Source: a virus | Taxonomy: Duplodnaviria; Heunggongvirae; Uroviricota; Caudoviricetes | Length of the DNA: 19,655 bases | IMG/VR virus record: IMGVR_UViG_3300029577_000167 | Span: 1 to 19,655 of that record | Reading direction: 5' to 3' (one strand) | Shown: positions 1 to 19,655 of the stretch, piece by piece | Position numbering within the stretch: the first letter of the stretch is position 1 | Layout of the letters: every line of letters begins with the position of its first letter | Made by a program: the position numbers and the translations under genes | Notes under the pieces: generated by a model | The model's input: the letters and a program-made list of their open reading frames with translations, nothing else | What the model was told of the DNA's origin: nothing | Database searches by the model: none

Positions 1-201
<201 letters not shown>

Positions 202-288
202 GTTCGTTTACAACAAATCGGGTGATGTATACGGCGTTCACGCGAAGAACGACAGCTACCTTTTCGATGACTGCAAGGAGGTTAGTTG

Positions 289-501
289 ATGGCGGTTACA
301 CTGACAGGTCTGGAAATCGAAAAAACAAGCGGCTACTGGCGTGCCAAAGGGTTCAAGCAGTCCGGCGTACTGGAACGACTGGAACGTGAAGATGGGTATA
401 TTGTCCACCAGCGACGTGAATGGCACATGTACGATCCGGAAACAGGTAAGCTCGCAACGAAGGCCGGGACACTCTGGGGTCTGCTGAAGAAAATCCACTG
501 A
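289..501 (+). CDS. hypothetical protein (70 aa)
   Basis: ATG at 289 preceded by AGGAGG (276-281) with 7-nt spacer; ORF track lists it from an upstream TTG at 286. No recognisable motif. Confidence 0.5.
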   Translation: MAVTLTGLEIEKTSGYWRAKGFKQSGVLERLEREDGYIVHQRREWHMYDPETGKLATKAGTLWGLLKKIH

Positions 502-510
502 TAACACTAT

Positions 511-1110
511 CCACTGCGGTGAGTAGCCAGCTCACCGCGTGTGAATCCGGCTCATAACCACTGTAGCGAGTAGAACACCCTTCAGGTATGCACCCCAACC
601 ACTGTAGTGAGCAAACCCTCTGCCACGATATCAACTATCCACTGTAGTGAGTAAATTGGTGATTATCGGGGTCGCTATACACTGTAGTGAGTAAACAGGC
701 GTTCACTGACTACAAACAACCACTATAGAGAGTGATGGAATGCCCCCTCCAGCGGATATCCACTATGGAGAGTAAATCTTCGCTGTTTTAAACGGATATC
801 CACTCACTACAGTGGATAGAGGTCAAGTCAGCCAATTCTGCTCTTCACAGTGGATAGTCAACAATGAGGAGAGCGACGATAACCGCTGTAGAGAGTAGAC
901 TTAACAGAGATACCCAGTGACCGCTAACCTCTCAGCCCTTGTTTTATCTATGTTTGCAACCACTAACATTTACTTCGCGATTTGTGCGCACTGCCTACAG
1001 TGGTTATTCTTCGGTTTCTTTTACTCACTACAGTGGATATTGCATTTCCGATAAACAAAAAGGCTCACTATCTACTGTAGTGAGCCTTTTTACTCTCTAC
1101 AGTGGTTGGG
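511..1110. repeat. RepFIB-type iteron cluster downstream of repA (at least 12 copies of CCACTGTAGTGAGTA-like repeats in both orientations)
   Basis: Copies at 511-526, 559-574, 599-614, 639-654, 679-694, 720-735, 760-775, 883-898, 1069-1084 (forward) and 803-815, 996-1010, 1023-1037, 1097-1110 (inverted); spacing in the regular stretch about 40 bp. Confidence 0.75.
1056..1091 (-). terminator. hairpin terminator downstream of repA (bidirectional form)
   Basis: 10-bp stem AGGCTCACTA (1061-1070) / TAGTGAGCCT (1078-1087), flanked by an A-run (1056-1060) and a T-run (1087-1091); lies about 25 bp past the repA stop. Confidence 0.55.
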
Positions 1111-2166
1111 CTATTTGCGAGCCTTTGCCTTGCGCAGCTCTTCGAGAATCGCCAGTTCTTCCTTGCTCAACATGACCATTTCCCCGTCTTTTTCTTCAGG
1201 GGCAACATCGATAATGTCCTCCGGATCATCACCTGGCAAGATATCTTCTGGCTCTTCAGGCGTAGCCATAGATGGCGGCAGTGCCGAACGTAACTTCGGC
1301 CGTCTATAGTGGATGACGAAGTAGACCGAGCTGCCGCGTTTCACTTCAGTGTAATCGAGATAGCCGATCTCTCGCAGCTGCTCCATCGCCTTCCTGACTG
1401 TCGCATTCTGGGTAATGGTGCGGCTGGTTAAGTTAAGTCTGGCGCGTAAGCGAGCCAATGAGATTGGCGCCGGGTCTGGTGGCAAACTTTCAATGAAGGT
1501 GTAGAGCGCCTGCGCGGATTCCTTTCTGGAGAGTTCGTTGATGGCCCGAAGTTGCAAAAGCACCTTTTTGTCGAACTGGTAAAGTTCGAAAATCTTAGGA
1601 TCGGCCTTCAGTTCGACCGTGTCATTCTTGGTACTGTACTTTGCCGTCTGCACAAGGTGCGTAACGTAATACTCTTCAGAGCCTTTGCTGCGGAATGAGA
1701 TGGTGTTTGTGGCGATACGACTTAGAGAGCTGTCCAGGCGCTTACGTAACTTCGCGGACGATCTGGCTGTTGGTATGCCACAAAGTCTGACGAACTCGAC
1801 GAACGGCAACGTGACGGTGTCACCAACAACCTTGTGCTTGGCGAACGCGTGGATGATGCCCACCCATGTTTTGAAATCGTTATCCATATCAAGACGAAGA
1901 CCAGCAATCCTTATATCCTCGTACCCTTCGGCTTTGGCCAGAGACAGCTGTTTGAGTTCAGCGGAGGCGTCCATAGAGACCATTTGCCCCTTTCTACCCC
2001 TGGATGTCGATTTCAGCGTCGGAACGAAGAGACCAAGACGCATCAGAGCAACAGGCTGAACTGTGTTGTTGGTGTTAGGAACTAACGTAACAACTTCGCC
2101 GGTCTTTTTGTCTGTTTCGGAAAATGCTTCGCTTATCGCAATGTTTTTATTGTCGTTTACGCTCAT
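1111..2166 (-). CDS. repA: plasmid replication initiator RepA, RepFIB type (351 aa)
   Basis: Motifs [111 protein letters not shown] match the RepFIB RepA of IncF plasmids as recalled; iterons flank the gene on both sides. Confidence 0.9.
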
Positions 2167-2207
2167 TCCAAATGTCTCTTTTTATTCGACGGCTTGGGTG
2201 CCTTTAC

Positions 2208-2330
2208 TGATTACAGTGGATAGTAGCACCCATCACAGTGGTTATCCTACCGCCTACAGCGGTTTTTCTACTCTCCATAGTGGTTGATTTACTCTCTATA
2301 GTGGTTGTTCTTCTCACTATAGTGGATATC
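2208..2330. repeat. RepFIB iteron cluster upstream of repA (6 direct repeats, about 21-bp period)
   Basis: TGATTACAGTGGATAG (2208), CATCACAGTGGTTATC (2231), CGCCTACAGCGGTTTT (2250), CTCTCCATAGTGGTTGA (2270), CTCTCTATAGTGGTTGT (2291), CTCACTATAGTGGATATC (2312). Confidence 0.75.
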
Positions 2331-2371
2331 GATAACCTCTAAAGCCATGTGGCACAACGGTTTGCAGGGGC

Positions 2372-2445
2372 CGGGGATCTCTTTGGGTCTTTGTGGTTCT
2401 CTTTGGTTCTAACAGGGATCTGAATTACTGGATCGGGCCTGTGTA
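2372..2445. promoter_or_regulatory. GATC-containing origin-associated segment, copy 1
   Basis: GATC at 2376, 2417, 2431; the segment GGGGATCTCT...TGGATCGGGCCTGTGTATAAA is repeated at 2752-2835. Confidence 0.45.
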
Positions 2446-2609
2446 TAAAAATCAGATAATTACAAAATCAGGCATCACTCCCCTTCTGGGGATAATGTGT
2501 GATCGAAATAAACACGCCGCAACGCAAAATTTACAATATTTCCAAGAATATCAGCCATCTGCCGCAGAAAAACAGGCTCGGAGTTATCCAGTTAAAACAT
2601 TGTCTCCTA

Positions 2610-2712
2610 CTCACTACAGTGGATACCGACTACTCTCCAGAGAGGTTGTTTTGCTCTTCATAGCGGTTATTATGCTCTCTACAGTGGTTATTTTGCTCCC
2701 TATAGTGGATAG
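2610..2712. repeat. third iteron cluster (5 direct repeats, about 21-bp period)
   Basis: CTCACTACAGTGGATACC (2610), CTCTCCAGAGAGGTTGT (2632), CTCTTCATAGCGGTTAT (2654), CTCTCTACAGTGGTTAT (2675), CTCCCTATAGTGGATAG (2696). Confidence 0.7.
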
Positions 2713-2751
2713 TAACCCCTTCTCAAGCCAGTAACCGCAAGCGCTGGAGAC

Positions 2752-2835
2752 GATCGGGGATCTCTTTTGATCTTCTGTAGGATCTCTCTGGGGATCTAAA
2801 TATTGGATCGGGCCTGTGAATAAAGTGAATAAGTA
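2752..2835. promoter_or_regulatory. GATC-rich origin-associated segment, copy 2 (6 GATC in 58 bp)
   Basis: GATC at 2752, 2759, 2769, 2781, 2793, 2806; ends with TGGATCGGGCCTGTGAATAAAG, parallel to copy 1. Confidence 0.5.
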
Positions 2836-2908
2836 AACAGGCATTTGCAAACTCCGGTGCGCCTTATCCGTTATCGTTGCCCCGGACAAAATTATTTGAA
2901 CAAGAATT

Positions 2909-3553
2909 ATGGATCTTAAACGCACGCGCTGGGTTCGCCGTCTTGAAGATGGCTCCTACACCATTGAATCAAACACTAGTCTGAACAAACAGAAGTTGCT
3001 CTGCGACCTTTGCGGCATTGCTTCGAAATGCCCGATTAACGAAACCCGGCTTAAACTCCACGACGCCGGTGCGCATTTCCACCTAAACAGCTGCATACGT
3101 TACGTGCCACTACTAGCATTTCGTAAACCGATCATCGGATTGGATGCTCCCTACTTCAACACACTGCGCTCTGGTGTCACTTGGCGAGATCGTGTCGAAC
3201 CTGGCAAACTCGTTTGTCTGGTTGAAGCTGATACTGGAAATATCATCCGGTTCGGGAGAGTTGATAAGGTCTACTCAGGCCCGGTGGATGAAATACTGCG
3301 GAAACACAGCCGATTTAACCATCTCTGCATGGGCGGAGAGAAGATTGAGAAGGTTGGCGAAGTAATTCGCAAATCTTACGGACACTTTCTGAATGATAAC
3401 AGCCTTCTGACAGCCATTTACATTCGACATGTCGATCGGGAGTTCGACACGGAGTATCACAGTGCTGAAGAGTTGAATCTTGTAGACCCTCGTCCAAAAG
3501 CTGGGGTAATAGACATTAGCAGAGCGCGTCAGAAGCCCTCAGAGACGTTTTAA
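2909..3553 (+). CDS. hypothetical protein (214 aa), cysteine/histidine pairs suggest possible metal binding
   Basis: Long non-overlapping ORF; CDLCG...C and HFHLNSC clusters; no obvious Shine-Dalgarno; family not recognised. Confidence 0.5.
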   Translation: MDLKRTRWVRRLEDGSYTIESNTSLNKQKLLCDLCGIASKCPINETRLKLHDAGAHFHLNSCIRYVPLLAFRKPIIGLDAPYFNTLRSGVTWRDRVEPGKLVCLVEADTGNIIRFGRVDKVYSGPVDEILRKHSRFNHLCMGGEKIEKVGEVIRKSYGHFLNDNSLLTAIYIRHVDREFDTEYHSAEELNLVDPRPKAGVIDISRARQKPSETF

Positions 3554-3949
3554 AGGCAAACTCATGCTTTTTACCGGGCATAAAATATGGTGTCTTAGAA
3601 AGACACTGAGAGCTTTAGGGATTAATGCATGAGTGAATTTTATTCAAGAGCAGAAACTGTGGCCGACGGATGCGTTTGAAGACGACGCACGCAAACGCCG
3701 TAAATGTCATCTCACAACTTCACCGTCCGTTCTCCTTTTTCATTTCTTGTCATCAGTAAATGACTGCTCTCATAAAATTGCTTGTGACGTTTAGAAATCG
3801 TTGCTGCCCTATCTGATAGGTATTTACTTACTTATTTTTTTGTCATTATCATGTGCCTTTATATTCTTTTGTGTGCCGTGTTGTCTGGGTTGTATGCCTC
3901 TTATGCACGCTTAGAATTTGTATCAAAATAACCACAAAGGAAAAGACAC

Positions 3950-4228
3950 ATGACATTGCCATACGGGGTAATATCAGATCCCCATTATCATCGTTGGGAT
4001 GCTTTTGCGACAACAAACGCTGACGGGCTTAACTCTCGGCTGGAGATCCAACTGGACGCTACGAAGGAGGCGGCCAAAGCGATGAAAGCTGCTGGCTGTA
4101 AGCACATGCTGGTAGCTGGTGATACCTTCCATGTTCGCGGTGCTATATCACCTTCCGTTCTGCATTTCGTGACCGAAACTTACGAGTGGATCATCAAAGA
4201 GTTGGGTCTCAAGGTGGTAAGCTGGTGA
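3950..4228 (+). CDS. metallophosphoesterase N-terminal fragment (SbcD/Mre11-like), probably truncated
   Basis: Motif I GVISDPHYH and motif II LVAGDTFH resemble the calcineurin-like phosphoesterase / SbcD N-terminus (E. coli SbcD: TSDWHLG...IVAGDVFD); only 92 aa, whereas this family is about 400 aa. RBS AAAGGAAAAG upstream. Confidence 0.45.
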   Translation: MTLPYGVISDPHYHRWDAFATTNADGLNSRLEIQLDATKEAAKAMKAAGCKHMLVAGDTFHVRGAISPSVLHFVTETYEWIIKELGLKVVSW

Positions 4229-4262
4229 TACGAAAAAGCAAGTTCGCGTTAACAGTGACGAT

Positions 4263-4664
4263 ATGCGGCGGTTGAACGAGATTTGGCGTGGTATTAAGCC
4301 ACTGATTGACCAAGTTCATTTAGTGTTCTGTGAACTGCCAGTAGGCAGTCAATCTGCTAGAGCGATGGTTTCTTATGGTGGTTGTCTTGGCGTACTGGCG
4401 TGTGTGGATAAGCCACTGATACAGGTCACGCCAAACGAGATTAAGTACTATGTCGGGAATAAGCTGACTACGTCGAAAGAAGAGATCATTCAGTGGGCTA
4501 CGCAGAAGCAGCCAAACGCCCCGTGGTTGCGCCGGAAGCAATCGGGCAAGGAAGTGCTGGTGAATAAAAACGAGCACCTTGCGGACGCTGTCGCATCGAT
4601 TTACACCGGTATGCAAACTGATCAATTCCGTCAGGTTCGCGATGTTCTTGCTGGAATTTTATAA
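4263..4664 (+). CDS. RuvC-like Holliday junction resolvase, N-terminally truncated
   Basis: ELPVGSQSARAMVSYGGCLGVLA and C-terminal NEHLADAVASIY resemble the RuvC core and its catalytic-end motif (ADAADALAIA); the N-terminal GIDPGS-type motif with the first catalytic Asp is absent. Confidence 0.4.
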   Translation: MRRLNEIWRGIKPLIDQVHLVFCELPVGSQSARAMVSYGGCLGVLACVDKPLIQVTPNEIKYYVGNKLTTSKEEIIQWATQKQPNAPWLRRKQSGKEVLVNKNEHLADAVASIYTGMQTDQFRQVRDVLAGIL

Positions 4665-4702
4665 GTTGATAATTGATAGGTAAGTGCTTATCTATTACCA
4701 TG

Positions 4703-4730
4703 AGACCACTATATATAGTGGTCTTTTTAA
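4703..4730 (+). terminator. perfect 22-bp palindrome followed by T-run
   Basis: AGACCACTATA/TATAGTGGTCT (4703-4724) followed by TTTTT (4724-4728); lies 40 bp after the RuvC-like ORF stop. Confidence 0.5.
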
Positions 4731-4902
4731 TTGGGCTACACATAATAAGCATCGTAAAACGTAACGCCCACCGAGCCGCTGCCAGCTGCATGAAGCGCTG
4801 ACAAAGTTCGCTGTCGATTGCACTGGCCCGAGCCAGTTCGAATACCAAACCCACCAGCAATCCCGTACCAACTTCAAAACCCCCGTAGTCGAGTTCAATC
4901 CC

Positions 4903-5358
4903 CAGCTCAAAACCGTAAAAGTATTCAGTGATGGCTCCTGCCTCAAAAATCCGGGCGGGCCGGGCGGTTACGGCATCGTTCTCCAGTATCGAGGCGAAGA
5001 GCGCGAGCTTTCTGAGGGCTTCCACAGCACGACCAACAATCGGATGGAGATGATGGGCGCCCTGATTGCGCTGGAGCGTCTGAAGTACCCCTGCAACGTG
5101 ATCCTGCATTCCGACAGCCAGTATCTTAAAAACGGCATGACGCTCTGGATGAAAGGCTGGAAGCGTAACGGATGGATCACGTCTGAGAAGAAGCCAGTCA
5201 AAAACGTGGATCTCTGGAAACGTCTCGACGCGGCCGCCAGTCGTCATAATGTCCGCTGGAAGTGGGTTAAAGGCCATGCAGGTCATCGCGAGAACGAAAT
5301 GTGTGACCGTCTGGCGAAGATCGCCGCCTATTGTCGAGCGAGTCTCCGCTTTTGTTAA
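4903..5358 (+). CDS. rnhA: ribonuclease HI homologue; initiation codon unresolved
   Basis: ...[23 protein letters not shown]...[18 protein letters not shown]...HSDSQY...[16 protein letters not shown]...[20 protein letters not shown] aligns along the whole length with E. coli RNase HI as recalled. The frame is open from 4765, but no ATG/GTG/TTG exists in frame before 5044 (the codon at the position of the E. coli Met is CAG). Confidence 0.75.
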
Positions 5359-5603
5359 GTCCCCGCTGAATAATCCCCTCACCCGCGGTGAGCAGATGGA
5401 GCTGGCAAGGTGGTTTCTGCGTATCCATGAGCAGATGGAAGTTTTTAAACAGTTGCCGGATCTGCCCATTACAGACGGCCAAATTCAGTGTGCCACTTCA
5501 GTACGGTCGACGATGACAACGACGCAAACCTGCTTTTCGTCAAATCCGAAATCATAAAGTTGCGCAGGGAGAGAGAGAAATCGACGCAGAGCAGGCCCGC
5601 AAT

Positions 5604-5819
5604 ATGTGGGACGAGGCAGAAAACGCTGATGACGTAAAAGAAAGTTGCTGCTGTTTCGGTGTCGGTAACGAACTGCTGAGTCTGTTTGGTGACGATCCGT
5701 GGTATGCCGGTTGGCCAACGGTGCCAAACCCCAGATACCAATACCTGGAACGTATCATGAACGCGGTACGTAATGGGCTGAAAGAGCTTCACAATCAGAT
5801 GAGAGAAGCAATCGGTTAA
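5604..5819 (+). CDS. hypothetical small protein (71 aa)
   Basis: ORF with ATG start; no clear SD; contains a CCC triplet (SCCCFG). Confidence 0.35.
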   Translation: MWDEAENADDVKESCCCFGVGNELLSLFGDDPWYAGWPTVPNPRYQYLERIMNAVRNGLKELHNQMREAIG

Positions 5820-5857
5820 GTGCTATAGTCAGGCGCTTTTATATTTATGGAGTGAAT

Positions 5858-6556
5858 ATGAAAAATATCCTACTGGCATCATTGTTGGTGGCATCGCCGG
5901 CTGTATTTGCAGCCAGCTTTGACTGCCAAAAGGCTTCGGCAGAAATCGAACACAAAATCTGCGATAACGAACGCCTGTCAAAATTAGACGAACAACTTAG
6001 CTCTACCTATTCCAACGCACTCAAAGCAAACCCGGGGGACGCAGACGCCTTAAAGACGGTTCAGCGTCAATGGGTAAGTATGCGTGGAAAACTCACTGGT
6101 GATAAGACTCTGGAGTTGGCTTATCTAATCCAAATTAATGGCCTCAAGAGTTTGGATGGTTCGGCCAGCACTGCGGTGGTCAATGAGACACCAAAGCCTG
6201 TGCAGAAACAGCCTGAAGTTCAGGAAAAGACAAGCAAGGCAGACACAAAGCAGGCTGAGAGCGGTAAAAAGCTAACTCTGGAGTCATTCCGAGCTAAGTA
6301 TATTGAAGTTGACGGTGAATACTACAGCACGACATCCCTTCCCAGAGGGAGTTCGTTCTTGTTCACCTGCGCAAGTCGTATCGCAGATGACCAGGTGAAT
6401 ATTTGGAAGAAGGTGGCAGCCAAAGAGGGCAAGATCGATCTCTTCTTTGAACTTGAGAATCGAATACATACCGCAATGCTGAATGCCAATTTTCAGAAGC
6501 TAAATAGTGATTTAACTAAAACAGGCATTTGCGATCTGATTACTGCTGTTCCGTAA
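5858..6556 (+). CDS. secreted protein with LprI-like (DUF1311) domain
   Basis: Signal peptide MKNILLASLLVASPAVFA; FDCQKASAEIEHKICDNERLSKLDEQL...QRQW pattern typical of DUF1311 / lysozyme-inhibitor LprI N-terminal domain; GGAG 5 nt upstream of ATG at 5858 (ORF track starts at GTG 5852). Confidence 0.65.
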   Translation: MKNILLASLLVASPAVFAASFDCQKASAEIEHKICDNERLSKLDEQLSSTYSNALKANPGDADALKTVQRQWVSMRGKLTGDKTLELAYLIQINGLKSLDGSASTAVVNETPKPVQKQPEVQEKTSKADTKQAESGKKLTLESFRAKYIEVDGEYYSTTSLPRGSSFLFTCASRIADDQVNIWKKVAAKEGKIDLFFELENRIHTAMLNANFQKLNSDLTKTGICDLITAVP

Positions 6557-6564
6557 GCCAGATA

Positions 6565-6583
6565 AGGCCATTATTTGTGGCCT
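6565..6583. terminator. hairpin AGGCCA-ttatttg-TGGCCT, bidirectional terminator candidate
   Basis: Stem-loop between convergent genes 5858-6556 (+) and 6612-6815 (-); immediately followed by the palindrome TTAAACAATTTGTTTAA (6583-6599). Confidence 0.45.
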
Positions 6584-6611
6584 TAAACAATTTGTTTAAT
6601 TAGTGGTGTAA

Positions 6612-6815
6612 TTATTGGAATCCCAGGCGAACTAAATCCATTGGGCAGAACAGATCTTCCACACCTTCGATAGACACGCAGTCAGAGCGGCGTAATTGTT
6701 CTTCTGATTTGCCTTCTCCGCAGATTTCCTTGATGACTCCCGTTGCACCATTCGTTGCCACCATCACTCGGCTGCCGGTAGTGATAGTGTTACGGTTGCG
6801 ATCATAGGTCTTCAT
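6612..6815 (-). CDS. YdfZ-like small protein (67 aa)
   Basis: MKTYDRNRNTITTGSRVMV... resembles the E. coli YdfZ family as recalled; strong RBS AAAGGAGGAA upstream on the minus strand. Confidence 0.6.
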   Translation of the reverse strand: MKTYDRNRNTITTGSRVMVATNGATGVIKEICGEGKSEEQLRRSDCVSIEGVEDLFCPMDLVRLGFQ

Positions 6816-7002
6816 CGTTTCCTCCTTTCACATGGGTCAAATCAGGTTTCAAAAATTGCCGTTTTCCATGTAGGTGCGATTTGCAAAATCTCAAGCGCCA
6901 AAACAAATTGTTTTCACCATCTTGTTATTCAATTAACCCGTAAAGTTGACCAGTACCGTAATAAATACCACTGTTTATATGTGCAGTATTGCGAGGCGAG
7001 CA

Positions 7003-7269
7003 ATGGGCAGCAAGAATTCTAAATATGTGATCGTCTATAGGGGCGAAGCACTCAAGCACCTAATACCCGGACAGTTCGTTTTCTTCCAACGTGAAAAAGA
7101 ATACGGTGGGGGGTTCTGGCTTGGTAAAACGCATGAGGATGGGTTCGAATTTGTGCTGGAGCAACCCACTTCACTAAGTTACGGGCTTGCGTATCTGATC
7201 AGATTGTCGAGTGTCGAAGCCAGGTATATGGAGTTTGTTGATGACATAGACGACTTCAAACTCACCTAG
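7003..7269 (+). CDS. hypothetical protein (88 aa)
   Basis: ATG at 7003 preceded by GAGG; ORF track extends to 6946 without an RBS. Confidence 0.5.
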   Translation: MGSKNSKYVIVYRGEALKHLIPGQFVFFQREKEYGGGFWLGKTHEDGFEFVLEQPTSLSYGLAYLIRLSSVEARYMEFVDDIDDFKLT

Positions 7270-7310
7270 TCATCCCTTAAACATCTTGTTTTCTGCCTTT
7301 CGTTATTTGA

Positions 7311-7343
7311 GATAATAATACCAATAAGAAAACAAATTGTTTA
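7311..7343 (+). promoter_or_regulatory. conserved upstream cassette (type A), copy before gene 7355
   Basis: GATAATAATACCAATAAGAAAACAAATTGTTT, followed by AAGGAG and ATG at 7355. Confidence 0.55.
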
Positions 7344-7354
7344 AGGAGTTAATC

Positions 7355-7591
7355 ATGTTCGGAACCGCGAAAGAAATTATCGAAAAGCTGGAGAACTACC
7401 CAGAAGACGAGCCGCTGCTGATGGTGATGTGGCACAAGGAAGATGTAGGTGAAGGGCGACCAGACCTGACTGACGAACAGTGCGTTCAGGTTTTGCGAAA
7501 AATCAAAGAGTGCCATGATGCCAGCGTCGGCGTGAATTGGGATGTCATTTCTGACACGGCCAACATTCTGTTTCCAAAGGAGAAGGCATGA
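7355..7591 (+). CDS. hypothetical acidic protein (78 aa)
   Basis: AAGGAG RBS 6 nt upstream of ATG; stop overlaps the start of the next gene (ATGA). Confidence 0.6.
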   Translation: MFGTAKEIIEKLENYPEDEPLLMVMWHKEDVGEGRPDLTDEQCVQVLRKIKECHDASVGVNWDVISDTANILFPKEKA

Positions 7592-7908
7592 TGCTGAAAA
7601 TCACCGAATCGTATAAGACGGCGGTGATCAGCACCGCCCACGTCACGGCAGCGGATTCAGAACGGCTACCCATTGCCTGCTTCGACCCACTTACTGATCG
7701 CGGGTTGAATTGGGTACACGGTACACAGTATGGATGGATTGTTCGTGCTGGAATGCGAGGGAATGACTGGAAGGAAGAATTGCGTGATTACGGCATTTCC
7801 CAAGAGGCGATCTCTAACATACAGGCCATACGGGATGCCGGGTATGATTCGGTACAATTTGACTGTGATGCGGAGCTGGTGGATGGAATGCCAGCATGGG
7901 ATTGGTAG
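7588..7908 (+). CDS. hypothetical protein (106 aa), translationally coupled to upstream gene
   Basis: AAGGAGAAGG RBS; ATGA overlap with 7355-7591. Confidence 0.6.
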   Translation: MMLKITESYKTAVISTAHVTAADSERLPIACFDPLTDRGLNWVHGTQYGWIVRAGMRGNDWKEELRDYGISQEAISNIQAIRDAGYDSVQFDCDAELVDGMPAWDW

Positions 7909-7923
7909 ATATAACTACTAGCA

Positions 7924-8550
7924 ATGGCGGGAATAATTACCTGGAAAGTTGATATCATATACCCGCTTGTATTTCAAAATGGAATGGATGTAATGGAAAT
8001 CGATACTTTAGAAAAAAAATCAGTTAAAAACCTCTACGCGTGGCTTATAGCAATACTGCCGTTTGTTGTCAGCGTCCCCCCTGCTGAGTACGACAATTAC
8101 GTTATGGTGATTTCGTTCGTCATTGGGCTTGGACTGCTGGTCGCCGATCGCATGAATTTGACTGAGGCAGGCTATGAGCCACCATCATTCTTATGTGGGT
8201 TCTTTATCCCCCCTGTGTATCTCTGGAAACGAGCGACGGTTCTTGGAAGTAACCGACTGCTGTTTATCGTATGGATTGTTGCCTTTGCTGCATCATTTTT
8301 CGTGTATAGCTTCAACGCAGATTCAGCGCTTGAAGAAGCTGCTTGCCCTATAGTTACCACTATTCTGAAAGAAAATAACGGTTCAGAAGCATCTAAATGC
8401 ATGAAGGTAACAATTCAGGACAAAGTGACGGACAAGTTCTACAAAGCCACGGCTACACTGGATAACGGTAATGACATTAACATCACTATCGAAATGATCG
8501 GTGACGAGAATTTCTACGTTCGCGTGCCTAATTACTACCTAAACGACTAA
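7924..8550 (+). CDS. predicted membrane protein (about 3 TM segments; start uncertain, alternatives 7984/7993)
   Basis: Hydrophobic segments LYAWLIAILPFVVSV, VMVISFVIGLGLLVA, LLFIVWIVAFAASFFVY; soluble C-terminal region. Confidence 0.5.
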   Translation: MAGIITWKVDIIYPLVFQNGMDVMEIDTLEKKSVKNLYAWLIAILPFVVSVPPAEYDNYVMVISFVIGLGLLVADRMNLTEAGYEPPSFLCGFFIPPVYLWKRATVLGSNRLLFIVWIVAFAASFFVYSFNADSALEEAACPIVTTILKENNGSEASKCMKVTIQDKVTDKFYKATATLDNGNDINITIEMIGDENFYVRVPNYYLND

Positions 8551-8987
8551 CGGCTGCAACTCGTTGACATTGGCGGTCACAAATTGAGGATTTCTATAAG
8601 AGTCCGTTGATCGCCACTTCCCCCACCTCTCCAACCTACCCCAGCCCAGGGGTGACAAGGCATTTAAGCCAATTACACCCATAAGAAAACAAATAAATAA
8701 CACGTCAACGAAAAGTCAACGCTTTCCTCTGATTTGGTCTAAAAAGTTGACGTTTTCGCAAGCCATCTCTTATACCCAAAATCCTGCGCACCAGAATCCA
8801 TCTCCCTGCGACCAAAACGTCAAAAACGACTCGTGATATCACTCAAAAACAGAAGCGCTCAGAAGCGCTCCCGTTGCGTTATATTGGGCATCTAAACAAG
8901 TTGTTTTCAGGCATAAGAAAACAAGTTAACAACCCCCACAGGAAACCCAGAGACGCCATTACCCACAATCCCGGAAACACCCACCTC

Positions 8988-9073
8988 TTCCTGTCAGACT
9001 ACCGAAAAGACCCACCTCATTGCCCCAGGCTACAGACCACCCACCTAATATTCCCAGGCAACCGAGAACGCGG
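8988..9073 (+). repeat. three tandem 28-31-bp C/A-rich repeats (core CAGRCWACMGA...CCCACCT)
   Basis: Units 8988-9018, 9019-9046, 9047-9073; paralogous triplet at 12989-13074. Confidence 0.7.
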
Positions 9074-9646
9074 TTCGCACGCGCAAACCCCGATACGTCA
9101 TTACCCAATACACGGAGAAGAACAGCCAGAACGAAACCCCGGACAAACCCAGACAAGAACAGGAGCCGTCACAATCTCGTTTACCCACCATTACCCCGAA
9201 AGAGAGCGCAAATTCCTGAATAGCAGGGAACGCCATTACTTCATATGCGGAGAACAACTAAAGCGCCCTACTGCCATTACCCACACTTTCATCATTTCAC
9301 GTAAACGAAGAGAAAAGCGCACCTGCCATTACTCCATACACGGAGAAGAACACTCACCAAAACGACGAGAACAACCCAGACGAAAACACAGAGAAGAACC
9401 ACCTCAAGAAGAACGAAACCACATATGCCGGTAGAAAGAACAAACCACCCATTTCACCCAAAGGAATACTCGCCGTATAGAGCGTTATCAGAGGGAAGGT
9501 TTATGCCCACATAAGAGAGAAAATTCGTGGGAGGTATAAGTGGGAAGGGAAGGAGGGGTATCGCCACTTTTTCCGCATAAATTCAAGCCATAGTTTTCAT
9601 CCCCCGTAACGTCCCTTTCCACCCCTTCGGTCAGCCTTCGGGCCAT

Positions 9647-9825
9647 CCGGGAAAGCTATGTCCCTTTTCAGGAACGGGAGCGTCGCCGCAGGGAAAAGGC
9701 TTGAGGTTTTCAGGGAAACGGTGGGAATCCCGCTATACGAACCGGGGAAAGGCTGGCTGCCGGTCGGGAAACGGGTACATCCCGGTACAGAGTGAGGGAC
9801 GACTGCGGGAGCGGTGCGGGAAATC
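9647..9825 (+). repeat. GGGAAA(C/A)GG-type direct repeats, about 21-bp period
   Basis: CCGGGAAAGC 9647, CAGGAACGGG 9669, GCAGGGAAAAGG 9687, CAGGGAAACGG 9711, CGGGGAAAGG 9743, TCGGGAAACGGG 9763, GCGGGAAATC 9816. Confidence 0.65.
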
Positions 9826-10093
9826 TTCGGGAGTGCGCCTTACTCTTCACTCGCCTGAAAATCGCGGGGGAGTGTCATTCCCTCTCGTGCAGCTACTGGA
9901 CTCCATTCTGCCAGACCATCATTGGGTCTCAAGCTATTTCAGTAGGTTTTCGGGGAGAAGGATATTCTGCCCACCAGCCCCGTGGCGCGCGTAGAGCAGA
10001 ATATCGTAAATACTGGCTCCCGTGTCGTTCCCGGATATTCACTGCCCAGCCTGGCTTTCACGACATAAAATCCTTTTCCGCCTTTGTCTTATT

Positions 10094-10128
10094 GCGATAA
10101 TAACACCAACAAGTAAACAACATGTTTA
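10094..10128 (+). promoter_or_regulatory. conserved upstream cassette (type A) before gene 10160
   Basis: GCGATAATAACACCAACAAGTAAACAACATGTTTA; palindrome AAACAACATGTTT at 10115-10127. Confidence 0.55.
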
Positions 10129-10159
10129 GACGTTATATAAACGAAGTGAGGATGAAGAG

Positions 10160-10378
10160 ATGATTAAGATGCCTGTGACGGTTGAGGTGTGGGGCGTGGA
10201 TTCCCTGGCTGAGTGTCTGGATGCAGTGGGGCCGGAGTTGTACCGCAAGTTGTGGTCGTTCGTCCCGGCAGAAGGGGAATCGCCCAAAGGGAAGGATATC
10301 TGGCACCTGCTGAGTGAAGATGAAAAGCGGGAGCTGGTGGACGCGGTACACAGCGAGTTCCCGGGCGACGAAGATTAA
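10160..10378 (+). CDS. hypothetical small acidic protein (72 aa; 17 D/E vs 7 K/R)
   Basis: GAGG RBS 8 nt upstream; followed by hairpin terminator at 10385-10410. Confidence 0.6.
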   Translation: MIKMPVTVEVWGVDSLAECLDAVGPELYRKLWSFVPAEGESPKGKDIWHLLSEDEKRELVDAVHSEFPGDED

Positions 10379-10384
10379 GAGTGA

Positions 10385-10410
10385 GGCCACCAGCACGGTG
10401 GCTTTTGTCG
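10385..10410 (+). terminator. intrinsic terminator (GCCACC-agcac-GGTGGC + TTTTG)
   Basis: Hairpin and T-run immediately after the stop of 10160-10378. Confidence 0.6.
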
Positions 10411-10450
10411 CTATTAACCTCCGGGGCAGCGCAGCACCGTAACGATATAC

Positions 10451-10506
10451 TTTGTGGCCGTTTTCTTACTGGTATTGTTTACGCAATTCAGAAAACAACA
10501 TGTTTA
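10451..10506 (+). promoter_or_regulatory. conserved upstream cassette (type B, about 56 bp) before gene 10518
   Basis: TTTGTGGCCGTTTTCTTACTGGTATTGTTTACGCAATTCAGAAAACAACATGTTTA; near-identical to 10942-10997. Confidence 0.55.
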
Positions 10507-10517
10507 AGGATTGCGTT

Positions 10518-10847
10518 ATGTTTGCAAATATCGACATCAACCAAATCAAGAAAATGACTCAAAAAGAGTTTGACCAGTTTTATGAGTTAGAAGGTTGGTC
10601 TTCCACGCTGATCAATTCGCGCTGGGTGCTTGAGCTGATGACTCGTGATGATGCTCCTGCTTTGATTATTTGCGACCTGGGTGATGATGCTGACTTTATG
10701 GATATGAGCGAATTTTGTGTGGATACATACAACCGCAGCCAGAAGTACTACTTCACATGCGATAGCGAGAATGACGTGATTTCTAAGCTCTATCTTCACC
10801 TTGTCCAGCATTGGGACGTTCAGGAGTTCCTTGATGTATTCGCGTAA
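10518..10847 (+). CDS. hypothetical acidic protein (109 aa; 21 D/E vs 8 K/R)
   Basis: AAGGA RBS; ATG at 10518 (ORF track begins upstream at 10452, inside the cassette). Confidence 0.6.
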   Translation: MFANIDINQIKKMTQKEFDQFYELEGWSSTLINSRWVLELMTRDDAPALIICDLGDDADFMDMSEFCVDTYNRSQKYYFTCDSENDVISKLYLHLVQHWDVQEFLDVFA

Positions 10848-10941
10848 ACCCAACCAAAGCCAGCACCGCCTGCTGGCTTAACTTCTCTGTAGCCGCAGGG
10901 AAGAACCACCTTTAGATAATTCATGTGCCTGAGCAATATGC

Positions 10942-10997
10942 TTTGTAGCCGTTTTTACACTGGTATTATTTACGCCATTGAGAAAACAATTTGTTTA
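10942..10997 (+). promoter_or_regulatory. conserved upstream cassette (type B) before gene 11008
   Basis: TTTGTAGCCGTTTTTACACTGGTATTATTTACGCCATTGAGAAAACAATTTGTTTA. Confidence 0.55.
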
Positions 10998-11007
10998 CGG
11001 AGTGGTG

Positions 11008-11319
11008 ATGAATACTTCATTGGTGCTGGGTCTTGCTGAAGGTCAGGAGAGAAAAGAAAAACCAACCTTAATGGGGCATCTCACATTGCTGGATATCGTA
11101 GCGAATGGGACTTCTATCCGTCTGTTTCGTGAAAAAGCCATTACCTTCGACGCGGGCAATTTTACGCGCTATGTGATGGTAGTTCGTCGCCAGCGTGGAA
11201 GAGGGTGGATGTCGGTCCAGAAAATGTGGCCAGAGGACCAGCTTGAACTGGCGCTGATGGAAGCCAACCGTGTCGCCCAACAAGAGATCCAACGAGCGTC
11301 TGTTCAGGCGGTAGCTTAA
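11008..11319 (+). CDS. hypothetical protein (103 aa)
   Basis: GGAG 5 nt upstream of ATG 11008; terminator at 11354-11382. Confidence 0.55.
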   Translation: MNTSLVLGLAEGQERKEKPTLMGHLTLLDIVANGTSIRLFREKAITFDAGNFTRYVMVVRRQRGRGWMSVQKMWPEDQLELALMEANRVAQQEIQRASVQAVA

Positions 11320-11353
11320 ACATGTGCAAGCAGTAGTTAGTCGAATGTACGAC

Positions 11354-11382
11354 AGCCCCGCCAATCCTTCGGGGCTTTTTTG
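11354..11382 (+). terminator. intrinsic terminator (AGCCCC-gccaatccttc-GGGGCT + TTTTTT)
   Basis: GC-rich hairpin followed by a 6-T run. Confidence 0.7.
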
Positions 11383-11440
11383 TATTGTAAGTACTTACTT
11401 ATGATAATAAAATTAAAAATTAAACACTAAGGAGAGTGAA

Positions 11441-11836
11441 ATGACCGTTAAACGCGAAAATCTGACCCTGGATATGTATTATGCATCAGAGACGGAAAAT
11501 GGAGACAAAGTTGCAAAAATTACAATTGTGCTACGCGATAATGCCTCCGGCGAAGAAGTTCACACCAGTACCTTAACTCGCACCGGCGAGGCCACAAAGG
11601 GAAAATATTCGGTGCGTTACCAAAGCATCAGTAATGCTTCTGACCCTTTACTGATAAAACTGGAAACTCATTTCCGTGGCGCGGATCAGACGTTGTTTGA
11701 AAATTTGATGAAAAAGGTCGATGCGGTTTATACATCGAGTTTAAATACCAATAGTACCTGGATGGGACAACACGGTCTGCGAATAATCTCCGGCGAAAAG
11801 ATCGACACCATTGTCCCTGAAAGCGTATTCGCTTAA
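11441..11836 (+). CDS. hypothetical protein (131 aa)
   Basis: AAGGAGAG RBS; AT-rich leader containing the perfect palindrome GTAAGTACTTAC (11387-11398); terminator at 11847-11872. Confidence 0.6.
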   Translation: MTVKRENLTLDMYYASETENGDKVAKITIVLRDNASGEEVHTSTLTRTGEATKGKYSVRYQSISNASDPLLIKLETHFRGADQTLFENLMKKVDAVYTSSLNTNSTWMGQHGLRIISGEKIDTIVPESVFA

Positions 11837-11846
11837 TCCTCTTTGA

Positions 11847-11872
11847 ATGGCGCGTAAACCGCGCCATTTTCT
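11847..11872 (+). terminator. intrinsic terminator (ATGGCGCG-taaacc-GCGCCAT + TTTTCTT)
   Basis: Hairpin plus T-rich tail after stop at 11836. Confidence 0.65.
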
Positions 11873-11953
11873 TATTCCCGATAACAATTTGTTTTCTGCC
11901 TTATCTGATTTGTGAAAATGATTTCACTGAAGCAACTTAATAAGGATACCATC

Positions 11954-12328
11954 ATGGGACTTGATATCTATATCGAGACGCAGCCTAAAAACGATCTGAA
12001 TAACGAGGCATCCAGAAAGCAGGTTGCTTACTTCCGTAAGTTCAATGCGCTCGTTGGGTGGATGGAGCGCAACGTAGGTGAAGTCGAAAATTGTGAGCTT
12101 TTAGAATTAACGATGAATGACATTTGTTTTCTGAAGGCTCATTTGATGCACATAAACGAAAGTAATTGCGAAGTGTACTTACCTACCCGGGAAGGTTTTT
12201 TCTTCGGCAGTCAGGAGTACGATGAAGGTTACTGGCATGACGTGGATAAGCTGAAAAAACTTGTGGAAGACCTGATCAGGAACCACGACTTTCACAATAA
12301 CAGACTGACGTTCCGTGCCTGGTGGTAA
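11954..12328 (+). CDS. hypothetical protein (124 aa)
   Basis: AAGGA RBS before ATG 11954; shortened cassette copy (CGATAACAATTTGTTTTCTGCC) at 11871-11900. Confidence 0.55.
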   Translation: MGLDIYIETQPKNDLNNEASRKQVAYFRKFNALVGWMERNVGEVENCELLELTMNDICFLKAHLMHINESNCEVYLPTREGFFFGSQEYDEGYWHDVDKLKKLVEDLIRNHDFHNNRLTFRAWW

Positions 12329-12330
12329 AT

Positions 12331-12474
12331 ATGGGCGATTTCAAGAAACGCCTGAAGGAGAGAGCCGAGATGGTCAGAAAGCGAAACGCCTCTTCTGTCA
12401 TAAGATACGCAAGGCAGTTTAGTCGCAACAACAAATCAGTTGAGGAAAAGATCCTTAGCGTAATCGGGCGATAA
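12331..12474 (+). CDS. possible small basic protein (47 aa), starts 2 nt after the upstream stop
   Basis: MGDFKKRLKERAEMVRKRNASSVIRYARQFSRNNKSVEEKILSVIGR; below the ORF-track size cutoff; followed by hairpin 12481-12506. Confidence 0.3.
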   Translation: MGDFKKRLKERAEMVRKRNASSVIRYARQFSRNNKSVEEKILSVIGR

Positions 12475-12610
12475 TTATTAAGGCCACCAGCATTGGTGGT
12501 CTTAAATGACTTTTAATAACCGAAGGTTAGTTTGAAACCTGGCTATCAACTTCCAGAACCTTTCTTGTGTATTCAGCCTGTATTAACTTCTTTTATGCCT
12601 TATCTACACT

Positions 12611-12645
12611 GCGATAATTACACCAACAAGAAAACAATATGTTTA
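12611..12645 (+). promoter_or_regulatory. conserved upstream cassette (type A) before gene 12664
   Basis: GCGATAATTACACCAACAAGAAAACAATATGTTTA; palindrome at 12632-12644. Confidence 0.55.
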
Positions 12646-12663
12646 CGCAGTGAGGATATGCTC

Positions 12664-12945
12664 ATGACTGATTTCACCATTACCCCTAAAGCACAAAATG
12701 TATTCCTTGAATCATGGCTGGACTTGCCGGAAACAGAACAGCAAGAAATGGATCATGTGGAATATGACGAGCAGGTAAGCACGCGATTCTTCCACTTTGA
12801 GGGCTGCGTTTACGACATTGCCGACTTCATGCGAGATGACCGCTTCCCTGAATGGCACGCAAGCTATCCACTAAACGCCTTCGCCATGCTGATGATCCGT
12901 GTGGATGATTCAGGGGATACCATCGACATCGGTCTGCTCCACTAA
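12664..12945 (+). CDS. hypothetical small acidic protein (93 aa; 20 D/E vs 5 K/R)
   Basis: GAGG 8 nt upstream of ATG 12664; hairpin 12951-12977 after the stop. Confidence 0.6.
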   Translation: MTDFTITPKAQNVFLESWLDLPETEQQEMDHVEYDEQVSTRFFHFEGCVYDIADFMRDDRFPEWHASYPLNAFAMLMIRVDDSGDTIDIGLLH

Positions 12946-12988
12946 AGAGTAAGGCCACCAATGCTGGTGGCCTTAAATGACCATCCTG

Positions 12989-13074
12989 TTTCCCGCAGGC
13001 TAAAAACACCAACCTCTTACCTCCAGGCAACCGACAAACCCACCTGTTCCCGTCCGGCTACCGCAACTTTCCAC
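12989..13074 (+). repeat. three tandem about 29-bp C/A-rich repeats, paralogous to 8988-9073
   Basis: TTTCCCGCAGGCTAAAAACACCAACCTC / TTACCTCCAGGCAACCGACAAACCCACCTG / TTCCCGTCCGGCTACCGCAACTTTCCAC; CCAGGCAACCGA core matches 9055-9066 exactly (12/12). Confidence 0.7.
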
Positions 13075-13094
13075 TTTGACGCCTTATTCGTACA

Positions 13095-13130
13095 ACGATA
13101 ATTAACACCAACAAGAAAACAATTTGTTAT
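13095..13130 (+). promoter_or_regulatory. conserved upstream cassette (type A) before gene 13150
   Basis: CGATAATTAACACCAACAAGAAAACAATTTGTTAT; a possible -35 TTGACG at 13075-13080. Confidence 0.55.
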
Positions 13131-13149
13131 TTACGATAAGGAATTAATC

Positions 13150-13632
13150 ATGAATTTTATCGCTACTGTAAACGCACCCGCACATGGCAATATCGCTGTA
13201 ACGTTCTCTGATATTGAAAAACGAGTACTTGGTGCATGGCGCGACAATGAGACGGTAGAACTGTCAGCACAAGAAAAATGCATTATTGCACGCGACATCA
13301 TTTGCAAACGTCGTTACTCACGGGTAATTGAGAAAGCGTATGTCGCAAATTCTGGCTTCGGAACATTTGTCTTCCCGGTACGCTCCGGGCGATTCTGCCA
13401 GTCCAAGCTGATTGAGTTCGCTACGCAGATTTCTGTCTGGATTAAAACTCAATCGTCGTTCAAATTTTCCGACGATGAAGCAGTATCGCAGGGGATGCGG
13501 ATCGCCAACAATGCAATAAAATGCAAAAACATTACGTATGCCGCTGGCGTTGACACATGGAAACTGTTTTGCGCTAACTTTATGCTGAATGTATACGCAA
13601 GCAACCGCATCCACATCCTTGATGGCGTGTAA
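13150..13632 (+). CDS. hypothetical protein (160 aa)
   Basis: AAGGA RBS; hairpin GGGCC-agaaac-GGCCC + TTTCTCT at 13641-13662. Confidence 0.6.
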   Translation: MNFIATVNAPAHGNIAVTFSDIEKRVLGAWRDNETVELSAQEKCIIARDIICKRRYSRVIEKAYVANSGFGTFVFPVRSGRFCQSKLIEFATQISVWIKTQSSFKFSDDEAVSQGMRIANNAIKCKNITYAAGVDTWKLFCANFMLNVYASNRIHILDGV

Positions 13633-13677
13633 CTGAGAAGAGGGCCAGAAACGGCCCTTTCTCTATAGCCACCAGCT

Positions 13678-13818
13678 GCCGCAGGGAAATTTTCAGAAAC
13701 GGCGAGGAACGCATTCATGAGCCGACGGGAAACGGCCAAGATTTTTTCGGGAAACGGCGGGGGTCGCCTTTATGTAGAAAACTGAGCGGGAGAAACCCGG
13801 AATCGCGCCAGAAATTGC
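13678..13818 (+). repeat. second cluster of GGGAAACGG-type repeats, about 22-bp period
   Basis: GCCGCAGGGAAATTTTC 13678, CAGAAACGGCG 13694, CGACGGGAAACGGCC 13723, TTCGGGAAACGGCGG 13747, GCGGGAGAAACCCGG 13785, CGCCAGAAATTGCG 13805. Confidence 0.6.
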
Positions 13819-14231
13819 GTAGCGGCGCTGGGGTAGCGCTGGTGGGGGTTTCAGCCCCTGGGCCATCCAGATAGCTTTCGCTATGTGATTATGTGAATCC
13901 GTGGGTAAATCACTGTAAGCGCGTACACGTTGCCCAACGTGGCAATCATATGCGAGCGGATACAAAACAACACAAAGAGCCGATCCGCGCCGACAAATAA
14001 ACGCGGATCACATAGCAAGACTAAAAGCCAATGATTAACCATACTCTATAGCGCAATATAACGCGTTTTAAGCGCGTTAATGTGTTAAGTAATGTGTATG
14101 TACTAACAAGGATATAAAAGCGCGTCTATGGCGTTATTTTGGTGCTTATTTTTATGTTGTTGGAGCGAGTTAAAGACAATAAAAAACGCGCTAATGATGG
14201 CGCGTTATGGTGGGAGTATTGGAAACGAAAA

Positions 14232-14250
14232 AAGCGCCCATAGTGGGCGC
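14232..14250 (-). terminator. 19-bp perfect palindrome AGCGCCCATAGTGGGCGCT, terminator for gene 14257-14487
   Basis: Flanked by AAAAAA on the plus strand (a U-run on the minus-strand transcript); identical copy at 14507-14525. Confidence 0.6.
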
Positions 14251-14256
14251 TCGATT

Positions 14257-14487
14257 TTATTTGTGTAAACTAATTTTGAATCCCATTTCTACAAACGCTT
14301 TTAACATTAAAAATATATCAGCGTCATTCACGTCTGCTTTTTTTCGCTCCTGGTCGTTCAATAAGTCAATTTTGCGCGTTGTTTCATTTATAAACTCGAC
14401 TGCGCGCCCAGCGATCCCAGCGATCCCAGCGATGCGATTAACATAATATTCATTATGGACGTTAACGCCAGCGATAAGAACAAACAT
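14257..14487 (-). CDS. hypothetical small protein (76 aa) containing IAG-IAG-IAG from a 9-bp tandem repeat
   Basis: AAGGAG RBS 8 nt upstream on the minus strand; low-GC region. Confidence 0.5.
   Translation of the reverse strand: MFVLIAGVNVHNEYYVNRIAGIAGIAGRAVEFINETTRKIDLLNDQERKKADVNDADIFLMLKAFVEMGFKISLHK
14407..14433. repeat. perfect 3x tandem repeat of CCCAGCGAT (in frame inside ORF 14257-14487)
   Basis: Units at 14407-14415, 14416-14424, 14425-14433. Confidence 0.9.
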
Positions 14488-14506
14488 GATTAAGCTCCTT
14501 AAAACT

Positions 14507-14525
14507 AGCGCCCATAGTGGGCGCT
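14507..14525 (-). terminator. second copy of 19-bp palindrome AGCGCCCATAGTGGGCGCT, terminator for gene 14538-15188
   Basis: Identical to 14232-14250; lies 13 bp past the stop of the 216-aa gene. Confidence 0.55.
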
Positions 14526-14537
14526 ATATCCATCTAA

Positions 14538-15188
14538 TTACGCTTTGAAAGCATCAGCCAGATAGTTATAAAAATCATTTTTAACGAAGCGATATTGCTG
14601 TGATCCGTTTTTCGCTGCACCCATTCCTTTGATTTTTTCGACCAGTCCCAGACGTTCGCAAAGATTGATAAGCTGGTTGGCTTGAGTGTATCCTGCGTCT
14701 AATTTTATTTCGTTGGCTTTTTTCGCTTCATTCATTAAATCGAAAACAGCGCCATTGGTGAACGTGTCGATCTCGTCGTTAATCATATCGATTAAAGCGA
14801 ATACACGAGATCCGGACATATCAGCGACGGAATAAACACACTTTCCAGCTTTAATAGATTTAACCAGATAAACCAGTTTTTCGAGTGAATAGCTATTGGT
14901 CATAGCTTCACGGAAAAACGCTTCAGGTGCTTGTTTACTTGCTTTAATCGCGTAGTAAAAGATACCAGCTAATTTCTCATCATTAACAGCGTTTAAAACG
15001 TTGTTGGTGAAGTATGCTAGTTTGGTAGACGCTGCAAGCATGTTAGCTTTATCCGCTTTTGTGTGTGTACCATTTTTATAATGATTGTTATAAGTCTGAG
15101 TAGCGTTGTTGGCTGCAACTTGTAACTCATTAGCGATAACCACAGCAGCGTCGATAATGGATTTTTTAGAAATGGTAACGTTAGACAT
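14538..15188 (-). CDS. hypothetical protein (216 aa) in AT-rich acquired segment
   Basis: AAGGA RBS 8 nt upstream on the minus strand; N/K/A-rich composition distinct from neighbours; no motif recognised. Confidence 0.6.
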   Translation of the reverse strand: MSNVTISKKSIIDAAVVIANELQVAANNATQTYNNHYKNGTHTKADKANMLAASTKLAYFTNNVLNAVNDEKLAGIFYYAIKASKQAPEAFFREAMTNSYSLEKLVYLVKSIKAGKCVYSVADMSGSRVFALIDMINDEIDTFTNGAVFDLMNEAKKANEIKLDAGYTQANQLINLCERLGLVEKIKGMGAAKNGSQQYRFVKNDFYNYLADAFKA

Positions 15189-15461
15189 GATGTTAATCCT
15201 TATGTAATATTGATAACTTAATTTGTTGTTTGTTTATCGTTAGCGTGTTCGCTTTCGATGTGACTAATTATCGATATACAGAAATTAAAATCAAGAGTTT
15301 TTTATGCGGGAACGAAAAAATTTTTCTCCAATAAAAATCAAAATCTTAGAAATAAAACGCGTTTTCTCGAAGGTGTTGCCTAAATAAATTCTCTATTCAG
15401 CCAATCACCCTTATATATTTAAATTGGAATCGAGTTTGTGGGAAATAAATATAACGGGAAG

Positions 15462-15498
15462 TGACGAATAAAATAATAACCGGACTTAGCCGGTTATT
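15462..15498 (-). terminator. intrinsic terminator of the helicase-side operon
   Basis: AATAACCGG-acttag-CCGGTTATT hairpin (15475-15498) followed on the minus strand by a U-rich tract. Confidence 0.6.
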
Positions 15499-15510
15499 AC
15501 CCTTATAGAT

Positions 15511-16038
15511 TTAAAACGGTAAAATCCGTTCGACCCAATCGAACATGGCGACTGTCTTCCTACCGTCCCCCATGTTGAGTGTGACCTGACAAGCGTCAAC
15601 GCCTGAAGACACCCCCTCAATTTCACGGCCATCCGCCATGTAGACCCTTATAGACTTCTGCATCTCATGGGCCTGGCGACAAATTTTGAAGAAATCACGG
15701 CGAGATGGCCGATTGTCCACATAGTCTGGGTGTATCGTTGTCCGACCCGTGAAGTCGTGTGCAATGCCTTCTGTCACACCTGATTCAATCGTGCTGATTC
15801 GCTCAAGTGGGAGCCTTATACGATTATCTTTGTCGAACGGGGCAGGGCAAAGGTCGACCTTGTTGCGTGACGACATGAGACCCTGAACATACATGCAGAA
15901 CACCTGACCATCTTCCATCGTGACCCTTACAGGAATAAGAGACTTGCGCCAGAACATCAGCGCTTTCTCCACGTTGGTGTAATCGCGCGGCCAGACTTCT
16001 GCAGGAATCCCGTAGGTGATGTCAGTAATATTCGTCAT
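15511..16038 (-). CDS. hypothetical protein (175 aa) with internal duplication of an RVxMxDG module
   Basis: Start ATG at 16038 lies 2 nt after the upstream stop (ORF track extends to 16080). PVRVTMEDGQVF...LERISTIE and SIRVYMADGREI...FDWVERI look like tandem copies. Confidence 0.5.
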   Translation of the reverse strand: MTNITDITYGIPAEVWPRDYTNVEKALMFWRKSLIPVRVTMEDGQVFCMYVQGLMSSRNKVDLCPAPFDKDNRIRLPLERISTIESGVTEGIAHDFTGRTTIHPDYVDNRPSRRDFFKICRQAHEMQKSIRVYMADGREIEGVSSGVDACQVTLNMGDGRKTVAMFDWVERILPF

Positions 16039-16042
16039 ATCG

Positions 16043-16465
16043 TCACAGTGTCGTTGGTAAGATATCGATGTCACCAGCATTACTGGTGAACACCCGGAAG
16101 ACTTTCGTCTCGCCAGCTTTGGTAATCGTCTCGCGTTCCTGACGAGCAGGATTCAGTGCGCACAGCCCAGCGTCTTCGAGTGAGGCGCCAACAATCCATT
16201 CTCCGGCATCCAGATGAAAAGTGACTTTTTCACCTGTTTCCAGTTTTGCAACGGTTTCGCCATTGATGAAGATCGATGCGTCGCAACCGGCGCCCACCAT
16301 GCTTTTATCTCTCATAACCACCAGCGTCGATGCCGCCGGAGATTGGTATTTGAATATTCTGGTCTGCGGTGCTGGCTTTGCCTCAGAGACAGGAATAGGA
16401 CGAGATTGACATGCAGTGATAAGTAACGCGGAGGCAGCAACCAGAGGAAGTAATACGTGTTTCAT
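16043..16465 (-). CDS. predicted lipoprotein (140 aa)
   Basis: MKHVLLPLVAASALLITAC: signal peptide with lipobox LITAC; ORF track start at 16501 is upstream of the likely Met. Confidence 0.6.
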   Translation of the reverse strand: MKHVLLPLVAASALLITACQSRPIPVSEAKPAPQTRIFKYQSPAASTLVVMRDKSMVGAGCDASIFINGETVAKLETGEKVTFHLDAGEWIVGASLEDAGLCALNPARQERETITKAGETKVFRVFTSNAGDIDILPTTL

Positions 16466-16524
16466 TGTACCGAACAAAATCCTTATCTTTACGAAAATCA
16501 TGGCGCCTCAAGGCGCCATAATGC

Positions 16525-16803
16525 TCAATCGAGGCGTTTTAGAATATCGGCCAGATCTTCTTTGGTCATACCCGAGTTTTCGTAAATCTTCATGACCTTT
16601 TCACGAGCCTTTGCAGTAGTCTCTAATGACGTAGCTATCTTATCAAAATCACCCATCGTCATATTGGACAGCACCAGATTGATGATGTCTGCTTTTGACA
16701 GTTTTATGCTGCGTTCACGCAGTCGATTCTGAAAGGTCTCTAGTTTATCGTTTGCTTTTTCGGTTAACTTAACCTGGCAGTTAATAGCGCGTTTCTCGCT
16801 CAT
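16525..16803 (-). CDS. hypothetical small helical protein (92 aa)
   Basis: Starts 9 nt downstream of the helicase stop; charged helical composition. Confidence 0.5.
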   Translation of the reverse strand: MSEKRAINCQVKLTEKANDKLETFQNRLRERSIKLSKADIINLVLSNMTMGDFDKIATSLETTAKAREKVMKIYENSGMTKEDLADILKRLD

Positions 16804-16812
16804 GCTTACTCT

Positions 16813-18366
16813 CTATCCAAAACAGTGAAATCGAATGTGCTGCCAACCGGCAAGACCCCCCTCGGCAAACCCAGGCGTCGTGTCGATAATGTGTTTCCGC
16901 TCATATGAATGCGACATGAGGTATTTGTTGCTCACGTCGATGAAGTCGGTAATAAAGCACACGTTAGCCTGATTTTTCTTGGCTCGTAAGCCACGACCGA
17001 CACGCTGTCTCATTTCAACTTCTGCTTTCCCGCCACCACCCAGAATCACCGCGCCTACGCTTGGAACGTCGACACCAACATCCAGAATGGTTGAACCAAT
17101 GAGAACATCTATCTTGCCTGCCGCCAGACTATTAAGTTTTGCTTGTCGGGTAGTCTGGTTTGATTCTCCGTAGATGAAATCGACCTTGAGGCCACTCTCT
17201 TTCATCATTTCCATCAAGATCTGACCATGACGCTTCAGACGAACCAATGTCATACAGTTCAGACCGTGACTCTTGTACATTAGCGCTTCACGCACAATAG
17301 CTTCGTTGCGGCCCAGATTATAGACGATGCCTAACTGATAGGCTTTCTGGTAAGCCGTGCTCATTCCAACCCTAAAATTCAGGTGTTTTGAAGCAAGTTC
17401 GACTCTAATCCGCGCCTCATCTGGAGTGTACGCGATTTTATGATATAAAAAGTATGGTTTCGCTAAAATACCTCTGTCGATCAAATATTTCTCCGTTACT
17501 TTTATCTCGATGCGACCCGCAACGGCCATGAGACGCATATTTGCTTCAGTCGAGTCCTTCATGAACGGCGTAGCTGTCAGCGCCAGACGGTAGTCGGCAT
17601 TGGTACACAACCGGGCTATATCGTAGAAGTTTGAGCCGGATGATTCGTGCGCTTCTTCCAGAATCAGCAGAGAAACGCTGGACAGGAAGCGCTTAACCAA
17701 TTCCCGGCGTTTCAGGTGATACTGTTTTTTCTCTGGAGATGCGTCGCGCGACGGCTCTTCGAGAAAACTAGCAAGGGTCTGAACCGTGGCAACGTTGATA
17801 TGGCGCGATACCTGGAACTCACCAGATCCAATCACCCCAACTTTCTGACCTTTCAGCCACGGCTCGCCATTCTTCGCGCGGTAGTCGATGGATTTCTGGA
17901 AGTTCTCTGCCATCTGGAACATCAGAACCGATCGCGTGGTTAAAAACAGCGTCATACGACCAATGCGAGCAGCAGCCTTACACGCTACGTTCGATTTACC
18001 GCCACCCGTCGCAATCTGGGCAATCATCATCCCTTCGCGCACCAGTGTTTCCACTGTCTGATCCTGATACGCGTAGTCCGGGTTATACGGGAATGGGTTA
18101 ACCACCGGATTCGGCTTACCCAGCGCGGGAGCTTTTTCCTTGCGAACATGCACGCATTTGATGCCAGCTTTCAGAAGATTGGTCGCAACTGGCTTCGCAA
18201 ACCCAGCCGGGAACGCGTTTTTACTCCAGTTGAACATCGTGCTGGTCCCTTTCCAGTCACCAGCCTCCACTTCATAGCTCAACATCTCCTGAACAAGCCG
18301 TTTCACGTTGTCATCAGCGCCAGAAATCAGCGCATTGACTGCATTTGATACAATCCGAACAGTCAT
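16813..18366 (-). CDS. superfamily-2 DNA helicase (DEAD/DEAH-box type, phage-like)
   Basis: Walker A IATGGGKSNVACK, motif II LLILEEAHESSG (DExH variant), LALTATP (motif III-like), arginine-finger-like QRVGRGLR near the C-terminus. Confidence 0.85.
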   Translation of the reverse strand: MTVRIVSNAVNALISGADDNVKRLVQEMLSYEVEAGDWKGTSTMFNWSKNAFPAGFAKPVATNLLKAGIKCVHVRKEKAPALGKPNPVVNPFPYNPDYAYQDQTVETLVREGMMIAQIATGGGKSNVACKAAARIGRMTLFLTTRSVLMFQMAENFQKSIDYRAKNGEPWLKGQKVGVIGSGEFQVSRHINVATVQTLASFLEEPSRDASPEKKQYHLKRRELVKRFLSSVSLLILEEAHESSGSNFYDIARLCTNADYRLALTATPFMKDSTEANMRLMAVAGRIEIKVTEKYLIDRGILAKPYFLYHKIAYTPDEARIRVELASKHLNFRVGMSTAYQKAYQLGIVYNLGRNEAIVREALMYKSHGLNCMTLVRLKRHGQILMEMMKESGLKVDFIYGESNQTTRQAKLNSLAAGKIDVLIGSTILDVGVDVPSVGAVILGGGGKAEVEMRQRVGRGLRAKKNQANVCFITDFIDVSNKYLMSHSYERKHIIDTTPGFAEGGLAGWQHIRFHCFG

Positions 18367-18430
18367 AAACCTCTTTCCTTCGTGCCTTTTGTATGGTAAT
18401 TGGCTATTATGTTAAGTAAGTGCTTACACA

Positions 18431-19318
18431 ATGTATTGTATCAAAAATATGGATGTGAAAATTACGATTCTACAGGTGGAAGTCGCGAACCTGCGTCCGA
18501 ACCCCTGGAATACCAACTCCGTTGGGGCGCAAAACTTCGAAAAACTGAAAGGTTCCATCGAAAAGTTGGGCTTTTTTAAGCCAATTCTGGCGCGAGAGCT
18601 GGACGGCGGCATTTTTGAAATTCTCGGTGGCGAACATCGCTGGCGTGCCGCGATGGAGCAGGGCATTTCAACGGTTCCCGTCATCTCCGTGGGCAAAATT
18701 AACGACCTGGTGGCCAAACAGATGTCCCTCGTCGACAACGAGCGCTACGGCGAAGACGATCAGGTCGCTTTGCAGCGCTTAATCGAAGAAATCCAGTCTG
18801 AAATCGACTACCGGTTGTCCGATATCGCCCCGTATGACGACGAAATGGCGGCAACACTCGCCAAAGCATCCGTTATCGATCTTGAAGCGCTGGAAGCGCT
18901 CTCCCGTGGCGATGACGAGCCGGTCGATGAGGACAAACGCGAGAAAACCGAGCGAGTCGGCGCTGAACACCAGACGATGCGCTTCAAGGTGACGTTTGAT
19001 GCGTCAGATCGGGTCATCGAACAGAAGACTCTCGAAACCCATGAGGTCGTCGAGTTTGAGCTGTCGAGTGTGTTCGACCTGATGGGCGTGCAGCTGCCGT
19101 ACCGCCAGATCATCAAAAACACATGCCCGTGGAGATACCGCGGACCAGAGTGCGGCTACACCGGTCCGTACTTCGACAAAAACAACCAGCAAACCACCAT
19201 GTCAGGAGCGGATTGCTGCACGAAACGTTACGACTCATGCAACGCACGGCGCAACTACTTTGCCAATGGCGTAATCCACTTTGGCGGGTTCATTGGGGCA
19301 ACGCGTTATGGGCAATAG
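18431..19318 (+). CDS. ParB-like N-terminal domain protein with C-terminal lambda gpL-like cysteine module
   Basis: N-terminus LRPNPWNTN...ILARELDGGIFEILGGEHRWRAAMEQGISTVPVI...VDNERYGED fits the ParB/Srx fold (GxxRxxA); C-terminus NTCPWRYRGPECGYTGP...CCTKRYDSC...FGGF parallels the lambda minor tail protein L C-terminus (NTCTWTYRGDECGYSGP...CSKCLSGC...FGGF) as recalled. Start uncertain (18431 or 18449). Confidence 0.75.
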   Translation: MYCIKNMDVKITILQVEVANLRPNPWNTNSVGAQNFEKLKGSIEKLGFFKPILARELDGGIFEILGGEHRWRAAMEQGISTVPVISVGKINDLVAKQMSLVDNERYGEDDQVALQRLIEEIQSEIDYRLSDIAPYDDEMAATLAKASVIDLEALEALSRGDDEPVDEDKREKTERVGAEHQTMRFKVTFDASDRVIEQKTLETHEVVEFELSSVFDLMGVQLPYRQIIKNTCPWRYRGPECGYTGPYFDKNNQQTTMSGADCCTKRYDSCNARRNYFANGVIHFGGFIGATRYGQ

Positions 19319-19655
19319 AGTATTCCCGGAGCTTGGTTCGGACGTTATGCAGGAAATCTATCTGACAGCCATTAAACGTTATTGGTGCTCATACGCACTC
19401 GGTTGCGATTGGCTCACATGGACACACCATCACCGTTAACGCTGCTGGTAACGCGGAAAACACCGTCAAAAACATCGCATTTAACTATATTGTGAGGCTT
19501 GCATGATTAATCTCATTCTTTCTGCTCCAGTAAAAGAAATGACTGAAGCATTTAAGCGAGTATTCGCAAATGCAGACAGGTAATGCTGCCAACTTACTGA
19601 TTTAGTGTATGATGGTGTTTTTGAGGTGCTCCAGTGGCTTCTGTTTCTATCAGCT

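Follow-up and report, generated by a model that had tools for sequence, protein, structure and literature searches.

Organisation of the replication region

The window (the whole stretch of 19,655 nucleotides analysed here) carries repA, which encodes an initiator of the Rep3 family. A large cluster of iterons lies downstream of this gene; upstream of it, two successive units, each made of an iteron array, a spacer, a core of short repeats and one or two DnaA boxes, extend towards a gene encoding a protein of 214 aa (Table 1). RepA is 61% identical to the Rep protein of classical RepFIB (E 4e-144), 50% to the Rep of pKPHS1-like phage-plasmids and 49% to the RepA of P1 (E 1e-92), and thus has the Rep3-family homology of the initiators of P1 oriR/RepFIB-type origins; its counterparts in plasmids 99.9% identical to the window are annotated as RepA.

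The rep region (1100-2900) is 99.9% identical to IncFIB-typed E. coli plasmids of ~95-190 kb, ~90-91% identical to the Salmonella phage SSU5, to Enterobacter and Salmonella plasmids and to pMT1 of Y. pestis, and 82.5% identical to Cyrano, the phage-plasmid that E. coli LF82 carries. On the basis of these sequence identities, we regard the window as part of an SSU5/pMT1/pHCM2-like phage-plasmid. The plasmid collection searched contained no fully collinear match for the whole 19.6 kb, which suggests that the window is a rearranged or deleted derivative.

Table 1. Features identified between the downstream iteron cluster and the distal DnaA boxes (positions in the window)
Feature	Position	Strand	Basis
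Downstream iteron cluster, at least 14 iterons in both orientations	505-1111		PWM, 15-28 bits
repA, Rep3-family initiator, 351 aa	1111-2166	-	Pfam Rep3_N, E 2.4e-11; Rep3_C just under cut-off
Proximal iteron array, six iterons in 21-22-bp phase, consensus CTACTCTCTACAGTGGTTATTA	2204-2331	+	PWM scan; TRF period 21
Unit 1 spacer, G+C-richer, 53% GC	2332-2371		Composition
Proximal GATC-poor core	2372-2439		GATC at 2376, 2417 and 2431 only
Single DnaA box of unit 1, TTATACACA	2440-2448	-	Exact match to TTATNCACA; box column conserved across the clade
Inter-unit spacer, 40% GC, one GATC (2501)	2449-2606		Least conserved part; diversity 0.247, 26% invariant columns
Distal iteron array, five iterons in 21-bp phase	2607-2714	+	PWM scan, TRF; most conserved block, 70% invariant columns
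Unit 2 spacer, G+C-rich, 59% GC	2715-2751		Homologous to the G+C-rich stretch of the P1 origin core (62% GC)
Distal GATC-dense core, GATCT-led repeats	2752-2814		GATC at 2752, 2759, 2769, 2781, 2793 and 2806
Two tandem DnaA boxes, TTATTCACA (2815-2823) and TTATTCACT (2824-2832)	2815-2832	-	First exact TTATNCACA; second with one mismatch

Iterons were located with a PWM built from the 11 upstream iterons. Downstream of repA, this PWM matches the minus strand at 505, 552, 593, 633, 673, 714, 754, 877 and 1066 and the plus strand at 740, 800, 838, 988, 1021 and 1090. According to the annotation of P1, whose record includes nine incA iterons downstream of repA, and to the model of the FIB replicon, in which oriV is formed by the upstream iterons and inhibition, through Rep-mediated handcuffing, is strongest from the downstream ones (PMC11983097), this cluster is the counterpart of P1 incA and of the RepFIB downstream repeats and would act as a copy-control (handcuffing) locus. 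The first-pass annotation had missed this third, incA-like cluster, as well as the doubling of the whole unit and the fact that a single copy is GATC-dense, both described below.

None of the iterons contains GATC. The cores, with 48-50% G+C, are not strongly A+T-rich unwinding elements, and the nearest-neighbour duplex-stability profile is alike in both units (a stable spacer, then less stable repeats); duplex stability was consequently discarded as a pointer to the active core, since it favours neither. The single sigma-70-like match, which is weak (2343-2316 on the minus strand, 9/12), was not retained as a repA promoter because the matches of this region are not significantly above those of shuffled sequences. 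The overlapping ORFs 2393-2734 (+), 2499-2663 (+) and 2614-2925 (-) were judged spurious because relatives annotate no gene between repA and the 214-aa ORF and because the copies differ by 8- and 10-bp indels. Rfam, searched at E<=1 over positions 400-3000, gave two matches, both far under the gathering scores and both outside the origin region. Finally, an oriC-type origin relying on DnaA only was rejected, as each unit has just one or two DnaA boxes and as RepA and iterons are present.

The GATC cluster and the duplicated unit

The chance level of GATC clustering was estimated from 1000 first-order Markov simulations of the window, the statistic being the number of GATC within 60 bp. Six GATC had been reported within 58 bp; they are indeed found at 2752-2809, and 0/1000 simulations reach six within 60 bp, the simulated maximum being five (4/1000 runs). 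The whole window contains 72 GATC for ~77 expected and is therefore without general GATC enrichment.

The first-pass annotation also described a GATC-dense segment present twice, at 2372-2445 and 2752-2835, with an iteron cluster (2610-2712) between the copies. The repeats are genuine (2372-2391 and 2755-2774 are 90% identical, 2423-2449 and 2798-2824 are 89% identical), and their offsets of 383 and 375 differ by an 8-bp indel, but the ends were misplaced: according to the AGGCAT motif, the copies span 2373-2475 and 2756-2844. High GATC density applies to the second copy and not to the first, which has three GATC and whose other repeats begin with GGTCT or GTTCT. The duplication, moreover, is larger than that segment, for a whole unit of ~260 bp is doubled, made of a 21-bp iteron array, a G+C-rich spacer, GATC-led repeats of ~11 bp and the DnaA box or boxes. 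The two copies of this unit, at 2204-2475 and 2607-2844, show 78% column identity over ~260 bp. The iteron arrays are paired as well (repeat D1, 2247-2347 with 2630-2730) and belong to the duplication; the iterons at 2610-2712 are therefore the array of the second unit rather than an element separating two copies.

The six repeats of the proximal core read GGGGATCTCTTT, GGGTCTTTGT, GGTTCTCTTT, GGTTCTAACAG, GGATCTGAATTACT and GGATCGGG, and TRF detects a 10-bp tandem period at 2378-2410. The W of CCTGTGWATAAA corresponds to the free position of the DnaA box (TTATNCACA on the opposite strand). From the end of the iterons to GATC no. 2 the distance is 45 bp in both units (2331 to 2376 and 2714 to 2759), and 47 bp in P1.

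Homology to P1 oriR and RepFIB origins

To avoid circularity, a core profile was built solely from three distal cores of the SSU5 family. Searched against 49.8 kb of P1, this profile gave a single match, which is the annotated oriR core (E 2.6e-15); it also matches the cores of RepFIB (2e-7), IncFIB(K) (3e-14) and pKPHS1-like elements (1e-22 and 8e-19). We aligned the cores of P1 oriR, RepFIB (IncFIB plasmid p6409, our classical RepFIB reference, L010), IncFIB(K) (pKPN-a68), two pKPHS1-like phage-plasmids, SSU5 and Cyrano with both copies from the window. Throughout this alignment GGGATCT and the terminal GGATC are invariant, and the distal core of the window is 61% identical to P1 over 134 aligned positions and 55% identical to the classical RepFIB core.

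The order of elements is collinear too. The annotated P1 origin, in the same orientation relative to repA, consists of five incC iterons, a G+C-rich stretch, five Dam sites and a tandem DnaA site, just as the window has iterons in 21-bp phase, a G+C-rich spacer, GATC repeats and tandem DnaA boxes, the latter positioned as the annotated tandem DnaA site of P1 oriR (L005 17892-17909). The GATC sites of the distal core, spaced by 7, 10, 12, 12 and 13 bp, correspond by homology to the five Dam sites annotated in P1, which are individually critical and spaced by 7, 10, 11 and 23 bp, with a GACC repeat inside the 23-bp gap. Both replicons have a large iteron cluster downstream of repA. P1 differs in its iterons, which are unrelated in sequence (CAGCACACA, against an ACAGTGG core in the window), and in having five GATC rather than six; in the window, by contrast, the whole unit upstream of repA is doubled, its proximal copy being poor in GATC, and the iterons downstream of the gene do not share one orientation.

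Classical RepFIB replicons (P307, F, pO157 and REPI of pColV-K30, itself a RepFIB-type replicon) resemble the window in their Rep protein, in their upstream and downstream iterons and in the IncFIB typing of the window's near-identical and more distant relatives. The p6409 origin has a single homologous core, which comprises a DnaA box and five GATC spaced by ~11 bp. These replicons differ by a single upstream unit and by the lower identity of their core to the distal copy, and the subclade of the window is found on phage-plasmids and on plasmids of Rahnella, Pantoea and Erwinia.

The RepFIB assignment and the likeness to P1 oriR that had been proposed at first reading are thus borne out by typing, initiator homology and core homology. 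Arrays of six and five iterons in 21-bp phase, spacers, DnaA boxes, a downstream iteron cluster and a homologous core are all found, as in P1 oriR/RepFIB-type origins; the four to six phased GATC of such origins occur in the distal core, whereas the proximal core has three only. The GATC-dense region is, almost certainly, a P1-type origin core. A distant BLAST search with the intergenic region showed that the distal core is 73-79% conserved in ~2500 other plasmids and that the iterons are not conserved. This fits a core acting as a host-factor module (DnaA, Dam, SeqA, unwinding), common to replicons with diverged Rep-iteron pairs.

That the GATC cluster might have nothing to do with replication, arising by chance or serving to switch transcription of the 214-aa gene or of repA in a Dam-sensitive manner, was considered because the 214-aa ORF (2909) starts just ~95 bp downstream of the distal core and because core and gene stay together in pKPHS1-like elements. 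We judge this highly improbable: the simulations never reproduce the cluster, the core is homologous to the functionally annotated core of P1 oriR, and it adjoins rep in IncFIB(K), in RepFIB and in many plasmids that are devoid of the 214-aa gene.

Distribution of the two-unit layout among relatives

We scanned 118 loci encoding RepA relatives with the core profile. Two cores are present upstream of rep in all SSU5-like loci with enough flanking sequence (six GATC in the distal core, three to five in the proximal one) and in most loci whose RepA is ~68-77% identical (Rahnella, Erwinia, many Pantoea, Buttiauxella and Kluyvera), as well as, weakly, in Xenorhabdus. A single core is found in P1, in classical RepFIB, in IncFIB(K) and in those Pantoea replicons that are more distant. 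With 55 distinct loci in several genera of Enterobacterales, the tandem duplication of the unit is old.

The asymmetry of the two cores is equally widespread. Among the 55 distinct two-core loci, the distal core contains more GATC than the proximal core in 51, as many in 3 and fewer in 1 (means 5.6 vs 3.8; Wilcoxon p 3e-10), and obtains the higher profile score in 53/55. Occupancy of the six GATC positions is 0.50, 1.00, 0.72, 1.00, 0.70 and 1.00 in distal cores and 0.07, 0.94, 0.02, 0.31, 0.50 and 0.98 in proximal cores, the corresponding values in single-core replicons being 0.67, 1.00, 0.76, 0.93, 0.71 and 0.93. Briefly, distal cores almost always keep five or six GATC and two DnaA boxes, whereas proximal cores keep about three GATC and one box, the second box being usually absent.

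Despite this depletion, the proximal core is not decaying and is still a conserved paralogue: its diversity is 0.087, compared with 0.112 in the distal core and 0.247 in the spacer between the units, in a set of 24 distinct SSU5-like sequences dominated by a few subgroups. Core identities were of no use for telling orthology from concerted evolution; they are saturated (~0.61-0.67 between subclades), with proximal-proximal values no higher than proximal-distal ones, so that only shared character states are informative. Such states exist at repeats 3 and 4, where Rahnella has the same GGTCT and GTTCT as the SSU5-like family. Other lineages have GAAC at these repeats, which implies that GATC was lost there more than once or that the positions kept drifting.

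Which unit initiates replication

Taken as a whole, the locus is best explained, and probably so, as the P1 oriR/RepFIB-type origin of an SSU5-like phage-plasmid that fires from its distal unit. Indeed, we infer that the distal unit (2607-2832) is probably the main start site, for three reasons. Its composition matches that of all single-core, presumably functional, origins. In the Franconibacter and Scandinavium loci L016 and L034 (RepA 77% and 71% identical, respectively), the rep-proximal iterons are followed by no core at all, and an intact GATC core with a DnaA box is kept solely after the distal array of five or six iterons. Lastly, the single core of pKPHS1-like phage-plasmids is placed as the distal core of the window, adjoining the same 214-aa gene.

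According to this proposal, an origin unit would comprise five or six RepA-binding iterons in 21-bp phase, then a G+C-rich spacer of fixed length and the GATCT-led repeats of ~11 bp, which would form the duplex-unwinding core and whose GATC sites would be Dam substrates, with the DnaA box or boxes at the outer end. Initiation is expected, from the homology to P1, to need fully methylated GATC sites; after replication, the hemimethylated core would be bound by SeqA and re-initiation delayed. RepA-mediated pairing with the downstream iteron cluster (505-1111) would set the copy number. The distal unit, which would have kept the full ancestral set with six GATC and two DnaA boxes, would be the most likely start site: its array would provide the origin iterons, and its core (2752-2814) is the presumed Dam-methylated unwinding region and SeqA target. 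In the proximal unit (2204-2448), the iterons next to the repA start presumably form the operator/promoter region of repA, by analogy with P1 incC/PrepA, and the core, an old conserved paralogue in which three GATC and one DnaA box are left, may play an auxiliary or regulatory role.

As a counterpoint, the proximal unit could be the original origin, because its position (core ~166-300 bp from the rep start) matches that of P1 oriR and of the single core of many relatives; the distance from rep start to core is 163 bp in P1 and ~145 bp in single-core Pantoea replicons. The proximal core is as conserved as the distal one, together with its exact 45-bp spacer and its DnaA box, so it is no dead copy and could fire in its own right, and the natural GACC at one repeat of P1 indicates that not every repeat needs a GATC. 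The proximal unit would then be the working origin and the distal unit an accessory control element, either an extra handcuffing partner or a DnaA/SeqA-binding sink coupling replication to the methylation cycle. We consider this arrangement unlikely: loss of three of the six GATC and of the second DnaA box affects the proximal core of almost every member; the loci L016 and L034 dispense with the proximal core and keep the distal one; and single-core replicons resemble the distal, not the proximal, copy in GATC content and DnaA boxes.

Equally unlikely in our opinion is that both units are functional origins, redundant or condition-specific, for example one that can be sequestered through Dam and SeqA and one that is largely exempt. 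Both units are complete (iterons, spacer, repeats and DnaA box) and under purifying selection in the SSU5-like family, and a difference in GATC number that is stable across 55 loci is what two specialised versions would be expected to show. Nevertheless, we retrieved no precedent in this family for one Rep serving two tandem iteron origins, one core suffices in L016 and L034, and the sequence bears no sign of a condition-specific switch.

A further reading, which is speculative and which we consider rather unlikely, is that the subclade with the ancient tandem duplication keeps its two cores as a two-part device, of which the Dam-rich part has six GATC and two DnaA boxes and the Dam-poor part has GATC at repeats 2, 5 and 6 and one box. 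The device might, for instance, combine a SeqA-sequestrable origin with a core that resists sequestration and either provides a backup start site or links repA expression to DnaA and to the methylation state. The two-core subclade includes the SSU5/pMT1/pHCM2 phage-plasmids and many plasmids of Rahnella, Pantoea, Erwinia, Buttiauxella and Kluyvera. To our knowledge, and leaving aside the 1998 papers on pMT1, paired Dam-rich and Dam-poor origin cores have not been described for P1 or RepFIB.

Dam, SeqA and DnaA

The 13-mer (DUE) region of E. coli oriC offers a functional analogy only. Like the window, it has GATCT-led short repeats that adjoin DnaA boxes; these are Dam-methylated, as is presumed for those of the window, and the first repeat of the window (GATCTCTTTTGAT) resembles the 13-mer consensus (GATCTnTTnTTTT). 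The window differs in that it has no array of DnaA boxes and needs a plasmid Rep and iterons, and its repeats are shorter and less A+T-rich (48% GC). SeqA and DnaA both act on the oriC 13-mer region (PMC5043065). At the P1 origin, DnaA alone can begin the opening and RepA helps greatly, and the role of the G+C-rich sequence flanking the core is described as unclear (PMC5043065).

In E. coli, plasmids P1 and ColV-K30 cannot do without methylation of their origins, according to Demarre and Chattoraj (PMC2865523), where the finding is credited to Abeles & Austin 1987 and Gammie & Crosa 1991. The reason for this need is unclear according to the same source, initiator binding being an unlikely one because the initiator sites of P1 and ColV-K30 contain no GATC; its reference list also includes Brendler and Austin's work on the binding of SeqA to separate hemimethylated GATC sites. 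Since the P1 and pColV-K30 origins are both reported to need Dam, homology supports a Dam-controlled reading of the window origin, and this replicon is likely to be controlled by Dam and SeqA as in P1; Dam dependence and SeqA binding were demonstrated in P1 only, and would extend to the window replicon by homology. V. cholerae oriII, with its initiator RctB, is likewise an iteron-type origin that is dense in GATC, requires Dam and is under SeqA control (PMC2865523); however, GATC lies inside its initiator sites, whose binding by RctB needs methylation, in contrast to the GATC-free iterons of the window and P1, and the initiators are unrelated.

In Y. pestis pMT1, >99% of GATC are methylated and none of the four reported under-methylated loci (0/4) falls in the rep region (PMC13321490), so the GATC of the origin are presumably ordinary Dam substrates without stable protection. 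This bulk methylome indicates no persistent hemimethylation at the origin and is neutral as to transient sequestration (PMC13321490). The literature searched, which did not extend to the primary papers on pMT1, RepFIB and P1, contained no functional study of the pMT1/pHCM2/SSU5 replicon. A preprint on a heteroresistance phage-plasmid was set aside as a source, its replicon being of the IncFII type (CopA/RepA).

Significance for the phage-plasmid family

The origin type described here is already known and will be no surprise to specialists; what is added is the doubling of the whole unit with one GATC-depleted core, a modest variant whose interest lies in its architecture. The analysis assigns to the P1 oriR/RepFIB type the origin by which a widespread family of phage-plasmids, including SSU5, pHCM2 (S. 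Typhi), pMT1 (Y. pestis) and pLF82/Cyrano (E. coli), is maintained. The expected consequence is a dependence of these elements on the Dam, DnaA and SeqA of their host. This may be of use for annotation, for the design of mini-replicons and curing cassettes and for host-range prediction, Dam-positive Enterobacterales being the expected hosts. Finally, the two-unit layout constitutes a natural experiment on the number of GATC repeats and DnaA boxes needed by a P1-type core, and may reflect a division of labour that followed the duplication of the origin.

Replicon modules and the gene beside the origin core

The distal core, the GATC-dense origin core farther from repA, is adjoined by a 214-aa gene whose counterpart in Cyrano, a phage-plasmid of E. 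coli LF82, is annotated as an ASCH-domain protein. The linkage between origin core and 214-aa gene is kept in the pKPHS1-like phage-plasmids (L003 and L004), despite a Rep that is only 50% identical. Phage-plasmid backbones may swap replicon modules by crossing over at this conserved core. In both L003 and L004, repeated CCGCTGACAGCATAC-like motifs, iteron-like in look, adjoin the GATC core at about 2400-2460. The annotated start of the "RepB family" CDS appears to fall within these putative iterons and was probably placed too far upstream.

Coordinates and assignments of the features described in this section
Feature	Sequence	Position	Strand	Assignment or extent
214-aa gene	Window	2909-3553	+	phrog_2105
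214-aa gene counterpart	L003	2661-3305
214-aa gene counterpart	L004	from 2661
"RepB family" CDS	L003	1245-2459		404 aa
"RepB family" CDS	L004	1242-2459		404 aa
SbcD-like metallophosphoesterase	Window	3950-4228		N-terminal part, first ~90 residues only
RuvC-like resolvase fragment	Window	4263-4664		downstream of SbcD-like ORF; family positions 134-259 matched
Neighbouring ORFs	Window	4498-5792	-	323 aa and 107 aa
FljA-type ORF	Window	15511-16080	-	189 aa; matches PF03614 ("repressor of phase-1 flagellin") at E 2e-95
Chimeric ORF	Window	18431-19318	+	ParB N-terminal domain and phage minor tail protein L part

Gene content and candidate joints

The SbcD-like ORF is cut short (about 361 aa in relatives), a RuvC-like fragment follows it and a 12-bp direct repeat, AGCTGGTGATAC, is present in two copies (4114-4125 and 4220-4231), so that the whole stretch from 3950 to 4664 looks like a deletion joint. 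Two ORFs of 323 and 107 aa, adjacent to each other, gave no match in Pfam, PHROG or NCBIfam, and over their stretch the best plasmid matches covered only 4219-4846, with 100% identity. At about this position the plasmid p1585m1_B, elsewhere 99.9% identical to the window, is annotated with an IS3-family transposase, and the window is therefore unlike its closest relatives here.

The phage-plasmid backbone also carries a flagellar phase-variation regulator, the FljA-type ORF.

Finally, the chimeric ORF has a ParB N-terminal domain at residues 14-103, joined to the C-terminal half of phage minor tail protein L at residues 195-293. The best plasmid matches of the window stop within this ORF, at 19015, and this suggests a joint made by recombination or deletion, by which the tail module would be inactivated.

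Follow-up and report, generated by a model that had tools for sequence, protein, structure and literature searches.

Paired nucleases of the SbcCD or Mre11-Rad50 type include SbcCD of E. coli, gp46/gp47 of phage T4 and D12/D13 of phage T5. SSU5-like elements are known to bear a block of DNA-metabolism genes (PMC8085198), and the conversion of phage-plasmids into plasmids by gene loss has been documented for P1-like elements (Pfeifer and Rocha 2024, PMC10879196). Here we describe a 19,655-nucleotide stretch of DNA (the window) in which two short open reading frames, ORF1 and ORF2, are very probably the leftover ends of one ~4-kb deletion in an SSU5-like phage-plasmid. This scar is a case of ordinary gene decay within a known phage-plasmid family; no novel type of small protein is involved.

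Origin of the window

DNA similarity to Salmonella phage SSU5 and synteny with it place the window in an SSU5/pHCM2-like phage-plasmid of E. coli. Its DNA identity is 87–90% to SSU5 and 95–99% to many E. coli plasmids of 105–115 kb over most of its length. The backbone includes a conserved 214-aa gene and, farther along, LprI-like, DEAD-helicase and ParB-like genes, together with:

1111–2166, minus strand: repA of the Rep3 type

Rfam and tRNA scans of the window gave no hits. The ParB-like ORF (18431–19318) no longer matches plasmid pYUXYEH3934-1 from position 19015, and an inverted tail-fibre/tail-fibre-assembly fragment follows it at 19377–19507; the stretch 18431–19507 may be another rearrangement.

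The intact cassette in relatives

Four genes occupy the locus in pNT1F34-108k (L001), pYUXYEH3934-1 (L011) and SSU5 (L003). They encode a 361-aa metallophosphoesterase, a 638-aa AAA/SMC-type ATPase, a 248-aa hypothetical protein and a 189-aa protein whose annotation varies (hypothetical, 'RuvC family' or 'RNase H-like'). The ATPase matches AAA_23, SMC_N and Rad50/SbcC models as well as PHROG 77 ('SbcC-like subunit'). The metallophosphoesterase scores 38 bits against Pfam Metallophos (cutoff 21.5) and matches PHROG 100 along its whole length. Both proteins fall far under the NCBIfam SbcD and SbcC equivalog cut-offs (the SbcD-like parent reaches 12.3 bits against PRK10966, cutoff 450), so the pair is better described as SbcCD-like by architecture than as orthologues; the 361-aa parent is classed as SbcD-like by PHROG 100 and gene context only.

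A protein search with ORF1 returned only proteins of at most 158 aa (32 clusters of short SbcD-like N-terminal proteins), so the lengths of SbcD-like homologues were judged from a survey covering 70 IMG/VR loci that the SbcD-like N-terminus had picked up. The full cassette was present in about 60 of the 70, at 56–100% protein identity, and the remainder were mostly cut by contig ends. Two loci (L040 and L077) kept the sbcD-like gene but not the sbcC-like gene, the 248-aa gene or ruvC-like codons 1–146, and L051 showed a rearrangement. The junction described below occurred in this survey only in L020, which is the same contig as L004.

The deletion junction

The retained features around the junction are as follows.

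3772–3949, plus strand: region upstream of the sbcD-like gene, 99% identical to the DNA that precedes the intact gene in L001 and L011
3950–4228, plus strand: ORF1, 92 aa; codons 1–90 of the 361-aa SbcD-like gene plus a junction-encoded Ser-Trp-stop (parental alignment, PHROG)
4219–4220: deletion junction, a 2-bp 'AA' microhomology common to both parents (exact extension of the parental matches)
4221–4262, plus strand: ruvC-like codons 43–56, present as DNA but untranslatable (upstream frame translation)
4263–4664, plus strand: ORF2, 133 aa; residues 57–189 of the 189-aa RuvC-fold resolvase, starting at internal Met57 (parental alignment, PHROG, homologues, model)
4702–4725, plus strand: terminator-like hairpin 3' of the ruvC-like gene, a perfect 11-nt palindrome followed by a T-run, retained from the parent

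ORF1 and ORF2 are 99–100% identical in DNA to parts of longer genes in related plasmids, a resemblance far beyond chance. Alignment to intact relatives, the check suggested with the original prediction, placed the junction at 4219–4220 relative to plasmids of 99% identity. The match to the left parent runs through window position 4220 (L001 position 3198) and that to the right parent starts at 4219 (L001 position 7198), with nothing between. Across the breakpoint, marked by a slash, the sequence is GGTGGTAA/TGCTGGCTGGCAAC in the left parent and GAGACGAA/AGCTGGTGATAC in the right. Compared with L001, 4,001 bp are missing; the figure for L011, with one extra ORF in the deleted interval, is 4,570 bp. 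The deletion removed the 3' three-quarters of the sbcD-like gene, the whole gene for the 638-aa ATPase, the gene for the 248-aa protein and ruvC-like codons 1–41. The left break follows sbcD-like codon 90, four codons short of motif III (GNHD, residues 94–97), and the right break falls in ruvC-like codon 42.

We conclude that one deletion in all likelihood yielded both truncations. The original prediction of a single internal deletion stands in this respect, as the parental matches abut, but it took the two genes to be neighbours, whereas they lie ~3 kb apart in intact relatives. Alternatively, a nested series of deletions, the later ones erasing the earlier junctions, may have produced the same outcome. 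The ancestor had a conserved set of four genes, sbcD-like (361 aa), sbcC/rad50-like (638 aa), a 248-aa gene and ruvC-like (189 aa); on the single-event reading, one illegitimate recombination at the 2-bp microhomology joined sbcD-like codon 90/91 to ruvC-like codon 42, taking out ~4 kb and leaving two pseudogene fragments. Loss of the cassette may have been tolerated because its genes would serve lytic DNA replication and packaging rather than plasmid maintenance.

A 12-nt perfect direct repeat, AGCTGGTGATAC, found at 4114–4125 and 4220–4231, was considered as a recombination site and rejected, both copies being retained. It encodes AGDT both in motif II of the sbcD-like gene and in ruvC-like codons 43–46.

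ORF1 and its SbcD-like parent

ORF1, which opens with MTLPYGVISDPHYH, retains motif I (DPH; D10, H12) and motif II (GDTFH; G57, D58, H61) of a metallophosphoesterase, and both fall inside residues 4–204, the part of the intact parent that aligns to Pfam Metallophos. Motif III (GNHD 94–97 in the parent), H169 and GHYH (200–203) are gone. Three of the seven metal ligands (D10, H12 and D58) remain, and the dinuclear metal site is incomplete. The fragment matches PHROG 100 'SbcD-like subunit' (E 2e-24) and phrog_34949 over positions 1–90 of 243 (E 7e-63); a Pfam search of ORF1 gave no significant hit, Metallophos (PF00149) included. The window holds no SbcC/Rad50-type ATPase partner, next to ORF1 or elsewhere, where relatives have the 638-aa protein.

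Promoter-like sites lie upstream of ORF1 at 3823–3852 and 3840–3867 (consensus scan only), and a Shine-Dalgarno-like AAGGA can be read ~8 nt 5' of its ATG. With promoter, ribosome-binding site and start codon kept, a 92-aa peptide may still be made. We infer that ORF1, which lacks motifs III–V and the partner ATPase, is a functionless pseudogene fragment.

Two features of the upstream region were observed in addition. The ~100 bp before the sbcD-like start (3800–3905) are hypervariable, with 5 of ~31 variant sites falling in 94 bp among relatives that are otherwise 99.9% identical; position 3895 is T in the window and C in six sister loci. Mutations compensating for the deletion were considered and rejected, as the stretch is equally variable in relatives with an intact cassette. 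In addition, a 23-nt imperfect direct repeat, TGATAGGTA..CTTA..TATT, occurs at 3814–3836, in the promoter-like region 5' of ORF1, and with 78% identity at 4674–4696, just 3' of ORF2. The window has no further copies of it (0.01 expected by chance); an operator or promoter element common to the two places is one possibility.

ORF2 and its RuvC-like parent

The ruvC-like frame is shut at the junction by a TAA (4218–4220), and no ATG, GTG or TTG occurs in it until 4263. ORF2 starts there, 34 nt after ORF1, and covers the C-terminal 70% of the 189-aa parent; inspection of the sequence before its ATG revealed no recognisable ribosome-binding site. ORF2 matches PHROG 159 'RuvC-like Holliday junction resolvase' over profile positions 134–259 of 330 (E 5e-39).

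Pfam searches gave no hit, PF02075 included, for ORF2 or for the 189-aa protein, which scored 17 bits against NCBIfam RuvC (cutoff 163), and precomputed PF02075 hits were found on a few distant RuvC-like homologues. A sequence search of the parent against the PDB returned nothing, and a fold search was used instead. The AlphaFold model of the parent, built with 30 homologues, had a mean pLDDT of 92.7. All of its top 14 Foldseek hits in the PDB were RuvC-type Holliday junction resolvases, namely eleven bacterial RuvC chains (from D. radiodurans, T. thermophilus, P. aeruginosa and E. coli), two RuvC chains of Lactococcus phage 67 and one chloroplast resolvase, with E-values down to 7e-10 and target-normalised TM-scores up to 0.78. 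Across the 30 aligned homologues E80, H161 and D164 do not vary, and at least 90% have D11; as read from this alignment, D11-E80-H161-D164 is the RuvC catalytic pattern.

ORF2 keeps E80, H161 and D164 and has lost D11, together with strands β1–β3 (model residues 4–11, 16–25 and 31–40) of the five-stranded RNase H-like core. RuvC-like homologues of 45–100% identity are nearly all 183–204 aa long, mostly 188–191 aa, and the few shorter ones are mostly marked partial or lie on very short contigs. ORF2 is best read as an accidental ORF opened at an internal methionine, a pseudogene fragment that is presumably functionless.

The reading of the two ORFs in the original prediction was borne out in most respects. 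The 92-aa ORF does carry motifs I and II at 3950–4228 on the plus strand and does end before the remaining ones, and the 133-aa ORF is the C-terminal part of a RuvC-like protein, deprived of the N-terminal catalytic aspartate; the ~400 aa expected of an intact SbcD/Mre11-type nuclease proved to be 361 aa in the relatives. In annotation, both 'hypothetical proteins' would become pseudogene fragments, one of an SbcD-like nuclease and the other of a RuvC-like resolvase.

Further deletions in the window

Relative to L011, the window carries three more deletions, each with 2–5 bp of microhomology and all common to the lineage.

199–200: J1, 2-bp microhomology, 1,213 bp lost relative to L011
4842–4846: J3, 5-bp microhomology ATACC, 7,665 bp lost relative to L011
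5331–5332: J4, 2-bp microhomology, 6,614 bp lost relative to L011

J3 removed the genes for a pyrophosphohydrolase, thymidylate synthase, DHFR, an ATPase, a 3'-5' exonuclease and Dam. With the cassette junction (J2), the four deletions fit a phage-plasmid eroding toward a plasmid.

The left side of J1 is a remnant of an IS3-type transposase (rve) gene. Between J3 and J4 lies a 491-bp island (4842–5332) that encodes an RNase H-like core (PHROG 531, E 2e-74) and has neither its own start codon nor its C-terminus; the frame is open from 4786, with the first ATG at 5044. A 323-aa ORF on the minus strand (4498–5469) runs antisense to both the ruvC-like remnant and this island and spans two junctions; it is almost certainly spurious.

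Distribution of the deletion allele

The exact 92-aa and 133-aa proteins occurred on 74 and 73 contigs, respectively, in NCBI, ENA, Logan and IMG assemblies. Six loci retrieved from different samples had the downstream gene order of the window and differed in the IS elements of their flanks. Over 11–14 kb they were 99.85–99.96% identical to the window, and all shared the junction; across seven loci, the 715-bp remnant region contained a single SNP (L010, position 4368). We conclude that the deletion allele marks one recently expanded lineage. An SSU5-like lineage persists in E. coli, in many samples, without the SbcCD-like/RuvC-like cassette and much of the nucleotide-metabolism block. Given this recurrence, the deletion could have been advantageous rather than neutral.

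Independent deletions anchored in the sbcD-like gene

Related loci and proteins P0150–P0179 show many independent truncations or deletions from the 5' third of the sbcD-like gene. At least nine independent deletions begin in this gene and have different right ends; they include the following.

L019: left break at residue 66, right end in DHFR (8-nt homology with a 2-nt slip)
L016: left break at residue 58, right end just upstream of the 3'-5' exonuclease gene
L018: left break at residue 58, right end at L011 position 14134, within the gene for thymidylate synthase; a second deletion follows
L012: left break at residue 94, right end upstream of the pyrophosphohydrolase gene
L015: left break at residue 94, right end upstream of Dam
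L013: left break at residue 94, right end near DUF5983
L002 (cM2a p1): left break at residue 59, right end elsewhere in the plasmid
P0170: left break at residue 55, right end downstream of the ruvC-like gene

The recurrent 'MLAG/K' break was considered as a possible insertion site of an intron, intein or homing endonuclease. This was rejected, as the loci have no insert there and are simply deleted up to different genes downstream.

The left breakpoints fall into two clusters, at gene nucleotides 165–177 (Chi-like GCTGGTAG/GCTGGTGA) and at 271–284, just before motif III. This pattern raises the idea that deletion is site-favoured and not random, the 5' third of the sbcD-like gene acting time and again as the left limit and leaving the replication module untouched, which we consider unlikely. 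Double-strand breaks in the DNA-metabolism block would be resected by RecBCD, resection would stall at Chi or Chi-like sites, just 3' of which the endpoints appear to gather, and the ends would be joined by microhomology, a mechanism that we likewise regard as doubtful. Several observations point in this direction, beginning with the number of independent deletions that leave from this gene for different ends. L016 and L018 share an identical left breakpoint, immediately after GCTGGTGATA and 2 nt past an octamer matching Chi at 7 of 8 positions, and the breakpoints of L002 and P0170 lie a few nucleotides from the same octamer. The gene has only three such 7/8 Chi-like sites on its top strand, all at nucleotides 139–173 and coinciding with the first cluster. 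Three clades break right after GGYAA, before motif III. The 19.7-kb window has 11 copies of the canonical Chi octamer, GCTGGTGG, where dinucleotide shuffles predict 0.55 (positions 405, 4851, 7875, 9971, 10333, 10387, 12484, 12963, 13669, 13838 and 16318), a density about 2.5 times the average of the E. coli chromosome. One of these sites (4851–4858, minus strand) is 5 nt inside J3 and so oriented that RecBCD coming from the deleted side would be halted there.

Against this, neither end of J2 itself has a Chi or 7/8 Chi-like site (AAGGTGG, matching at 5 of 8 positions, comes closest), and the cluster before motif III is not Chi-like by substitution. The alleles were ascertained through proteins of at most 158 aa with the N-terminus preserved; in the less biased IMG/VR sample, deletions are too few to bear on the idea. 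Microhomology of the GGTAA type to gene ends could, moreover, give equal clustering. Were site-favoured deletion true, a Chi-rich backbone would shape the decay of phage-plasmids into plasmids while the replication module is protected; any wider potential of the locus lies only in this apparent clustering of independent endpoints and in the Chi enrichment.

Small proteins, artefact or insertion

The two ORFs might instead be small proteins under selection, for example with a regulatory or dominant-negative action on host SbcCD or RuvC. Their exact sequences do recur on ~74 contigs, ORF1 retains its promoter-like region and ribosome-binding site, and short-form PHROG families exist (phrog_18320, 137 positions; phrog_34949, 243 positions). 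However, all carriers belong to one lineage with ~99.9% identity and an identical junction, and diverged homologues are full length, so the widespread, conserved short homologues that would have spoken against truncation were not found. The other independent truncations leave N-terminal stubs of many lengths (38–135 residues), which argues that no particular length is selected, and ORF2 lacks most of its β-sheet core as well as a recognisable ribosome-binding site. We therefore judge selection on these ORFs very improbable, and decay through deletion the preferred explanation.

That the junction is an assembly or sequencing artefact can be given almost no credence. Searches of PLSDB, complete E. 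coli genomes and the phage collection found no record across it, it was not found in a one-genome-per-species contig set, and the collections searched contain no complete replicon of this lineage; yet it recurs in independent assemblies from different samples, in NCBI (GCA_037638555.1, GCA_005388945.1), ENA, Logan and IMG/VR. An ancestral short arrangement, with 4 kb inserted in the other plasmids, is just as hard to credit, given that the intact cassette occurs in every clade (56–100% protein identity, phage SSU5 included), that both ORFs are incomplete domains of well-defined folds and that the junction lies within coding sequence in two different frames.

Comparison with known systems

The direct relatives of the window are SSU5 (genes SSU5_073 to SSU5_077) and the E. 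coli pHCM2-like phage-plasmids pNT1F34-108k and pYUXYEH3934-1. Both flanks of the junction have 99% DNA identity to the E. coli plasmids and 87% to SSU5, and RepA (Rep3), the 214-aa gene and the downstream terminator are common to the window and these relatives. All four genes (for the metallophosphoesterase, the SbcC-like ATPase, the hypothetical protein and the RNase H-like/RuvC-like protein) are complete in the relatives, whereas only the two outer ends are left in the window.

Like SbcCD and Mre11-Rad50, the parental cassette combines a calcineurin-type phosphoesterase (motifs I–V) with an SMC-like ATPase bearing Rad50/SbcC signatures, although its proteins are short (361 and 638 aa). The window itself has no ATPase gene left, and its phosphoesterase stops short of motif III. 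The 189-aa parent has the fold of RuvC from E. coli (1HJR), T. thermophilus (4EP4/6S16) and Lactococcus phage 67 (4KTW), and a D-E-H-D tetrad like that of the T. thermophilus enzyme, but its sequence similarity is insufficient for Pfam PF02075.

The described conversions of phage-plasmids into plasmids concern the P1 group (PMC10879196), whereas the window belongs to the SSU5 group, and its lineage is known here from the window and partial loci. Like the P1-derived plasmids (PMC10879196), its backbone keeps the replication genes while blocks of phage-function genes are gone.

Follow-up and report, generated by a model that had tools for sequence, protein, structure and literature searches.

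Positions 4765-5358 of the window, by which we mean the whole 19,655-nucleotide stretch of DNA analyzed here, hold an open reading frame that encodes an RNase HI homologue and has no canonical start codon ahead of its first catalytic residue. The question raised by this locus is how such a frame came about and whether it can be translated. The original prediction offered three options, namely that initiation is non-canonical, that a start-codon mutation has inactivated the gene, or that the sequence contains an error. We find it highly probable that the feature is a deletion-generated pseudogene, the remnant of an rnhA gene from an SSU5/pHCM2-type phage-plasmid.

The open frame and its RNase H domain

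The frame is as first described. When read and translated, it is open from 4765 to a TAA at 5356-5358 (197 codons), with a TAA at 4762-4764 closing it upstream. The similarity to RNase HI had been placed from about 4903 onward, and Q47 of the translation does fall at 4903: phmmer aligned residues 48-189 with residues 2-142 of the 155-residue chromosomal RNase HI of E. coli (E = 5e-64 to 1e-61 across PDB chains; ~1e-61 for 1rnh/2rn2 and mutants). The Pfam RNase_H profile (PF00075) was matched over positions 3-140 of 141 with 156.4 bits, against a cut-off of 25.8. All catalytic residues were located on the plus strand by alignment to the PDB chains: D at 4930-4932 in DGSC (E. coli D10), E at 5047-5049 in NNRME (E48), D at 5113-5115 in SDSQY (D70), H at 5275-5277 in GHAGH (H124) and D at 5305-5307 in CDRLA (D134). 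With a full-length domain, four carboxylates and H124, the encoded protein would be classed as a Type 1 RNase H.

Both the open reading frame list and a codon walk gave ATG 5044 as the first in-frame ATG, GTG or TTG, in agreement with the original prediction, and re-inspection found no in-frame canonical start before it. This codon is the equivalent of E. coli M47 and lies, as had also been claimed, downstream of the DGSC aspartate; a product initiated there would have 104 amino acids and lack the first catalytic Asp. No start codon with a ribosome-binding site, as expected of an expressible gene, stands upstream of that first catalytic residue. The 26 open codons at 4765-4841 (plus strand) were formerly non-coding and are in the rnhA frame only through a deletion junction described below. 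They include CTG codons at 4786 and 4798, and no ATG, GTG or TTG. In local shuffles, the lack of a stop over such a stretch had a probability of P = 0.27 and the lack of a canonical start P = 0.33. The open stretch is unremarkable and represents chance read-through into non-coding DNA.

Intact relatives and the deletion junctions

Megablast matched the locus to Salmonella phage SSU5 (98.2% identity) and to 331 PLSDB plasmids from hosts in the genera Escherichia, Salmonella, Klebsiella, Enterobacter, Yersinia, Citrobacter and others, with each match confined to window positions ~4842-5332. Judged by sequence similarity, the region belongs to the SSU5/pHCM2 phage-plasmid group. The rnhA of this group (WP_063085666.1; SSU5_090/YP_006906722.1; pHCM2 of S. 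Typhi CT18) has the same RNase H domain as the fragment and shares with it a run of 21 N-terminal linker residues. Phage-plasmid RNase H normally has a basic N-terminal extension of 46 residues, and its C-terminal tail is unlike that of E. coli RNase HI, whereas the window copy differs from the E. coli gene in having no start codon at all.

The intact rnhA on p1919D62-2 (WP_063085666.1) has 202 codons and opens GGAGCCAAAATG, encoding MTTKTPARQHTGCRTKSKARYQTHQQ onward. Comparison with orthologues, which the original prediction had proposed as a check, showed that intact relatives start at an ATG and are not start-less. In phage SSU5 and the plasmids, this ATG lies behind GGAGCCAAA, in which GGAG is the Shine-Dalgarno sequence, and is 20 codons upstream of the 5′ breakpoint of the window copy; the gene ends 19 codons past the 3′ breakpoint. 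The SSU5 annotation gives a longer version of the same frame with a GTG start. In a four-way alignment of the window, SSU5 and two plasmids, the window was identical from the Y21 codon to the Y183 codon and unrelated on either side. Thus, compared with the intact gene, the window copy is without the promoter region, the GGAG Shine-Dalgarno sequence, the ATG, codons 1-20 and codons 184-202. The intact gene contains no in-frame ATG, GTG or TTG between codon 1 and codon 88, and it is because of this, together with the loss of codons 1-20, that no canonical start precedes 5044.

Nucleotide identity of 98-100% over 4842-5332 places the fragment with this orthologue group. Its ends and surroundings depart from the group: it comprises codons 21-183 alone, and its native neighborhoods on both sides, consisting of a methyltransferase gene and a small ORF upstream and a 166-aa ORF downstream, have been deleted. 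The native 5′ end was contiguous in 196 of the 199 matching PLSDB records when searched with a 201-nt probe across the native Shine-Dalgarno sequence, the ATG and the breakpoint, and a probe across the native 3′ end was contiguous in 142 of 147 PLSDB records.

The breakpoints were read from a BLAST comparison of the window with 43 kb of pYUXYEH3934-1 (L006; reference coordinates are counted in that piece). Window positions 3-200, 199-4225, 4219-4846, 4842-5332, 5331-15204 and 15469-19015 matched reference positions 1985-2182, 3394-7421, 11984-12611 (99.8% identity; 100% with reference L004), 20272-20762 (100%), 27375-37238 and 37475-41017, respectively. These blocks are strictly collinear and are separated by four gaps, in which 1,211, 4,562, 7,660 and 6,612 bp of the reference are absent from the window; the corresponding junctions are referred to as J1 to J4. 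The rnhA fragment is a 491-bp island (4842-5332, plus strand) that comprises codons 21-183 of 202, includes the whole RNase HI domain, and is 100% identical to the pYUXYEH3934-1 gene over its length, as opposed to 98.2% for SSU5. Its flanks match the same plasmids at ~100%, elsewhere in those plasmids.

At J3 (4842-4846), the parental sequences share the 5-nt microhomology ATACC, and reference positions 12612-20271 (7,660 bp) are missing. This deletion took the MazG-like gene, thyA, and the genes for DHFR, an AAA ATPase, a 3′-5′ exonuclease and an N6-adenine methyltransferase, as well as the rnhA promoter, Shine-Dalgarno sequence, ATG and codons 1-20. At J4 (5331-5332), the shared sequence is the dinucleotide TT, and reference positions 20763-27374 (6,612 bp) have been lost; they held rnhA codons 184-202 as well as the opening 4-5 codons of the next gene that was kept. 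When viewed base by base, the parental sequences diverge on each side of ATACC and of TT, and no insertion sequence ends were found at J3 or J4. Both breakpoints are therefore collinear with an intact relative and coincide with short microhomology without mobile-element ends, as expected of a deletion remnant. J2 (~4219-4225), seen by BLAST as a 7-nt overlap, consists of 2 shared nucleotides (AA) followed by GCTGG, which is one base out of register in the parents. J1 (199-200) marks the 1,211-bp deletion relative to pYUXYEH3934-1; the block that ends there, at window positions 3-200, encodes an IS3-family-like transposase motif (…FHSDQGSH…).

The same deletions damaged the genes on either side. 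At J2, the 4,562-bp deletion severed a metallophosphoesterase gene (SbcD-like; window 3950-4228) after codon 92 and took an AAA ATPase gene and two hypothetical genes. The 628-bp backbone island that follows (4219-4846, plus strand), found full length and at 100% identity in at least 10 E. coli plasmids, carries a truncated hypothetical gene, its terminator and part of an intergenic region. The truncated gene, ORF 4263-4664, is the C-terminal part of the 189-aa protein WP_025670519.1, of which ~41 codons have been lost. Positions 4765-4841 are intergenic in the reference (12430-12694), between this 189-aa hypothetical gene and a MazG-like PRA-PH gene. Beyond J4, the rnhA frame ends in a foreign tail (5333-5358, plus strand) of eight codons, CRASLRFC, and a TAA, the T of the first codon being that of the junction; the tail derives from the 5′ part of the neighboring 79-aa hypothetical gene, read in another frame. 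That gene (native N-terminus MNDLLVERVS…) lost its native start at J4. It is now fused to an ATG that lies within the rnhA fragment in the +1 frame, producing a chimeric ORF (5249-5557, plus strand) without a Pfam match. Exact-product look-ups returned no record for this 102-aa chimeric ORF or for the 104-aa ORF from ATG 5044. On the minus strand, a 323-aa ORF (4498-5469) overlaps the whole rnhA fragment and both junctions and has no Pfam match, and for these reasons it is most likely a shadow ORF.

One alternative is that the window retains an ancestral or alternative modular arrangement into which the references gained DNA by insertion, such that an ATG-containing 5′ end was never present here. 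Phage-plasmids are indeed mosaic and exchange modules (Pfeifer & Rocha 2024, PMC10879196). Against this, the junctions sever four conserved ORFs, namely rnhA, which is cut on either side, and the genes for the metallophosphoesterase, the 189-aa protein and the 79-aa protein, which argues for deletion in the window lineage over insertion in the references. The full-length arrangement is common to phage SSU5 and ~200 plasmids from six or more genera, and the flanks are collinear pieces of one backbone. We regard the insertion scenario as scarcely credible.

A second alternative is that the junctions are false, produced by a chimeric contig or a collapsed assembly, and that the start codon disappeared in this way. 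A query spanning the flanks found no record with 80% coverage among phages, PLSDB or complete RefSeq E. coli genomes, and neither junction string was found in a scan of the GTDB representative genomes; the absence of the junctions from complete plasmid, phage and E. coli genome records would fit an artefact. Searches with the junction 29-mers (J3, GAGCCAGTTCGAATACCAAACCCACCAGC; J4, GATCGCCGCCTATTGTCGAGCGAGTCTCC) nevertheless recovered J3 from two further sequences, the 38-kb, isolate-derived IMG/VR contig UViG_2534681663_000013 and the 12.5-kb metagenomic contig NODE-3231 of ENA ERZ772897. The J4 string is present in the IMG/VR contig, which was the only sequence returned when IMG/VR was searched for intermediates with J4 and without J3. 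J2, J3 and J4 are exact in both contigs, which differ from the window by 9 SNPs over 14.4 kb (IMG/VR) and 5 SNPs over 12.5 kb (ENA). One of the supporting contigs has ~2.8x coverage, as given in its name. Independent assemblers would not make the same four false joins in three sequences that differ at 5-9 SNP positions elsewhere. Identical junctions in three distinct sequences exclude an error of sequencing or assembly, to which we assign practically no probability, and indicate that the lineage is circulating. The sequence error envisaged in the original prediction is rejected on these grounds. As for a start-codon mutation, the idea of inactivation is broadly right and the mechanism is another: the ATG, the Shine-Dalgarno sequence and 20 codons were taken by the 7.66-kb deletion.

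The rnhA remnant would thus have arisen as serial microhomology-mediated (illegitimate) deletions stripped phage and DNA-metabolism genes from the element. The 7.66-kb deletion would have joined intergenic DNA before the MazG-like gene to rnhA codon 21, and the 6.6-kb deletion would have joined rnhA codon 183/184 to codon 5 of the small downstream gene. Replication slippage or illegitimate recombination at microhomologies of 2-5 nt is the probable mechanism.

Prospects for expression of the fragment

It counts against a pseudogene that both deletions spared the complete RNase H domain and its five catalytic residues. In addition, nothing interrupts the frame, and the functional gene is matched exactly by two of the three known copies. 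An advocate of selection could read the sparing of the domain by both deletions as non-random. It is conceivable, then, that an active RNase H is still made from the remnant, either from a CUG start at 4786 or 4798 or by coupling to the small ORF at 4790-4801, and that selection has kept the domain. The PF00075 domain with its DEDD and H residues lies complete between the deletions, and the frame is open from 4765 with two in-frame CTG codons.

The features surrounding the fragment argue against such expression. CTG 4786 and CTG 4798 are the only in-frame near-cognate codons, and the 20 nt before each (GCCCACCGAGCCGCTGCCAG and GCTGCCAGCTGCATGAAGCG) contain no Shine-Dalgarno-like motif. Programmed non-AUG initiation, exemplified by the AUU start of infC and rare CUG starts, would be recognized by a near-cognate codon that is properly spaced from a Shine-Dalgarno sequence and conserved in orthologues, and this was not found for either CTG. 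The orthologues use an ATG behind GGAG, and the DNA that bears the CTG codons is intergenic in the parents; the non-canonical initiation considered in the original prediction is accordingly disfavored.

An intrinsic-terminator-like hairpin at 4702-4725 (plus strand; 10-bp stem and T-run), which ends the upstream gene and is also present in the reference (12467-12490), is positioned such that transcription from upstream would reach it before the rnhA fragment. A promoter scan found no sigma-70-like site between this hairpin and the fragment; the one weak sigma-70-like site, at 4673-4701, abuts the hairpin. The scan of the reference gave the same picture and did not place the native promoter of the MazG-like operon relative to J3.

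Two other routes into the frame were considered and rejected. To enter the frame from the out-of-frame mini-ORF ATG-AAG-CGC-TGA (4790-4801), ribosomes would have to shift by -1, for which a slippery heptamer is absent. Readthrough from the upstream gene is precluded by the TAA at 4762-4764, which closes the frame; ORF 4263-4664 is in another frame and is followed by the terminator hairpin.

Variation among the copies bears on the same point. In UViG_2534681663_000013, the substitution T5263G changes TGG to GGG, replacing the equivalent of E. coli W120 with Gly, and changes Ser to Arg in the chimeric ORF. This conserved Trp is altered in one of the three known remnant copies and unchanged in the other two; with three copies only, T5263G may be taken as a single anecdotal hint of relaxed constraint. 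A sister plasmid, described below, lacks rnhA altogether.

Taken with the Trp-to-Gly change and the sister plasmid, these features lead us to consider an expressed, active enzyme very unlikely. A narrower version, in which the shrunken plasmid benefits from the spared domain through low-level CUG initiation at 4786 or 4798 on read-through transcripts, is a long shot; CUG initiation in E. coli proceeds at ~1% or less of AUG efficiency. If true, it would be a natural case of a start-less gene rescued by near-cognate initiation. We infer that no active enzyme is translated from the rnhA remnant. Because the fragment is 100% identical to the functional gene, the deletion must be recent, and the intact frame is for that reason uninformative about selection.

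Erosion of the phage-plasmid

Erosion of the same kind is seen in the remainder of the window. The repA, ParB and helicase genes are kept, and the module for phage morphogenesis seems to have been lost. There is a 371-bp scrap at 19011-19381 from the minor-tail-protein-L and C40-peptidase genes, into which an ORF for the ParB N-terminal domain (18431-19318) runs in frame. The scrap is followed by a tail-fibre-like C-terminus and a terminal inverted repeat at ~19582-19655, which we take to be that of IS1.

A sister mini-plasmid, pRHB27-C18_3 (CP057419.1, 52 kb), resembles the window in its backbone of IncFIB-type repA, ParB and DEAD-box helicase and in its large deletions of phage and DNA-metabolism genes. 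Its whole rnhA gene has been removed by a deletion of reference positions 13997 to 26391. It differs from the window in that this is a single 12.4-kb deletion with other breakpoints and in carrying IS100, whereas the window kept the 491-bp rnhA island. With pRHB27-C18_3 lacking the gene and the native ends of rnhA not contiguous in a few PLSDB records, plasmid maintenance evidently does not require the rnhA region, which has disappeared on repeated occasions.

Two other regions of the window were noted. Positions ~8550-10450 span ~1.9 kb without a convincing ORF, containing only low-complexity mechanical ORFs, and no CDS is listed for their counterpart in the reference (30593-32553). The IS100 insertion of pRHB27-C18_3 falls at window ~9839-9850. 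No RNA genes were detected anywhere in the window, this region included, by Rfam (at the gathering threshold) or by ARAGORN. Positions 15205-15468 (264 bp) did not align to pYUXYEH3934-1, which has 236 unrelated bp in their place; this looks like a small replacement between collinear blocks. UViG_2534681663_000013 departs from the window after 15065, just before this segment.

The formation of plasmids from phage-plasmids by gene loss has been documented for P1-like elements (Pfeifer & Rocha 2024, PMC10879196), and not specifically for SSU5-like ones. Based on the comparisons above, the window looks like the product of the same gene-loss process in an SSU5-like element. The rnhA remnant, as a gene fragment left by deletion, is of a kind already known, and it has little consequence for RNase H biology, as it reveals neither a new initiation mechanism nor a new enzyme. 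For annotation, this means marking the frame as a pseudogene or fragment of rnhA; it should not be called from ATG 5044 or given a non-canonical start. The window does document an SSU5-type phage-plasmid lineage, represented in at least three assemblies, in which microhomology-mediated deletions, one after another, are reducing the element to a plain plasmid. This erosion parallels the one described for P1-like elements and is mildly useful as wider context.

Follow-up and report, generated by a model that had tools for sequence, protein, structure and literature searches.

The window, which is the whole 19,655-nt stretch of DNA analysed, is a deleted SSU5-like (SSU5-type) phage-plasmid and carries an array of small genes separated by short repeated cassettes (Table 1). 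A 13-bp dyad with the consensus AAACAA-N-TTGTTT, consisting of two 6-bp arms and one unconstrained centre base (12/13 A+T), is found at 11 sites in the window, all of which are intergenic and located inside 6585-13129. Searching with AAACAANNTGTTT and allowing at most one mismatch gave 22 strand matches, representing these 11 sites, where 0.85 would be expected, and none of 200 shuffled sequences reached 22. Thus, the palindrome reported in an earlier sequence-only reading is real and well above chance, but its extent was not as described and its symmetry is tighter, with position 6 being A in 62 and position 8 being T in 56 of 67 sites from four genomes.

Table 1. Cassettes, dyads and associated genes along the window. 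Hairpins marked s were found by terminator scan and those marked r were read directly from the sequence.
Feature	Position	Strand	Elements and basis	Genes and hairpin behind
Cargo-less type-A cassette half	6585-6616	-	AATAAT 6611-6616, 13 nt, dyad 6585-6597; dyad search and sequence reading	
ydfZ module	6598-6900	-	annotation and comparison with relatives	ydfZ 6612-6815
Dyad, divergent ydfZ / 7003-7269 intergenic region	6901-6913	.	at -35 position for ydfZ	
Upstream dyad of 7355 promoter	7279-7291	+	over -35, inverted sense (..TTGTTTTCTGCC); family D15	
Type-A cassette	7308-7354	+	TG 7308-7309, GATAAT 7311-7316, 13 nt, dyad 7330-7342, SD AAGGAG 7343-7348	7355-7591 (DUF1380), 7588-7908 (DUF5983)
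Decayed cassette	8671-8700	+	left arm only (AAGAAAACAAATAAATAAC); D4, D11	
Full dyad and decayed copy	8894-8931	+	dyad 8894-8906, decayed copy 8917-8931; D4	
Type-A cassette	10073-10159	+	-35-like 10073-10079, TG 10093-10094, GATAAT 10096-10101, 13 nt, dyad 10115-10127, SD; D7	10160-10378; 10386-10406 (r)
Type-B cassette	10451-10517	+	TTGTGG 10452-10457, TG 10470-10471, TATTGT 10473-10478, 14 nt, dyad 10493-10505, SD 10506-10510; D16	10518-10847; 10858-10879 (r)
Type-B cassette	10942-11007	+	TG 10961-10962, TATTAT 10964-10969, 14 nt, dyad 10984-10996, SD GGAG 10999-11002; D16	11008-11319; 11355-11381 (r)
Terminator, dyad and promoter composite	11845-11953	+	hairpin 11845-11869 (s), dyad 11882-11894 over -35, TG 11911-11912, GAAAAT 11914-11919, SD 11942-11946; D15	11954-12328, 12331-12474; 12478-12505 (s)
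Type-A cassette	12590-12663	+	TG 12610-12611, GATAAT 12613-12618, 13 nt, dyad 12632-12644, SD 12652-12656; D7	12664-12945; 12950-12975 (s)
Type-A cassette	13075-13149	+	TTGACG 13076-13081, GATAAT 13097-13102, 14 nt, dyad 13117-13129 (right arm TTGTTA), SD 13139-13143; D8, D9	13150-13632; 13642-13665 (r)
92-aa protein, candidate regulator	16525-16803	-	family-restricted	

The cassette is ordered as sigma-70 promoter, 13-14 nt, dyad, Shine-Dalgarno sequence (SD), small ORF and hairpin terminator. Its promoter elements are TTGnnn (-35, weak), TGn and a -10 of GATAAT or TATTRT, and the consensus of 140 distinct cassettes was cTTt...gCCttTt......tg.gATAAT-aAcaCcAa.aAGAAAACAA.TTGTTTA. The distance from the -10 to the dyad was 13-14 nt at every site with a recognisable -10, while the spacing between dyad and start codon varied from 8 to 59 nt; it is the -10 element, and not the start codon, with which the dyad is in register. 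The longer shared cassette was recovered as repeat families in both of its proposed subtypes (D7, D8 and D11 for type A, D16 for type B), the type-B family comprising two 69-nt copies with 83% identity.

Seven full copies had been placed before small ORFs, and all seven of these ORFs have a Shine-Dalgarno sequence (starts in Table 1), but the copy ending at 11895 differs from the others, its dyad being inverted and located upstream of the -10, over the -35 position. An extra full dyad at 7279 is likewise placed upstream, giving gene 7355 two dyads 51 bp apart. This second position, ~38 bp upstream of the inferred transcription start, is used in the window at 7279 and 11882 and in SSU5 at 85602, 88319 and 93662, and the spacing of double sites is always 51 bp in the window, SSU5, Cyrano and the Klebsiella phage. 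Among the copies regarded earlier as partial, 8671-8700 and 8917-8931 are indeed decayed with the left arm only, but those at 6585, 6901 and 8894 contain complete dyads. The 8894-8931 element borders a conserved 1.5-kb region without ORFs, and the cargo-less half cassette adjoins a terminator hairpin at 6560-6584. Most genes end with their own hairpin terminator as had been noticed, three found by scan and four read from the sequence.

SSU5, Cyrano and a Klebsiella relative contain the dyad as well, and there it stands before terS (two sites), parA, a dnaB-like helicase gene, cobT, nrdB and ant or tciA, as well as before a DUF4942 gene annotated in SSU5 as a DNA methyltransferase, among others; genome-wide it precedes about 20 transcription units or promoters. 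The element is no peculiarity of the small-gene array but a regulatory motif used throughout the SSU5-type genome. When 5,426 complete E. coli genomes were searched with an 84-nt cassette query, 234 of them gave matches, at 461 places in total; every match lay on a plasmid of ~95-130 kb and none on a chromosome.

In the LF82/Cyrano lysogen, the genes directly behind the dyad had 5.7-25.5 normalised reads, with a phage median of 9.8, and the only exception among the dyad-following genes was parA with ~50 reads (PMC9928086, S1 Table). The specificity of this RNA-seq evidence is weak, most Cyrano genes being at background, dyad or no dyad. The dyad is most likely a previously undescribed docking site of a repressor keeping the phage silent. 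Silence in the lysogen would fit an absent activator equally well as a bound repressor, and the dyad might accordingly be a positive or temporal control site, or a host-factor site, of a promoter class switched on, for example, by an early phage protein or a conserved enterobacterial DNA-binding protein. We consider this unlikely. The -35 elements are weak and the upstream dyad position, ~38 bp before the inferred start, is near that of class II activators; however, the commonest dyad centre is near +14, inside the RNA polymerase footprint, where repressors bind (lac O1 at +11) and activators do not, and a TGn extended -10 with GATAAT should work without an activator. The motif is kept in Escherichia, Salmonella and Klebsiella elements, which a factor common to these hosts could explain, but the cassette is absent from every E. 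coli chromosome searched, and we know of no host regulator with the dyad consensus, the sites of KdgR, LacI-family proteins, TyrR and IHF differing in spacing or sequence.

A DNA operator fits the dyad better than an RNA hairpin. The folding energy of the dyad is 0 to -0.7 kcal/mol with a best stem of 5 bp. Compensatory changes were sought in 55 distinct dyad sites and no pair showed one; where a site departs from the dyad (25 cases), the pair is broken in 23. The option of a 5'-UTR hairpin, offered earlier, is disfavoured by this weak folding of 6-bp arms around one base, by the missing covariation, and because some dyad copies sit upstream of the inferred start. The dyad may still work in mRNA, as a 5'-UTR element which is bound by an RNA-binding regulator or which folds to tune translation or stability, and most dyads are indeed in the predicted leader, immediately 5' of the Shine-Dalgarno sequence. 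The candidate regulator would be a full-length FljA homologue at 15511-16080 of the window (Pfam Flag1_repress, E 1.9e-95), FljA being a fliC mRNA translation blocker and proteins of this type acting post-transcriptionally on fliC mRNA (PMC2652032), but the fliC leader of E. coli, the natural FljA target, is without such a dyad. Both type-B leaders of the window fold into 7-9 bp stems that enclose the dyad and tie up the Shine-Dalgarno sequence in pairing, with energies of -11.8 and -10.6 kcal/mol (z -4.3 and -3.2), although among 12 variants from relatives only about half have such stems. Since the arms themselves cannot form a hairpin, the would-be loop positions 6 and 8 are kept as complementary A and T, the register is with the -10 and not the start codon, and dyads over the -35 would be untranscribed, action in mRNA is quite improbable as the main role. 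The type-B stems, which pair the Shine-Dalgarno sequence, would allow some additional control at the RNA level.

Homology breakpoints between relatives coincide with cassettes. The Cyrano match stops at 10128 and restarts at 10490, corresponding to the dyads at 10115 and 10493 (both AAACAACATGTTTA), and in the SSU5 and Klebsiella alignments the breaks fall at +7 to +21 or at -47 to -65, counted from the dyads. Across the window, SSU5 and Cyrano, the same type-A cassette stands before three ORFs that are unrelated to one another, and genes of 13 protein families were found behind cassettes among the loci sampled, so the check proposed earlier, different cargo behind homologous cassettes in relatives, was positive. 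The sole minus-strand gene of the array, ydfZ, sits between two dyads as though inverted, and its module is missing from the Klebsiella relative, where the match begins at 6901 with the junction on the dyad. That the cassettes are mobile promoter or recombination modules only, the dyad being kept as a crossover or inversion point or as a hitch-hiker with no dedicated regulator, would agree with these breakpoints, with the ydfZ module, with the annotated T4-like recombination set (UvsW, UvsY, gp32-like SSB, RecA, SbcCD and RuvC) and with T4 PeSLs as promoter cassettes able to drive shuffling (PMC2839356), but is very doubtful, as repeat recombination needs no palindrome and the near-invariant arms beside drifting flanks, the fixed 13-14 nt, the 51-bp phasing and the dyads at stable core genes (terS, parA, cobT and nrdB) in three genera are left unexplained.

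With moderate confidence, we favour the joint reading that each unit is a self-contained module, that an element-encoded repressor binds the dyad as its double-stranded DNA operator, and that the cassettes are crossover points. The module would consist of a host sigma-70 promoter, a CA-rich conserved initial transcribed 13-14 nt, the dyad, the Shine-Dalgarno sequence and the terminator, with one or two small ORFs as cargo. The motif with its enrichment, geometry, phasing and distribution, the missing covariation, the breakpoints at cassettes and the low expression behind the dyad in a related lysogen are observed; the transcription starts, protein binding of the dyad and repression are inferred, and so would be any choice of the protein. 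The dyad would be centred ~14 bp past the start. A repressor that is symmetric and probably a dimer, bound at +14 or at the other position ~38 bp before the start, would obstruct RNA polymerase. Not every dyad follows the +14 scheme, since no -10 at the canonical distance was found at the dnaB-like helicase, nrdB and parA sites outside the window. Paired sites 51 bp apart are separated by about five helical turns, so they would lie on one helix face and cooperative binding is possible. One regulator for the set, as suggested earlier, is the best reading because the palindrome behaves as an operator common to many promoters. Since the same operator stands before about 20 transcription units, one protein could silence the phage programme and the accessory genes in the plasmid state, and release from repression would turn both on together. 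The cassettes are 40-70 bp identity islands between unrelated genes and thereby also serve as crossover points at which modules are deleted, inserted, swapped or apparently inverted. The Cyrano homologue of the 92-aa protein, CYRAN_117, is expressed in the lysogen; a DNA-binding fold was sought in the 92-aa protein and none could be shown, and its role as the repressor is not supported.

Among known systems, the C1 operators of P1 are similar in that both elements are phage-plasmids with one short operator scattered genome-wide before replication, late-control and accessory genes (22 such operators in P1; PMC8546580), with single and paired sites (P1 record) and with operators overlapping sigma-70 promoters. 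However, P1 uses an asymmetric operator of 17 bp, ATTGCTCTAATAAATTT, while the present one is a 13-bp perfect dyad, and no C1, Coi or Lpa homologue was found in the window, SSU5, Cyrano, the Klebsiella phage or pRHB27-C18_3 (tblastn E > 0.9). The KorB (ParB)/KorA system of RK2 (IncP) also has a 13-bp palindromic operator dispersed on the plasmid and silencing many promoters. The RK2 regulator comes from an autoregulated operon, and here, among the operons that bear a dyad, only that of parA is expressed in the lysogen. The KorB operator, TTTAGCSGCTAAA, often acts from a distance, whereas the present dyads are at fixed positions within promoters, and the genes with ParB domains, CYRAN_119 and CYRAN_120 in Cyrano, are silent in the lysogen (5-9.5 reads). 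lac O1 is located just downstream of the start, with a symmetric reader and an auxiliary upstream site on the same helix face; the likeness is of geometry only, the start here being inferred and the sequence unrelated.

The comparison with the PeSLs of T4-type phages, made in the sequence-only reading, held for behaviour, but the cassettes are not members of the class: a PeSL is defined by a stable terminator stem-loop rich in G+C, and the AT-rich dyad is no such structure. The PeSL stem-loop is stable, often polyG/polyC, and terminating, while the present dyad has no stable fold and the terminators are separate; PeSL promoters have the full sigma-70 consensus, while the present ones depend on TGn and the -10; and the present host is a temperate siphovirus-type phage-plasmid in which the dyad also precedes core genes. 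In both, short repeated regulatory cassettes are directly 5' of small ORFans, a terminator is joined to a sigma-70 promoter (e.g. 11845-11919 in the window), and the junctions of insertions, deletions and replacements, which make the mosaic, are on the cassettes (PMC2839356, PMC4122927).

We showed that the palindrome shared by the small genes is a 13-bp dyad, AAACAA-N-TTGTTT (AAACAANTTGTTT). When AAACAANNTGTTT was searched with at most one mismatch, 11 sites were obtained in the window (6585, 6901, 7279, 7330, 8894, 10115, 10493, 10984, 11882, 12632 and 13117), all of them intergenic. The palindromic pattern was counted on both strands, where these 11 sites amount to 22 strand matches compared with 0.85 expected, and no shuffle reached 22. 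The sequence-only reading had described a longer shared cassette in two subtypes, and both subtypes were recovered as repeat families; the seven copies listed as preceding ORFs did so, and all seven ORFs have a Shine-Dalgarno sequence. The copies at 6585, 6901 and 8894, previously regarded as partial, were all complete dyads. Hairpin terminators had been placed after most genes, of which three were called by the scan and four more were read from the sequence.

Cassettes from the window, from three complete related phage-plasmids (SSU5, Cyrano (L005) and Klebsiella phage ST13-OXA48phi12.3) and from IMG/VR loci were aligned, and the 140 distinct cassettes gave the consensus cTTt...gCCttTt......tg.gATAAT-aAcaCcAa.aAGAAAACAA.TTGTTTA. 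The -35 element is weak (TTGGAC, TTGACG, TTGTAG or TTTTCC), the spacer of 15–17 nt ends in TGn, which makes an extended -10, and the -10 hexamer is GATAAT in type A and TATTRT in type B. A CA-rich stretch of fixed length, 13–14 nt, separates the -10 from the dyad; the spacing between dyad and start codon is variable, from 8 to 59 nt. The dyad would be centred near +14 relative to the predicted transcription start. A generic promoter scan of the window called none of the cassette promoters, because their -35 elements are weak. In a second arrangement, (T/A)AACAAnnTGTTTTCTGCC is followed after 19 nt by TGnGAAAAT or GATAAT, and the dyad covers the -35 position, about 38 bp before the inferred start. 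The single layout first assumed for all copies does not extend to the dyads at 7279 and 11882, which sit upstream of the -10 and not downstream of it. Where a promoter has two dyads, their centres were equally spaced in every genome examined, by 51 bp (see the table below). A possible second dyad in the divergent promoter between the helicase and ParB-like genes (18416) was rejected, since it is not conserved in the relatives. The terminator hairpins at 6560-6584, 12478-12505 and 12950-12975, and also that at 10386-10406, form a repeat family AAGGCCAC...GTGGCCTT, and some hairpins abut a dyad, so that terminator, operator and promoter make up one composite unit.

Positions of the features discussed in the text (window coordinates unless a genome is named)
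Feature	Position	Strand	Remarks
Double dyad, window	7279/7330		51 bp
Double dyads, SSU5	88319/88370 and 93662/93713		51 bp
Double dyad, Cyrano	93114/93165		51 bp
Double dyad, Klebsiella phage	47327/47378		51 bp
Rep_3-family initiator	1111-2166	-	about 20 iterons ACTCACTACAGTGGATA, both orientations, at 500-1110 and 2190-2715
ydfZ module	6598-6900	-	only minus-strand gene of the array; between two dyads
Type-B leader stem	10472-10513		-11.8 kcal/mol; z -4.3
Type-B leader stem	10964-11005		-10.6 kcal/mol; z -3.2
Basic ORF	12331-12474	+	47 aa, very basic; directly after 11954-12328, before a strong terminator
FljA homologue	15511-16080	-	full-length; Pfam Flag1_repress, E 1.9e-95; PHROG 'transcriptional repressor'

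Across 67 sites the motif was AAACAA-N-TTGTTT, with A at position 6 in 62 sites, T at position 8 in 56 and an unconstrained centre base; the two would-be loop bases were conserved as a complementary pair. The register of the dyad was kept with the promoter and not with the ribosome-binding site, and some copies sit upstream of the inferred start. Since the six-base arms surround one base, an RNA hairpin cannot close, and the best fold of the dyad was 0 to -0.7 kcal/mol, which shuffled sequence reaches as well. No pair was changed on both sides in 55 distinct sites, and among 25 departures from the dyad 23 break a pair and two are C-to-U changes leaving a G-U pair. Geometry, fold energy, absence of covariation, promoter register and upstream copies therefore favour a double-stranded DNA site read by a symmetric protein. 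That the dyad would be a DNA operator is the best-supported reading, and we give it somewhat better than even chances.

At the RNA level, both type-B leaders of the window can fold into stems of 7–9 bp around the dyad, with the Shine-Dalgarno sequence base-paired, but only about half of the 12 type-B variants in the relatives form long stems. The two window copies of the stem differ by one A-U to C-G change. A hairpin formed by the dyad itself, which the sequence-only reading had offered as an alternative to an operator, was rejected in view of its geometry, its folding energy and the absence of covariation: neither the compensatory pairing nor the plausible fold of a structured 5'-UTR RNA element was found, and the Rfam search of the window gave no match.

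The dyad is not confined to the array. In SSU5, Cyrano and ST13-OXA48phi12.3, the dyad precedes terS (two dyads, 25 bp apart), parA, a dnaB-like helicase gene, cobT, nrdB, ant or tciA, a DUF4942 gene (annotated as DNA methyltransferase in SSU5) and many small ORFs. There are 18–22 intergenic dyads each in SSU5 and Cyrano, and 18 of the 19 Cyrano dyads are intergenic. The predicted regulon spans the whole phage-plasmid genome and not the array alone. When an 84-nt cassette was searched against 5,426 complete E. coli genomes, 234 of them gave matches, at 461 places in total; every match lay on a plasmid of about 95–130 kb and none on a chromosome. At the cassette level, then, the element is not the generic host site that would have counted against the sequence-only reading. 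Scanning IMG/VR for the exact pattern gave many single chance matches, and only multi-match contigs of about 100–145 kb resembled the SSU5-type family.

Functionally, the closest system is the C1 regulon of P1, in which 22 dispersed operators (PMC8546580) are likewise located at lytic and accessory promoters of a phage-plasmid. The C1 operator is an asymmetric 17-bp sequence, ATTGCTCTAATAAATTT (PMC8546580), whereas AAACAA-N-TTGTTT is symmetric, and operator and protein are unrelated. Full-text searches of the literature returned no description of the dyad motif or of an SSU5-type lysis-lysogeny switch, and we know of no account of how SSU5-type elements decide for lysis or for life as a plasmid. 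With one well-delimited operator at almost all early, replication and packaging promoters, this choice would become accessible and the SSU5 switch directly testable; the operator could be used as repressor bait, as a regulon map and as a marker for the SSU5-type family in sequence data.

In RNA-seq of an LF82 lysogen (PMC9928086, S1 Table), Cyrano genes with a dyad immediately in front had 5.7–25.5 normalised reads, and the phage median was 9.8. The exception among dyad-bearing genes was the parA operon, with 50–89 reads (PMC9928086). The low reads behind dyads indicate that these promoter-like sequences, for all their near-consensus extended -10, are not switched on constitutively while the element is a plasmid. 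As evidence of repression this silence is weak, since most phage genes are unexpressed in the lysogen anyway. Cyrano is induced by ciprofloxacin. CYRAN_109, the homologue of the basic 47-aa ORF, had 58 reads in the lysogen vs 5.7 for the gene upstream, which suggests its own promoter or a small RNA located there. By far the highest-expressed Cyrano gene in the lysogen was CYRAN_43 (Cyrano 40268-40822, minus strand, outside the window), with about 7,000 reads vs the median of 9.8; it encodes a hypothetical protein and belongs to an island that SSU5 lacks, where its neighbours are an integrase and an XRE-type repressor.

Several proteins were considered as binders of the dyad. The parA operon was the sole dyad-bearing operon expressed in the Cyrano lysogen, and SSU5, Cyrano and the 52-kb remnant plasmid pRHB27-C18_3 share its conserved dyad; an operon in which a repressor controls its own expression would be expected to show this pattern. 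On this pattern the small ParA partner, encoded outside the window and without a Pfam match, is the most interesting candidate, and we infer only that it might bind the dyad. Pfam searches of this partner, CYRAN_123, CYRAN_37, SSU5_116 and CYRAN_45 (the last two not in the window) gave nothing above threshold except weak HTH matches. In a fuller form, which we regard as quite unlikely, the small partner (SSU5_034 / CYRAN_29) of the type Ib ParA would read about 20 palindromes, which would serve in partition and at the same time form the master off-switch of the phage, and the same sites would be the joints of accessory-gene exchange; KorB of RK2, with its dispersed 13-bp palindrome linked to partition, would be analogous. 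If true, this would be a partition-and-silencing network that took over lysis-lysogeny control in a phage-plasmid.

The 92-aa protein encoded at 16525-16803 (minus strand) was another candidate regulator and was found only in the SSU5-type family; its Cyrano homologue, CYRAN_117, had 114 reads in the lysogen, and the ribbon-helix-helix fold guessed for it was not borne out. The full-length FljA homologue of the window has conserved counterparts in SSU5, Cyrano and the Klebsiella relative. FljA is the repressor of phase-1 flagellin. It acts on fliC mRNA (PMC2652032). The leader is what FljA recognises in fliC mRNA. No AAACAA-N-TTGTTT was present in that of E. coli K-12, and the FljA homologue was rejected as dyad binder for this reason; it may serve the phage-plasmid to silence the flagellin of its host. 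Control of the P1 type was rejected, since tblastn found no homologue of C1, Coi or Lpa (E > 0.9) in the window, SSU5, Cyrano, the Klebsiella phage or pRHB27-C18_3.

The stretch 6400-13400 matched, by sequence search, 774 plasmid records of Klebsiella, Escherichia, Enterobacter, Yersinia and Salmonella as well as the phages SSU5, Cyrano, PhiR41_1 and CMS-2020a, which places the window within an SSU5-type phage-plasmid. Such elements are frequent in Enterobacteriaceae of clinical and farm origin. The left part of the window carries a Rep_3 initiator flanked by iterons, and the PLSDB replicon type in close relatives is IncFIB. The whole window aligned with relatives only piecewise, the alignment stopped at 19015, and pRHB27-C18_3 was among the closest records; judged from these alignments, the window copy reads as a deletion derivative. 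Large deletions relative to the complete relatives are suggested at 3950-5800 and about 19015. In the former, short ORFs stand where the relatives have full-length genes, e.g. metallophosphoesterase, and the long ORF 4498-5469 (minus strand) is probably spurious. The stop at 19015 falls within the ParB-domain ORF 18431-19318, whose C-terminal part (CPWRYRGPECGY), by eye, presumably resembles lambda-type tail protein L.

Homology between the window and its relatives breaks on cassettes. The Cyrano match stops at 10128 and restarts at 10490, so that the gain or loss comprises one gene and one promoter, bounded precisely by two identical dyads (AAACAACATGTTTA); the SSU5 match has boundaries at 10130, 10139, 10520, 10937 and 11905, and the Klebsiella match at 6901, 10131 and 10520. 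The same type-A cassette precedes three unrelated ORFs in the window, SSU5 and Cyrano. Looking for different cargo behind homologous cassettes in relatives had been proposed beforehand, and 13 protein families were found behind them in the sampled loci. The ydfZ module is absent from ST13-OXA48phi12.3 with the junction on the dyad, and at 6598-6616 (minus strand) a type-A -10 and initial transcribed part are misdirected, away from any gene; the module appears to have been inverted between its two dyads. A palindrome equals its inverted repeat, so recombination between copies should produce deletions as well as inversions. Annotated genes of the element include a T4-like recombination set (UvsW, UvsY, gp32-like SSB, RecA, SbcCD and RuvC). 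Cassette-mediated shuffling, so far described in lytic T4-type phages, is thereby extended to a temperate phage-plasmid, which would help explain accessory-gene turnover in SSU5-type elements.

The likeness to the PeSL of T4 drawn by the sequence-only reading holds for the promoter layout, the junctions and the cargo, and fails for the stem-loop and the T4-like carrier. In both systems a repeated sigma-70-type promoter precedes a small ORF (here TTGnnn, TGn and GATAAT/TATTRT, then Shine-Dalgarno and ATG), and indel and replacement junctions between relatives are located on the cassettes (PMC2839356, PMC4122927). The defining feature of PeSL, a stable terminator stem-loop (often polyG/polyC) inside the motif, is absent from the dyad cassette, where G+C-rich hairpins are separate and variably placed. 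PeSL is carried by T4-like myoviruses in hyperplastic regions between core modules, whereas the dyad is carried by an SSU5-like phage-plasmid and, unlike PeSL, also stands before core genes.

Within the array, 8560-10060 comprises 1.5 kb without a convincing ORF and is 93.6% identical to SSU5, compared with about 85% for the flanking genes. It contains four copies of GCCATTAC (8955-9325), four of CCCACCT (8622-9040), a G+C-rich part with GGGAAA repeats at 9689-9743, and one full and two decayed dyads, and has no Rfam match. This region could be a second, perhaps lytic, origin or a non-coding RNA.

Follow-up and report, generated by a model that had tools for sequence, protein, structure and literature searches.

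A conserved non-coding locus of SSU5/pHCM2-type phage-plasmids, with a C-rich, weakly folding strand and phased GGGAAAMGG repeats, as a candidate cis-acting control locus

Phage-plasmids of the SSU5/pHCM2 type, which carry resistance genes, are common in clinical Klebsiella, E. coli, Enterobacter, Salmonella and Citrobacter. Several described systems offer a comparison for the locus reported here. In P4, ori and crr are two clusters of short iterons approximately 4.5 kb apart, both of which are required in cis and are bound by the alpha primase-helicase. In the iteron plasmids P1, F and RepFIB, two arrays flank rep. Short repeats in helical phase and in multiple arrays are a typical feature of type Ib and type II centromeres and also of the sites recognised by small terminases; pac sites are normally found within the small-terminase gene or next to it. 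At the level of RNA, the closest systems are the rut sites (lambda tR1 and the rho, mgtA and corA leaders) and the c4 RNA of P1/P7, the CI RNA of P4 (seqA/B/C) and the CA RNA of N15.

The window analysed here is a stretch of 19,655 nucleotides (positions 1 to 19,655 of IMG/VR record IMGVR_UViG_3300029577_000167), and the subject of this report is a gene-free stretch of 1.6 kb within it, at 8551–10159 (the locus itself being approximately 1.55 kb), in a phage-plasmid of the SSU5/pHCM2 type. As in P4 ori and crr, there are two clusters of short direct repeats in one orientation, here approximately 4 kb apart; they bracket an early operon of an element that is phage and plasmid at once, and they stand apart from any classical Rep gene. 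However, the P4 repeat is TGTTCACC, and the arrays here do not have a gene for an alpha-like primase-helicase between them. The likeness is one of arrangement only. The locus shares with rut sites a C-rich, G-poor, unstructured and untranslated sequence after an operon that lacks an intrinsic terminator, but it is roughly ten times longer, far more conserved in sequence, and contains specific repeated modules. The likeness to the c4, CI and CA RNAs consists in the phage-plasmid setting and in repeated short untranslated-region elements with one complementary partner; the differences are that prediction gives neither a small stable RNA nor an RNase P-type structure here, that the complementarity is 8–11 nt between purine and pyrimidine tracts, and that no antirepressor gene lies immediately downstream. 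We tentatively favour the reading that this is a conserved cis-acting control locus, composed of a C-rich untranslated leader of the Rho-loading type and an array of protein sites, and probably serving as a phage-mode replication or control site similar to P4 ori/crr. The features are as follows, where column conservation was calculated from an alignment of 36 non-redundant homologues.

8561–8618, plus strand: left boundary block, TTGACA...GGCGGTCAC...TATAAG...GATCGCCAC, with 87–89% column identity in the 36 homologues
8581–9470, plus strand: skewed, ORF-free, weakly folding stretch, a candidate untranslated leader or Rho-loading zone, from composition and folding
8671–8700, plus strand: degenerate promoter/operator cassette 1, with CATAAGAAAACAA kept and the GATAAT −10 lost, 93% conserved
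8703–8757, strand unspecified: AT-rich conserved block, 92–94% conserved
8891–8931, plus strand: operator palindrome TCTAAACAAGTTGTTT and collapsed cassette 2, from repeat analysis and cassette comparison
8955–9352, plus strand: five YGYCATTAC modules, at 8955, 9097, 9232, 9273 and 9325; all four deep clades retain four of these sites
8978–9068, plus strand: three tandem units of approximately 30 nt (CACCCACCTC...CAGGCTACCGA), spaced 31 and 29 nt
9540–9579, plus strand: purine-tract/pyrimidine-tract hairpin with an ATCGCC loop (pairing 9547–9573), from pairing in the alignment
9646–9790, plus strand: array 1, five to six direct GGGAAAMGG-type repeats with 20–22 bp spacing and one 31-bp gap
9961–10005, strand unspecified: 10-bp inverted repeat or hairpin whose loop holds a Chi complement (CCACCAGC)
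10070–10159, plus strand: the downstream operon's intact promoter/operator cassette, with its ribosome-binding site (TGCGATAAT, AAACAACATGTTT)
13641–13775, plus strand, outside 8551–10159: array 2, a terminator-like hairpin followed by three to four RGRAAACGG repeats with 31/22 bp spacing

A search of PLSDB found the full-length locus (at least 80% coverage) in 698 of the 859 matching plasmids, at identities down to 65%. Among 5,426 complete E. coli genomes, 215 have it, in every case on a plasmid, and a search of GTDB for a wider distribution found only four species genomes. The length of the locus is steady across clades, from 1.51 to 1.61 kb. In comparisons with three deep clades, the identity of the locus is 0.66, 0.71 and 0.86, whereas for the same clade pairs the third-codon-position identity of the neighbouring 131-aa gene is 0.40, 0.31 and 0.43; for the Klebsiella clade, nucleotide identity is 0.71 for the locus compared to 0.47 for the neighbouring protein gene overall. 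The locus is thus far above synonymous sites in identity, which clearly indicates strong purifying selection on non-coding sequence. The replicon types that occur together with it are IncFIB, rep_cluster_488 and rep_cluster_763, and since three different replicon types carry the locus, it evidently belongs to the phage core and is independent of the plasmid replicon. The neighbouring 131-aa gene is found, too, in linear 54-kb phage-plasmids of Klebsiella that are unrelated and do not have the locus. Annotation is inconsistent across relatives, and in most RefSeq relatives PGAP calls nothing at the locus; our literature search found no paper dealing with the region in the library searched.

This degree of conservation already contradicts the idea that the locus is a decayed coding sequence or a functionless neutral spacer, with repeats left over from slippage or recombination between cassettes, which we regard as very improbable. 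Such an origin would fit the presence of promoter-cassette relics, the deletion or replacement of the right-hand third of the locus in SSU5 (which does not have 9812–10060) and in Cronobacter-type relatives, and the partial copies in large Klebsiella and Shigella plasmids, which are truncated, IS-bounded fragments and were for this reason rejected as a clue to function. It does not fit the constant length, or the pattern in which motif cores are kept while spacers drift. The original prediction had named unconserved junk as the outcome that would overturn it, and conservation across clades and in hundreds of plasmids decisively excludes that outcome. An IS3 insertion inside the region in one natural plasmid, and the absence of 9812–10060 from SSU5, count against the control locus that we favour.

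It had also been predicted that no credible ORF spans this stretch, and this is borne out. The ORFs of the window in this region (8874–9434 and 9701–9994 on the plus strand, and others) are conserved in neither position nor frame across the 36 non-redundant homologues, and codon periodicity of variability is absent, with a phase ratio of 1.0–1.6 almost throughout the locus. There is a mild peak of 1.95 at 8811–8930, where there is no start codon. For comparison, the real neighbouring gene has identities by codon position of 0.69, 0.81 and 0.40. The locus thus does not combine a conserved frame with third-position variability, as a protein-coding sequence would; a hidden gene was rejected because no frame is conserved, and by these comparisons the locus is clearly non-coding.

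The left boundary block begins 10–25 nt past the stop codon of whichever upstream gene is present, and it stays conserved while the upstream genes vary among relatives. Within it, UGGCGGUCA can pair with UGAUCGCCA, but the pairing is invariant and so uninformative. The AT-rich block at 8703–8757 contains two direct copies of GTCAAC 11 bp apart and an inverted GTTGAC, giving an imperfect 11-bp inverted repeat, after which comes TTGACG-18-TATACC. Partial promoters had been predicted at 8671–8700 and 8894–8931. Comparison with the intact cassettes at 7285, 10070, 10448, 10939, 12587 and 13072 showed both to be real, if degenerate, copies of a promoter/operator cassette found ahead of many plus-strand ORFs, but the TGnGATAAT −10 is absent from both, which makes them weak evidence for transcription starting at either position. 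The operator at 8891–8931 is a 94% match to the one at 10115–10130, 1.2 kb apart, and the intact cassette at 10070–10159 recurs elsewhere in related loci. A promoter scan identified no promoter for the locus, as the sites that it found were no more numerous than in shuffles.

The plus strand of the left part is strongly asymmetric, as had been noted from the sequence. At 8581–9470 there is a near-continuous run in which C is at least 1.8 times G (A 316, C 277, G 147, T 150; C/G = 1.88 over 890 nt), and this holds in nearly every 100-nt window. The skew (C over G and A over T, for approximately 900 nt) is unique within the window, and all clades keep the composition over 8930–9470, with 13–17% G and 12–15% T. 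The predicted folding energy of 8925–9535 is −98.7 kcal/mol over 611 nt (−0.16 kcal/mol per nt; z = 0.07). Rut sites call for at least about 80 nt of C-rich, G-poor and poorly structured RNA, and 8581–9470 has this character. No intrinsic terminators were found in scans of the plus strand from 6500 to 11845, unlike the later cassettes, which end in terminator hairpins. The Rho-utilisation character proposed in the original prediction therefore holds for composition, for weak predicted folding and for a plus strand free of intrinsic terminators, while action of Rho on the locus would be a further step. The direction of the genes, the absence of an upstream terminator and a hairpin specific to the plus strand (see below) suggest that the locus is transcribed on the plus strand.

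We propose that 8560–9530 is untranslated and read in the same direction as the flanking plus-strand operons, and that its RNA, being C-rich, G-poor and almost unfoldable, most likely acts at the RNA level. A zone of Rho loading and termination here would bring the upstream accessory operon, for which there is no intrinsic terminator, to its end, and would shield the early operon that follows and is served by a promoter of its own at 10070–10159. The GCCATTAC/CGGAGAAGAAC modules, together with their complement at 9568–9576, may modulate this zone. In the transcriptome of an LF82 lysogen, CYRAN_103/104, which are spurious ORFs annotated inside the locus, are not among the expressed prophage genes, and this counts weakly against the proposal.

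The conserved modules have the form GCCATTAC...CGGAGAAGAAC. GCCATTAC occurs five times in the window, compared to an expectation of 0.52, and none of 200 shuffles reaches five; four of the copies are inside the locus, at 8955, 9232, 9273 and 9325, and there is a variant, GTCATTAC, at 9097. Three of the YGYCATTAC modules are followed by AYRCGGAGAASAAC (9106–9124, 9241–9259 and 9334–9352). Conservation at 9321–9360 is 96–98% in the 36 homologues, which is far above what a rut site needs and counts against the Rho reading. These motifs had been recognised beforehand and are real and conserved, except that the copy placed at 9314 is at 9325; likewise the three tandem units, described as approximately 29 bp long at 8988–9073, are present but occupy 8978–9068. 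Units 1 and 2 are 87–94% conserved across clades.

The hairpin at 9547–9573 is paired in 88.5% of alignment cells, compared to 59–79.5% when the partner is slid, and two of its pairs change on both sides. Many of the pairs are G·U, so that the hairpin fits the plus strand only, which points to a plus-strand transcript. Its 3′ arm, 9568–9576, is also complementary to three CGGAGAAG modules; these module/anti-module pairings are kept in 95–97% of cells, compared to 44–67% when slid, and double changes from G-C to A-U are seen at 9115/9573 and 9250/9573. There are 17 conserved helices of at least 7 bp, compared to 0–4 in column-shuffled alignments. The hairpin at 9961–10005 shows two compensatory changes between E. 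coli clades and is lost in the Klebsiella clade.

These pairings, and the strand specificity of the hairpin, could mean that the whole of approximately 8930–10060 forms a single long gene for a regulatory RNA, which would be expressed soon after induction and would act by base pairing or protein titration, a reading that we consider possible but doubtful. In one form of this proposal, alternative pairings would form between CUUUUUCCG, the sole complementary element, and the three CGGAGAAG modules, as in P4 seqA/seqB/seqC and P1 c4 RNA; in another, the unstructured C/A-rich half would sequester Rho, Hfq or another RNA-binding protein. It draws further support from the cassette-like layout (operator and promoter relic at 8891–8931, non-coding sequence, next cassette) and from the strand asymmetry, which is conserved in all clades. 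However, the double changes represent one or two evolutionary events between two clades, and no promoter was found. Rfam 15 gave no match at gathering scores in the window, and at up to E = 5 the sole match was a chance lncRNA with E = 3.1; a search for tRNA and tmRNA found none. A globally structured RNA was rejected because on neither strand does the folding energy differ from that of shuffles (z = 0.19, −0.28, 0.07 and 0.40), and the locus does not look like a large structured ncRNA, having one local hairpin with modest support. RNAalifold on alignment blocks gave nothing decisive, and low-complexity purine/pyrimidine sequence overwhelmed a naive covariation scan. Long-range pairing of the purine tract at 9540–9560 with the C-rich repeats was rejected, as the best partners differ between clades. 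A function as a GcvB sponge (a C/A-rich target mimic) was rejected because the best pairing sites lie outside the locus, the mean pairing energy to the GcvB R1 seed being −16.1 for the locus compared to −14.7 ± 4.1 for the window, and a CsrA sponge because in other clades two of the three copies of the module no longer have the GGA. The arrays described next, with their 22-bp phasing and a second copy behind a terminator, fit DNA better than RNA.

Exact GGGAAAMGG occurs five times in the window, always on the plus strand (9691, 9713, 9766, 13727 and 13749), and is confined there to the two arrays. With degenerate copies at about 9649, 9671 and 9744, the successive spacings in array 1 are 22, 20, 22, 31 and 22 bp. 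The repeats had been described with a period of approximately 21 bp; they are real, phased and conserved, but the spacing is 20–22 bp, over four to six repeats, and includes a 31-bp gap. The cores and their spacing are kept and the spacers vary between clades; the core conserved between copies is only 9–10 bp. Cronobacter-type relatives (L086 and L094) have four copies at exactly 22 bp. Repeat number varies between clades, which counts against our preferred reading. Array 2, which is absent from the original prediction, is paralogous to 9602–9820, with a local alignment score of 83 compared to 34 ± 6 and a maximum of 55 in 200 shuffles (approximately 8 sd), and it is 93–97% identical even in the clade in which the main region is at 66%. 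A whole relative of 113.7 kb has no arrays beyond these two, and one isolated exact GGGAAAMGG copy besides. The arrays are 4 kb apart and bracket early small-gene operons. Array 2 sits between convergent genes, immediately 3′ of a terminator-like hairpin, and a position of this kind favours action at the DNA level. The ORFs between and flanking the arrays, which include seven small ones at 10160–13632, match no characterised family in Pfam, PHROGs or NCBIfam, and the three that were also compared with PDB sequences have no match there either.

The original prediction had offered several candidates rather than a single claim, among them a second (lytic) origin, a partition or packaging site and binding by a ParB-like protein. 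Within the control locus that we favour, the short direct repeats at 9640–9800 would present one face of the DNA helix to an element-encoded protein, and array 1 and its paralogue at 13641–13775 would most likely serve phage-mode (lytic) replication or its control; both the identity of such a protein and the role in replication are suggested by the arrangement of the sites.

The original prediction had likened the repeats to iterons, which does not hold in the ordinary plasmid sense, since RepA is 6 kb away and has different 21-bp iterons. RepA, at 1111–2166, has Rep3_N and Rep3_C domains and is the only Rep3-type protein; its iterons are arrays of the 21-bp repeat CTATAGTGGTTGTTCTACTCT at 2254–2325 and 2633–2708. 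In Pfam, PHROGs and NCBIfam searches, no Rep-like gene adjoins the array. The locus resembles P1 (oriR/incA), F and RepFIB in having two arrays of direct repeats spaced by about two helical turns, and differs from them in that the cognate RepA and its own iterons are elsewhere in the window and the core is 9–10 bp rather than 17–22 bp. In addition, there is no exact DnaA box or IHF consensus in 8400–10300 and no AT-rich unwinding element beside array 1, where G+C is 58–61%; AT-rich DNA lies approximately 250 bp beyond array 2 only. DnaA boxes were rejected: TTACCCACA matches at 8/9, but what is conserved in the module is GCCATTAC and not the box. An origin indicated by GC skew was also rejected, the cumulative curve having no turn at the locus and its extremes at repA. 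The short core, the G+C content, the missing host-factor sites, the skew curve and the flanking ORFs without a characterised match likewise count against the phage-mode origin that we favour. It is scarcely credible that the GGGAAAMGG repeats are iterons or incompatibility repeats of the RepA replicon that control copy number: the direct repeats at about 21–22 bp spacing would suit this role, but it is already contradicted by RepA having two arrays of its own, by the distance of repA from the locus in a complete relative (approximately 25 kb), and by the occurrence of the locus with three replicon types.

A different role at the DNA level, which we consider unlikely, is that the GGGAAAMGG arrays are sites for one of the two ParB-family proteins of the element or for its small terminase subunit, making them a centromere or silencing site or a pac-type site. 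The element encodes ParB_N-domain proteins from 18431 onward, and CGGGAAA resembles what we take to be the half-site of the Noc binding site (NBS), as GAAAC presumably resembles that of parS. In an unrelated viral contig (L085), the same core is present in two forms, in direct repeats and as the palindrome CCGTTTCCCGGGAAACG. However, the repeats here are direct only, not 14–16-bp palindromes, no palindromic parS-like site is present in the window, and the arrays are not beside a par operon; in a complete relative the candidate ParA-type ATPase is approximately 43 kb away and the terminase genes approximately 12 kb. In pCUVET18-789.1 the terminase genes are at 74.5–76.4 kb and the locus at 88.8–90.5 kb, which is not the usual location of a pac site. 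Chi sequences lie near both arrays, but the window as a whole is enriched in Chi (11 sites), so that this has little meaning. P1-type parS boxes (ATTTCAC and TCGCCA) are present but unconserved, and were rejected.

The RNA and DNA aspects of the locus could also be combined. An unstructured C/A-rich module RNA of approximately 1 kb might capture Rho, Hfq or S1 on induction, while its transcription fires a bipartite GGGAAAMGG lytic origin, coupling host takeover to phage-mode replication; we regard this combination as a long shot.

Within the window, the locus is better conserved than the genes that adjoin it, and it is unannotated. If it is a lytic origin or control site, it would provide a handle for plasmid curing or for blocking induction, and equally for the construction of minimal replicons and for recognition of the family from DNA alone. 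If instead it encodes a long unstructured regulatory RNA, this would be an unusual type for bacteria.

The window is a 19.6-kb part of an SSU5/pHCM2-type phage-plasmid. The locus studied here (window 8551-10159, 1,609 bases, + strand as shown) matches Salmonella phage SSU5 with 93.6% identity over 78% of its length, and its PLSDB plasmid matches number approximately 660 with megablast and 859 with blastn. It is near full length (1.51-1.61 kb) in 698 PLSDB plasmids, at a lowest identity of 65%, from Klebsiella, Escherichia, Enterobacter, Salmonella, Citrobacter and Cronobacter. Among complete E. coli genomes it is present on plasmids of 215 of 5,426 and on the chromosome of none. Because it co-occurs with three replicon types (IncFIB, rep_cluster_488 and rep_cluster_763), the locus is part of the conserved phage core and not of the plasmid replicon. 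Its left edge lies 10-25 nt past the stop codon of the upstream gene, whichever gene that is (the genes here vary among relatives), and its right edge is the promoter of the downstream operon.

Several relatives (L006-L009, L053) carry a full-length methionyl-tRNA synthetase gene (metG) 1-1.5 kb upstream; the upstream accessory genes are highly variable and the non-coding locus is constant. An IS3 element interrupts the locus in one E. coli relative (CP099103.1, hit H15), and truncated copies bounded by IS5 or IS26 (8557-9317 or 8551-9588) occur in large Klebsiella and Shigella plasmids (L054, L055). At 18431-19318 (+) a single ORF has a ParB N-terminal domain (residues 14-103) fused to the C-terminal half of the phage protein minor tail protein L (residues 195-293). 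This implies that the plasmid in the window arose by deletion of the whole packaging, head and tail module and is a defective phage-plasmid. Elsewhere in the window we note a minus-strand protein (15511-16080) with a very strong match (E = 1.9e-95) to Flag1_repress, to which FljA, the repressor of phase-1 flagellin, belongs; FljA is an RNA-binding translational repressor. There is a perfect tandem repeat of 9 bp x3 at 14407-14433 (CCCAGCGAT), and Chi sites (GCTGGTGG) number 11 over the two strands of the window, against approximately 0.6 by our estimate of chance, which suggests selection for protection from RecBCD.

The original prediction saw no credible ORF in the locus, and the comparison agrees: among 36 non-redundant homologues, ORFs of at least 45 aa have neither position nor frame in common, and the alignment has no three-base rhythm of variability, in contrast to the gene next door, where identity by codon position is 0.69/0.81/0.40. 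The NCBI annotation pipeline PGAP leaves the locus empty in most RefSeq relatives, and the short hypothetical proteins of submitters are inconsistent among records (SSU5_108 and SSU5_109 in SSU5; CYRAN_103 and CYRAN_104 in Cyrano). Among the matches listed, whether phage, plasmid or E. coli records, only such stray calls and the one IS3 are annotated over it, and no paper on the locus was found in the literature searched.

Compared with three deep clades, the locus has identities of 0.66, 0.71 and 0.86. In the same three pairs the 131-aa gene next to it has 0.40, 0.31 and 0.43 at third codon positions, and over its whole length only 0.47 against the Klebsiella clade. Locus identity higher than that of the third positions next door indicates strong purifying selection on the locus. 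It also contradicts the reading as unconserved junk, the outcome that the original prediction had set against itself, which we consider very unlikely. Alignments divide the locus into five segments, A-E.

Features of the locus and of the paralogous array (window coordinates, + strand as shown)
8561-8925, segment A: sharply conserved boundary block, then an AT-rich block (GTCAAC/GTTGAC repeats, 92-94% conserved), and two relics of the promoter/operator cassette
8930-9470, segment B: C/A-rich in all clades (G 13-17%, T 12-15%), with three ~30-nt tandem units and five YGYCATTAC modules
8978-9068, within B: the three tandem units
9470-9535, segment C: variable, with indels
9536-10060, segment D: purine tract (GTGGGAAGGGAAGGAGGGG), ATCGCCAC, pyrimidine tract, GGGAAAMGG array (array 1, 9646-9790), then a G+C-rich part
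10070-10159, segment E: intact cassette of the downstream gene
13641-13775, array 2: paralogue of array 1 outside the locus, in the intergenic region of convergent genes; a terminator-like hairpin directly precedes it, and AT-rich DNA lies approximately 250 bp beyond

The intact cassette has the consensus TGnGATAAT, ACACCAACAAGA, palindrome AAACAAnnTGTTT, AAGGAG, ATG, and stands upstream of at least six + strand ORFs or operons; the relics at 8671-8700 and 8891-8931 retain the operator-like parts and have lost the -10 element. The palindrome occurs approximately 11 times in the window (6585, 6901, 7279, 7330, 8894, 10115, 10493, 10984, 11882, 12632 and 13117), usually upstream of small + strand ORFs, where it separates the TGnGATAAT -10 element from the ribosome-binding site. 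It is likely to be the operator, acting either in the DNA or as a hairpin in the 5' UTR, of a global early-gene regulator. TATAAG...ATCGCCACTT, with a pyrimidine tract behind it, stands both at the start of the locus (8594-8625) and at that of segment D (9535-9575), making a direct repeat that spans approximately 940 bp; in the second copy a further purine tract has been inserted.

The C/A-rich asymmetry that had been predicted is real: C is at least 1.8 times G on the + strand in nearly every 100-nt window of 8581-9470, which is unique within the window. GCCATTAC has five copies in the window (0.5 expected; 0 of 200 shuffles reach five), four of them inside the locus. The motif coordinates first proposed were correct to within approximately 10 bases; one module lies at 9325 and not at 9314. 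Four of the five YGYCATTAC modules are retained in all deep clades, and 9321-9360 is 96-98% conserved. Since this one-strand composition has been kept over 900 nt in lineages with saturated synonymous sites, it argues for a single-strand function of the left part, most simply RNA. In keeping with a + strand transcript, all genes flanking the locus, from 5852 to 13632, read rightwards; scans of the + strand from 6500 to 11845 found no intrinsic terminator. Segment B, as a + strand RNA, would form hardly any structure (predicted -98.7 kcal/mol for 611 nt).

Only one local structure has support from comparison: the purine/pyrimidine hairpin 9547-9573, in which 88.5% of cells are paired versus 59-79.5% with the partner slid, and two pairs have changed on both sides. 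It contains many G·U pairs, which are C·A mismatches on the opposite strand. Since the arms pair in the neighbouring register as well, we regard this support as modest. Each of the three CGGAGAAG modules is complementary to the hairpin's 3' arm; these pairings are kept in 95-97% of cells, and at 9115/9573 and 9250/9573 both sides have changed, from G-C to A-U. This interaction is suggestive only, because the double changes represent one or two events between two clades. That the locus might act as one long regulatory RNA would fit the single-strand composition, and seems to us rather unlikely; a large structured RNA is unsupported, there being no Rfam match for the locus and no folding energy in excess of shuffles on either strand. 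Sponges for GcvB and for CsrA were considered and rejected.

In the right part, the predicted GGGAAA(C/A)GG direct repeats stand up well: the window contains five exact copies of GGGAAAMGG, all on the + strand and in two clusters. The array 1 core (RGRAAAMGG) is kept at each position in every clade as the 12-13-bp spacers drift, and Cronobacter-type relatives have four copies spaced by exactly 22 bp. In this the repeats behave like protein sites on DNA. The right end of segment D is G+C-rich and more variable, with an inverted repeat at 9961-10005 around a Chi complement.

The iteron-like reading fared less well. The plasmid initiator RepA (Rep3_N/Rep3_C; 1111-2166, minus strand) has its own, different 21-bp repeat, CTATAGTGGTTGTTCTACTCT, in two arrays of approximately 3.5 copies each (2254-2325 and 2633-2708), which look like the plasmid's real iterons. 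That GGGAAAMGG should serve RepA, as its phased repeats might suggest, is extremely improbable; the RepA repeat is different and elsewhere, and the relatives have three replicon types. A classical iteron origin was also rejected: no gene for an initiator adjoins the array, and array 1 has no AT-rich unwinding element beside it; neither a DnaA box nor an IHF site was found at the locus, and GC skew does not turn there. A ParB-loading or packaging site would also consist of protein sites on DNA, and we regard it as unlikely: as parS the array lacks a palindrome and the partition-type ATPase gene is 43 kb off in a complete relative, and as a standard pac site it lies 12 kb from the terminase genes there.

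In the clade in which identity falls to only 66% over the main locus, that of array 2 is still 93-97%. The two array regions are paralogous (alignment score 83 versus 34 +/- 6 in shuffles) and have GCCGCAGGGAAA, TTTTCAGRAACGG and GGGCCATCC in common; beyond these two, a complete 113.7-kb relative contains no array and just a single isolated exact copy. The position of array 2 behind a terminator makes action on DNA likelier than action on RNA. The seven small ORFs between the two arrays (10160-13632) all belong to PHROG families of unknown function and have no Pfam or NCBIfam match, and a PDB sequence search with one of them gave no significant match.

The second conserved non-coding region, 13641-14200, lies between convergent genes. 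The loop of its hairpin is itself a CAGAAACGG copy. Beyond the hairpin lie three to four repeats of GGGAAACGG type, one Chi site, GTGATT...AATCAC as an inverted repeat and, at 14020-14290, AT-rich DNA. Direct repeats of GGGAAACGG also occur in unrelated IMG/VR viral contigs (L085, L096, L132), and in L085 additionally form the palindrome CCGTTTCCCGGGAAACG, which in our view resembles a ParB/Noc-type site. The DNA-binding specificity of the array repeats may be used elsewhere too.

We tentatively propose a function in two parts. The left two-thirds would be an untranslated C-rich leader, transcribed rightwards, that loads Rho. It would terminate the accessory operon upstream of it and shield the early operon that follows and has a promoter of its own; modulation would come from the hairpin and the conserved modules. 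The right third would be a site array for an element-encoded DNA-binding protein, and with its paralogue 4 kb downstream would form a two-part element that acts in cis in phage-mode replication or in controlling it, an arrangement resembling ori and crr, the two short-iteron clusters of the satellite phage-plasmid P4. The data establish that the locus is non-coding, under selection, strand-asymmetric and separate from the plasmid replicon, and that it has phased, conserved repeats with a paralogous array; its transcription, the action of Rho, the binding protein and a part in replication are inferred. Against this proposal, a promoter was looked for and none identified, a published lysogen transcriptome does not include the spurious ORFs of the locus among expressed prophage genes, and conservation is far above what a rut site needs. 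The remaining probability we leave to something else.

Repeat-bearing non-coding control regions are familiar in phages and plasmids. This locus, whose function we infer, is unusual in its size, its conserved 900-nt C/A-rich asymmetry, its conservation above neighbouring genes and its bipartite array, and the element that carries it is clinically widespread.

Follow-up and report, generated by a model that had tools for sequence, protein, structure and literature searches.

Why should two families of short non-coding repeats recur, in the same order, at two places of one DNA element? The question arises from a window (the whole stretch of DNA that was analysed, 19,655 nucleotides) in which a preliminary description had seen both families around the last gene of a cassette array, and had proposed that they are either recombination junctions for module exchange or sites bound by one protein at two loci. 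Across 5.4 kb, the surroundings of the repeats match 775 plasmid records, nearly all non-mobilisable, from Klebsiella, Escherichia, Enterobacter, Yersinia, Salmonella and Citrobacter, as well as the phages SSU5, Cyrano and PhiR41_1; the window therefore derives from a phage-plasmid of the SSU5/pHCM2/pMT1 type. It is a deleted form of such an element: the repA gene (1111-2166, with Rep3 domains) lies just 7 kb from the repeats, and the final ORF of the window joins a ParB-N domain with the C-terminal end of tail protein L; pTB212, an intact relative with a complete 110-kb sequence, has the repA, ParB-N and tail protein L genes far apart. Phage-plasmids of this type are common in E. coli, Klebsiella, Salmonella and Yersinia pestis, as the 775 records reflect, and some of them bear resistance genes. 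To our knowledge, almost nothing is known about their regulatory DNA, and no description of the present elements was found in the literature on SSU5/pHCM2 repeats, iterons and the lytic origin.

The repeats are set in a run of small genes on the + strand (10160-13632), every one of which has a separate promoter, together with the palindromic operator AAACAAnnTGTTT and a terminator hairpin; a non-coding block of 1.5 kb (8557-10060) precedes the run. Beyond the run lies a convergent minus-strand operon encoding a UvsW-like helicase, an FljA-family regulator (PF03614), phrog_1513 and phrog_1585. The palindromic operator is found at about 19 places in pTB212, including positions upstream of the helicase and terminase operons. 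A long + strand ORF at 8874-9434 was discarded as a gene, its frame being broken in the Klebsiella and S. Newport lineages by indels that are not multiples of three; the absence of stop codons from it is explained by its T- and G-poor composition.

The first family is C/A-rich, with a unit of about 30 nt, ACCCACCTCTT-N5-CAGGCTACCGA, repeated in tandem on the + strand at 8974-9067 (locus 1) and again at 12981-13066 (locus 2). Locus 1 holds three tandem units (CCCACCT..-N5-CAG[G/A]C[T/A]AC[C/A]GA) that are kept in relatives; locus 2 also has three, the first of which, from about 12981, is degenerate and the third of which reaches the -35 hexamer of the next promoter, their number differing among relatives. 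A repeat search placed units at 8974, 9005, 9034, 13003 and 13033, with a period of 29-31 nt and 65-79% identity. The recurrence of this triple repeat at a second locus, as first noticed, is real: in local alignment, 9005-9068 and 12975-13037 are 73% identical over 64 nt (E=1.6e-7). The core said to agree at 12 of 12 positions is likewise exact, CCAGGCAACCGA lying at 13023-13034 and at 9054-9065, the latter one base away from the position originally given; chance predicts an exact 12-mer repeat in 19.6 kb, so that it is the extended alignment, along with conservation in relatives, that makes the likeness significant. Whole units of about 30 bp have been gained or lost (L051 has four units, L106 one extra and L092 one fewer), and the core AAACACCCACCTCTTACCGCCAGGCTACCGAA hardly varies, even in relatives whose enclosed protein is only 67% identical. 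Directly upstream of the locus-2 array is a hairpin (12950-12975) followed by TTAAAT, a poor U-tract, and containing the Chi sequence GCTGGTGG (12963-12970); in relatives, this hairpin occurs as loop variants carrying Chi on either strand. No promoter was found downstream of the locus-1 array, and a “promoter-upstream element” therefore cannot fit both copies.

The last cassette gene (13150-13632, + strand; phrog_1641, 160 aa, conserved) is indeed enclosed by the two repeat families, as had been reported. A sigma-70-type promoter (TTGACG ... GATAAT) and the palindromic operator, here AAACAATTTGTTA, precede it on the + strand at 13075-13129, and it is followed at 13640-13660 by a terminator hairpin read from the sequence, GGGCC-AGAAAC-GGCCC and then TTTCTCT, which is conserved (the region is 85% identical among lineages). 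The protein is confined to the SSU5-like family and gives a confident structure model (pLDDT 87), for which no solved structural relative was found and in which no recognisable DNA-binding fold was seen.

The second family is G-rich. Sites of the GGGAAACGG type are clustered on the + strand at 9685-9830 (locus 1) and, as had been stated for the region after 13678, again at 13678-13775 (locus 2); the four exact copies (9713, 9766, 13727 and 13749) are all on this strand. With up to one mismatch there are 10 matches against 4.25 expected, a number reached in 3 of 200 shuffles, and the unit at 9685-9725 is 71% identical to 13721-13761 (E=0.003). Locus 1 is headed by GCCGCAGGGAA and continues with GGGAAAAGG (9691), GGGAAACGG (9713), GGGAAAGGC (9745), GGGAAACGG (9766) and degenerate copies after them. 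Locus 2 comprises site A GCCGCAGGGAAA (13678), site B CAGAAACGG (13693), site C CCGACGGGAAACGGCC (13721) and site D TTTTCGGGAAACGGC (13745), after which come a short GC hairpin and TTTATG. The motif GCCGCAGGGAA occurs exactly at 9685, 10892 and 13678, two of these lying one base off the positions first given; with up to one mismatch, chance would give 0.32 matches, and three or more turn up in 2 of 200 shuffles. A terminator hairpin directly precedes the motif, as had been described, at 10892 and 13678 but not at 9685, which has no convincing terminator before it. The copy at 10892 belongs to a solitary hybrid remnant, GCCGCAGGGAAGAACCACCTTTAGA (10892-10916, + strand), beyond the terminator of the second cassette gene, which a close relative keeps only in part, as GCCGCAGGGCA. 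The spacing of the sites is regular: the distance from C to D at locus 2 is 22 bp in 46 of 52 distinct sequences, and the locus-1 sites of relatives are 44/22/31/22 bp apart. Spacings of 22, 31 and 44 bp are two, three and four helical turns.

Both families have identical order, strand and spacing at the two loci. Matching parts are offset from locus to locus by 3969-4036 bp, and the loci therefore agree in order, orientation and internal distance, the C/A array lying about 0.7 kb from the G-rich sites in each case. Such collinearity would be expected of functionless leftovers of an old segmental duplication. This reading is scarcely credible: local alignment revealed no similarity between the loci in the stretch separating the two families, which has lost whatever likeness it had, no trace of the enclosed gene is found at locus 1 (a decayed copy of phrog_1641 was looked for there, without a profile match in six frames), and the motifs are as conserved as non-synonymous sites, by which neutrality is already contradicted.

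The last point rests on the mean pairwise identity among 12 lineages, which amounts to 85% for C/A units a and b, 85-91% for G-rich sites A, C and D, 78% for site B and 88% for the palindromic operator; the spacers separating the G-rich sites stand at 63-70%, and in the adjacent gene codon positions 1 and 2 are at 84-88% and codon position 3 at 58%. Motif conservation is thus about equal to that of non-synonymous codon positions while the spacers drift, and it follows that selection acts on discrete motifs. The distribution of the repeats is equally restricted. In pTB212, both families are confined to the two loci. A scan of 2.9 million viral contigs (IMG/VR) for the C/A unit, with CCACCTCTT-N5-CAGGCTACC as query, returned 89 stretches, most of them on contigs already found via the phrog_1641 gene and six contigs outside those; where matches are paired on one contig, they are on a single strand and 2.9-3.6 kb apart. 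Both loci are found, in collinear order and on one strand, in SSU5, pHCM2, Cyrano, plasmids of Klebsiella, Enterobacter and Citrobacter, and IMG/VR contigs. Through the enclosed gene, 76 further loci were retrieved, and all those reaching far enough upstream have the locus-2 C/A array. pMT1 has no locus 1, its place being taken by nrdAB and an IS element, and the locus is also missing from five other relatives, within 4-6 kb of sequence; it is therefore not needed for plasmid maintenance. Broadly, the repeats are real, family-specific and under strong selection.

What, then, would such motifs be selected for? The explanation that we favour, tentatively and somewhat short of calling it probable, is that the repeats are phased sites on DNA for one or more sequence-specific proteins at the borders of the variable array, with a likely function in transcription control or insulation and possibly in the pairing of the loci. 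Putative protein sites on duplex DNA are suggested because the spacing follows the helical repeat and conservation is limited to the motifs. Each locus has two to four C/A units with a period of about 30 bp and, about 0.7 kb to their right, GGGAAACGG sites at 22/31/44 bp; as the G-rich spacings are whole helical turns, bound proteins would be aligned along the same side of the helix, where a higher-order complex could form. The loci are found, in the same orientation, at the left and right borders of the hypervariable, operator-controlled small-gene array, the right-border one also enclosing the single conserved gene phrog_1641, and the protein complexes may delimit and control transcription there. 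In this sense, the locus-2 C/A array would act from its place between a weak hairpin and the phrog_1641 promoter, with its last unit extending up to the -35 hexamer, and the G-rich sites would act at the meeting point of convergent transcription. The loci may also pair, looping out the gene array as iteron clusters do when they “handcuff.” The binders would be one or two sequence-specific proteins, most likely encoded by the phage-plasmid backbone. Of the neighbouring proteins, only the FljA-family regulator has an informative Pfam domain (PF03614, encoded at 15511-16080, 1.8 kb away), and it is an attractive candidate. The original proposal of repeated protein sites at two loci is accordingly favoured by motif selection, phasing, two-locus restriction and the lack of RNA structure, although one protein and two are indistinguishable. 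Several observations count against phased sites: the enclosed protein shows no recognisable DNA-binding fold; the one neighbour with an informative domain is of the FljA family, whose namesake is described as acting on mRNA; the 30-bp period of the C/A units is not an exact multiple of the helical repeat; locus 1 is dispensable for maintenance; the locus-1 array is followed by no promoter; and the Rho-loading-like composition of the C/A arrays offers an RNA-level function that needs no DNA-binding protein.

Structured RNA is unlikely, since the repeat region has no Rfam match even at a permissive threshold, the locus-2 G-rich sites display no covariation (RNAalifold, 52 sequences; -8.4 kcal/mol, covariation term -0.13), and no strand of the four arrays folds better than its shuffles (both strands, single-sequence; z from -0.03 to +1.1). 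An unstructured RNA is another matter, and constitutes the main rival to the phased-site reading. Under it, the C/A arrays would be rut sites that end read-through from leaky upstream hairpins ahead of the next promoter, leftward transcripts would be stopped likewise by the complement of the G-rich sites, and the motifs may be read on RNA, for instance by the FljA-family protein. Both C/A arrays, if transcribed, have the composition of rut sites, which call for a transcript that is C-rich, G-poor and unstructured over at least about 80 nt: 12976-13070 has 40% C and 14% G (MFE -9.6 kcal/mol, z +0.9), 8960-9070 has 41% C and 14% G, YC dinucleotides number 23-25 per 100 nt against 11 in the window, and as + strand RNA the arrays are essentially unstructured (-9.0 to -9.6 kcal/mol, z from +0.35 to +0.9). 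The poor U-tract of the hairpin at 12950-12975 would suit such a function, as would the leftward transcription predicted into both G-rich regions, from a conserved promoter at 9932-9905 for locus 1 and from the minus-strand operon ending at 14257 for locus 2. Nonetheless, rut sites need no nucleotide-level conservation and the C/A core is nearly invariant, a fact that composition alone leaves unexplained; the strict 22/31/44-bp spacing of the G-rich sites is a trait of duplex DNA and not of unstructured RNA; and the complement of these sites is only moderately C-rich (31-40% C, 22-23% G). On balance, we consider termination or insulation at the RNA level unlikely.

The FljA-family protein encoded nearby also speaks for the RNA level, as FljA is described as blocking the translation of flagellin (fliC) mRNA and not as acting on DNA (PMC2652032). 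Furthermore, the 12-mer TGAGCCGACGGG (13718-13729) also occurs, unchanged, in the flagellin 5' leader, as checked in enterobacterial genomes. Against this, 10 of 100 shuffles score equally well, and TGAGCCGACGGG is specific to the E. coli lineage, most other lineages having AACCGAAGGG; the 12-mer, real yet non-significant and lineage-specific, makes no firm link to the FljA-like regulator. Other known elements were also considered and discarded. A lambda-type nut site would need more than the partial boxA-like CCTCTTAC, which comes without a hairpin and, at locus 2, in an array upstream of its promoter. The RfaH ops element GGCGGTAGnnTG is approached on the minus strand of the C/A units with two mismatches each, at a frequency (20 observed, 12.9 expected) that amounts to chance; this ops-like orientation is antisense to all neighbouring genes. 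As for integron attC sites, the units are direct repeats without a hairpin, and the sole integrase of the intact relative is about 57 kb away.

The other original proposal, that of recombination junctions, stands in part. If the repeats were linker sequences that chiefly promote homologous module exchange between related elements, breakpoints should be found at them, and the breakpoint comparison that had been put forward as a check was carried out on the ends of homology blocks between the window and 87 related loci. Block ends do coincide with the outer edges of the repeat blocks, namely the left edge of the locus-2 C/A array (12950-12999, 42 events) and the right edges of both G-rich blocks (13750-13774, 16 events; 9800-9824, 12 events), as well as with 8550-8574, the outer edge of the conserved block that holds repeats. 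At the left end of the locus-2 C/A array, at least seven different contexts abut at CCGCAGGC, one of them being the insertion of SSU5_116 in phage SSU5, and the gene array between the loci ranges from 743 to 3796 bp across relatives. The two loci mark the borders of a hypervariable gene block. The majority of block ends are elsewhere, however: chiefly in the cassette-gene promoter/operator linkers (10125-10174, 10475-10524, 10925-10949, 11400-11424, 11900-11924 and 12575-12599) and at terminators (12500-12524 and 14250-14274). Those at the repeats touch the edges of the blocks and not their inside; discrete motif selection with neutral spacers is not required of recombination substrates; and there is no exchange between the loci, gene conversion or homogenisation being contradicted by the locus-specific spacers and flanks that every lineage keeps (locus 2 has ACCGC, locus 1 CCTGT or CCTGC). 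With 73% identity over 64 nt, the paralogous arrays are poor RecA substrates. The repeats behave as conserved islands rather than as crossover substrates, and a primary function in module exchange is very unlikely.

Likelier promoters of exchange are the promoter/operator segments of about 60 bp together with Chi. The enrichment of Chi, which may be claimed for the linker reading as well, is considerable: the window has 11 copies of GCTGGTGG where 0.55 would be expected, eight of them within 7875-13845, and pTB212 has 30 against about three expected. Terminator hairpins incorporate Chi (GGCCACC-N4-GGTGGCC). One copy on the minus strand (13669-13676) adjoins the first G-rich site of locus 2 (CCACCAGC TGCCGCAGGGAA) and is kept in nearly all relatives; another, on the + strand, lies to the right of the locus-2 G-rich sites (13838-13845), where a + strand Chi is present in four otherwise non-homologous spacer lineages.

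These Chi sites, facing inward on either side of the G-rich sites, are also among the observations that evoke a DNA transaction of the lytic cycle, with the repeats as assembly platform of a bipartite origin like P4 ori/crr, or of a packaging or injection-control region. The arrays are iteron-like, the G-rich sites being direct repeats within the 17-22 bp helical register of iterons (the 29-31 bp period of the C/A units is atypical for them), and the same sites are present at two loci a few kilobases apart. An AT-rich stretch with three 13-mers (14020-14200, 36-37% GC) lies 250 bp to the right of locus 2, replication and recombination genes are adjacent (those of the UvsW-like DEAD/DEAH helicase and ParB-N proteins), and pMT1, which is not known to produce phage, has lost locus 1. 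Several observations oppose this reading. The RepA iterons, ATCCACTGTAGNGAG, are unrelated and beside repA; neither locus has a consensus DnaA box nearby, the only candidates being a pair of weak TTACCCACA within locus 1; no AT-rich element accompanies the locus-1 G-rich sites; the whole-genome GC skew of a relative tracks gene orientation and has no switch here; the distance between the loci varies freely; and the terminase genes are 8-13 kb off in the intact relative. A lytic-cycle site is rather improbable in consequence. The more specific possibility that the repeats are the element's own replication iterons was rejected, as RepA sites are of the ATCCACTGTAGNGAG type flanking repA, no DnaA consensus is nearby and the AT-rich stretch is near locus 2 only.

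A bolder version of the phased-site reading would make the arrays a bipartite device peculiar to SSU5-like phage-plasmids, in which a protein would bind both arrays, pair the loci and loop out the hypervariable early or accessory gene array between them, as a silencing or insulation switch or as an ori/crr-like lytic origin. We would give it a small chance; if true, it would represent a switch between plasmid and lytic life, or a two-part lytic origin. Independently of the mechanism, few non-coding sequences of the SSU5-like family are as constrained as these arrays, which are situated at the borders of its most variable gene block and provide a precise sequence marker for the family. In combination with the operator found throughout the genome and the terminators that carry Chi, they allow the shuffling of the gene array to be pictured concretely. 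A binder, if found, would give a handle on the control or insulation of the variable block, and might bear on lytic replication.

Several known systems resemble this arrangement in some respects. Iteron clusters (P1 incC-repA-incA; P4 ori and crr) are also tandem direct repeats in a helical register of about 22 bp, in two clusters a few kilobases apart, one of them flanking a gene, and with a variable number of units; here, on the other hand, there are two unrelated motif families, the RepA iterons are different and elsewhere, locus 1 has no AT-rich unwinding element and no initiator is linked to the sites. The pB171 parC1/parC2 and the scattered N15 centromeres likewise consist of direct-repeat arrays that lie at two or more loci of a plasmid or phage-plasmid, enclose genes and influence transcription as well, although the arrays described here are much shorter (2-6 sites) and have no adjacent gene for a partition ATPase or centromere-binding protein. 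Lambda nutL and nutR, with boxA and boxB within rut, are similarly two like loci per genome, C-rich, G-poor and placed after a weak terminator, and CCTCTTAC in the C/A units resembles boxA CGCTCTTA; the present loci differ from them in having no boxB-type hairpin or structural signal, in the position of the locus-2 array upstream of a promoter and in being both on the same strand. Finally, the boundary linkers of mosaic phages are short conserved non-coding sequences at module borders with breakpoints abutting them, a role that is played here mainly by the promoter/operator segments of about 60 bp and the Chi-bearing terminators, whereas the two repeat families are discrete phased motifs present only at the outer borders.

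The C/A-rich array of the second repeat locus (12981-13066), upstream of the phrog_1641 gene (13150-13632), differs among relatives by whole units of ~30 bp, the variants in the related loci L051, L106 and L092 being four units, an additional copy of unit a, and one unit fewer. The surroundings are also rich in Chi (GCTGGTGG), which occurs 11 times in the window (positions 405, 4851, 7875, 9971, 10333, 10387, 12484, 12963, 13669, 13838 and 16318) against an expectation of 0.55, eight of these copies falling inside 7875-13845. Terminator hairpins of the type GGCCACC-N4-GGTGGCC incorporate Chi, and the G-rich sites of the second locus (13678-13775) are flanked by it on both sides; to their right, four spacer lineages with no other homology to each other have all kept a + strand Chi.

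The first repeat locus (C/A-rich array 8974-9067, G-rich sites 9685-9830) lies within a 1.5-kb non-coding block (8557-10060) conserved family-wide at 67-94% identity, and absent from pMT1, which carries nrdAB and IS1541 in its place. This block contains five copies of a GTTGAC(G) repeat (8563-8752) and five of GCCATTAC(C/T) (8957-9332), three of the latter inside a 26-nt unit, and a strong skew (C>G and A>T) extends over 8550-9450. Toward its right end, a promoter-like site on the minus strand (TTGAGA-N16-(TG)CAGAAT, 9905-9932) faces left, toward the G-rich and C/A regions; the Klebsiella, Citrobacter and S. Newport lineages retain its two hexamers but differ in the spacer, and an 80-aa minus-strand gene occupies its position in pHCM2-type lineages.

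A palindromic operator, AAACAAnnTGTTT, is found at 11 window sites (6585, 6901, 7279, 7330, 8894, 10115, 10493, 10984, 11882, 12632 and 13117), with 22 strand-matches observed vs 0.85 expected. The associated promoters follow two layouts: a -10 followed after ~13 nt by the operator (TGCGATAAT), or a TTGTTT -35 provided by the operator itself. The intact 110-kb relative pTB212 has ~19 such sites, and the operons of the DnaB-like helicase and the terminase are among those preceded by one.

Further right, an AT-rich stretch (14020-14230, 36-37% GC) contains the three 13-mers AAGCGCGTTAATG, AAGCGCGTCTATG and AAACGCGCTAATG; in relatives this unannotated convergent gap holds palindromes of the ACGCGCC-N6-GGCGCGT type. 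In the ORF at 18431-19318 the C-terminal part of tail protein L is fused to a ParB-N domain; the fusion is a deletion junction, and the window thus derives from a truncated element, its closest record being a 52-kb plasmid. At the left end lie repA (1111-2166) and its iterons, adjoined by a weak Rfam "RsaJ" match (997-1091) whose terminal stem-loop contains the iteron-like CACTGTAGTGAG.

Finally, the 12-mer TGAGCCGACGGG (13718-13729), located in a G-rich site of the second locus, also occurs without mismatch in the 5' leader of enterobacterial flagellin, a lineage-specific match without statistical significance. The window also encodes, on the minus strand (15511-16080), a FljA-family regulator that is a full-length member of PF03614 (E=2e-95).

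Follow-up and report, generated by a model that had tools for sequence, protein, structure and literature searches.

Work by Botstein, by Hendrix, and by Juhala and Clark reportedly described conserved boundary (linker) sequences between the modules of lambdoid phages, as well as the accretion of morons. Intercistronic stem-loops and REP hairpins, for example that between malE and malF, stabilize the upstream mRNA. In T4-type phages, a distinct class of hairpin, the promoter-early stem-loops (PeSL), has been described (Arbiol et al. 2010, PMC2839356; Comeau et al. 2014, PMC4122927). Hairpin loops can also undergo inversion via template switching (Mönttinen and Löytynoja 2022, PMC8794818).

Here, we analyzed a viral DNA window of 19,655 nucleotides (the whole of positions 1 to 19,655 of IMG/VR record IMGVR_UViG_3300029577_000167), in which two genes are each followed by the same hairpin. 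By analogy, we regard the T4 PeSL motif as the closest counterpart of this hairpin locus. The window matches SSU5-type phage-plasmids, and the closest complete plasmid is NZ_CP122497.1 (107,494 bp). Judged by its sequence, the window is part of an SSU5/pHCM2-type phage-plasmid, a temperate siphovirus with a second way of life as a plasmid.

Results

Organization of the 216-aa unit

A first-pass annotation had reported two minus-strand genes, of 216 and 76 aa, with good ribosome-binding sites, and we could confirm both (Table 1). Compared with relatives, dN/dS was 0.05 to 0.12 for the 216-aa gene and 0.13 to 0.26 for the 76-aa gene. These values reflect purifying selection, and hence both are real coding genes. 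Inside the 76-aa gene, a 9-bp tandem repeat (14402-14433) encodes IAG repeats and varies in copy number from 1 to 4.

Table 1. Features of the locus, in minus-strand order
Feature	Position	Strand	Details	Basis
Conserved upstream control region	15300..15515	-		repeat search and alignment of relatives
Putative terminator hairpin of the FljA-like gene	15474..15499	-	TAATAACCGG / CCGGTTATTA, 6-nt loop, then TTTTATT	read from sequence
Predicted sigma-70-type promoter	15267..15294	-	TTGATT, 16-nt spacer, GATAAT; A-run before	promoter scan
216-aa gene (phrog_1513)	14538-15188	-	AAGGA 8 nt ahead of ATG	
H1, proximal hairpin copy, between genes	14507..14525	-	8-bp stem, 3-nt loop, then AGUUUUAAGGAG	
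76-aa gene (phrog_1585), slot occupant	14257-14487	-	AAGGAG 8 nt ahead of ATG	
H2, distal hairpin copy, with U-run	14221..14251 (H2 14233-14251)	-	then UUUUUUCGUUUC	terminator scan
Downstream hairpin run	13981..14206	-	T2 14185-14206, 14118-14135, 14060-14078, 13981-14010	scan and repeat search

Neither protein matched anything in Pfam, NCBIfam, PADLOC, or PDB sequences, and the 216-aa protein gave no sequence-profile match. For the 76-aa protein, AF2 modeling yielded a structure too poor for structural searching (pLDDT 62.7). That of the 216-aa protein (pLDDT 90.8) has an N-terminal domain of long helices and, at residues ~125 to 213, a helix plus beta-hairpin pattern. Foldseek searches against PDB and BFVD gave structural matches for this putative winged-helix part only (E>=0.02); the best were winged-helix domains, namely those of RTP (1f4k), a chain of the MukBEF complex (7nyw_D), Orc/Cdc6, PadR, and TubR, with TM scores of 0.5 to 0.6 relative to the target and E-values of only 0.03 to 0.3. 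The 216-aa family forms 21 representative clusters among 1.84 billion proteins, and an alignment-based scan of genome contigs returned only 5 loci. The 216-aa protein is an orphan; its model suggests a helical N-terminal domain and a putative C-terminal winged helix, and it probably binds DNA.

The hairpin that parts the FljA-like gene from the 216-aa unit was missed by the consensus terminator scan; it is kept in nine of 10 aligned relatives. Within the upstream control region we found a 20-nt direct repeat (15404-15423 and 15496-15515; minus strand TTTAAAT[AC]TATAAGGGT[GA]AT) and two blocks, ATTTATTTAGGCAACACCTTCGA and TTTATTTCTAAGA, that are nearly invariant in relatives down to 62% protein identity. 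The repeat and both blocks are candidate protein-binding sites. The promoter scan gave a sole minus-strand match, at 15294-15267, and none at or near either of the two hairpin copies. Both hexamers of this promoter, together with the leader CATCGAAAGCGAACACGCTAACGATA on its 3' side, are kept in all 10 aligned relatives. We considered it possible that the FljA-like neighbor acts on this conserved leader of the 216-aa mRNA.

A published RNA-seq table of per-gene values covers the homologs in E. coli LF82, CYRAN_113 and CYRAN_112 (PMC9928086 S1 Table). Both are at the detection floor in LB (log2 2.3-2.8) and show increased values in macrophages at 6 h; expression of the upstream gene exceeds that of the downstream one ~2-fold, a small gap near that floor (PMC9928086 S1 Table). 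Neither is on the moron list of that study, which draws on one strain and few conditions (PMC9928086). A broad literature query on SSU5/pHCM2 returned nothing specific to this locus.

Two copies of one hairpin

The hairpin AGCGCCCATAGTGGGCGCT, 19 nt in length, occurs exactly twice in the window, in the same orientation both times, with a shared stretch of just 19-24 nt. The first-pass annotation had placed the same perfect palindrome behind both genes. The copies are indeed identical, but the first lies at 14233-14251 rather than 14232-14250, and it is not a strict palindrome: GC-rich complementary arms of 8 nt enclose a non-palindromic 3-nt center. H1 and H2 lie 12 nt and 5 nt, respectively, past the stop codons of their genes. 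Shuffling the sequence 200 times gave no hairpin matches even at 3 mismatches, and a search of the window at <=3 mismatches, the unit's own promoter region included, found no third hairpin-like site.

Soon after its stop codon, each copy forms a GC-rich stem of 8-9 bp with 6 GC pairs, at -13.6 kcal/mol. They differ in the U-run. H2, with UUUUUUCGUUUC, passes the terminator scan (9 pairs, 6 GC) and folds at -15.5 kcal/mol in context, whereas H1, at -13.6 kcal/mol, is not called; its 3' side, AGUUUUAAGGAG, lacks a full U-run and runs straight into the ribosome-binding site of the 76-aa gene. H1 forms the left boundary of a small-gene slot. From its sequence, we read H2 as the right boundary of that slot and as the putative intrinsic, Rho-independent terminator of the operon.

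Stems were exact in 150 of 163 hairpin instances, while dS in the adjacent genes reached 0.8-1.07. The 3-nt center varied (CTA, TAG, ATA, TTA, TTG, TCA, TAA, CAA). Loci L080 to L198 had been gathered with the hairpin itself as the query and are therefore unusable for judging its conservation, and the test was redone on loci found by protein alone. The arms are also conserved in a subfamily at 48% identity. The two copies need not be identical, since in a 52% relative (L227) the intercistronic hairpin is unlike the terminal one. Relatives at 33-42% identity have unrelated, ordinary terminators at the hairpin position. Over 48-100% protein identity, the stem is nearly invariant in its sequence and not just in its pairing, which exceeds the strict needs of a terminator and would also fit a sequence-specific binding site.

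More hairpins lie downstream of H2. T2 (AACGCGC/GCGCGTT), with a T-run next to it on the minus strand, is terminator-like in the scan and may be a second terminator. This agrees with one of the two additional AACGCGC...GCGCGTT hairpins reported at first pass; the other, at 14060-14078, has a 6-bp stem and a 7-nt loop and lacks a T-run. The stretch from ~13950 to 14210 is an intergenic module that undergoes exchange on its own: in L005, L010, and L036 it has been swapped between flanks that are 90-100% identical. T2 shares the conserved-stem, free-loop pattern of H1 and H2. Loops alternate between CTA and its exact reverse complement TAG, and between TTGT and ACAA, with the stems untouched and both states present in near-identical genomes. 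The inversion affects about 10% of copies per H site and 25-45% at T2.

A variable slot with junctions at the hairpins

We surveyed the slot in about 90 protein-ascertained loci. It holds zero to two small genes from two PHROG families; the 76-aa gene can be missing, duplicated, or swapped for a 67-aa gene of phrog_6145. With H for hairpin, the arrangements were H alone (10-11 loci), H, 67-aa gene, H (29 loci), H, 76-aa gene, H (20 loci), H, 76-aa paralog, H (4 loci), H, 67-aa gene, 76-aa gene, H (16 loci), and H, paralog, H, 76-aa gene, H (2 loci). At L046 and L060, the same hairpin stands behind each of two paralogous 75/76-aa genes that share ~47% protein identity. As a separate observation, the 67-aa gene carries a "CorA / metal ion transporter" annotation that is unsupported.

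We then compared the window with L010. Identity was 88-100% up to H1, dropped to ~40% exactly there, returned to 92% in the 50-nt bin of H2, and was ~60% beyond: a clean replacement of the DNA between both hairpins. L011 equals L010 minus 247 bp, which is exactly one hairpin-to-hairpin unit. In L054, identities are incongruent (83% for the 216-aa gene, 95% for the 76-aa gene, and 98% for the downstream region). In the 48%-identity subfamily, 3-4 H-like terminators stand in tandem at all eight loci, two of which have 2-3 exact copies of a 44-bp unit. Exchange, paralog duplication, and one exact deletion all have their junctions at hairpins. The paralogs with their hairpins, the 247-bp deletion, and the swap between the window and L010 together support the first-pass suggestion that a gene-plus-terminator unit was duplicated.

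The anatomy of the locus, its conservation, the mosaic breakpoints, the exact deletion, and the confinement of the hairpin to this locus are direct observations. Conserved elements that flank variable modules resemble breakpoints whether or not they promote recombination; we infer that the hairpins promote exchange and do not just tolerate it.

We consider it likely that the segment is a backbone unit closed by the H2 terminator and that the H1 and H2 repeats are junctions at which small genes swap, duplicate, or vanish. On the minus strand, the proposed layout would run from the control region and sigma-70 promoter through the 216-aa gene, H1, the slot, and H2 with its U-run to the further hairpins. 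Transcripts of the operon would end at H2 in a Rho-independent manner. H1 would be the same stem-loop, in which the ribosome-binding site of the following gene has taken the place of the U-run, so transcripts are expected to read through it; it would most likely act as an intercistronic attenuator and/or a 3' stabilizer of the upstream message. As identical 19-24 nt direct repeats that share a ribosome-binding-site motif, the two copies could serve as junctions for homologous or slippage recombination, which would account for the zero to two small genes, drawn from two families, that the slot holds in different relatives. Paralogs would duplicate along with their own hairpin, cassette loss would run exactly from hairpin to hairpin, and the modules to the left and right of the slot would recombine independently.

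Base composition, distribution, and alternative explanations

The drop in GC content noticed at first pass over about 14.0-15.5 kb is real. GC is 0.374 at 14000-15510, compared to 0.471 in the whole window and 0.486 in NZ_CP122497.1, and no 1511-bp stretch of the window is lower. The truly AT-rich part is 14257-15510 (0.368), comprising the 76-aa gene (0.385), the 216-aa gene (0.389), and the upstream intergenic region 15189-15510 (0.304). GC at 14000-14256 is 0.401, and it reaches 0.486 when the downstream intergenic region is taken in full (13633-14256). An Rfam search of the whole window at E<=1 gave chance-level matches only, none of them inside the segment.

Perhaps this AT-rich block is recently gained accessory cargo, with a defense or anti-defense gene, as was first thought? 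Equally low GC occurs in only 0.6% of equal-sized stretches of NZ_CP122497.1, where the other comparable troughs (a fimbrial operon, type I hsdS, and an IS/HTH region) are true cargo. However, the segment is as frequent as its surroundings: we found it in 241 complete E. coli plasmids and on no chromosome, compared to 238 plasmids for one flank and 213 for the other. It is distributed over Escherichia, Salmonella, Klebsiella, Enterobacter, Citrobacter, Cronobacter, Yersinia, Kluyvera, and Buttiauxella. Relatives with 42% and with 35% protein identity retain the gene order ParB_N, helicase, FljA-like, 216-aa, including the place of the 216-aa promoter region; in those with 33%, the helicase and 216-aa genes are still linked, and no FljA-like gene was recognized. 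In six of seven divergent relatives measured, GC of the 216-aa gene lies 4-13 points under that of its own locus; L216, the remaining one, shows no difference (0.327 versus 0.332). Since order is kept at 35-42% identity and GC is low in six of seven relatives, the AT-richness is mostly old and maintained. With its own promoter and terminator and its deviant base composition, the unit does have the form of a moron, but the 216-aa gene does not show the patchy presence among close relatives that marks a moron. Relatives lacking the segment had been envisaged for comparison; the 216-aa gene occupies this position in every relative recovered, and only the small downstream genes are facultative. 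Nor does the unit show the prophage expression of a moron, as the LF82 homologs are silent in lysogens grown in LB (one strain). The 216-aa protein is an orphan without family assignment, as novel cargo might be, yet the empty PADLOC, Pfam, and NCBIfam searches offer no evidence for defense or anti-defense. Recent acquisition of such cargo is very improbable. By these sequence comparisons, we conclude that the segment is an old, AT-rich transcription unit of the conserved SSU5/pHCM2-type backbone, not a new defense island.

Other alternatives concern the hairpin itself. The invariant arms could be a duplex palindrome (half-site, 3 bp, half-site) for a dimeric protein, for instance the winged-helix neighbor or a recombinase, marking a protein-controlled boundary or exchange site instead of being plain RNA terminators. 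Exact arms around a variable 3-nt center are the pattern expected of a dimer operator, but the T2 terminator has the same conserved stem and free loop, and most center variants are exact inversions, which points to hairpin or cruciform mechanics rather than to a lack of protein contact. The arms have persisted despite the high dS of the neighboring genes, and in the 48%-identity subfamily as well; yet the 33-42% relatives use unrelated terminators there, and the distal copy always has a U-run at terminator distance. Although the hairpin is always linked to the gene for the winged-helix protein, neither the unit's promoter region nor the rest of the window holds another copy or half-site-like match at <=3 mismatches. 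We regard this explanation as unlikely. That the arms, as duplex or extruded hairpin, are recognized by a phage-plasmid protein, most plausibly the always-linked 216-aa protein, in a small dedicated boundary or cassette-exchange system for small genes, mini-integron-like but without an integrase, with the frequent loop flips as a by-product of protein-induced extrusion, seems to us quite improbable. That the hairpin moves or propagates itself, as a small REP/MITE-like or integron attC-like repeat inserting beside genes, is scarcely credible. Several identical copies exist, including the 2-3 exact tandem 44-bp units without genes between them, but slippage accounts for tandem copies. Cassette-like units (ribosome-binding site, small gene, hairpin) exist too, but the 76-aa family is restricted to contigs of SSU5 size. 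NZ_CP122497.1 has just two copies in its 107 kb, both at this locus, and other viral contigs carry the same stem only as single terminators in unrelated contexts and flanks; the mobile hairpin element suggested at first pass is not borne out.

We also rejected two specific classes of repeat. A dispersed REP/MITE repeat does not agree with copies at one locus only, or with single copies elsewhere that have unrelated flanks. For integron attC sites, the repeat is too short (19-24 nt versus 57-141 nt), its 8-bp stem is perfect, and GTTRRRY-type core sites are missing. There is no nearby integrase either: the only tyrosine recombinase in the retrieved annotation, which covers part of the plasmid, is ~50 kb away.

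Discussion

The locus is a tidy case of phage genome mosaicism and a clean, small example of small-gene reshuffling in temperate phage-plasmids. Such phage-plasmids carry resistance and virulence genes in Enterobacteriaceae. We favor the reading in which one repeated terminator hairpin would provide both transcriptional punctuation and a crossover point. Noteworthy too is a conserved, tightly controlled orphan gene that is paired with an FljA-like regulator across the SSU5/pHCM2 group. The high-frequency inversion of terminator loops could be a natural read-out of template switching. Current concepts are unchanged by these findings, which refine the annotation of a medically common plasmid family.

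How does the locus compare with known systems? Like the malE-malF type, H1 separates two cistrons of one predicted transcript, is GC-rich, and lacks a U-run; protection of the upstream message with lower downstream expression would be predicted here. Unlike REP elements, it does not come from a dispersed repeat family. As is reportedly the case for lambdoid linkers, short conserved gene-boundary sequences are the crossover points that yield mosaic genomes. The 216-aa unit resembles what is said of morons in its own promoter, own terminator, and deviant composition. It differs in that it is backbone, with only the small downstream genes facultative, and in that the LF82 homolog is silent in the lysogen, unlike classical morons.

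The loop flips from CTA to TAG and from TTGT to ACAA, with stems unchanged, resemble template-switching products, although here they are a frequent terminator polymorphism of a plasmid population, whereas the rRNA and miRNA events are rare (PMC8794818). PeSL differ from our hairpin in three respects: their repeat includes an early sigma-70 promoter, whereas the repeated unit here has none; they number about 50 copies across hyperplastic regions, compared to 1-4 at one locus; and they belong to T4-type phages rather than to a temperate siphovirus phage-plasmid. Nevertheless, both are short, conserved intergenic stem-loops that act as terminators or attenuators in PeSL (PMC2839356, PMC4122927) and are predicted to do so here. 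Both sit just ahead of the ribosome-binding site of small uncharacterized genes, and at this locus, as with PeSL, the repeated motif delimits the indels and replacements that distinguish close relatives.

The AT-rich segment in an SSU5-type setting

The segment at 14000-15510 and its flanks are 83 to 91% identical to Salmonella phage SSU5, Escherichia phage Cyrano, and related Klebsiella phages. Among complete E. coli genomes, the segment matches 241 plasmids and no chromosome, and the nearest record is a 107,494-bp plasmid, NZ_CP122497.1 (99.3%). These matches identify the window as a piece of an SSU5/pHCM2-type phage-plasmid. Its annotated neighbors include an FljA-like regulator (PF03614, E=1.9e-95), a lipoprotein, a DEAD-box helicase, and ParB-like proteins. 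In NZ_CP122497.1, the small plus-strand genes that lie upstream include one for an ISKpn26-family IS5 transposase (99923-100903; 2959-3939 of relative locus L001). Matches to the 216-aa gene in a 29.6-kb MAG contig labelled "Bacillota bacterium" (L199, JAEWTL010000044.1; 99% identical) and to its protein in a "Finegoldia magna" MAG (P0092) are probably binning contamination.

The first-pass annotation had noted a GC drop across this segment and had taken it for acquired cargo. The drop is real: GC content is 0.374, compared with 0.471 in the window and 0.486 in NZ_CP122497.1, where only 0.6% of equal-sized stretches are as low. Its extent was overstated, however, since the truly low part is 14257-15510 (genes, 0.385-0.389; upstream intergenic region, 0.304) and the downstream intergenic region 13633-14256 is at 0.486. 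Does this composition mark a recent acquisition? In six of the seven divergent relatives measured, the 216-aa gene lies 4 to 13 GC points under its own locus (the two are equal in the seventh, L216). Hence, low GC is mostly long-standing in this gene and does not signal recent transfer. The segment is also as frequent among E. coli plasmids as its two flanks (238 and 213). Homologs at 42% and 35% identity keep the position after the helicase and FljA-like genes, and those at 33% keep the helicase linkage, the FljA-like gene not being recognized there. We conclude that the segment is not an acquired one. Homologs of the 216-aa protein occur on contigs of ~100-115 kb from Escherichia, Salmonella, Citrobacter, Enterobacter, Klebsiella, Cronobacter, Serratia, Yersinia pestis, Kluyvera, and Buttiauxella; the family is tiny, as 1.84 billion proteins yield just 21 representative clusters of it.

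A repeated hairpin confined to one locus

Both predicted minus-strand genes are present as open reading frames and are under purifying selection (dN/dS of 0.05-0.12 for the 216-aa gene and 0.13-0.26 for the 76-aa gene). Each is followed by AGCGCCCATAGTGGGCGCT; no third site occurs in the window within 3 mismatches, and shuffles yielded 0. The two copies are indeed identical, but because an 8-bp stem surrounds a 3-nt loop, they are stem-loops and not the perfect palindromes described earlier. The length repeated between two copies is only 19-24 nt. Of the further AACGCGC...GCGCGTT hairpins reported downstream, the one at 14185-14206 (T2) is a second terminator-like site, and the one at 14060-14078 is weaker and has no T-run.

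Features of the hairpin locus and its control region
Feature	Position	Strand	Remark
FljA-like gene	15511-16080	-	PF03614
20-nt direct repeat	15404-15423 and 15496-15515		one of the conserved upstream blocks
Terminator hairpin of FljA-like gene	15474-15499		
Promoter of 216-aa unit	15294-15267	-	TTGATT, 16-nt spacer, GATAAT; conserved in relatives
216-aa gene	14538-15188	-	
H1, proximal hairpin copy	14507-14525		
76-aa gene	14257-14487	-	
H2, distal hairpin copy	14233-14251		
T2, second terminator-like hairpin	14185-14206		
Weaker hairpin	14060-14078		without T-run

A mobile hairpin had also been proposed. In the closest complete plasmid, NZ_CP122497.1, there are two copies, both at this locus and none outside it. 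When the whole collection was searched for the pattern, every other occurrence of the stem was a single copy in unrelated flanks; these are ordinary terminators of other phages. The hairpin is thus not a dispersed element. Membership in attC, REP, and MITE was rejected, the defining features of each being absent.

Protein similarity was used to gather relatives, which comprise 77 loci from IMG/VR, 5 from genomes, and several metagenome contigs. In all SSU5-type relatives with at least 62% protein identity, the hairpin follows the 216-aa gene within 8-13 nt, and relatives at 33-42% have unrelated ordinary terminators at this position. A subfamily at 48% identity (L219-L226) ends in 3-4 tandem terminators resembling this hairpin in all 8 protein-ascertained loci; in L219 and L220, 2-3 of the 44-bp terminator units are exact copies. 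The remaining units are hairpin-like variants at various stages of decay.

Small genes in a variable slot

The stretch from H1 to a terminal hairpin copy, the latter carrying the run TTTTTTCGTTTC, is a slot whose content varies. Its genes all come from one of two families, phrog_6145 (67 aa) or phrog_1585 (75-76 aa), each gene preceded by an identical ribosome-binding-site motif, TTTAAGGAGCTTAATC.

Slot architectures (H, hairpin copy)
Architecture	Loci
H alone	10-11
H, 67-aa gene, H	29
H, 76-aa gene, H	20
H, 47%-identical paralog of 76-aa gene, H	4
H, divergent 67-aa gene, H(-H)	5
H, 67-aa gene, 76-aa gene, H	16
H, 67-aa gene, paralog of 76-aa gene, H	3
H, paralog of 76-aa gene, H, 76-aa gene, H	2

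Every identity class of the 216-aa gene includes several architectures, so slot content changes repeatedly. Duplication of a gene-plus-terminator unit, as suggested earlier, is borne out by the two loci in which the paralog and the 76-aa gene each carry a hairpin.

The 76-aa protein gave a poor structure model. A 9-bp tandem repeat in its gene (14402-14433; GCGATCCCA, plus strand) encodes IAG repeats; the copy number in relatives ranges from 1 to 4, and the protein is accordingly 70, 73, 76, or 79 aa long. The 67-aa gene is labelled "MIT family metal ion transporter CorA" in SSU5 (L002, SSU5_119), a name inherited by PHROGs phrog_6145. It looks unsupported: no CorA match was found in Pfam, and the product is a soluble-looking helical peptide.

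Module exchange and stem conservation

The window and relative L010 are 88-100% identical from 16100 down to 14501, ~40% identical between the two hairpins, 92% in the bin with the distal hairpin, and ~60% from 14200 to 13951; identity is high again past 13951. Differences from L005 are almost confined to 14200-13951, and L054 is 83% identical in the 216-aa gene, 95% in the 76-aa gene, and 98% downstream. These steps define at least three independently exchanged modules, with the two hairpin copies as junctions. Relative L011 is L010 without 247 bp, a length that spans exactly one unit from hairpin to hairpin; the flanks are ~95% identical. This is phage mosaicism of a known kind; the local form is new.

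The noncoding stretch after the operon (13950-14210) has at least two forms, about 55-68% identical, exchanged independently of both flanks in L005, L010, and L036. Within it, 3-4 hairpins follow one another, their stems related (AACGCGC... or AAGCGCG...), and in L011 a 10-nt unit, TTTTAGCGCG, occurs there three times in tandem. It is possibly a small RNA or a cis-acting site.

Stems are exact in 150 of 163 hairpin instances (86 dereplicated loci), with neighboring-gene dS at 0.43-1.07. Such conservation, far above neutral expectation, leaves room for a sequence-specific reader of the stem. However, T2 likewise combines a conserved stem with a free loop, and we regard such a reader as unlikely. 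Selection on pairing, together with homogenization by the recombination that moves the cassettes, would suffice.

Across loci L003-L079, the loop CTA of the two hairpin copies (67 and 59 loci) gives way in some loci to its exact reverse complement, TAG (8 and 8 loci), even inside groups whose 216-aa genes are ≥99% identical. T2 loops flip likewise (TTGT, 21, versus ACAA, 7; ATGA, 9, versus TCAT, 7; TTGA, 3, versus TCAA, 1). It looks as if template switching at perfect inverted repeats had inverted the loops time and again (compare PMC8794818).

Expression and control of the 216-aa unit

Since a separate terminator hairpin serves the FljA-like gene, the 216-aa gene opens an independent unit. 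An A-run ahead of the promoter, the leader CATCGAAAGCGAACACGCTAACGATA, and several upstream blocks are strongly conserved. Over ~200 bp upstream of the promoter (15300-15515), conservation is far above that of coding sequence; the direct-repeat copies there are 92 bp apart, and one overlaps the FljA-like gene stop codon. These elements are probably binding sites for some regulator.

A promoter scan found no promoter-like site between the 216-aa and 76-aa genes, so the small gene would have to be transcribed by read-through of H1. H2 and its U-run match the intrinsic terminator consensus, and H1 fails it because the U-run is replaced by AGUUUUAAGGAG, the next gene's ribosome-binding site. H1 most likely serves as an intercistronic attenuator and/or 3' stabilizer, and H2 as the operon terminator, with T2 as a back-up.

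The only expression data found for the locus concern phage Cyrano in E. coli LF82. Signal in LB is at the detection floor (log2 2.3-2.8) for both CYRAN_113 (216 aa) and CYRAN_112 (76 aa); at 6 h in macrophages it is 5.5-5.7 for the former and 4.4-4.9 for the latter (PMC9928086, S1 Table). Therefore, in LF82 the unit is repressed in the plasmid state though its promoter is good, which fits the elaborate conserved control region, and it is not a classical lysogen-expressed moron.

The 216-aa model is confident (pLDDT 90.8), with long helices at 8-114 and a helix plus beta-hairpin domain at ~125-213. Structure search by Foldseek returned solely winged-helix domains, matching the C-terminal part at weak E values (0.03-0.3): RTP, the MukBEF complex, Orc/Cdc6, PadR, and TubR. 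We therefore take it to be a probable dimeric DNA-binding protein.

The FljA-like gene adjoins the 216-aa gene down to 35% identity; among L211-L213, L213 has two tandem copies of it. FljA is the repressor of phase-1 flagellin, and in Salmonella it acts on an mRNA leader. By analogy, a regulatory link from the FljA-like protein to the conserved leader of the 216-aa mRNA is conceivable.

Comparison with known systems

The closest analog of the hairpin locus is the PeSL motif of T4-type phages, in which stem-loop terminators ahead of small orphan genes bound insertions, deletions, and replacements (PMC2839356). Because the promoter component and genome-wide spread of PeSL are absent here, the locus is not a PeSL member; what it shares with PeSL is the shuffling of small genes.

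Follow-up and report, generated by a model that had tools for sequence, protein, structure and literature searches.

Slipped-strand mispairing of short sequence repeats is reportedly accounted for by the model of Levinson and Gutman, and is said to have been reviewed by Zhou, Aertsen and Michiels in 2014. In-frame tandem-repeat switching has reportedly been described for the PenA beta-lactamase, whose substrate spectrum it changes (Yi et al. 2014, PLoS Genet), and contingency loci, in which simple sequence repeats cause phase variation, are said to go back to Moxon et al. 1994. Replication-slippage hot spots have also been found in the repressor of a Roseobacter phage-plasmid, where it is mainly frameshifting homopolymer changes that inactivate the C1-type repressor and lead to lytic growth (PMC10090143).

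The locus described here lies in a stretch of viral DNA of 19,655 nucleotides, referred to below as the window, and comprises the following features.

14257 to 14487, minus strand: gene for a 76-aa protein of phrog_1585 (a phage protein family without assigned function), with a predicted ferredoxin-like beta-alpha-beta-beta-alpha-alpha-beta fold
14407 to 14433, minus strand: perfect tandem repeat, three copies of ATCGCTGGG on the coding strand, seen with Tandem Repeats Finder and in the sequence itself; a slippage-prone tract
14338 to 14344, minus strand: run of seven A (A7) on the coding strand, within codons R-K-K; a second slippage-prone site
14309 to 14313, minus strand: run of five T (T5) on the coding strand, a homopolymer in the 76-aa gene
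14495 to 14500, minus strand: ribosome binding site AAGGAG, 7 nt upstream of the ATG, read from the sequence
14232 to 14252, minus strand: intrinsic terminator hairpin (GAGCGCCCACTATGGGCGCTT then TTTTCGTTTC) directly after the stop codon, from a terminator scan
14507 to 14525, no strand assigned: the hairpin in a second copy (AGCGCCCATAGTGGGCGCT), located between the ribosome binding site and the 216-aa gene upstream

The original prediction described a perfect, GC-rich 9-bp repeat, present three times in an AT-rich segment and encoding IAG-IAG-IAG in a 76-aa minus-strand ORF, and all of this was borne out. The top strand reads (CCCAGCGAT)x3 with 100% identical units, and Tandem Repeats Finder reports a period of 9, 3.0 copies, 100% matches and the consensus CCCAGCGAT. 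On the coding strand the array specifies residues 19-27, and the unit has a GC content of 67%, compared with 0.39 for positions 14001-14500. By chance, a perfect 27-nt array of three 9-nt units would be expected about 3e-7 times in 19.7 kb. A repeat-family scan detected no other arranged copies of the unit near the array, and a Chi site or a DnaA box within the 9-nt unit was ruled out by sequence inspection. The unit ATCGCTGGG is also found, as perfect tandem arrays of 4-6 copies, in high-GC bacteria that are unrelated (L062-L076; Nannocystaceae, Actinomycetota, Streptomyces and Paraburkholderia) that have no homology to the 76-aa gene, and there it is an independent, coincidental occurrence of the same unit.

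The array has the properties of a coding VNTR or SSR: the units are identical and arranged head to tail, the unit length is a multiple of 3 and lies within a genuine CDS, whole units are gained or lost among close relatives, and in the PLSDB records instability is confined to the pure repeat. It differs from typical members of this class in being very short (three units, range 1-4, about 4% variant records) and in being a homogenised conserved structural motif instead of a low-complexity linker or a surface-protein repeat. As judged from the alleles compared below, the IAG array is a genuine coding tandem-repeat polymorphism, apparently generated by replication slippage. It resembles PenA in that a short repeat is duplicated or deleted in frame within a structured protein, a loop or helix region is altered and the change is in principle reversible; for PenA, unlike the IAG variants, phenotype and selection have reportedly been demonstrated. 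The likeness to the Roseobacter case is that a small gene in the regulatory region of a phage-plasmid contains short repeats at which mutations concentrate, but the 76-aa gene is no recognisable repressor and the repeat changes are in frame.

The minus-strand ORF is a real gene, since it has a ribosome binding site and a terminator, matches the phrog_1585 profile over its whole length (E 1.5e-36; residues 1-76 align with profile positions 1-75 of 75) and shows the codon-position bias of a coding sequence, the variable sites among 27 distinct alleles being distributed over codon positions 1/2/3 as 20/11/41. A plus-strand ORF at 14207-14446, reading PAIPAIPAM, was considered and rejected as spurious because the commonest allele of the locus has a stop codon inside the repeat. 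Searches with the 76-aa protein gave no Pfam match at E <= 0.1, no meaningful NCBIfam match, no PADLOC assignment and nothing below E 0.3 among PDB sequences, and none of its homologues carries a name in the sources searched.

The gene is bracketed by a 24-nt direct repeat (92% identical), one hairpin copy lying on either side. Within this repeat the 17-nt palindrome GCGCCCATAGTGGGCGC occurs in identical form at 14234-14250 and 14508-14524, and the downstream copy is the terminator of the 76-aa gene. Most E. coli relatives (L052, L053, L059-L061) have a 67-aa gene between the 216-aa and the 76-aa gene, which is absent from the window; together with the hairpin pair, this suggests a cassette-like gain or loss at the hairpins. 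Downstream, between the 76-aa gene and a convergent 160-aa gene, there are approximately 620 nt (13633-14256) without conserved ORF. Four or five terminator-like hairpins lie in this interval (9 were counted over the 2 kb scanned vs 1.9 expected), and Rfam detected no known RNA in the window, including this interval.

SSU5-like phage-plasmids occur widely in E. coli and Klebsiella, with resistance genes as a frequent cargo. The gene region matches non-mobilizable IncFIB plasmids of about 100-115 kb from Escherichia, Klebsiella, Salmonella and Yersinia, as well as the phages SSU5, Cyrano and CMS-2020a, and the 341-nt region around the 76-aa gene is 100% identical to the E. coli plasmid NZ_CP110979.1. 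These matches identify the window as part of an SSU5-like phage-plasmid of E. coli. The genes neighbouring the 76-aa gene encode a phrog_1513 protein, a Flag1_repress-type regulator, a lipoprotein-like protein and a DEAD-box helicase. The 76-aa gene was found in 255-258 PLSDB plasmids (Escherichia approximately 210, Klebsiella 43), and 240 of the 5426 complete E. coli genomes carry it on plasmids. It was not detectable at the DNA level in Yersinia plasmids, and is therefore not a plague typing locus of the kind used for VNTR typing of Yersinia pestis pMT1.

Slippage at the array had been predicted to yield in-frame length variants, and a comparison of copy number across related sequences had been proposed as the check. 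Copy number proved not to be invariant: relatives carry one, two, three or four units, all in frame, the variants being spread over at least six allele backgrounds. In the closest example, CP057419 (98.9% identical over 1.5 kb), the gene is identical except for one missing unit. Protein homologues of 70, 73, 76 and 79 aa correspond to one, two, three and four (I/Y)AG units, respectively. Among the 255 PLSDB records with the gene, searched with a query specific for the two-unit form, nine have two units (six sister plasmids from one farm study, CP088502, AP027577 and the Klebsiella plasmid AP023149), one has four (Klebsiella CP052393) and the remainder three. Copy variants are thus rare (10/255, about 4%), and roughly 96% of the records keep three units. 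Also recovered as DNA were a one-unit allele, an allele of four units with YAG at its end and one reading IAG-YAG; the one-unit allele is present on 13 contigs from different samples in three flank backgrounds, and several two-unit protein clusters comprise 9-18 contigs. Every repeat variant leaves the reading frame intact, and the indels are always exact multiples of 9. More than four units were not found for this gene in any collection: scans of metagenomes and genomes for at least four perfect units hit only unrelated high-GC organisms, and a scan of viral contigs for the same hit none.

The flanks of the variant alleles indicate when the changes occurred. Alleles with one, two or four units differ from three-unit neighbours by 0-12 mismatches in 3-6 kb of flank, in some cases by only 0-1. 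The two-unit allele L031 and the three-unit allele L025 differ at one position in 6000 nt of flank and nowhere in the gene; CP088502 (two units) has one mismatch in 3184 nt to AP027538 (three units), and AP027577 (two units) and AP027538 have a common upstream ISKpn26 insertion. Between L002 (two units) and the window there are 12 mismatches and one gap in 5271 nt, with none in the gene. The four-unit CP052393 and the three-unit CP052409 show no mismatches over 3000 nt upstream and the gene, and neither do L051 (one unit) and L005 (three units) over 3000 nt upstream. At least six distinct variant allele sequences were observed, and each of them needs its own event. On these comparisons the copy-number changes are recent and repeated; some variant alleles common to several backgrounds could stem from recombination instead of repeated mutation.

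Slippage is known to depend on repeat purity. The commonest allele of the gene is imperfect, ATCGCTGGG-ATCGCTGGT-TACGCTGGG, encoding IAG-IAG-YAG. When the 255 PLSDB records were divided with a 39-nt query for the perfect array, 74 were of the perfect class (about 64 with three units, nine with two and one with four), four had one mismatch and 177 were imperfect. Copy variants were restricted to perfect alleles, with 10/74 in the perfect class vs 0/181 among the imperfect records (Fisher p = 2.7e-6, the records being phylogenetically non-independent). Counted as 4-5 independent events, the probability that all would fall in the perfect class by chance is 0.002-0.007. This distribution in PLSDB fits the purity dependence of slippage; outside PLSDB, in larger databases, variants derived from imperfect alleles exist (L052 and L053).

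Taking the alleles together, the perfect array of the window is, on sequence grounds, a recent homogenised derivative with Ile in place of a conserved aromatic residue, and the perfect allele has arisen on gene backgrounds of the E. coli type as well as of the Klebsiella type. L052 has four units and ends in YAG (ATCGCTGGG ATCGCTGGG ATCGCTGGT TACGCTGGG). Removal of TTACGCTGG from it would give the perfect three-unit array, which makes L052 a plausible intermediate, and since such a four-unit form exists we infer one 9-bp gain and one 9-bp loss as the homogenisation route. Point changes or recombination are also possible, because a one-mismatch allele exists (L043, ATCGCTGGG ATCGCTGGT ATCGCTGGG), which suggests an alternative route to the perfect array by substitution or recombination.

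The motif itself is much older than the perfect array. A profile search of 1.8 billion representative proteins returned relatives of 74-87 aa with 27-44% identity, nearly all of the distant ones carrying IAGIAG[YF]A[GAS]S at the repeat position. Since xAG-xAG-[Y/F]A is kept in such distant homologues of other phages, the xAG-xAG-[Y/F]AG motif underlying the array must be old. G21, A23 and G24 are nearly invariant, and the family as a whole conserves the length at the repeat to within one residue, so that the one-, two- and four-unit alleles depart from a conserved length. Distant homologues are located in early regions of unrelated phages (L054 5001-5225, L056 5001-5225 and L058 5001-5249): in L054 the homologue opens an operon that diverges from a cro-like gene and the replication genes, in another phage it follows a primase, and in L058 its neighbours are Lar and an N6/N4 methyltransferase. 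From this placement the family may act early, in an interaction with the host.

An AlphaFold model built with close homologues only was unusable (pLDDT 42) and was superseded by one based on a diverse alignment (pLDDT 92.8, pTM 0.79). The latter predicts a strand at 2-6, a helix at 13-23, strands at 30-34 and 37-41, helices at 45-51 and 55-67 and a strand at 71-75. The repeat would form approximately the last turn of helix 1 together with the loop leading into strand 2, which is the block of lowest confidence (mean pLDDT 87). In this model, three or six residues fewer in the crossover helix and loop should strain the fold. Among viral structures, Foldseek found nothing beyond weak similarity to uncharacterised proteins (best E 0.02). 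The predicted structure has the beta-alpha-beta-beta-alpha-beta arrangement of the ACT domain (Pfam PF01842 and relatives), and no sequence-profile match to that domain was obtained in the Pfam, NCBIfam and PDB sequence searches; the likeness is therefore one of fold only. In ACT domains small ligands bind at the loop between strand 1 and helix 1; the family has a conserved G7/N9/N12 loop.

The 76-aa gene contains two further runs in which length changes were seen. Changes in A7 truncate the protein (L033 has A6); truncated protein clusters end in ERKKQT, ERKKSRRE or ERKSRRERR followed by a stop, and a compensated form of 75 aa contains DQSEKADV. In NZ_AP022542 the T5 run is shortened to T4. 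Some of the truncated A7/T5 variants come from assemblies of uncertain quality, and these length variants could be either real inactivating slippage or sequencing errors. Span differences of +/-1 nt in complete E. coli genomes were considered as A7 changes and rejected: two of the three checked were intact and the third was a change from T5 to T4. Truncations arise only from the separate A7 and T5 runs.

The array, a coding tandem repeat carried by a phage-plasmid of the SSU5 type, is in our view likely to act as a hot spot of replication slippage, with variants that are neutral to harmful and do not serve a programmed switch. In most relatives the old, conserved motif is specified by an imperfect DNA repeat, and in the lineage of the window the third unit was homogenised to ATCGCTGGG, leaving three identical units. 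During replication of such a perfect repeat the nascent and template strands may misalign by one or two units, with a gain or loss of 9 or 18 bp, and the resulting in-frame one-, two- and four-unit alleles would make the end of helix 1 and its connecting loop to strand 2 shorter or longer. Slippage as the mechanism is inferred from the pattern of the changes. That the variants are by-products, probably neutral to harmful and presumably without adaptive value, is suggested by the family-wide conservation of length and by their being rare and recent. The occurrence of the one-unit allele on 13 contigs in three backgrounds and of two-unit clusters on 9-18 contigs shows that some variants persist, and this counts against the "harmful" part of the statement.

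The alternative that survives best, although we regard it as improbable, is an adaptive contingency locus, in which reversible gain and loss of IAG units would tune or switch the small protein and create useful heterogeneity among phage-plasmids. Several observations are in keeping with it: copy number has changed repeatedly, recently and on several backgrounds, the perfect allele is present in two gene backgrounds, the A7 run is a second slippage-prone tract in the same gene with truncating variants, distant homologues lie in early phage regions near anti-restriction-type genes (L058), and, by analogy, repeat slippage is reported to drive lifestyle switches in another phage-plasmid (PMC10090143). 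Like contingency loci, the array is a repeat inside a gene of a host-interacting mobile element in which a homopolymer gives frameshift variants. However, the classical loci have long tracts with frameshifting units that turn surface or restriction-modification genes on and off, whereas the IAG unit is in frame and the tract is short: three units, with an observed range of 1-4, fall below the many units, or the homopolymer of about 8 or more, that mark such loci. In-frame changes provide no on/off switch; the ORFs of the repeat variants are intact, and neither an expression switch nor an altered known interaction determinant was seen. Moreover, about 96% of the records have the three units that match the length conserved in distant relatives, and in most of the family the motif is encoded by an imperfect, stable sequence.

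A more elaborate version of the adaptive reading, in which the IAG array and A7 act as a two-site switch, is less probable still. By analogy with the repressor slippage mutations that control lysis in another phage-plasmid, it would have the array reversibly tune (one to four units), and frameshifts in A7 shut off, a small ACT-like early protein, with heritable heterogeneity in host interaction or lifestyle as the outcome.

That the copy-number differences are sequencing or assembly artefacts is very unlikely. Short repeats and homopolymers can be assembled wrongly, and some A7/T5 truncations stem from assemblies of uncertain quality, but a 27-nt array lies well inside a single read on any platform, the indels are exact multiples of 9, the one-unit allele comes from different samples, and the variants recur in independent complete assemblies, the two-unit form being shared by six RHB27 isolates, each sequenced independently, and by complete plasmids of Korean, Ecuadorian and Japanese origin. 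We give equally little credence to the proposal that the units are a DNA-level protein-binding array, iteron- or operator-like, overlapping the coding region by chance: direct repeats spaced by 9 nt do resemble binding-site arrays and the window has probable 21-nt iterons beside its Rep3 initiator, but the units are internal to a constrained CDS and not in a non-coding control region with conserved DNA words, no other arranged copy is nearby, and the third unit has diverged in 177/255 records while the peptide motif is kept, also in distant homologues, so that it is the peptide and not the DNA word that is conserved.

The slippage hot spot, as we read it, offers a clean natural example of how homogenisation of an imperfect repeat to a perfect one destabilises a conserved protein motif. 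In practice the locus is a cheap and informative length marker for sub-typing SSU5-like phage-plasmids, although its practical value is limited. As the most valuable by-product, an unannotated family of small phage proteins with a confidently predicted fold can be defined (approximately 75 aa, an xAG-xAG-[Y/F] motif, a predicted ferredoxin-like fold), unnamed in the sources searched and present in early regions of several phage types. If length variants did alter the behaviour of the phage-plasmid, the locus would be a case of in-frame contingency variation in a mobile element, a direction in which the present data do not point.

Some observations concern the element outside the 76-aa gene. 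The minus-strand ORF at 1111-2166 is a Rep3-type initiator gene (Rep3_N, Rep3_C), adjoined by 21-nt repeat arrays at 2254-2325 and 2633-2708 (3.4 and 3.6 copies) that are most likely the iterons of the plasmid replicon. The region 8501-9500 is strongly skewed (GC skew about -0.27, AT skew up to +0.47), and an imperfect repeat of 24-nt period at 9338-9399 (ACACAGAGAAGAACACACACCAAA, 2.6 copies) overlaps the ORF 8874-9434, which has no Pfam match. At the other end, the plus-strand ORF at 18431-19318 is a fusion of the N-terminal domain of ParB with the C-terminal half of the phage minor tail protein L; homology to phage-plasmids is lost at about 19015, and an IS1-like end occupies 19579-19655. 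The fused ORF looks like a deletion or rearrangement junction near 19015, so that the element is probably a defective derivative of a phage-plasmid.

Follow-up and report, generated by a model that had tools for sequence, protein, structure and literature searches.

The last gene of a helicase unit on the minus strand of the window (the whole stretch of 19,655 nucleotides analysed here) encodes a 175-aa protein which, on the evidence of its sequence, is a phage-plasmid relative of FljA and which is predicted from structural modelling to consist of two Sm/Hfq-like barrels of the RNA-binding type in tandem. FljA, the textbook repressor of Salmonella flagellar phase variation, prevents flagellin mRNA from being translated. 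The window belongs, as a rearranged E. coli member, to the SSU5/pHCM2/pMT1 group of phage-plasmids, which are widespread in clinical Enterobacteriaceae, and the unit is their helicase module. Across relatives the FljA-like gene is a core gene whose association with the helicase is conserved. We give not quite an even chance to the reading that this tandem Sm/Hfq-like protein binds an mRNA leader, with a primary target relevant to the phage-plasmid itself, and that the neighboring lipoprotein is accessory.

The ORF list confirmed the coordinates of all four minus-strand genes that the preliminary description had placed in the unit, and the interpretation offered there is borne out in part. The first gene, divergent from a ParB-like gene, encodes an XPB/Rad25/UvsW-like SF2 helicase of 517 aa (16813..18366); it is followed by genes for a 92-aa protein (16525..16803), a lipoprotein (16043..16465, within an ORF of 16043-16501) and the FljA-like protein (15511..16038, within an ORF of 15511-16080). 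SSU5 has these four genes (gp121-124) in identical order, with 94% DNA identity to the window across the whole region, the FljA-like protein of Y. pestis pMT1 is 96% identical to the 175-aa protein, and we observed no substantial difference between the window and its homologues in SSU5 gp121-124, pHCM2 and pMT1. The genes of the unit are probably co-transcribed. The helicase and ParB-like genes diverge from a short intergenic stretch (18367..18430), which is the probable promoter region of the unit; a promoter scan gave a single promoter-like match near it, on the minus strand at 18459-18430, but matches around this region are no more numerous than in shuffled sequence, so that the promoter is putative. 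Neither Rfam nor tRNA scanning gave any match in the window.

Two RNA hairpins on the minus strand accompany the unit. The first (16493..16526) overlaps the stop codon of the 92-aa gene and contains the stem ATGGCGCC-ttga-GGCGCCAT, which had been described as a possible weak hairpin at 16502-16521. The hairpin is real but not weak: the extended stem (16497-16522) has a folding energy of -20.4 kcal/mol (z -3.84) that none of 200 shuffles equalled, and in pMT1, as read from the alignment, two base pairs are changed on both sides with pairing kept. Although the stem is strong and covaries, only four U follow it, and the consensus terminator scan did not list it because of this short U-tract; the hairpin may serve as a leaky terminator, an attenuator or an element of RNA processing or stability. 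The second (15467..15503) closes the unit and bears out the clean terminator proposed there: a GC-containing hairpin at 15470-15503, AAUAACCGG-cuaagu-CCGGUUAUU, is followed directly by AUUUUAUU, with the U-tract extending to 15467. This intrinsic terminator folds with -15.3 kcal/mol (z -4.22), is near-identical in six of seven relatives, and is kept in SSU5, pMT1, pNH25.3, pSAN1-1735 and phage Cyrano.

The likely start of the 175-aa protein is MTNITD at 16038, so that the gene begins 4 nt past the lipoprotein stop codon; the PHROG profile spans residues 15-189 of the long ORF. The protein matches PF03614 (FljA / Flag1_repress) over profile positions 1-170 of 170, with 317.9 bits against a cut-off of 24 (E 1.9e-95), and is 33-38% identical to flagellin-linked FljA. 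It shares with FljA (Salmonella fljBA, FljA(z66) of pBSSB1 and flagellin-linked homologues in E. coli) a size of about 175-180 aa, a two-module layout, the motif ITYG..AE.WPRDY and a C-terminal FDWV.RI. Twenty positions are invariant among 33 sequences from both clades (G10, A13, W16, P17, R18, Y20, R31, Y50, R73, E85, D115, F117, I119, C120, G142, G146, D167, W168, V169 and R171), and these are rich in arginine and aromatic residues (W16, R18, Y20, R31, Y50, R73, R171). The invariant N-terminal motif AE-WPRDY is common to the SSU5 clade and true FljA and absent from deeper phage-plasmid groups, which could point to target recognition shared with FljA and so counts against self-regulation of the element. 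The SSU5-type proteins form a clade apart from FljA, encoded on plasmids of about 105-115 kb whose hosts include aflagellate bacteria. Unlike fljA, the gene in the window has neither a flagellin gene upstream nor an invertase and sits in a phage-plasmid helicase module. No flagellin gene was found in the window or in SSU5-type relatives, and the fljB-fljA arrangement, directly downstream of an alternative flagellin gene, is accordingly absent from both. Among the groups of the family only true FljA sits after a flagellin gene, as in the chromosomal loci L021 and L024, where flagellin is immediately upstream and, in L024, a resolvase-type invertase is also present.

The preliminary description had called this protein internally duplicated on the strength of two RVxMxDG modules. 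Both modules are present (PVRVTMEDG and SIRVYMADG), and the duplication is retained at the level of predicted structure, whereas the sequence evidence for it was rejected: local alignment of the N and C halves, averaged across 33 members of the family, reached z 0.23 and was no better than shuffles, and profile-profile comparison of the two halves (hhalign) gave E 0.004 over 26 columns only. The predicted structure shows the small bent barrel typical of the Sm/Hfq-like fold, with an N-terminal helix followed by five strands. The two barrels are predicted to be fused in one chain and not arranged as a homo-hexameric ring, and Hfq, Sm and LSm proteins have no significant sequence similarity to the 175-aa protein: no Hfq or LSM Pfam match was found at E up to 1, the best PDB profile match, an archaeal Hfq-like protein, is not significant (E 0.37), and neither Sm1/Sm2 motifs nor Hfq or LSM profiles place the protein among Sm proteins. 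A search of the viral structure library BFVD gave single small-barrel matches and no full-length tandem match, the PDB profile search found no solved FljA structure, and no paper in the open-access literature searched links FljA to the Sm/Hfq fold. A tandem Hfq-like architecture would account for mRNA-leader recognition by FljA and suggests residues for mutagenesis.

In PLSDB, 831 plasmids carry the FljA-like gene, 822 of them with a full-length match. Klebsiella accounts for 341 of these plasmids and Y. pestis for 62, both being hosts that normally lack flagella; other hosts of the clade include Escherichia (229), Enterobacter (92) and Salmonella (60). The order helicase, 92-aa homologue, variable slot and FljA-like gene was found in SSU5, pMT1, Cyrano and four Enterobacteriaceae plasmids, and also in the distant Klebsiella plasmid pCAVP366-109 (34% identity), a locus of group B (L013, 22% identity) and a contig of group C (L026). 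In four of the five deep groups the FljA-like gene is tied to the helicase. In relatives that carry the slot gene on the opposite strand, the region upstream of the FljA-like gene looks sigma-70-like, and no consensus of the sigma-28 flagellar promoter was seen there. One IMG/VR sequence (L014) proved to be a spurious short peptide match and not a family member.

By analogy with FljA, we infer that the FljA-like protein would recognize the leader of a specific mRNA and prevent its translation. The conserved, primary target would be an mRNA of the element itself or a host RNA that all its hosts share, and on this view the helicase/replication module would contain its own post-transcriptional regulator. 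T4 RegA, a translational repressor whose gene lies among the replication genes of the phage, offers a parallel as a small RNA-binding repressor within a DNA-replication cluster; its fold and family are unrelated to the FljA-like protein, and the likeness is one of genomic logic. In the window's element, the lipoprotein would be translationally coupled to the FljA-like gene across the 4-nt gap, both genes probably being reached by read-through of the hairpin after the 92-aa gene, and transcription of the unit would stop at the conserved intrinsic terminator. In flagellated hosts such as E. coli, additional silencing of fliC may occur. Support for a fliC-independent role comes from carriage of the gene on the Klebsiella and Y. 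pestis plasmids, from its dN/dS of 0.08-0.2, Klebsiella lineages included, and from the lack of a flagellin gene nearby. However, phage-plasmids move between hosts, so that finding the gene in Klebsiella is no proof that it functions in that host, and self-regulation is opposed by the fact that every experimentally studied family member represses fliC. No candidate operator emerged, which also counts against self-regulation: a search for one resembling the fliC leader (GGGN6CCCAATA) gave 0 matches inside the element, and blastn-short comparison of the K-12 fliC leader with the window and stretches of SSU5 and CP057419.1 gave chance-level matches only. These two results have no bearing on a target in the host. 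Self-regulation would represent a new control point in phage-plasmid biology.

We also consider it possible, with distinctly tentative confidence, that the FljA family as a whole is ancestrally a phage-plasmid family, a tandem-Sm RNA regulator hard-wired to a UvsW/XPB-like helicase and its 92-aa partner, of which Salmonella FljA would be a domesticated offshoot, the copy in the window controlling phage-plasmid transcripts or a host transcript common to all hosts. The Hin invertase, which is phage-related, provides a parallel for such domestication. This claim is based on gene context and not on the tree, because deep nodes of the neighbor-joining tree have bootstrap values of at most 35%; an attempt to root the tree and so demonstrate a phage-plasmid origin of FljA was dropped for the same reason. 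If true, SSU5-type elements gain an unrecognised post-transcriptional layer in the choice between plasmid and phage life style.

The principal alternative is lysogenic conversion, in which the FljA-like protein would bind the 5' leader of host fliC and stop flagellin translation, rendering carriers aflagellate, with the lipoprotein as a second surface-modifying gene. Repression of fliC is the default function transfer, because all studied members act in this way and plasmid-borne FljA makes E. coli non-motile. As cited in PMC2652032, FljA works post-transcriptionally on fliC mRNA, and FljA from plasmid pBSSB1/2 is active across species, the E. coli carrier being non-motile. The full-length family match, the WPRDY motif and the Arg/aromatic invariants common to true FljA argue in the same direction, as do the mostly motile enteric hosts of the clade, the annotations of SSU5 and pHCM2, which already name the product a fliC repressor, and the presence of a lipoprotein homologue beside the FljA-like gene in a locus as distant as L013. 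However, purifying selection keeps the gene intact in Klebsiella plasmids, whose hosts normally lack fliC; its linkage to the helicase is unlike that of freely moving cargo; and it lacks the partner flagellin gene that accompanies every proven FljA gene. Furthermore, S. Typhi CT18 with pHCM2 is still H:d-flagellate. The literature searched yielded no relevant link between SSU5 or pHCM2 and FljA or motility. We regard lysogenic conversion as a serious but rather doubtful explanation. It would lower energy costs, conceal flagellin from immunity and keep out flagellotropic phages. If host flagellin is silenced, carriage would alter motility, H-antigen typing, recognition by innate immunity and the sensitivity of carriers to flagellotropic phages.

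The lipoprotein gene is accessory, an optional passenger: among the relatives compared, it is patchy in the variable slot between the 92-aa and FljA-like genes. Its likely start, MKH at 16465, gives a precursor of 140 aa, as annotated in SSU5 and plasmids. The signal peptide (MKHVLLPLVAASALLITA|C; MKHVLLPLVAASALLITAC) ends in a lipobox that fits the pattern [LVI][ASTVI][GAS]C, so the reported L-I-T-A-C box is present; its Cys19 is invariant in 14 homologues, together with two further cysteines, and the L013 version reads LLVGC. Superinfection exclusion is the role of phage lipoproteins such as T5 Llp and Cor, and the preliminary description had suggested that the present protein likewise blocks entry of related phages. 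We consider this unlikely. While a bona fide predicted lipoprotein with conserved cysteines and a patchy, moron-like distribution is what such a factor would look like, PHROG, where the label is 'lipoprotein' only, and PADLOC revealed no resemblance to a defence or exclusion family; the predicted fold is a generic beta-sandwich; and dN/dS of 0.05-0.18 gives no sign of diversifying selection. SSU5, moreover, reportedly uses the LPS core and not a protein receptor. The match to DUF2846 (PF11008) is below the gathering threshold (19.6 vs 34.3 bits).

The preliminary description had also, very tentatively, likened the duplicated module of the 175-aa protein to Rof/YaeO, a Sm-like inhibitor of Rho; the small Sm-like fold is indeed predicted, while Pfam gives no ROF family match and Hfq ranks above Rof as a structural match. 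It is improbable, then, that the tandem barrels form no mRNA repressor at all and either inhibit Rho or another host protein in the manner of Rof, or bind ssDNA or R-loops in a WYL/Sm-like way and so aid the UvsW/XPB-like helicase, given the lack of sequence relationship to ROF or WYL families, the better match to Hfq, and clear homology to FljA, for which repression at the mRNA level is reported.

The remaining proteins are in keeping with a conserved helicase neighborhood. The helicase carries a DEAD/ResIII ATPase core and a Helicase_C domain (Pfam E 8e-15, 1e-14 and 5e-13 for DEAD, ResIII and Helicase_C), matches PHROG 16 'DNA helicase' (E 1.8e-93), and has XPBII, Rad25 and T4 UvsW as its nearest solved relatives; PADLOC defence-system profiles gave generic SF2 matches only, and dN/dS is 0.01-0.09. 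Profile searches, which placed the 175-aa protein in the FljA family, gave for the 92-aa protein a full-length match to PHROG 1466 (E 2.3e-49), whose function entry is 'unknown', and no significant Pfam or PDB match; a likeness of its N-terminus to ribbon-helix-helix proteins, seen by eye, was set aside, as Pfam, PDB and profile searches support no family. The 92-aa protein (dN/dS 0.04-0.17) accompanies the helicase in all lineages examined, with homologues directly 3' of the helicase gene in SSU5, pMT1, Klebsiella plasmids, L013 (25% identity, E 8e-11) and L026. PADLOC profiles matched none of the 92-aa, lipoprotein, FljA-like and 216-aa proteins. The last of these, PHROG 1513 (E 4e-143), is encoded by a 651-nt minus-strand gene (14538..15188) that has its own upstream region and, in all SSU5-type relatives, comes after the FljA-like gene; it is part of the conserved neighborhood, and its homologue in L013 is 34% identical (E 1e-26).

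The minus-strand unit outlined in the preliminary description is borne out by the ORF listing and by direct reading. It encodes a helicase of 517 aa (16813-18366), a 92-aa protein (16525-16803), a lipoprotein with the claimed lipobox L-I-T-A-C (ORF 16043-16501), and a 175-aa protein counted from MTNITD (15511-16038), in which both expected RVxMxDG modules can be read (PVRVTMEDG and SIRVYMADG). The lipoprotein probably starts at MKH (16465), which gives 140 aa, as annotated in Salmonella phage SSU5 and in plasmids; its stop codon and the start codon of the last gene are 4 nt apart. SSU5 is 94% identical to the helicase region, a 52-kb E. coli plasmid is 99.9% identical to the region, and 548 plasmids match it, the majority non-mobilizable and many about 105-115 kb in size. 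The region belongs to the SSU5/pHCM2/pMT1 group of phage-plasmids. The SSU5 GenBank record labels the four genes as helicase, hypothetical, putative lipoprotein and 'putative repressor of phase 1 flagellin'. As its gene set is known and annotated in databases, and the phage-plasmid family itself is well known, the locus is no new kind of system. For the locus as a whole, what had been observed is confirmed and its interpretation is partly supported.

The hairpin proposed to separate the 92-aa and lipoprotein genes is present, but it is not weak: the inner stem is 11 bp long, the folding energy is -20.4 kcal/mol (z -3.8), and the structure overlaps the 92-aa gene's stop codon. When the window is aligned with Y. 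pestis pMT1, two pairs are changed on both sides with pairing kept. Since only four U follow the stem, this hairpin would be no more than a leaky terminator, or else an element for processing or stability. The clean terminator described at the end of the unit corresponds to a hairpin with a U-tract (15467-15503, minus strand), which folds at -15.3 kcal/mol (z -4.2) and is almost unchanged in six of seven relatives.

The 175-aa protein covers the entire profile of Pfam PF03614 (Flag1_repress; E 1.9e-95), the family of FljA, the Salmonella repressor of phase 1 flagellin (fliC). Homology searches divide this family into two main groups: a phage-plasmid clade on contigs of about 100-115 kb, which is 53-98% identical to the window protein and counts among its members a protein of pHCM2 with the annotation 'repressor of fliC', and a flagellin-linked clade (31-38% identity) annotated 'phase 1 flagellin transcriptional repressor'. 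FljA is reported to regulate fliC mRNA post-transcriptionally, and a plasmid with fljA(z66) turns motile E. coli non-motile (PMC2652032). Assignment of the 175-aa protein to the FljA family, with a predicted tandem Sm-like fold, is well supported, and family and fold together suggest that it would bind RNA and block translation. A half-versus-half comparison detected no significant sequence similarity, so the internal duplication claimed earlier rests on the predicted structure, which agrees with it. In the open-access literature searched, no paper connects FljA with a fold of the Sm or Hfq type. The predicted tandem-Hfq-like architecture of the family is a contribution of this analysis.

The FljA family is very small: 1.84 billion cluster representatives, searched exhaustively with an HMM, gave only 37 clusters. 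Three deeper full-length groups exist beyond true FljA and the SSU5 clade. Gene order in the SSU5 clade is invariable (helicase, 92-aa gene, variable slot, FljA-like gene, 216-aa gene), with zero to three genes in the slot, at times on the opposite strand. The Klebsiella phage-plasmid pCAVP366-109 keeps this order with an FljA-like protein of 34% identity, as does an IMG/VR locus of group B, which encodes the helicase, homologues of 96 aa and 224 aa, an FljA-like homologue, and a divergently oriented lipoprotein homologue (29% identity). The order also holds on a metagenome contig of group C, where the C-terminal part of a helicase, the gene for a 93-aa homologue and the FljA-like gene are consecutive and slot genes are absent. 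By these gene orders, four of the five deep groups are helicase-linked. Unlike them, FljA genes on the chromosomes of Atlantibacter and S. diarizonae come immediately after a flagellin gene, with a resolvase-type invertase upstream of flagellin in S. diarizonae. Which way the family evolved is suggested by gene context and not by a neighbour-joining tree, in which the deep branches did not resolve. What is new is that the majority of FljA-family diversity consists of helicase-linked phage-plasmid genes, not flagellar genes, and that the lipoprotein is demoted to a passenger of the variable slot. SSU5-clade FljA-like genes (69% and 56% identity) also occur on two genome contigs with the MAG labels Bacillota and Candidatus Fimivivens; most likely these contigs come from enterobacterial phage-plasmids and were binned wrongly.

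The FljA-like gene is found on 831 PLSDB plasmids, with a near-full-length match in 822; of the 831, Klebsiella hosts 341 and Y. pestis 62. Both are normally without flagella. Pairwise dN/dS is 0.08-0.2, Klebsiella lineages included, and purifying selection likewise acts on the helicase, the 92-aa gene and the lipoprotein. The deep helicase linkage and this conservation in aflagellate hosts lead us to favour, tentatively, a target centred on the phage-plasmid and not host fliC. Host fliC is a somewhat less probable target: all characterised family members repress it, and a WPRDY motif is shared by the SSU5 clade with true FljA and with no other group. That the protein acts like Rof or as an accessory to the helicase is improbable; the faint resemblance to Rof noted earlier was right as far as the Sm-like fold goes, but the nearer match is Hfq, also Sm-like. 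A fliC-leader pattern, leader comparison and an Rfam scan revealed no operator candidate for the FljA-like protein.

In relatives whose slot gene is encoded on the other strand, a separate upstream region with sigma-70-like elements precedes the FljA-like gene, and no sigma-28 consensus was seen there. Upstream of the gene in pSAN1-1735 (L011, 3420-3470) and phage Cyrano (L003, 1800-1850) we observed a common motif, GTTAGTCTGTCTAC..AGAGA.ATGTATATAATGAC, with a TGTCT..AGACA inverted repeat overlapping the TATAAT box; it resembles the operator of a repressor, placed on a sigma-70 promoter from which the FljA-like gene would be transcribed alone. Between the window and pMT1, dS forms an uneven mosaic, and the value of 0.86 for the lipoprotein (16043-16465) against 0.13 for the adjoining FljA-like gene and 0.37 for the helicase suggests that the slot gene alone was replaced by recombination.

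At the right end of the window, a 295-aa ORF (18431-19318, plus strand) is a chimera: residues 14-103 are a ParB N-terminal domain, and residues 195-293, fused to it in frame, are the C-terminal half of phage minor tail protein L (Pfam E 3.7e-39). Homology to intact ParB relatives ends at 19015, and 19016-19381 matches, at 100% identity, the tail L / C40 peptidase region of this phage-plasmid type, located ~18.4 kb away in NZ_CP032074.1. The 19015/19016 junction marks an internal deletion that removed part of the element, and this copy is therefore probably a defective phage. Beyond a second junction, 19382-19578 matches the end of stfQ, the tail-fibre gene ('phage tail protein') of this phage-plasmid family, which in NZ_OP242248.1 lies ~9 kb from tail L. 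The last ~77 bases (from about 19579) are a repeat found in >5000 plasmids, presumably an IS1 end, which probably accounts for the window or contig ending there. At the other side of the unit, positions 1-15400 form a mosaic of short hypothetical genes, with ydfZ, DUF1311 and DUF1380 among those annotated. The closest plasmid here, the 52-kb pRHB27-C18_3 (CP057419.1), covers only 2167-15400, in four pieces; its counterpart of this stretch is interrupted by IS100, and it is unlike the window over 1-2166.

Follow-up and report, generated by a model that had tools for sequence, protein, structure and literature searches.

An in-frame ParB-tail protein L chimera as the probable scar of an 18.4-kb deletion in a decaying SSU5-like phage-plasmid of Escherichia coli

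The window analyzed here, i.e., the whole 19,655-nt stretch of IMG/VR record IMGVR_UViG_3300029577_000167, carries near its right-hand end an open reading frame of 295 codons that runs without interruption from an ATG start to a TAG stop. The frame lies exactly where an earlier inspection of the letters (the sequence-only reading) had placed it and is oriented, as had also been stated, divergently from a gene for a DEAD/DEAH helicase. That reading interpreted the product as an unusual fusion of a ParB/sulfiredoxin-like domain with a cysteine module resembling the C-terminal part of lambda minor tail protein L. Both identities proved correct. Pfam ParB_N (PF02195) matches residues 14-103 (E 2e-13, 50.7 bits against a cutoff of 26.3) and is spanned from position 4 to 93 of 95, so that the N-terminal part belongs to this family. 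Phage_tail_L (PF05100) matches residues 195-293 (E 3.7e-39, 134.6 bits against a cutoff of 25), and it is only the C-terminal half of the profile, positions 108-206 of 206, that is represented. The scores did not change when each half was searched by itself, as had been suggested, and both similarities are thus far beyond chance. In full agreement, PHROGs assigns positions 5-193 of the 223 positions of PHROG 723 ('ParB-like partition protein') to the protein and a minor tail protein family to residues 195-294. Among solved structures, ParB, Spo0J and Noc chains match the N-terminal part (E 1e-10 to 1e-4), while lambda gpL (8iyk_L) and an F2-pyocin hub protein align from the point where the two parts meet.

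All sequence motifs quoted in the sequence-only reading are present: LRPNPWN at residue 21, GGEHRWRAA at residues 66-74, VDNERYGED at residue 101, NTCPWRYRGPECGYTGP from residue 230 and FGGF at residue 284. GGEHRWRAA aligns with GERRYRAA of Thermus thermophilus Spo0J and represents the arginine-rich box. The GxxRxxA box is the NTP-binding motif of CTPase ParBs. The four cysteines C232, C241, C263 and C270 align with C173, C182, C205 and C212 of lambda gpL, the ligands of a [4Fe-4S] cluster (PMC10721106, citing Tam et al. 2013). [quoted passage not shown] The chimera encodes a complete predicted four-cysteine iron-sulfur domain of the gpL type. A consensus promoter scan, uninformative in this case, gave no match on the plus strand upstream of the frame.

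Table 1 Features of the window referred to in the text
Feature	Position	Strand	Basis
Rep3-type replication initiator	1111-2166	-	Pfam Rep3_N, E 2.5e-11
Flag1_repress ORF, 189 aa	15511-16080	-	Pfam Flag1_repress (repressor of phase-1 flagellin, FljA-like), E 1.9e-95
DEAD/DEAH helicase, 517 aa	16813-18366	-	
Chimeric ORF, 295 aa, product of deletion 1	18431-19318	+	ORF listing
SSU5_125-type ParB-like gene, 5' part, codons 1-195 of 232	18431-19015	+	585/585 nt aligned, 99.66% identity to p.CT29-P1
Junction 1, in frame, 2-bp 'TC' microhomology	19014-19015	+	Three-way alignments with both parent genes
Minor tail protein L gene, 3' part, codons 134-233 and stop	19016-19318	+	99.7-100% identity to L genes of SSU5-like plasmids
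K-type tail assembly gene (C40 peptidase/JAB), 5' remnant, ~24 codons	19308-19381	+	Identical to p.CT29-P1 (L002) 21686-21759
Junction 2, K codon ~24 to last 41 codons of tail fibre gene, 'TA' microhomology	19380-19381	+	Alignment with both parents
Tail fibre gene, 3' remnant	19382-19506	+	96.9-98.4% identity to 3' ends of lambdoid phage fibre genes, 99% to SSU5-like plasmids
Macro-domain gene, 5' remnant, 25 codons, cut by IS1	19503-19578	+	99% identity to ET358 and YY76-1 plasmids
IS1 terminal inverted repeat and first ~77 nt	19579-19655	+	Thousands of records, 'IS1-like element IS1A/IS1B family transposase'

What the sequence-only reading further implied, a novel domain architecture in a replication context, is not supported at the DNA level, because the two halves are 99.7-100% identical to two separate genes that lie 18.4 kb apart in intact relatives. 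Local BLAST aligned nucleotides 1-585 of the frame with the ParB-like gene (99.66%) and nucleotides 581-888 with nucleotides 395-702 of the L gene (99.68%). The window is collinear with phage SSU5 and with many SSU5-like plasmids up to position 19015, where the match ends in every record; identity to the plasmids is 95-99% over 2167-19015, and 96% to SSU5 for the segment with the parB-like gene and the end of the helicase gene, the ParB-like part itself being 96% identical to that of SSU5. From position 19011/19014 to 19381, SSU5-like plasmids again match with 99.7-100% identity, now with the 3' end of the L gene and the first ~74 nt of the K gene. In the intact plasmid p.CT29-P1 (NZ_CP032074.1, 108 kb), the genes for the ParB-like protein (232 aa) and L (233 aa) reside on one strand about 20 genes apart, separated by genes for a second ParB-like protein, two ABC-type ATPases, the terminase large subunit, portal-region, capsid, tail and tape-measure proteins and an M-like protein. 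Relative to this plasmid, 18,446 bp are missing at junction 1. One parent gives way to the other abruptly, at a single dinucleotide, within CGGGTC/GCC in the parB-like gene and TGGTTC/ATC in the L gene (the slash marks the breakpoint), i.e., at an imperfect repeat reading GGTC in the former and GGTTC in the latter. A lambdoid prophage as donor of the L part was also considered and is ruled out by the 99.7-100% identity to the L gene of the SSU5-like plasmids themselves; a distant-mode phage search gave no lambdoid phage match for this part.

The chimera is not a full-length version of either parent. Its residues 1-195 correspond to the SSU5_125-type ParB-like protein (YP_006906757.1 in phage SSU5, WP_033870685.1 in p.CT29-P1, PHROG 723), whose gene occupies the same place in SSU5 and p.CT29-P1 as in the window, likewise facing away from the gene for the DEAD/DEAH helicase. 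Both proteins have the ParB_N domain and the GGEHRWRAA box, but the last 37 residues of the parent (…ADTIKTIIKEQGINTGNEMENAGEALVWLVDYYKERM) are replaced in the chimera by 100 foreign residues. Complete members of PHROG 723 comprise ~223-232 residues including this C-terminal segment, and the intact p.CT29-P1 protein accordingly spans profile positions 5-223. Chimera residues 196-295 are the C-terminal 100 residues of the SSU5-like minor tail protein L (WP_064674265.1; lambda gpL family, PF05100, PDB 8IYK chain L). In contrast to L, the chimera is devoid of the N-terminal HDI beta-sandwich hub domain (L residues 1-133), and the upstream M-like gene as well as the downstream K, I and J genes are missing from its surroundings. 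It can therefore not act as a tail-tip hub protein. The sequence-only reading had rightly noted that the gene is not embedded in a tail module. The order M-L-K-I-J is intact in p.CT29-P1; in the window the M-like, I and J genes are absent and K is reduced to 74 nt. The module is missing around the gene because the deletion that created junction 1 removed it.

Downstream of the chimera, further remnants follow. That of the K gene begins within the end of L, an arrangement also seen in intact relatives, where 11 nt are shared, and the gene is whole (265 aa) in five sister contigs that also carry the chimera (L006, L007, L009-L011). Junction 2, where ~8.7 kb with K, I, J and most of the tail fibre gene stf are deleted, is out of frame: past it, the K frame continues for 18 nonsense codons to a stop at 19439, resulting in a nonsense ORF of 43 codons. 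Nothing thus suggests preservation of the reading frame at this site. The counterpart of the next remnant in ET358 and YY76-1 is annotated 'macro domain-containing protein', with the window diverging at 19579; the whole gene (300 aa, PF01661) is found in sister contigs L005 (11073-11975), L008 and L012. In some SSU5-like plasmids it sits between the genes for the tail fibre and fibre assembly. p.CT29-P1 does not have the gene, ET358 carries it with a frameshift, and IS1 interrupts it in the window. The insertion point became visible by comparison with L005, and the IS1 copy runs past the window end. The last 75 nt of the window had also been considered as a fragment of a p15A/pACYC origin, which is ruled out since they represent the IS1 terminal repeat.

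A backbone collinear with SSU5 together with the Rep3-type plasmid replicon characterizes the element as an SSU5-like phage-plasmid derivative, and relatives are typed as IncFIB. In a search with the whole window, 14 of the 15 best-matching relatives matched only from position 2167, and the replicon region 1-2166 thus differs from theirs. Between 19015 and 19382, essential virion genes are lost, namely those for the terminase large subunit, portal-region proteins, major capsid protein, tape measure and M-like protein, the 5' part of L, K beyond its remnant, I, J and most of the fibre gene. Judged from this gene content, the element would no longer be able to form virions and probably persists now only as a plasmid. 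Genes for conjugation, mobilization or resistance were not seen within the 19.7-kb window. The ParB-like gene is not adjoined by a ParA ATPase gene as expected for a canonical ParABS system: its neighbors are the divergent helicase gene and, in intact relatives, genes for the second ParB-like protein, ABC-type ATPases and terminase. In sister contigs, a partition pair made up of a separate CbiA/ParA-type ATPase and a 119-aa partner is encoded ~4.4 kb downstream. Since lineages devoid of the second ParB-like protein (ParB2) and of the C-terminus of the first (ParB1) persist on many contigs, the two ParB-like genes heading the late operon appear, by this indirect argument, to be dispensable for plasmid maintenance.

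We are confident that the 'ParB-tail L fusion' is the in-frame scar of an 18.4-kb deletion in a decaying SSU5-like phage-plasmid of E. coli and probably has no selected function. The ParB-like gene is the first gene of a rightward operon continuing into the packaging, head and tail genes. A microhomology-mediated illegitimate deletion of ~18.4 kb removed everything from ParB-like codon 196 through L codon 133, and with it the second ParB-like gene and the genes for two ABC-type ATPases, terminase, portal, capsid, tail tube, tape measure and M-like proteins. Both breakpoints fell into one reading frame by chance, with the consequence that gene callers and a human reader see a single 295-aa 'fusion protein'. 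If the parB-like promoter fires, a C-terminally truncated protein of the ParB/Srx fold would be made, equipped with an orphan iron-sulfur domain and deprived of tail-tip partners, i.e., what we infer to be a by-product without selected function. After this first event, the out-of-frame deletion from K to the fibre gene and then insertion of IS1 into the next gene followed.

This order of events can be read from related contigs. The exact 295-aa chimera is recorded on 71 contigs originating from NCBI, ENA, JGI, MGnify and Logan, in 112 index blocks. A 61-nt stretch bridging junction 1 was present without a single mismatch in all eight independent assemblies that were fetched (NCBI, ENA, Logan; contigs of up to 93 kb), from which it follows that the junction is inherited and not mis-assembled. 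Five of the eight (L006, L007, L009-L011), three of them represented by contigs of ~92-93 kb, combine junction 1 with intact K, I, J, fibre and Tfa genes. The other three (L005, L008 and L012, one being the 71.5-kb record OZ040223.1) carry junctions 1 and 2. The IS1 junction is confined to the window and was found at none of the eight sister loci. Displaced copies of virion genes were not detected within 10 kb downstream in the sister contigs. A widespread E. coli lineage of SSU5-like phage-plasmids is caught here in stages, from the intact element through the first and second deletions to IS1 insertion. Two chimera-bearing sub-lineages differ within the frame by two synonymous and no non-synonymous changes, and the 3.9 kb around it are almost identical between them (~0.1% divergence in 15502-19381). 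Further upstream, the flank is mosaic among the plasmids with junction 1: divergence is 1-5% in most 500-nt bins of 9002-15501 and reaches 19% in 14002-14501. This pattern is explained by recombination between SSU5-like plasmids after the first deletion, and the data fit a single origin of junction 1 followed by recombination in its flanks.

The spread of the chimera can in principle be explained in two ways: Either the protein is a scar carried along with a successful plasmid, or it is a neo-functional protein kept by selection, in which a ParB/Srx NTP-binding domain has been combined with a [4Fe-4S] module. In the latter case it might bind DNA and sense the redox state, or it might be a decoy whose L C-terminal domain spoils the assembly of tail tips by incoming SSU5-like phages. 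It speaks for selection that the fusion is in frame and has preserved ParB_N as well as each of the four cysteine ligands, that the identical protein is found on at least 71 contigs with two recombination-diverged backbones and only synonymous changes, and that ParB-L chimeras arose at least three times, two of the three sharing the breakpoint in L. However, both halves are still 99.7-100% identical in DNA to their parent genes, no adaptation is visible, and the identity leaves no time for adaptation of a chimera. Two synonymous changes carry no statistical power. The ParB part is devoid of its 37 C-terminal residues, and the partner with which the lambda gpL C-terminal domain forms its composite domain, gpJ (PMC10721106), has been deleted here. 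The frame is lost at the neighboring junction and IS1 interrupts the next gene, which points to ongoing neutral decay. Furthermore, the architecture is absent outside the SSU5-like plasmid family. An exhaustive phmmer search of 1.84 billion representatives yielded no ParB+L protein beyond close relatives from this family. ParB-like homologues at a distance of 35-45% identity stand alone, with ~215-260 aa, and distant L homologues match only by way of their own C-termini. Note that the search for chimeras detects only in-frame products and that out-of-frame scars have been found as well. A very recent origin, hitch-hiking on a successful plasmid and the restriction of the search to in-frame products render the wide distribution, the intact domains and the repeated ParB-L chimeras compatible with neutrality, without proving it. 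We consider a selected neo-function unlikely. Similarly little weight is given to the joint proposal of a co-opted chimera, made from the parB-like promoter that has been retained, and, separately, of deletion hot spots in the parB-like and L genes. One possible form of such co-option would be a decoy, with the orphan gpL-type iron-sulfur domain or the truncated ParB domain hindering assembly or packaging of superinfecting SSU5-like phages.

We see hardly any room for junction 1 as an assembly artefact, i.e., a chimeric contig joining parts of an intact phage-plasmid. Such an origin might be suspected since PLSDB, INPHARED and the RefSeq complete E. coli genomes contain no record that crosses the junction and since another chimera, P0129 (polymerase-like N-terminus and L C-terminus), stems from an 850-bp contig at 1.3x coverage. 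The latter was discarded as a probable mis-assembly for this reason. But not only is the 61-nt junction sequence the same in eight assemblies from three sources, the contigs, with ~71-93 kb, also have the size expected of a 108-kb plasmid shortened by the deletions. Fusion of adjacent genes by frameshift (named in the sequence-only reading as what would speak against a genuine fusion) or by read-through, conceivable in an operon where gene overlaps like that of L and K are common, is extremely improbable given that the parents are 18.4 kb and ~20 genes apart in intact relatives and that the parent switch is abrupt at one dinucleotide; two separate genes have indeed been joined, as that objection foresaw, but the cause is a deletion and not a frameshift.

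The scar described here is not the only one in the family. In E. coli, P0123 consists of residues 1-119 of ParB2 and L residues 134-233 and is preceded by an intact ParB1 gene (14 contigs of 71-87 kb were read). P0004 and P0007 from Cronobacter join ParB1, broken at codon 129, in frame to L from residue ~157, and a second deletion from K to J is located downstream. Further in-frame products are P0006 from E. coli (500 aa; ParB1 broken at codon 192 and a J-like C-terminus) and P0054 on a Logan contig (ParB1 and the terminase C-terminus). The junctions to tape-measure DNA in P0010 (Logan contig) and to ParB2 DNA in P0005 (ENA contig) are out of frame with ParB1. P0123 is in frame as well. In pRHB27-C18_3 (52 kb), the whole module is gone directly after an intact ParB1 gene. 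Microhomology amounts to 2-4 bp at most at all mapped scar junctions. Close in kind to the scar in the window is the ParB-J scar of ET358 plasmid unnamed3 (NMD38_RS25525/RS25530) and its relatives (YY76-1 and others; P0006), where the same parB-like gene is joined by deletion to a tail gene. There, the parB-like break lies 9 nt upstream of the breakpoint in the window, the partner is the J-like tail-tip gene (PF09327) and not L, and ~23.8 kb are deleted compared with 18.4 kb. PGAP annotates both pieces of the ET358 scar as pseudogenes. For the chimera itself, NCBI records give 'phage minor tail protein L' or 'hypothetical protein' (EMV85103.1, EFH4543515.1, CAM3515869.1, GDC82968.1), and P0123 and P0007 are likewise named 'phage minor tail protein L' in public annotation. 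Automatic names of these deletion scars are misleading.

The P0123 junction (loci L017-L020, ~8355-8360) uses the same L-side breakpoint nucleotide as the window at 19014-19016. The parents read CGGGTC/ (parB1), GAGGTC/ (parB2) and TGGTTC/ATC (L) at this breakpoint, with GGTC or GGTTC in all three. Either the two junctions go back to two independent deletions with a common endpoint in L, which would then be a shared hot spot, or the allele in the window was formed in two steps, a ParB2-to-L deletion being followed by an 880-bp deletion from ParB1 to the junction via a perfect 4-bp GGTC. The ParB1 alleles of the two lineages differ at 20 of 585 nt, while the 1200 nt downstream differ by 1, and this speaks against simple descent. 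The argument from allele difference is weakened by the mosaic nature of the flanks.

On the parB-like side, four of six independently mapped deletions have their left ends within 28 nt (window 18988-19015, equivalent to p.CT29-P1 L002 2920-2947), three of them within 10 nt. A GATC site and a small inverted repeat, TGACG-n7-CGTCA, are located inside this segment. In the exhaustive search, truncated ParB-like variants also ended at many other positions (~aa 98-157). The clustering of left breakpoints in the parB-like gene is suggestive at best and may be an effect of the strong ascertainment bias, because score-ranked match lists show only late breakpoints. A perfect 10-bp inverted repeat (CTTGAAGCGC at 18881-18890 and GCGCTTCAAG at 18979-18988, 88 nt apart) is situated within the ParB-like gene; its right arm terminates precisely where the scar joining ParB1 to tape-measure DNA (L015) has its breakpoint, a single coincidence that is no proof. 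With low probability, the segment 18988-19015 and the GGTTC/ATC site in L may act as genuine deletion hot spots through which this phage-plasmid family loses its virion module again and again.

Conversion of phage-plasmids into plasmids by loss of phage genes has been documented for P1-like elements (Pfeifer and Rocha 2024, PMC10879196). The typing of phage-plasmids is known to suffer from defective and hybrid forms, and loss of phage genes is documented there as well (PMC12977533). Just as the defective P1-like phage-plasmids, the element described here has kept its plasmid backbone and lost essential virion genes with the involvement of insertion sequences, and both persist and diversify as plasmids; it belongs, however, to the SSU5 and not to the P1 group of PMC10879196. 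A literature search for gene loss in SSU5 phage-plasmids gave no result, and deletions are not discussed in a 2025 preprint on clinical phage-plasmids. As a protein architecture, the chimera would be without significance, an accidental in-frame scar that is already deposited in public databases. It provides a worked example of how deletion junctions in decaying mobile elements can fool surveys of domain architectures. The window contains one further gene of possible interest: the Flag1_repress ORF, which is kept in all sister contigs and annotated as 'transcriptional repressor' in SSU5. A homologue of a flagellar-phase repressor on a phage-plasmid may merit attention.
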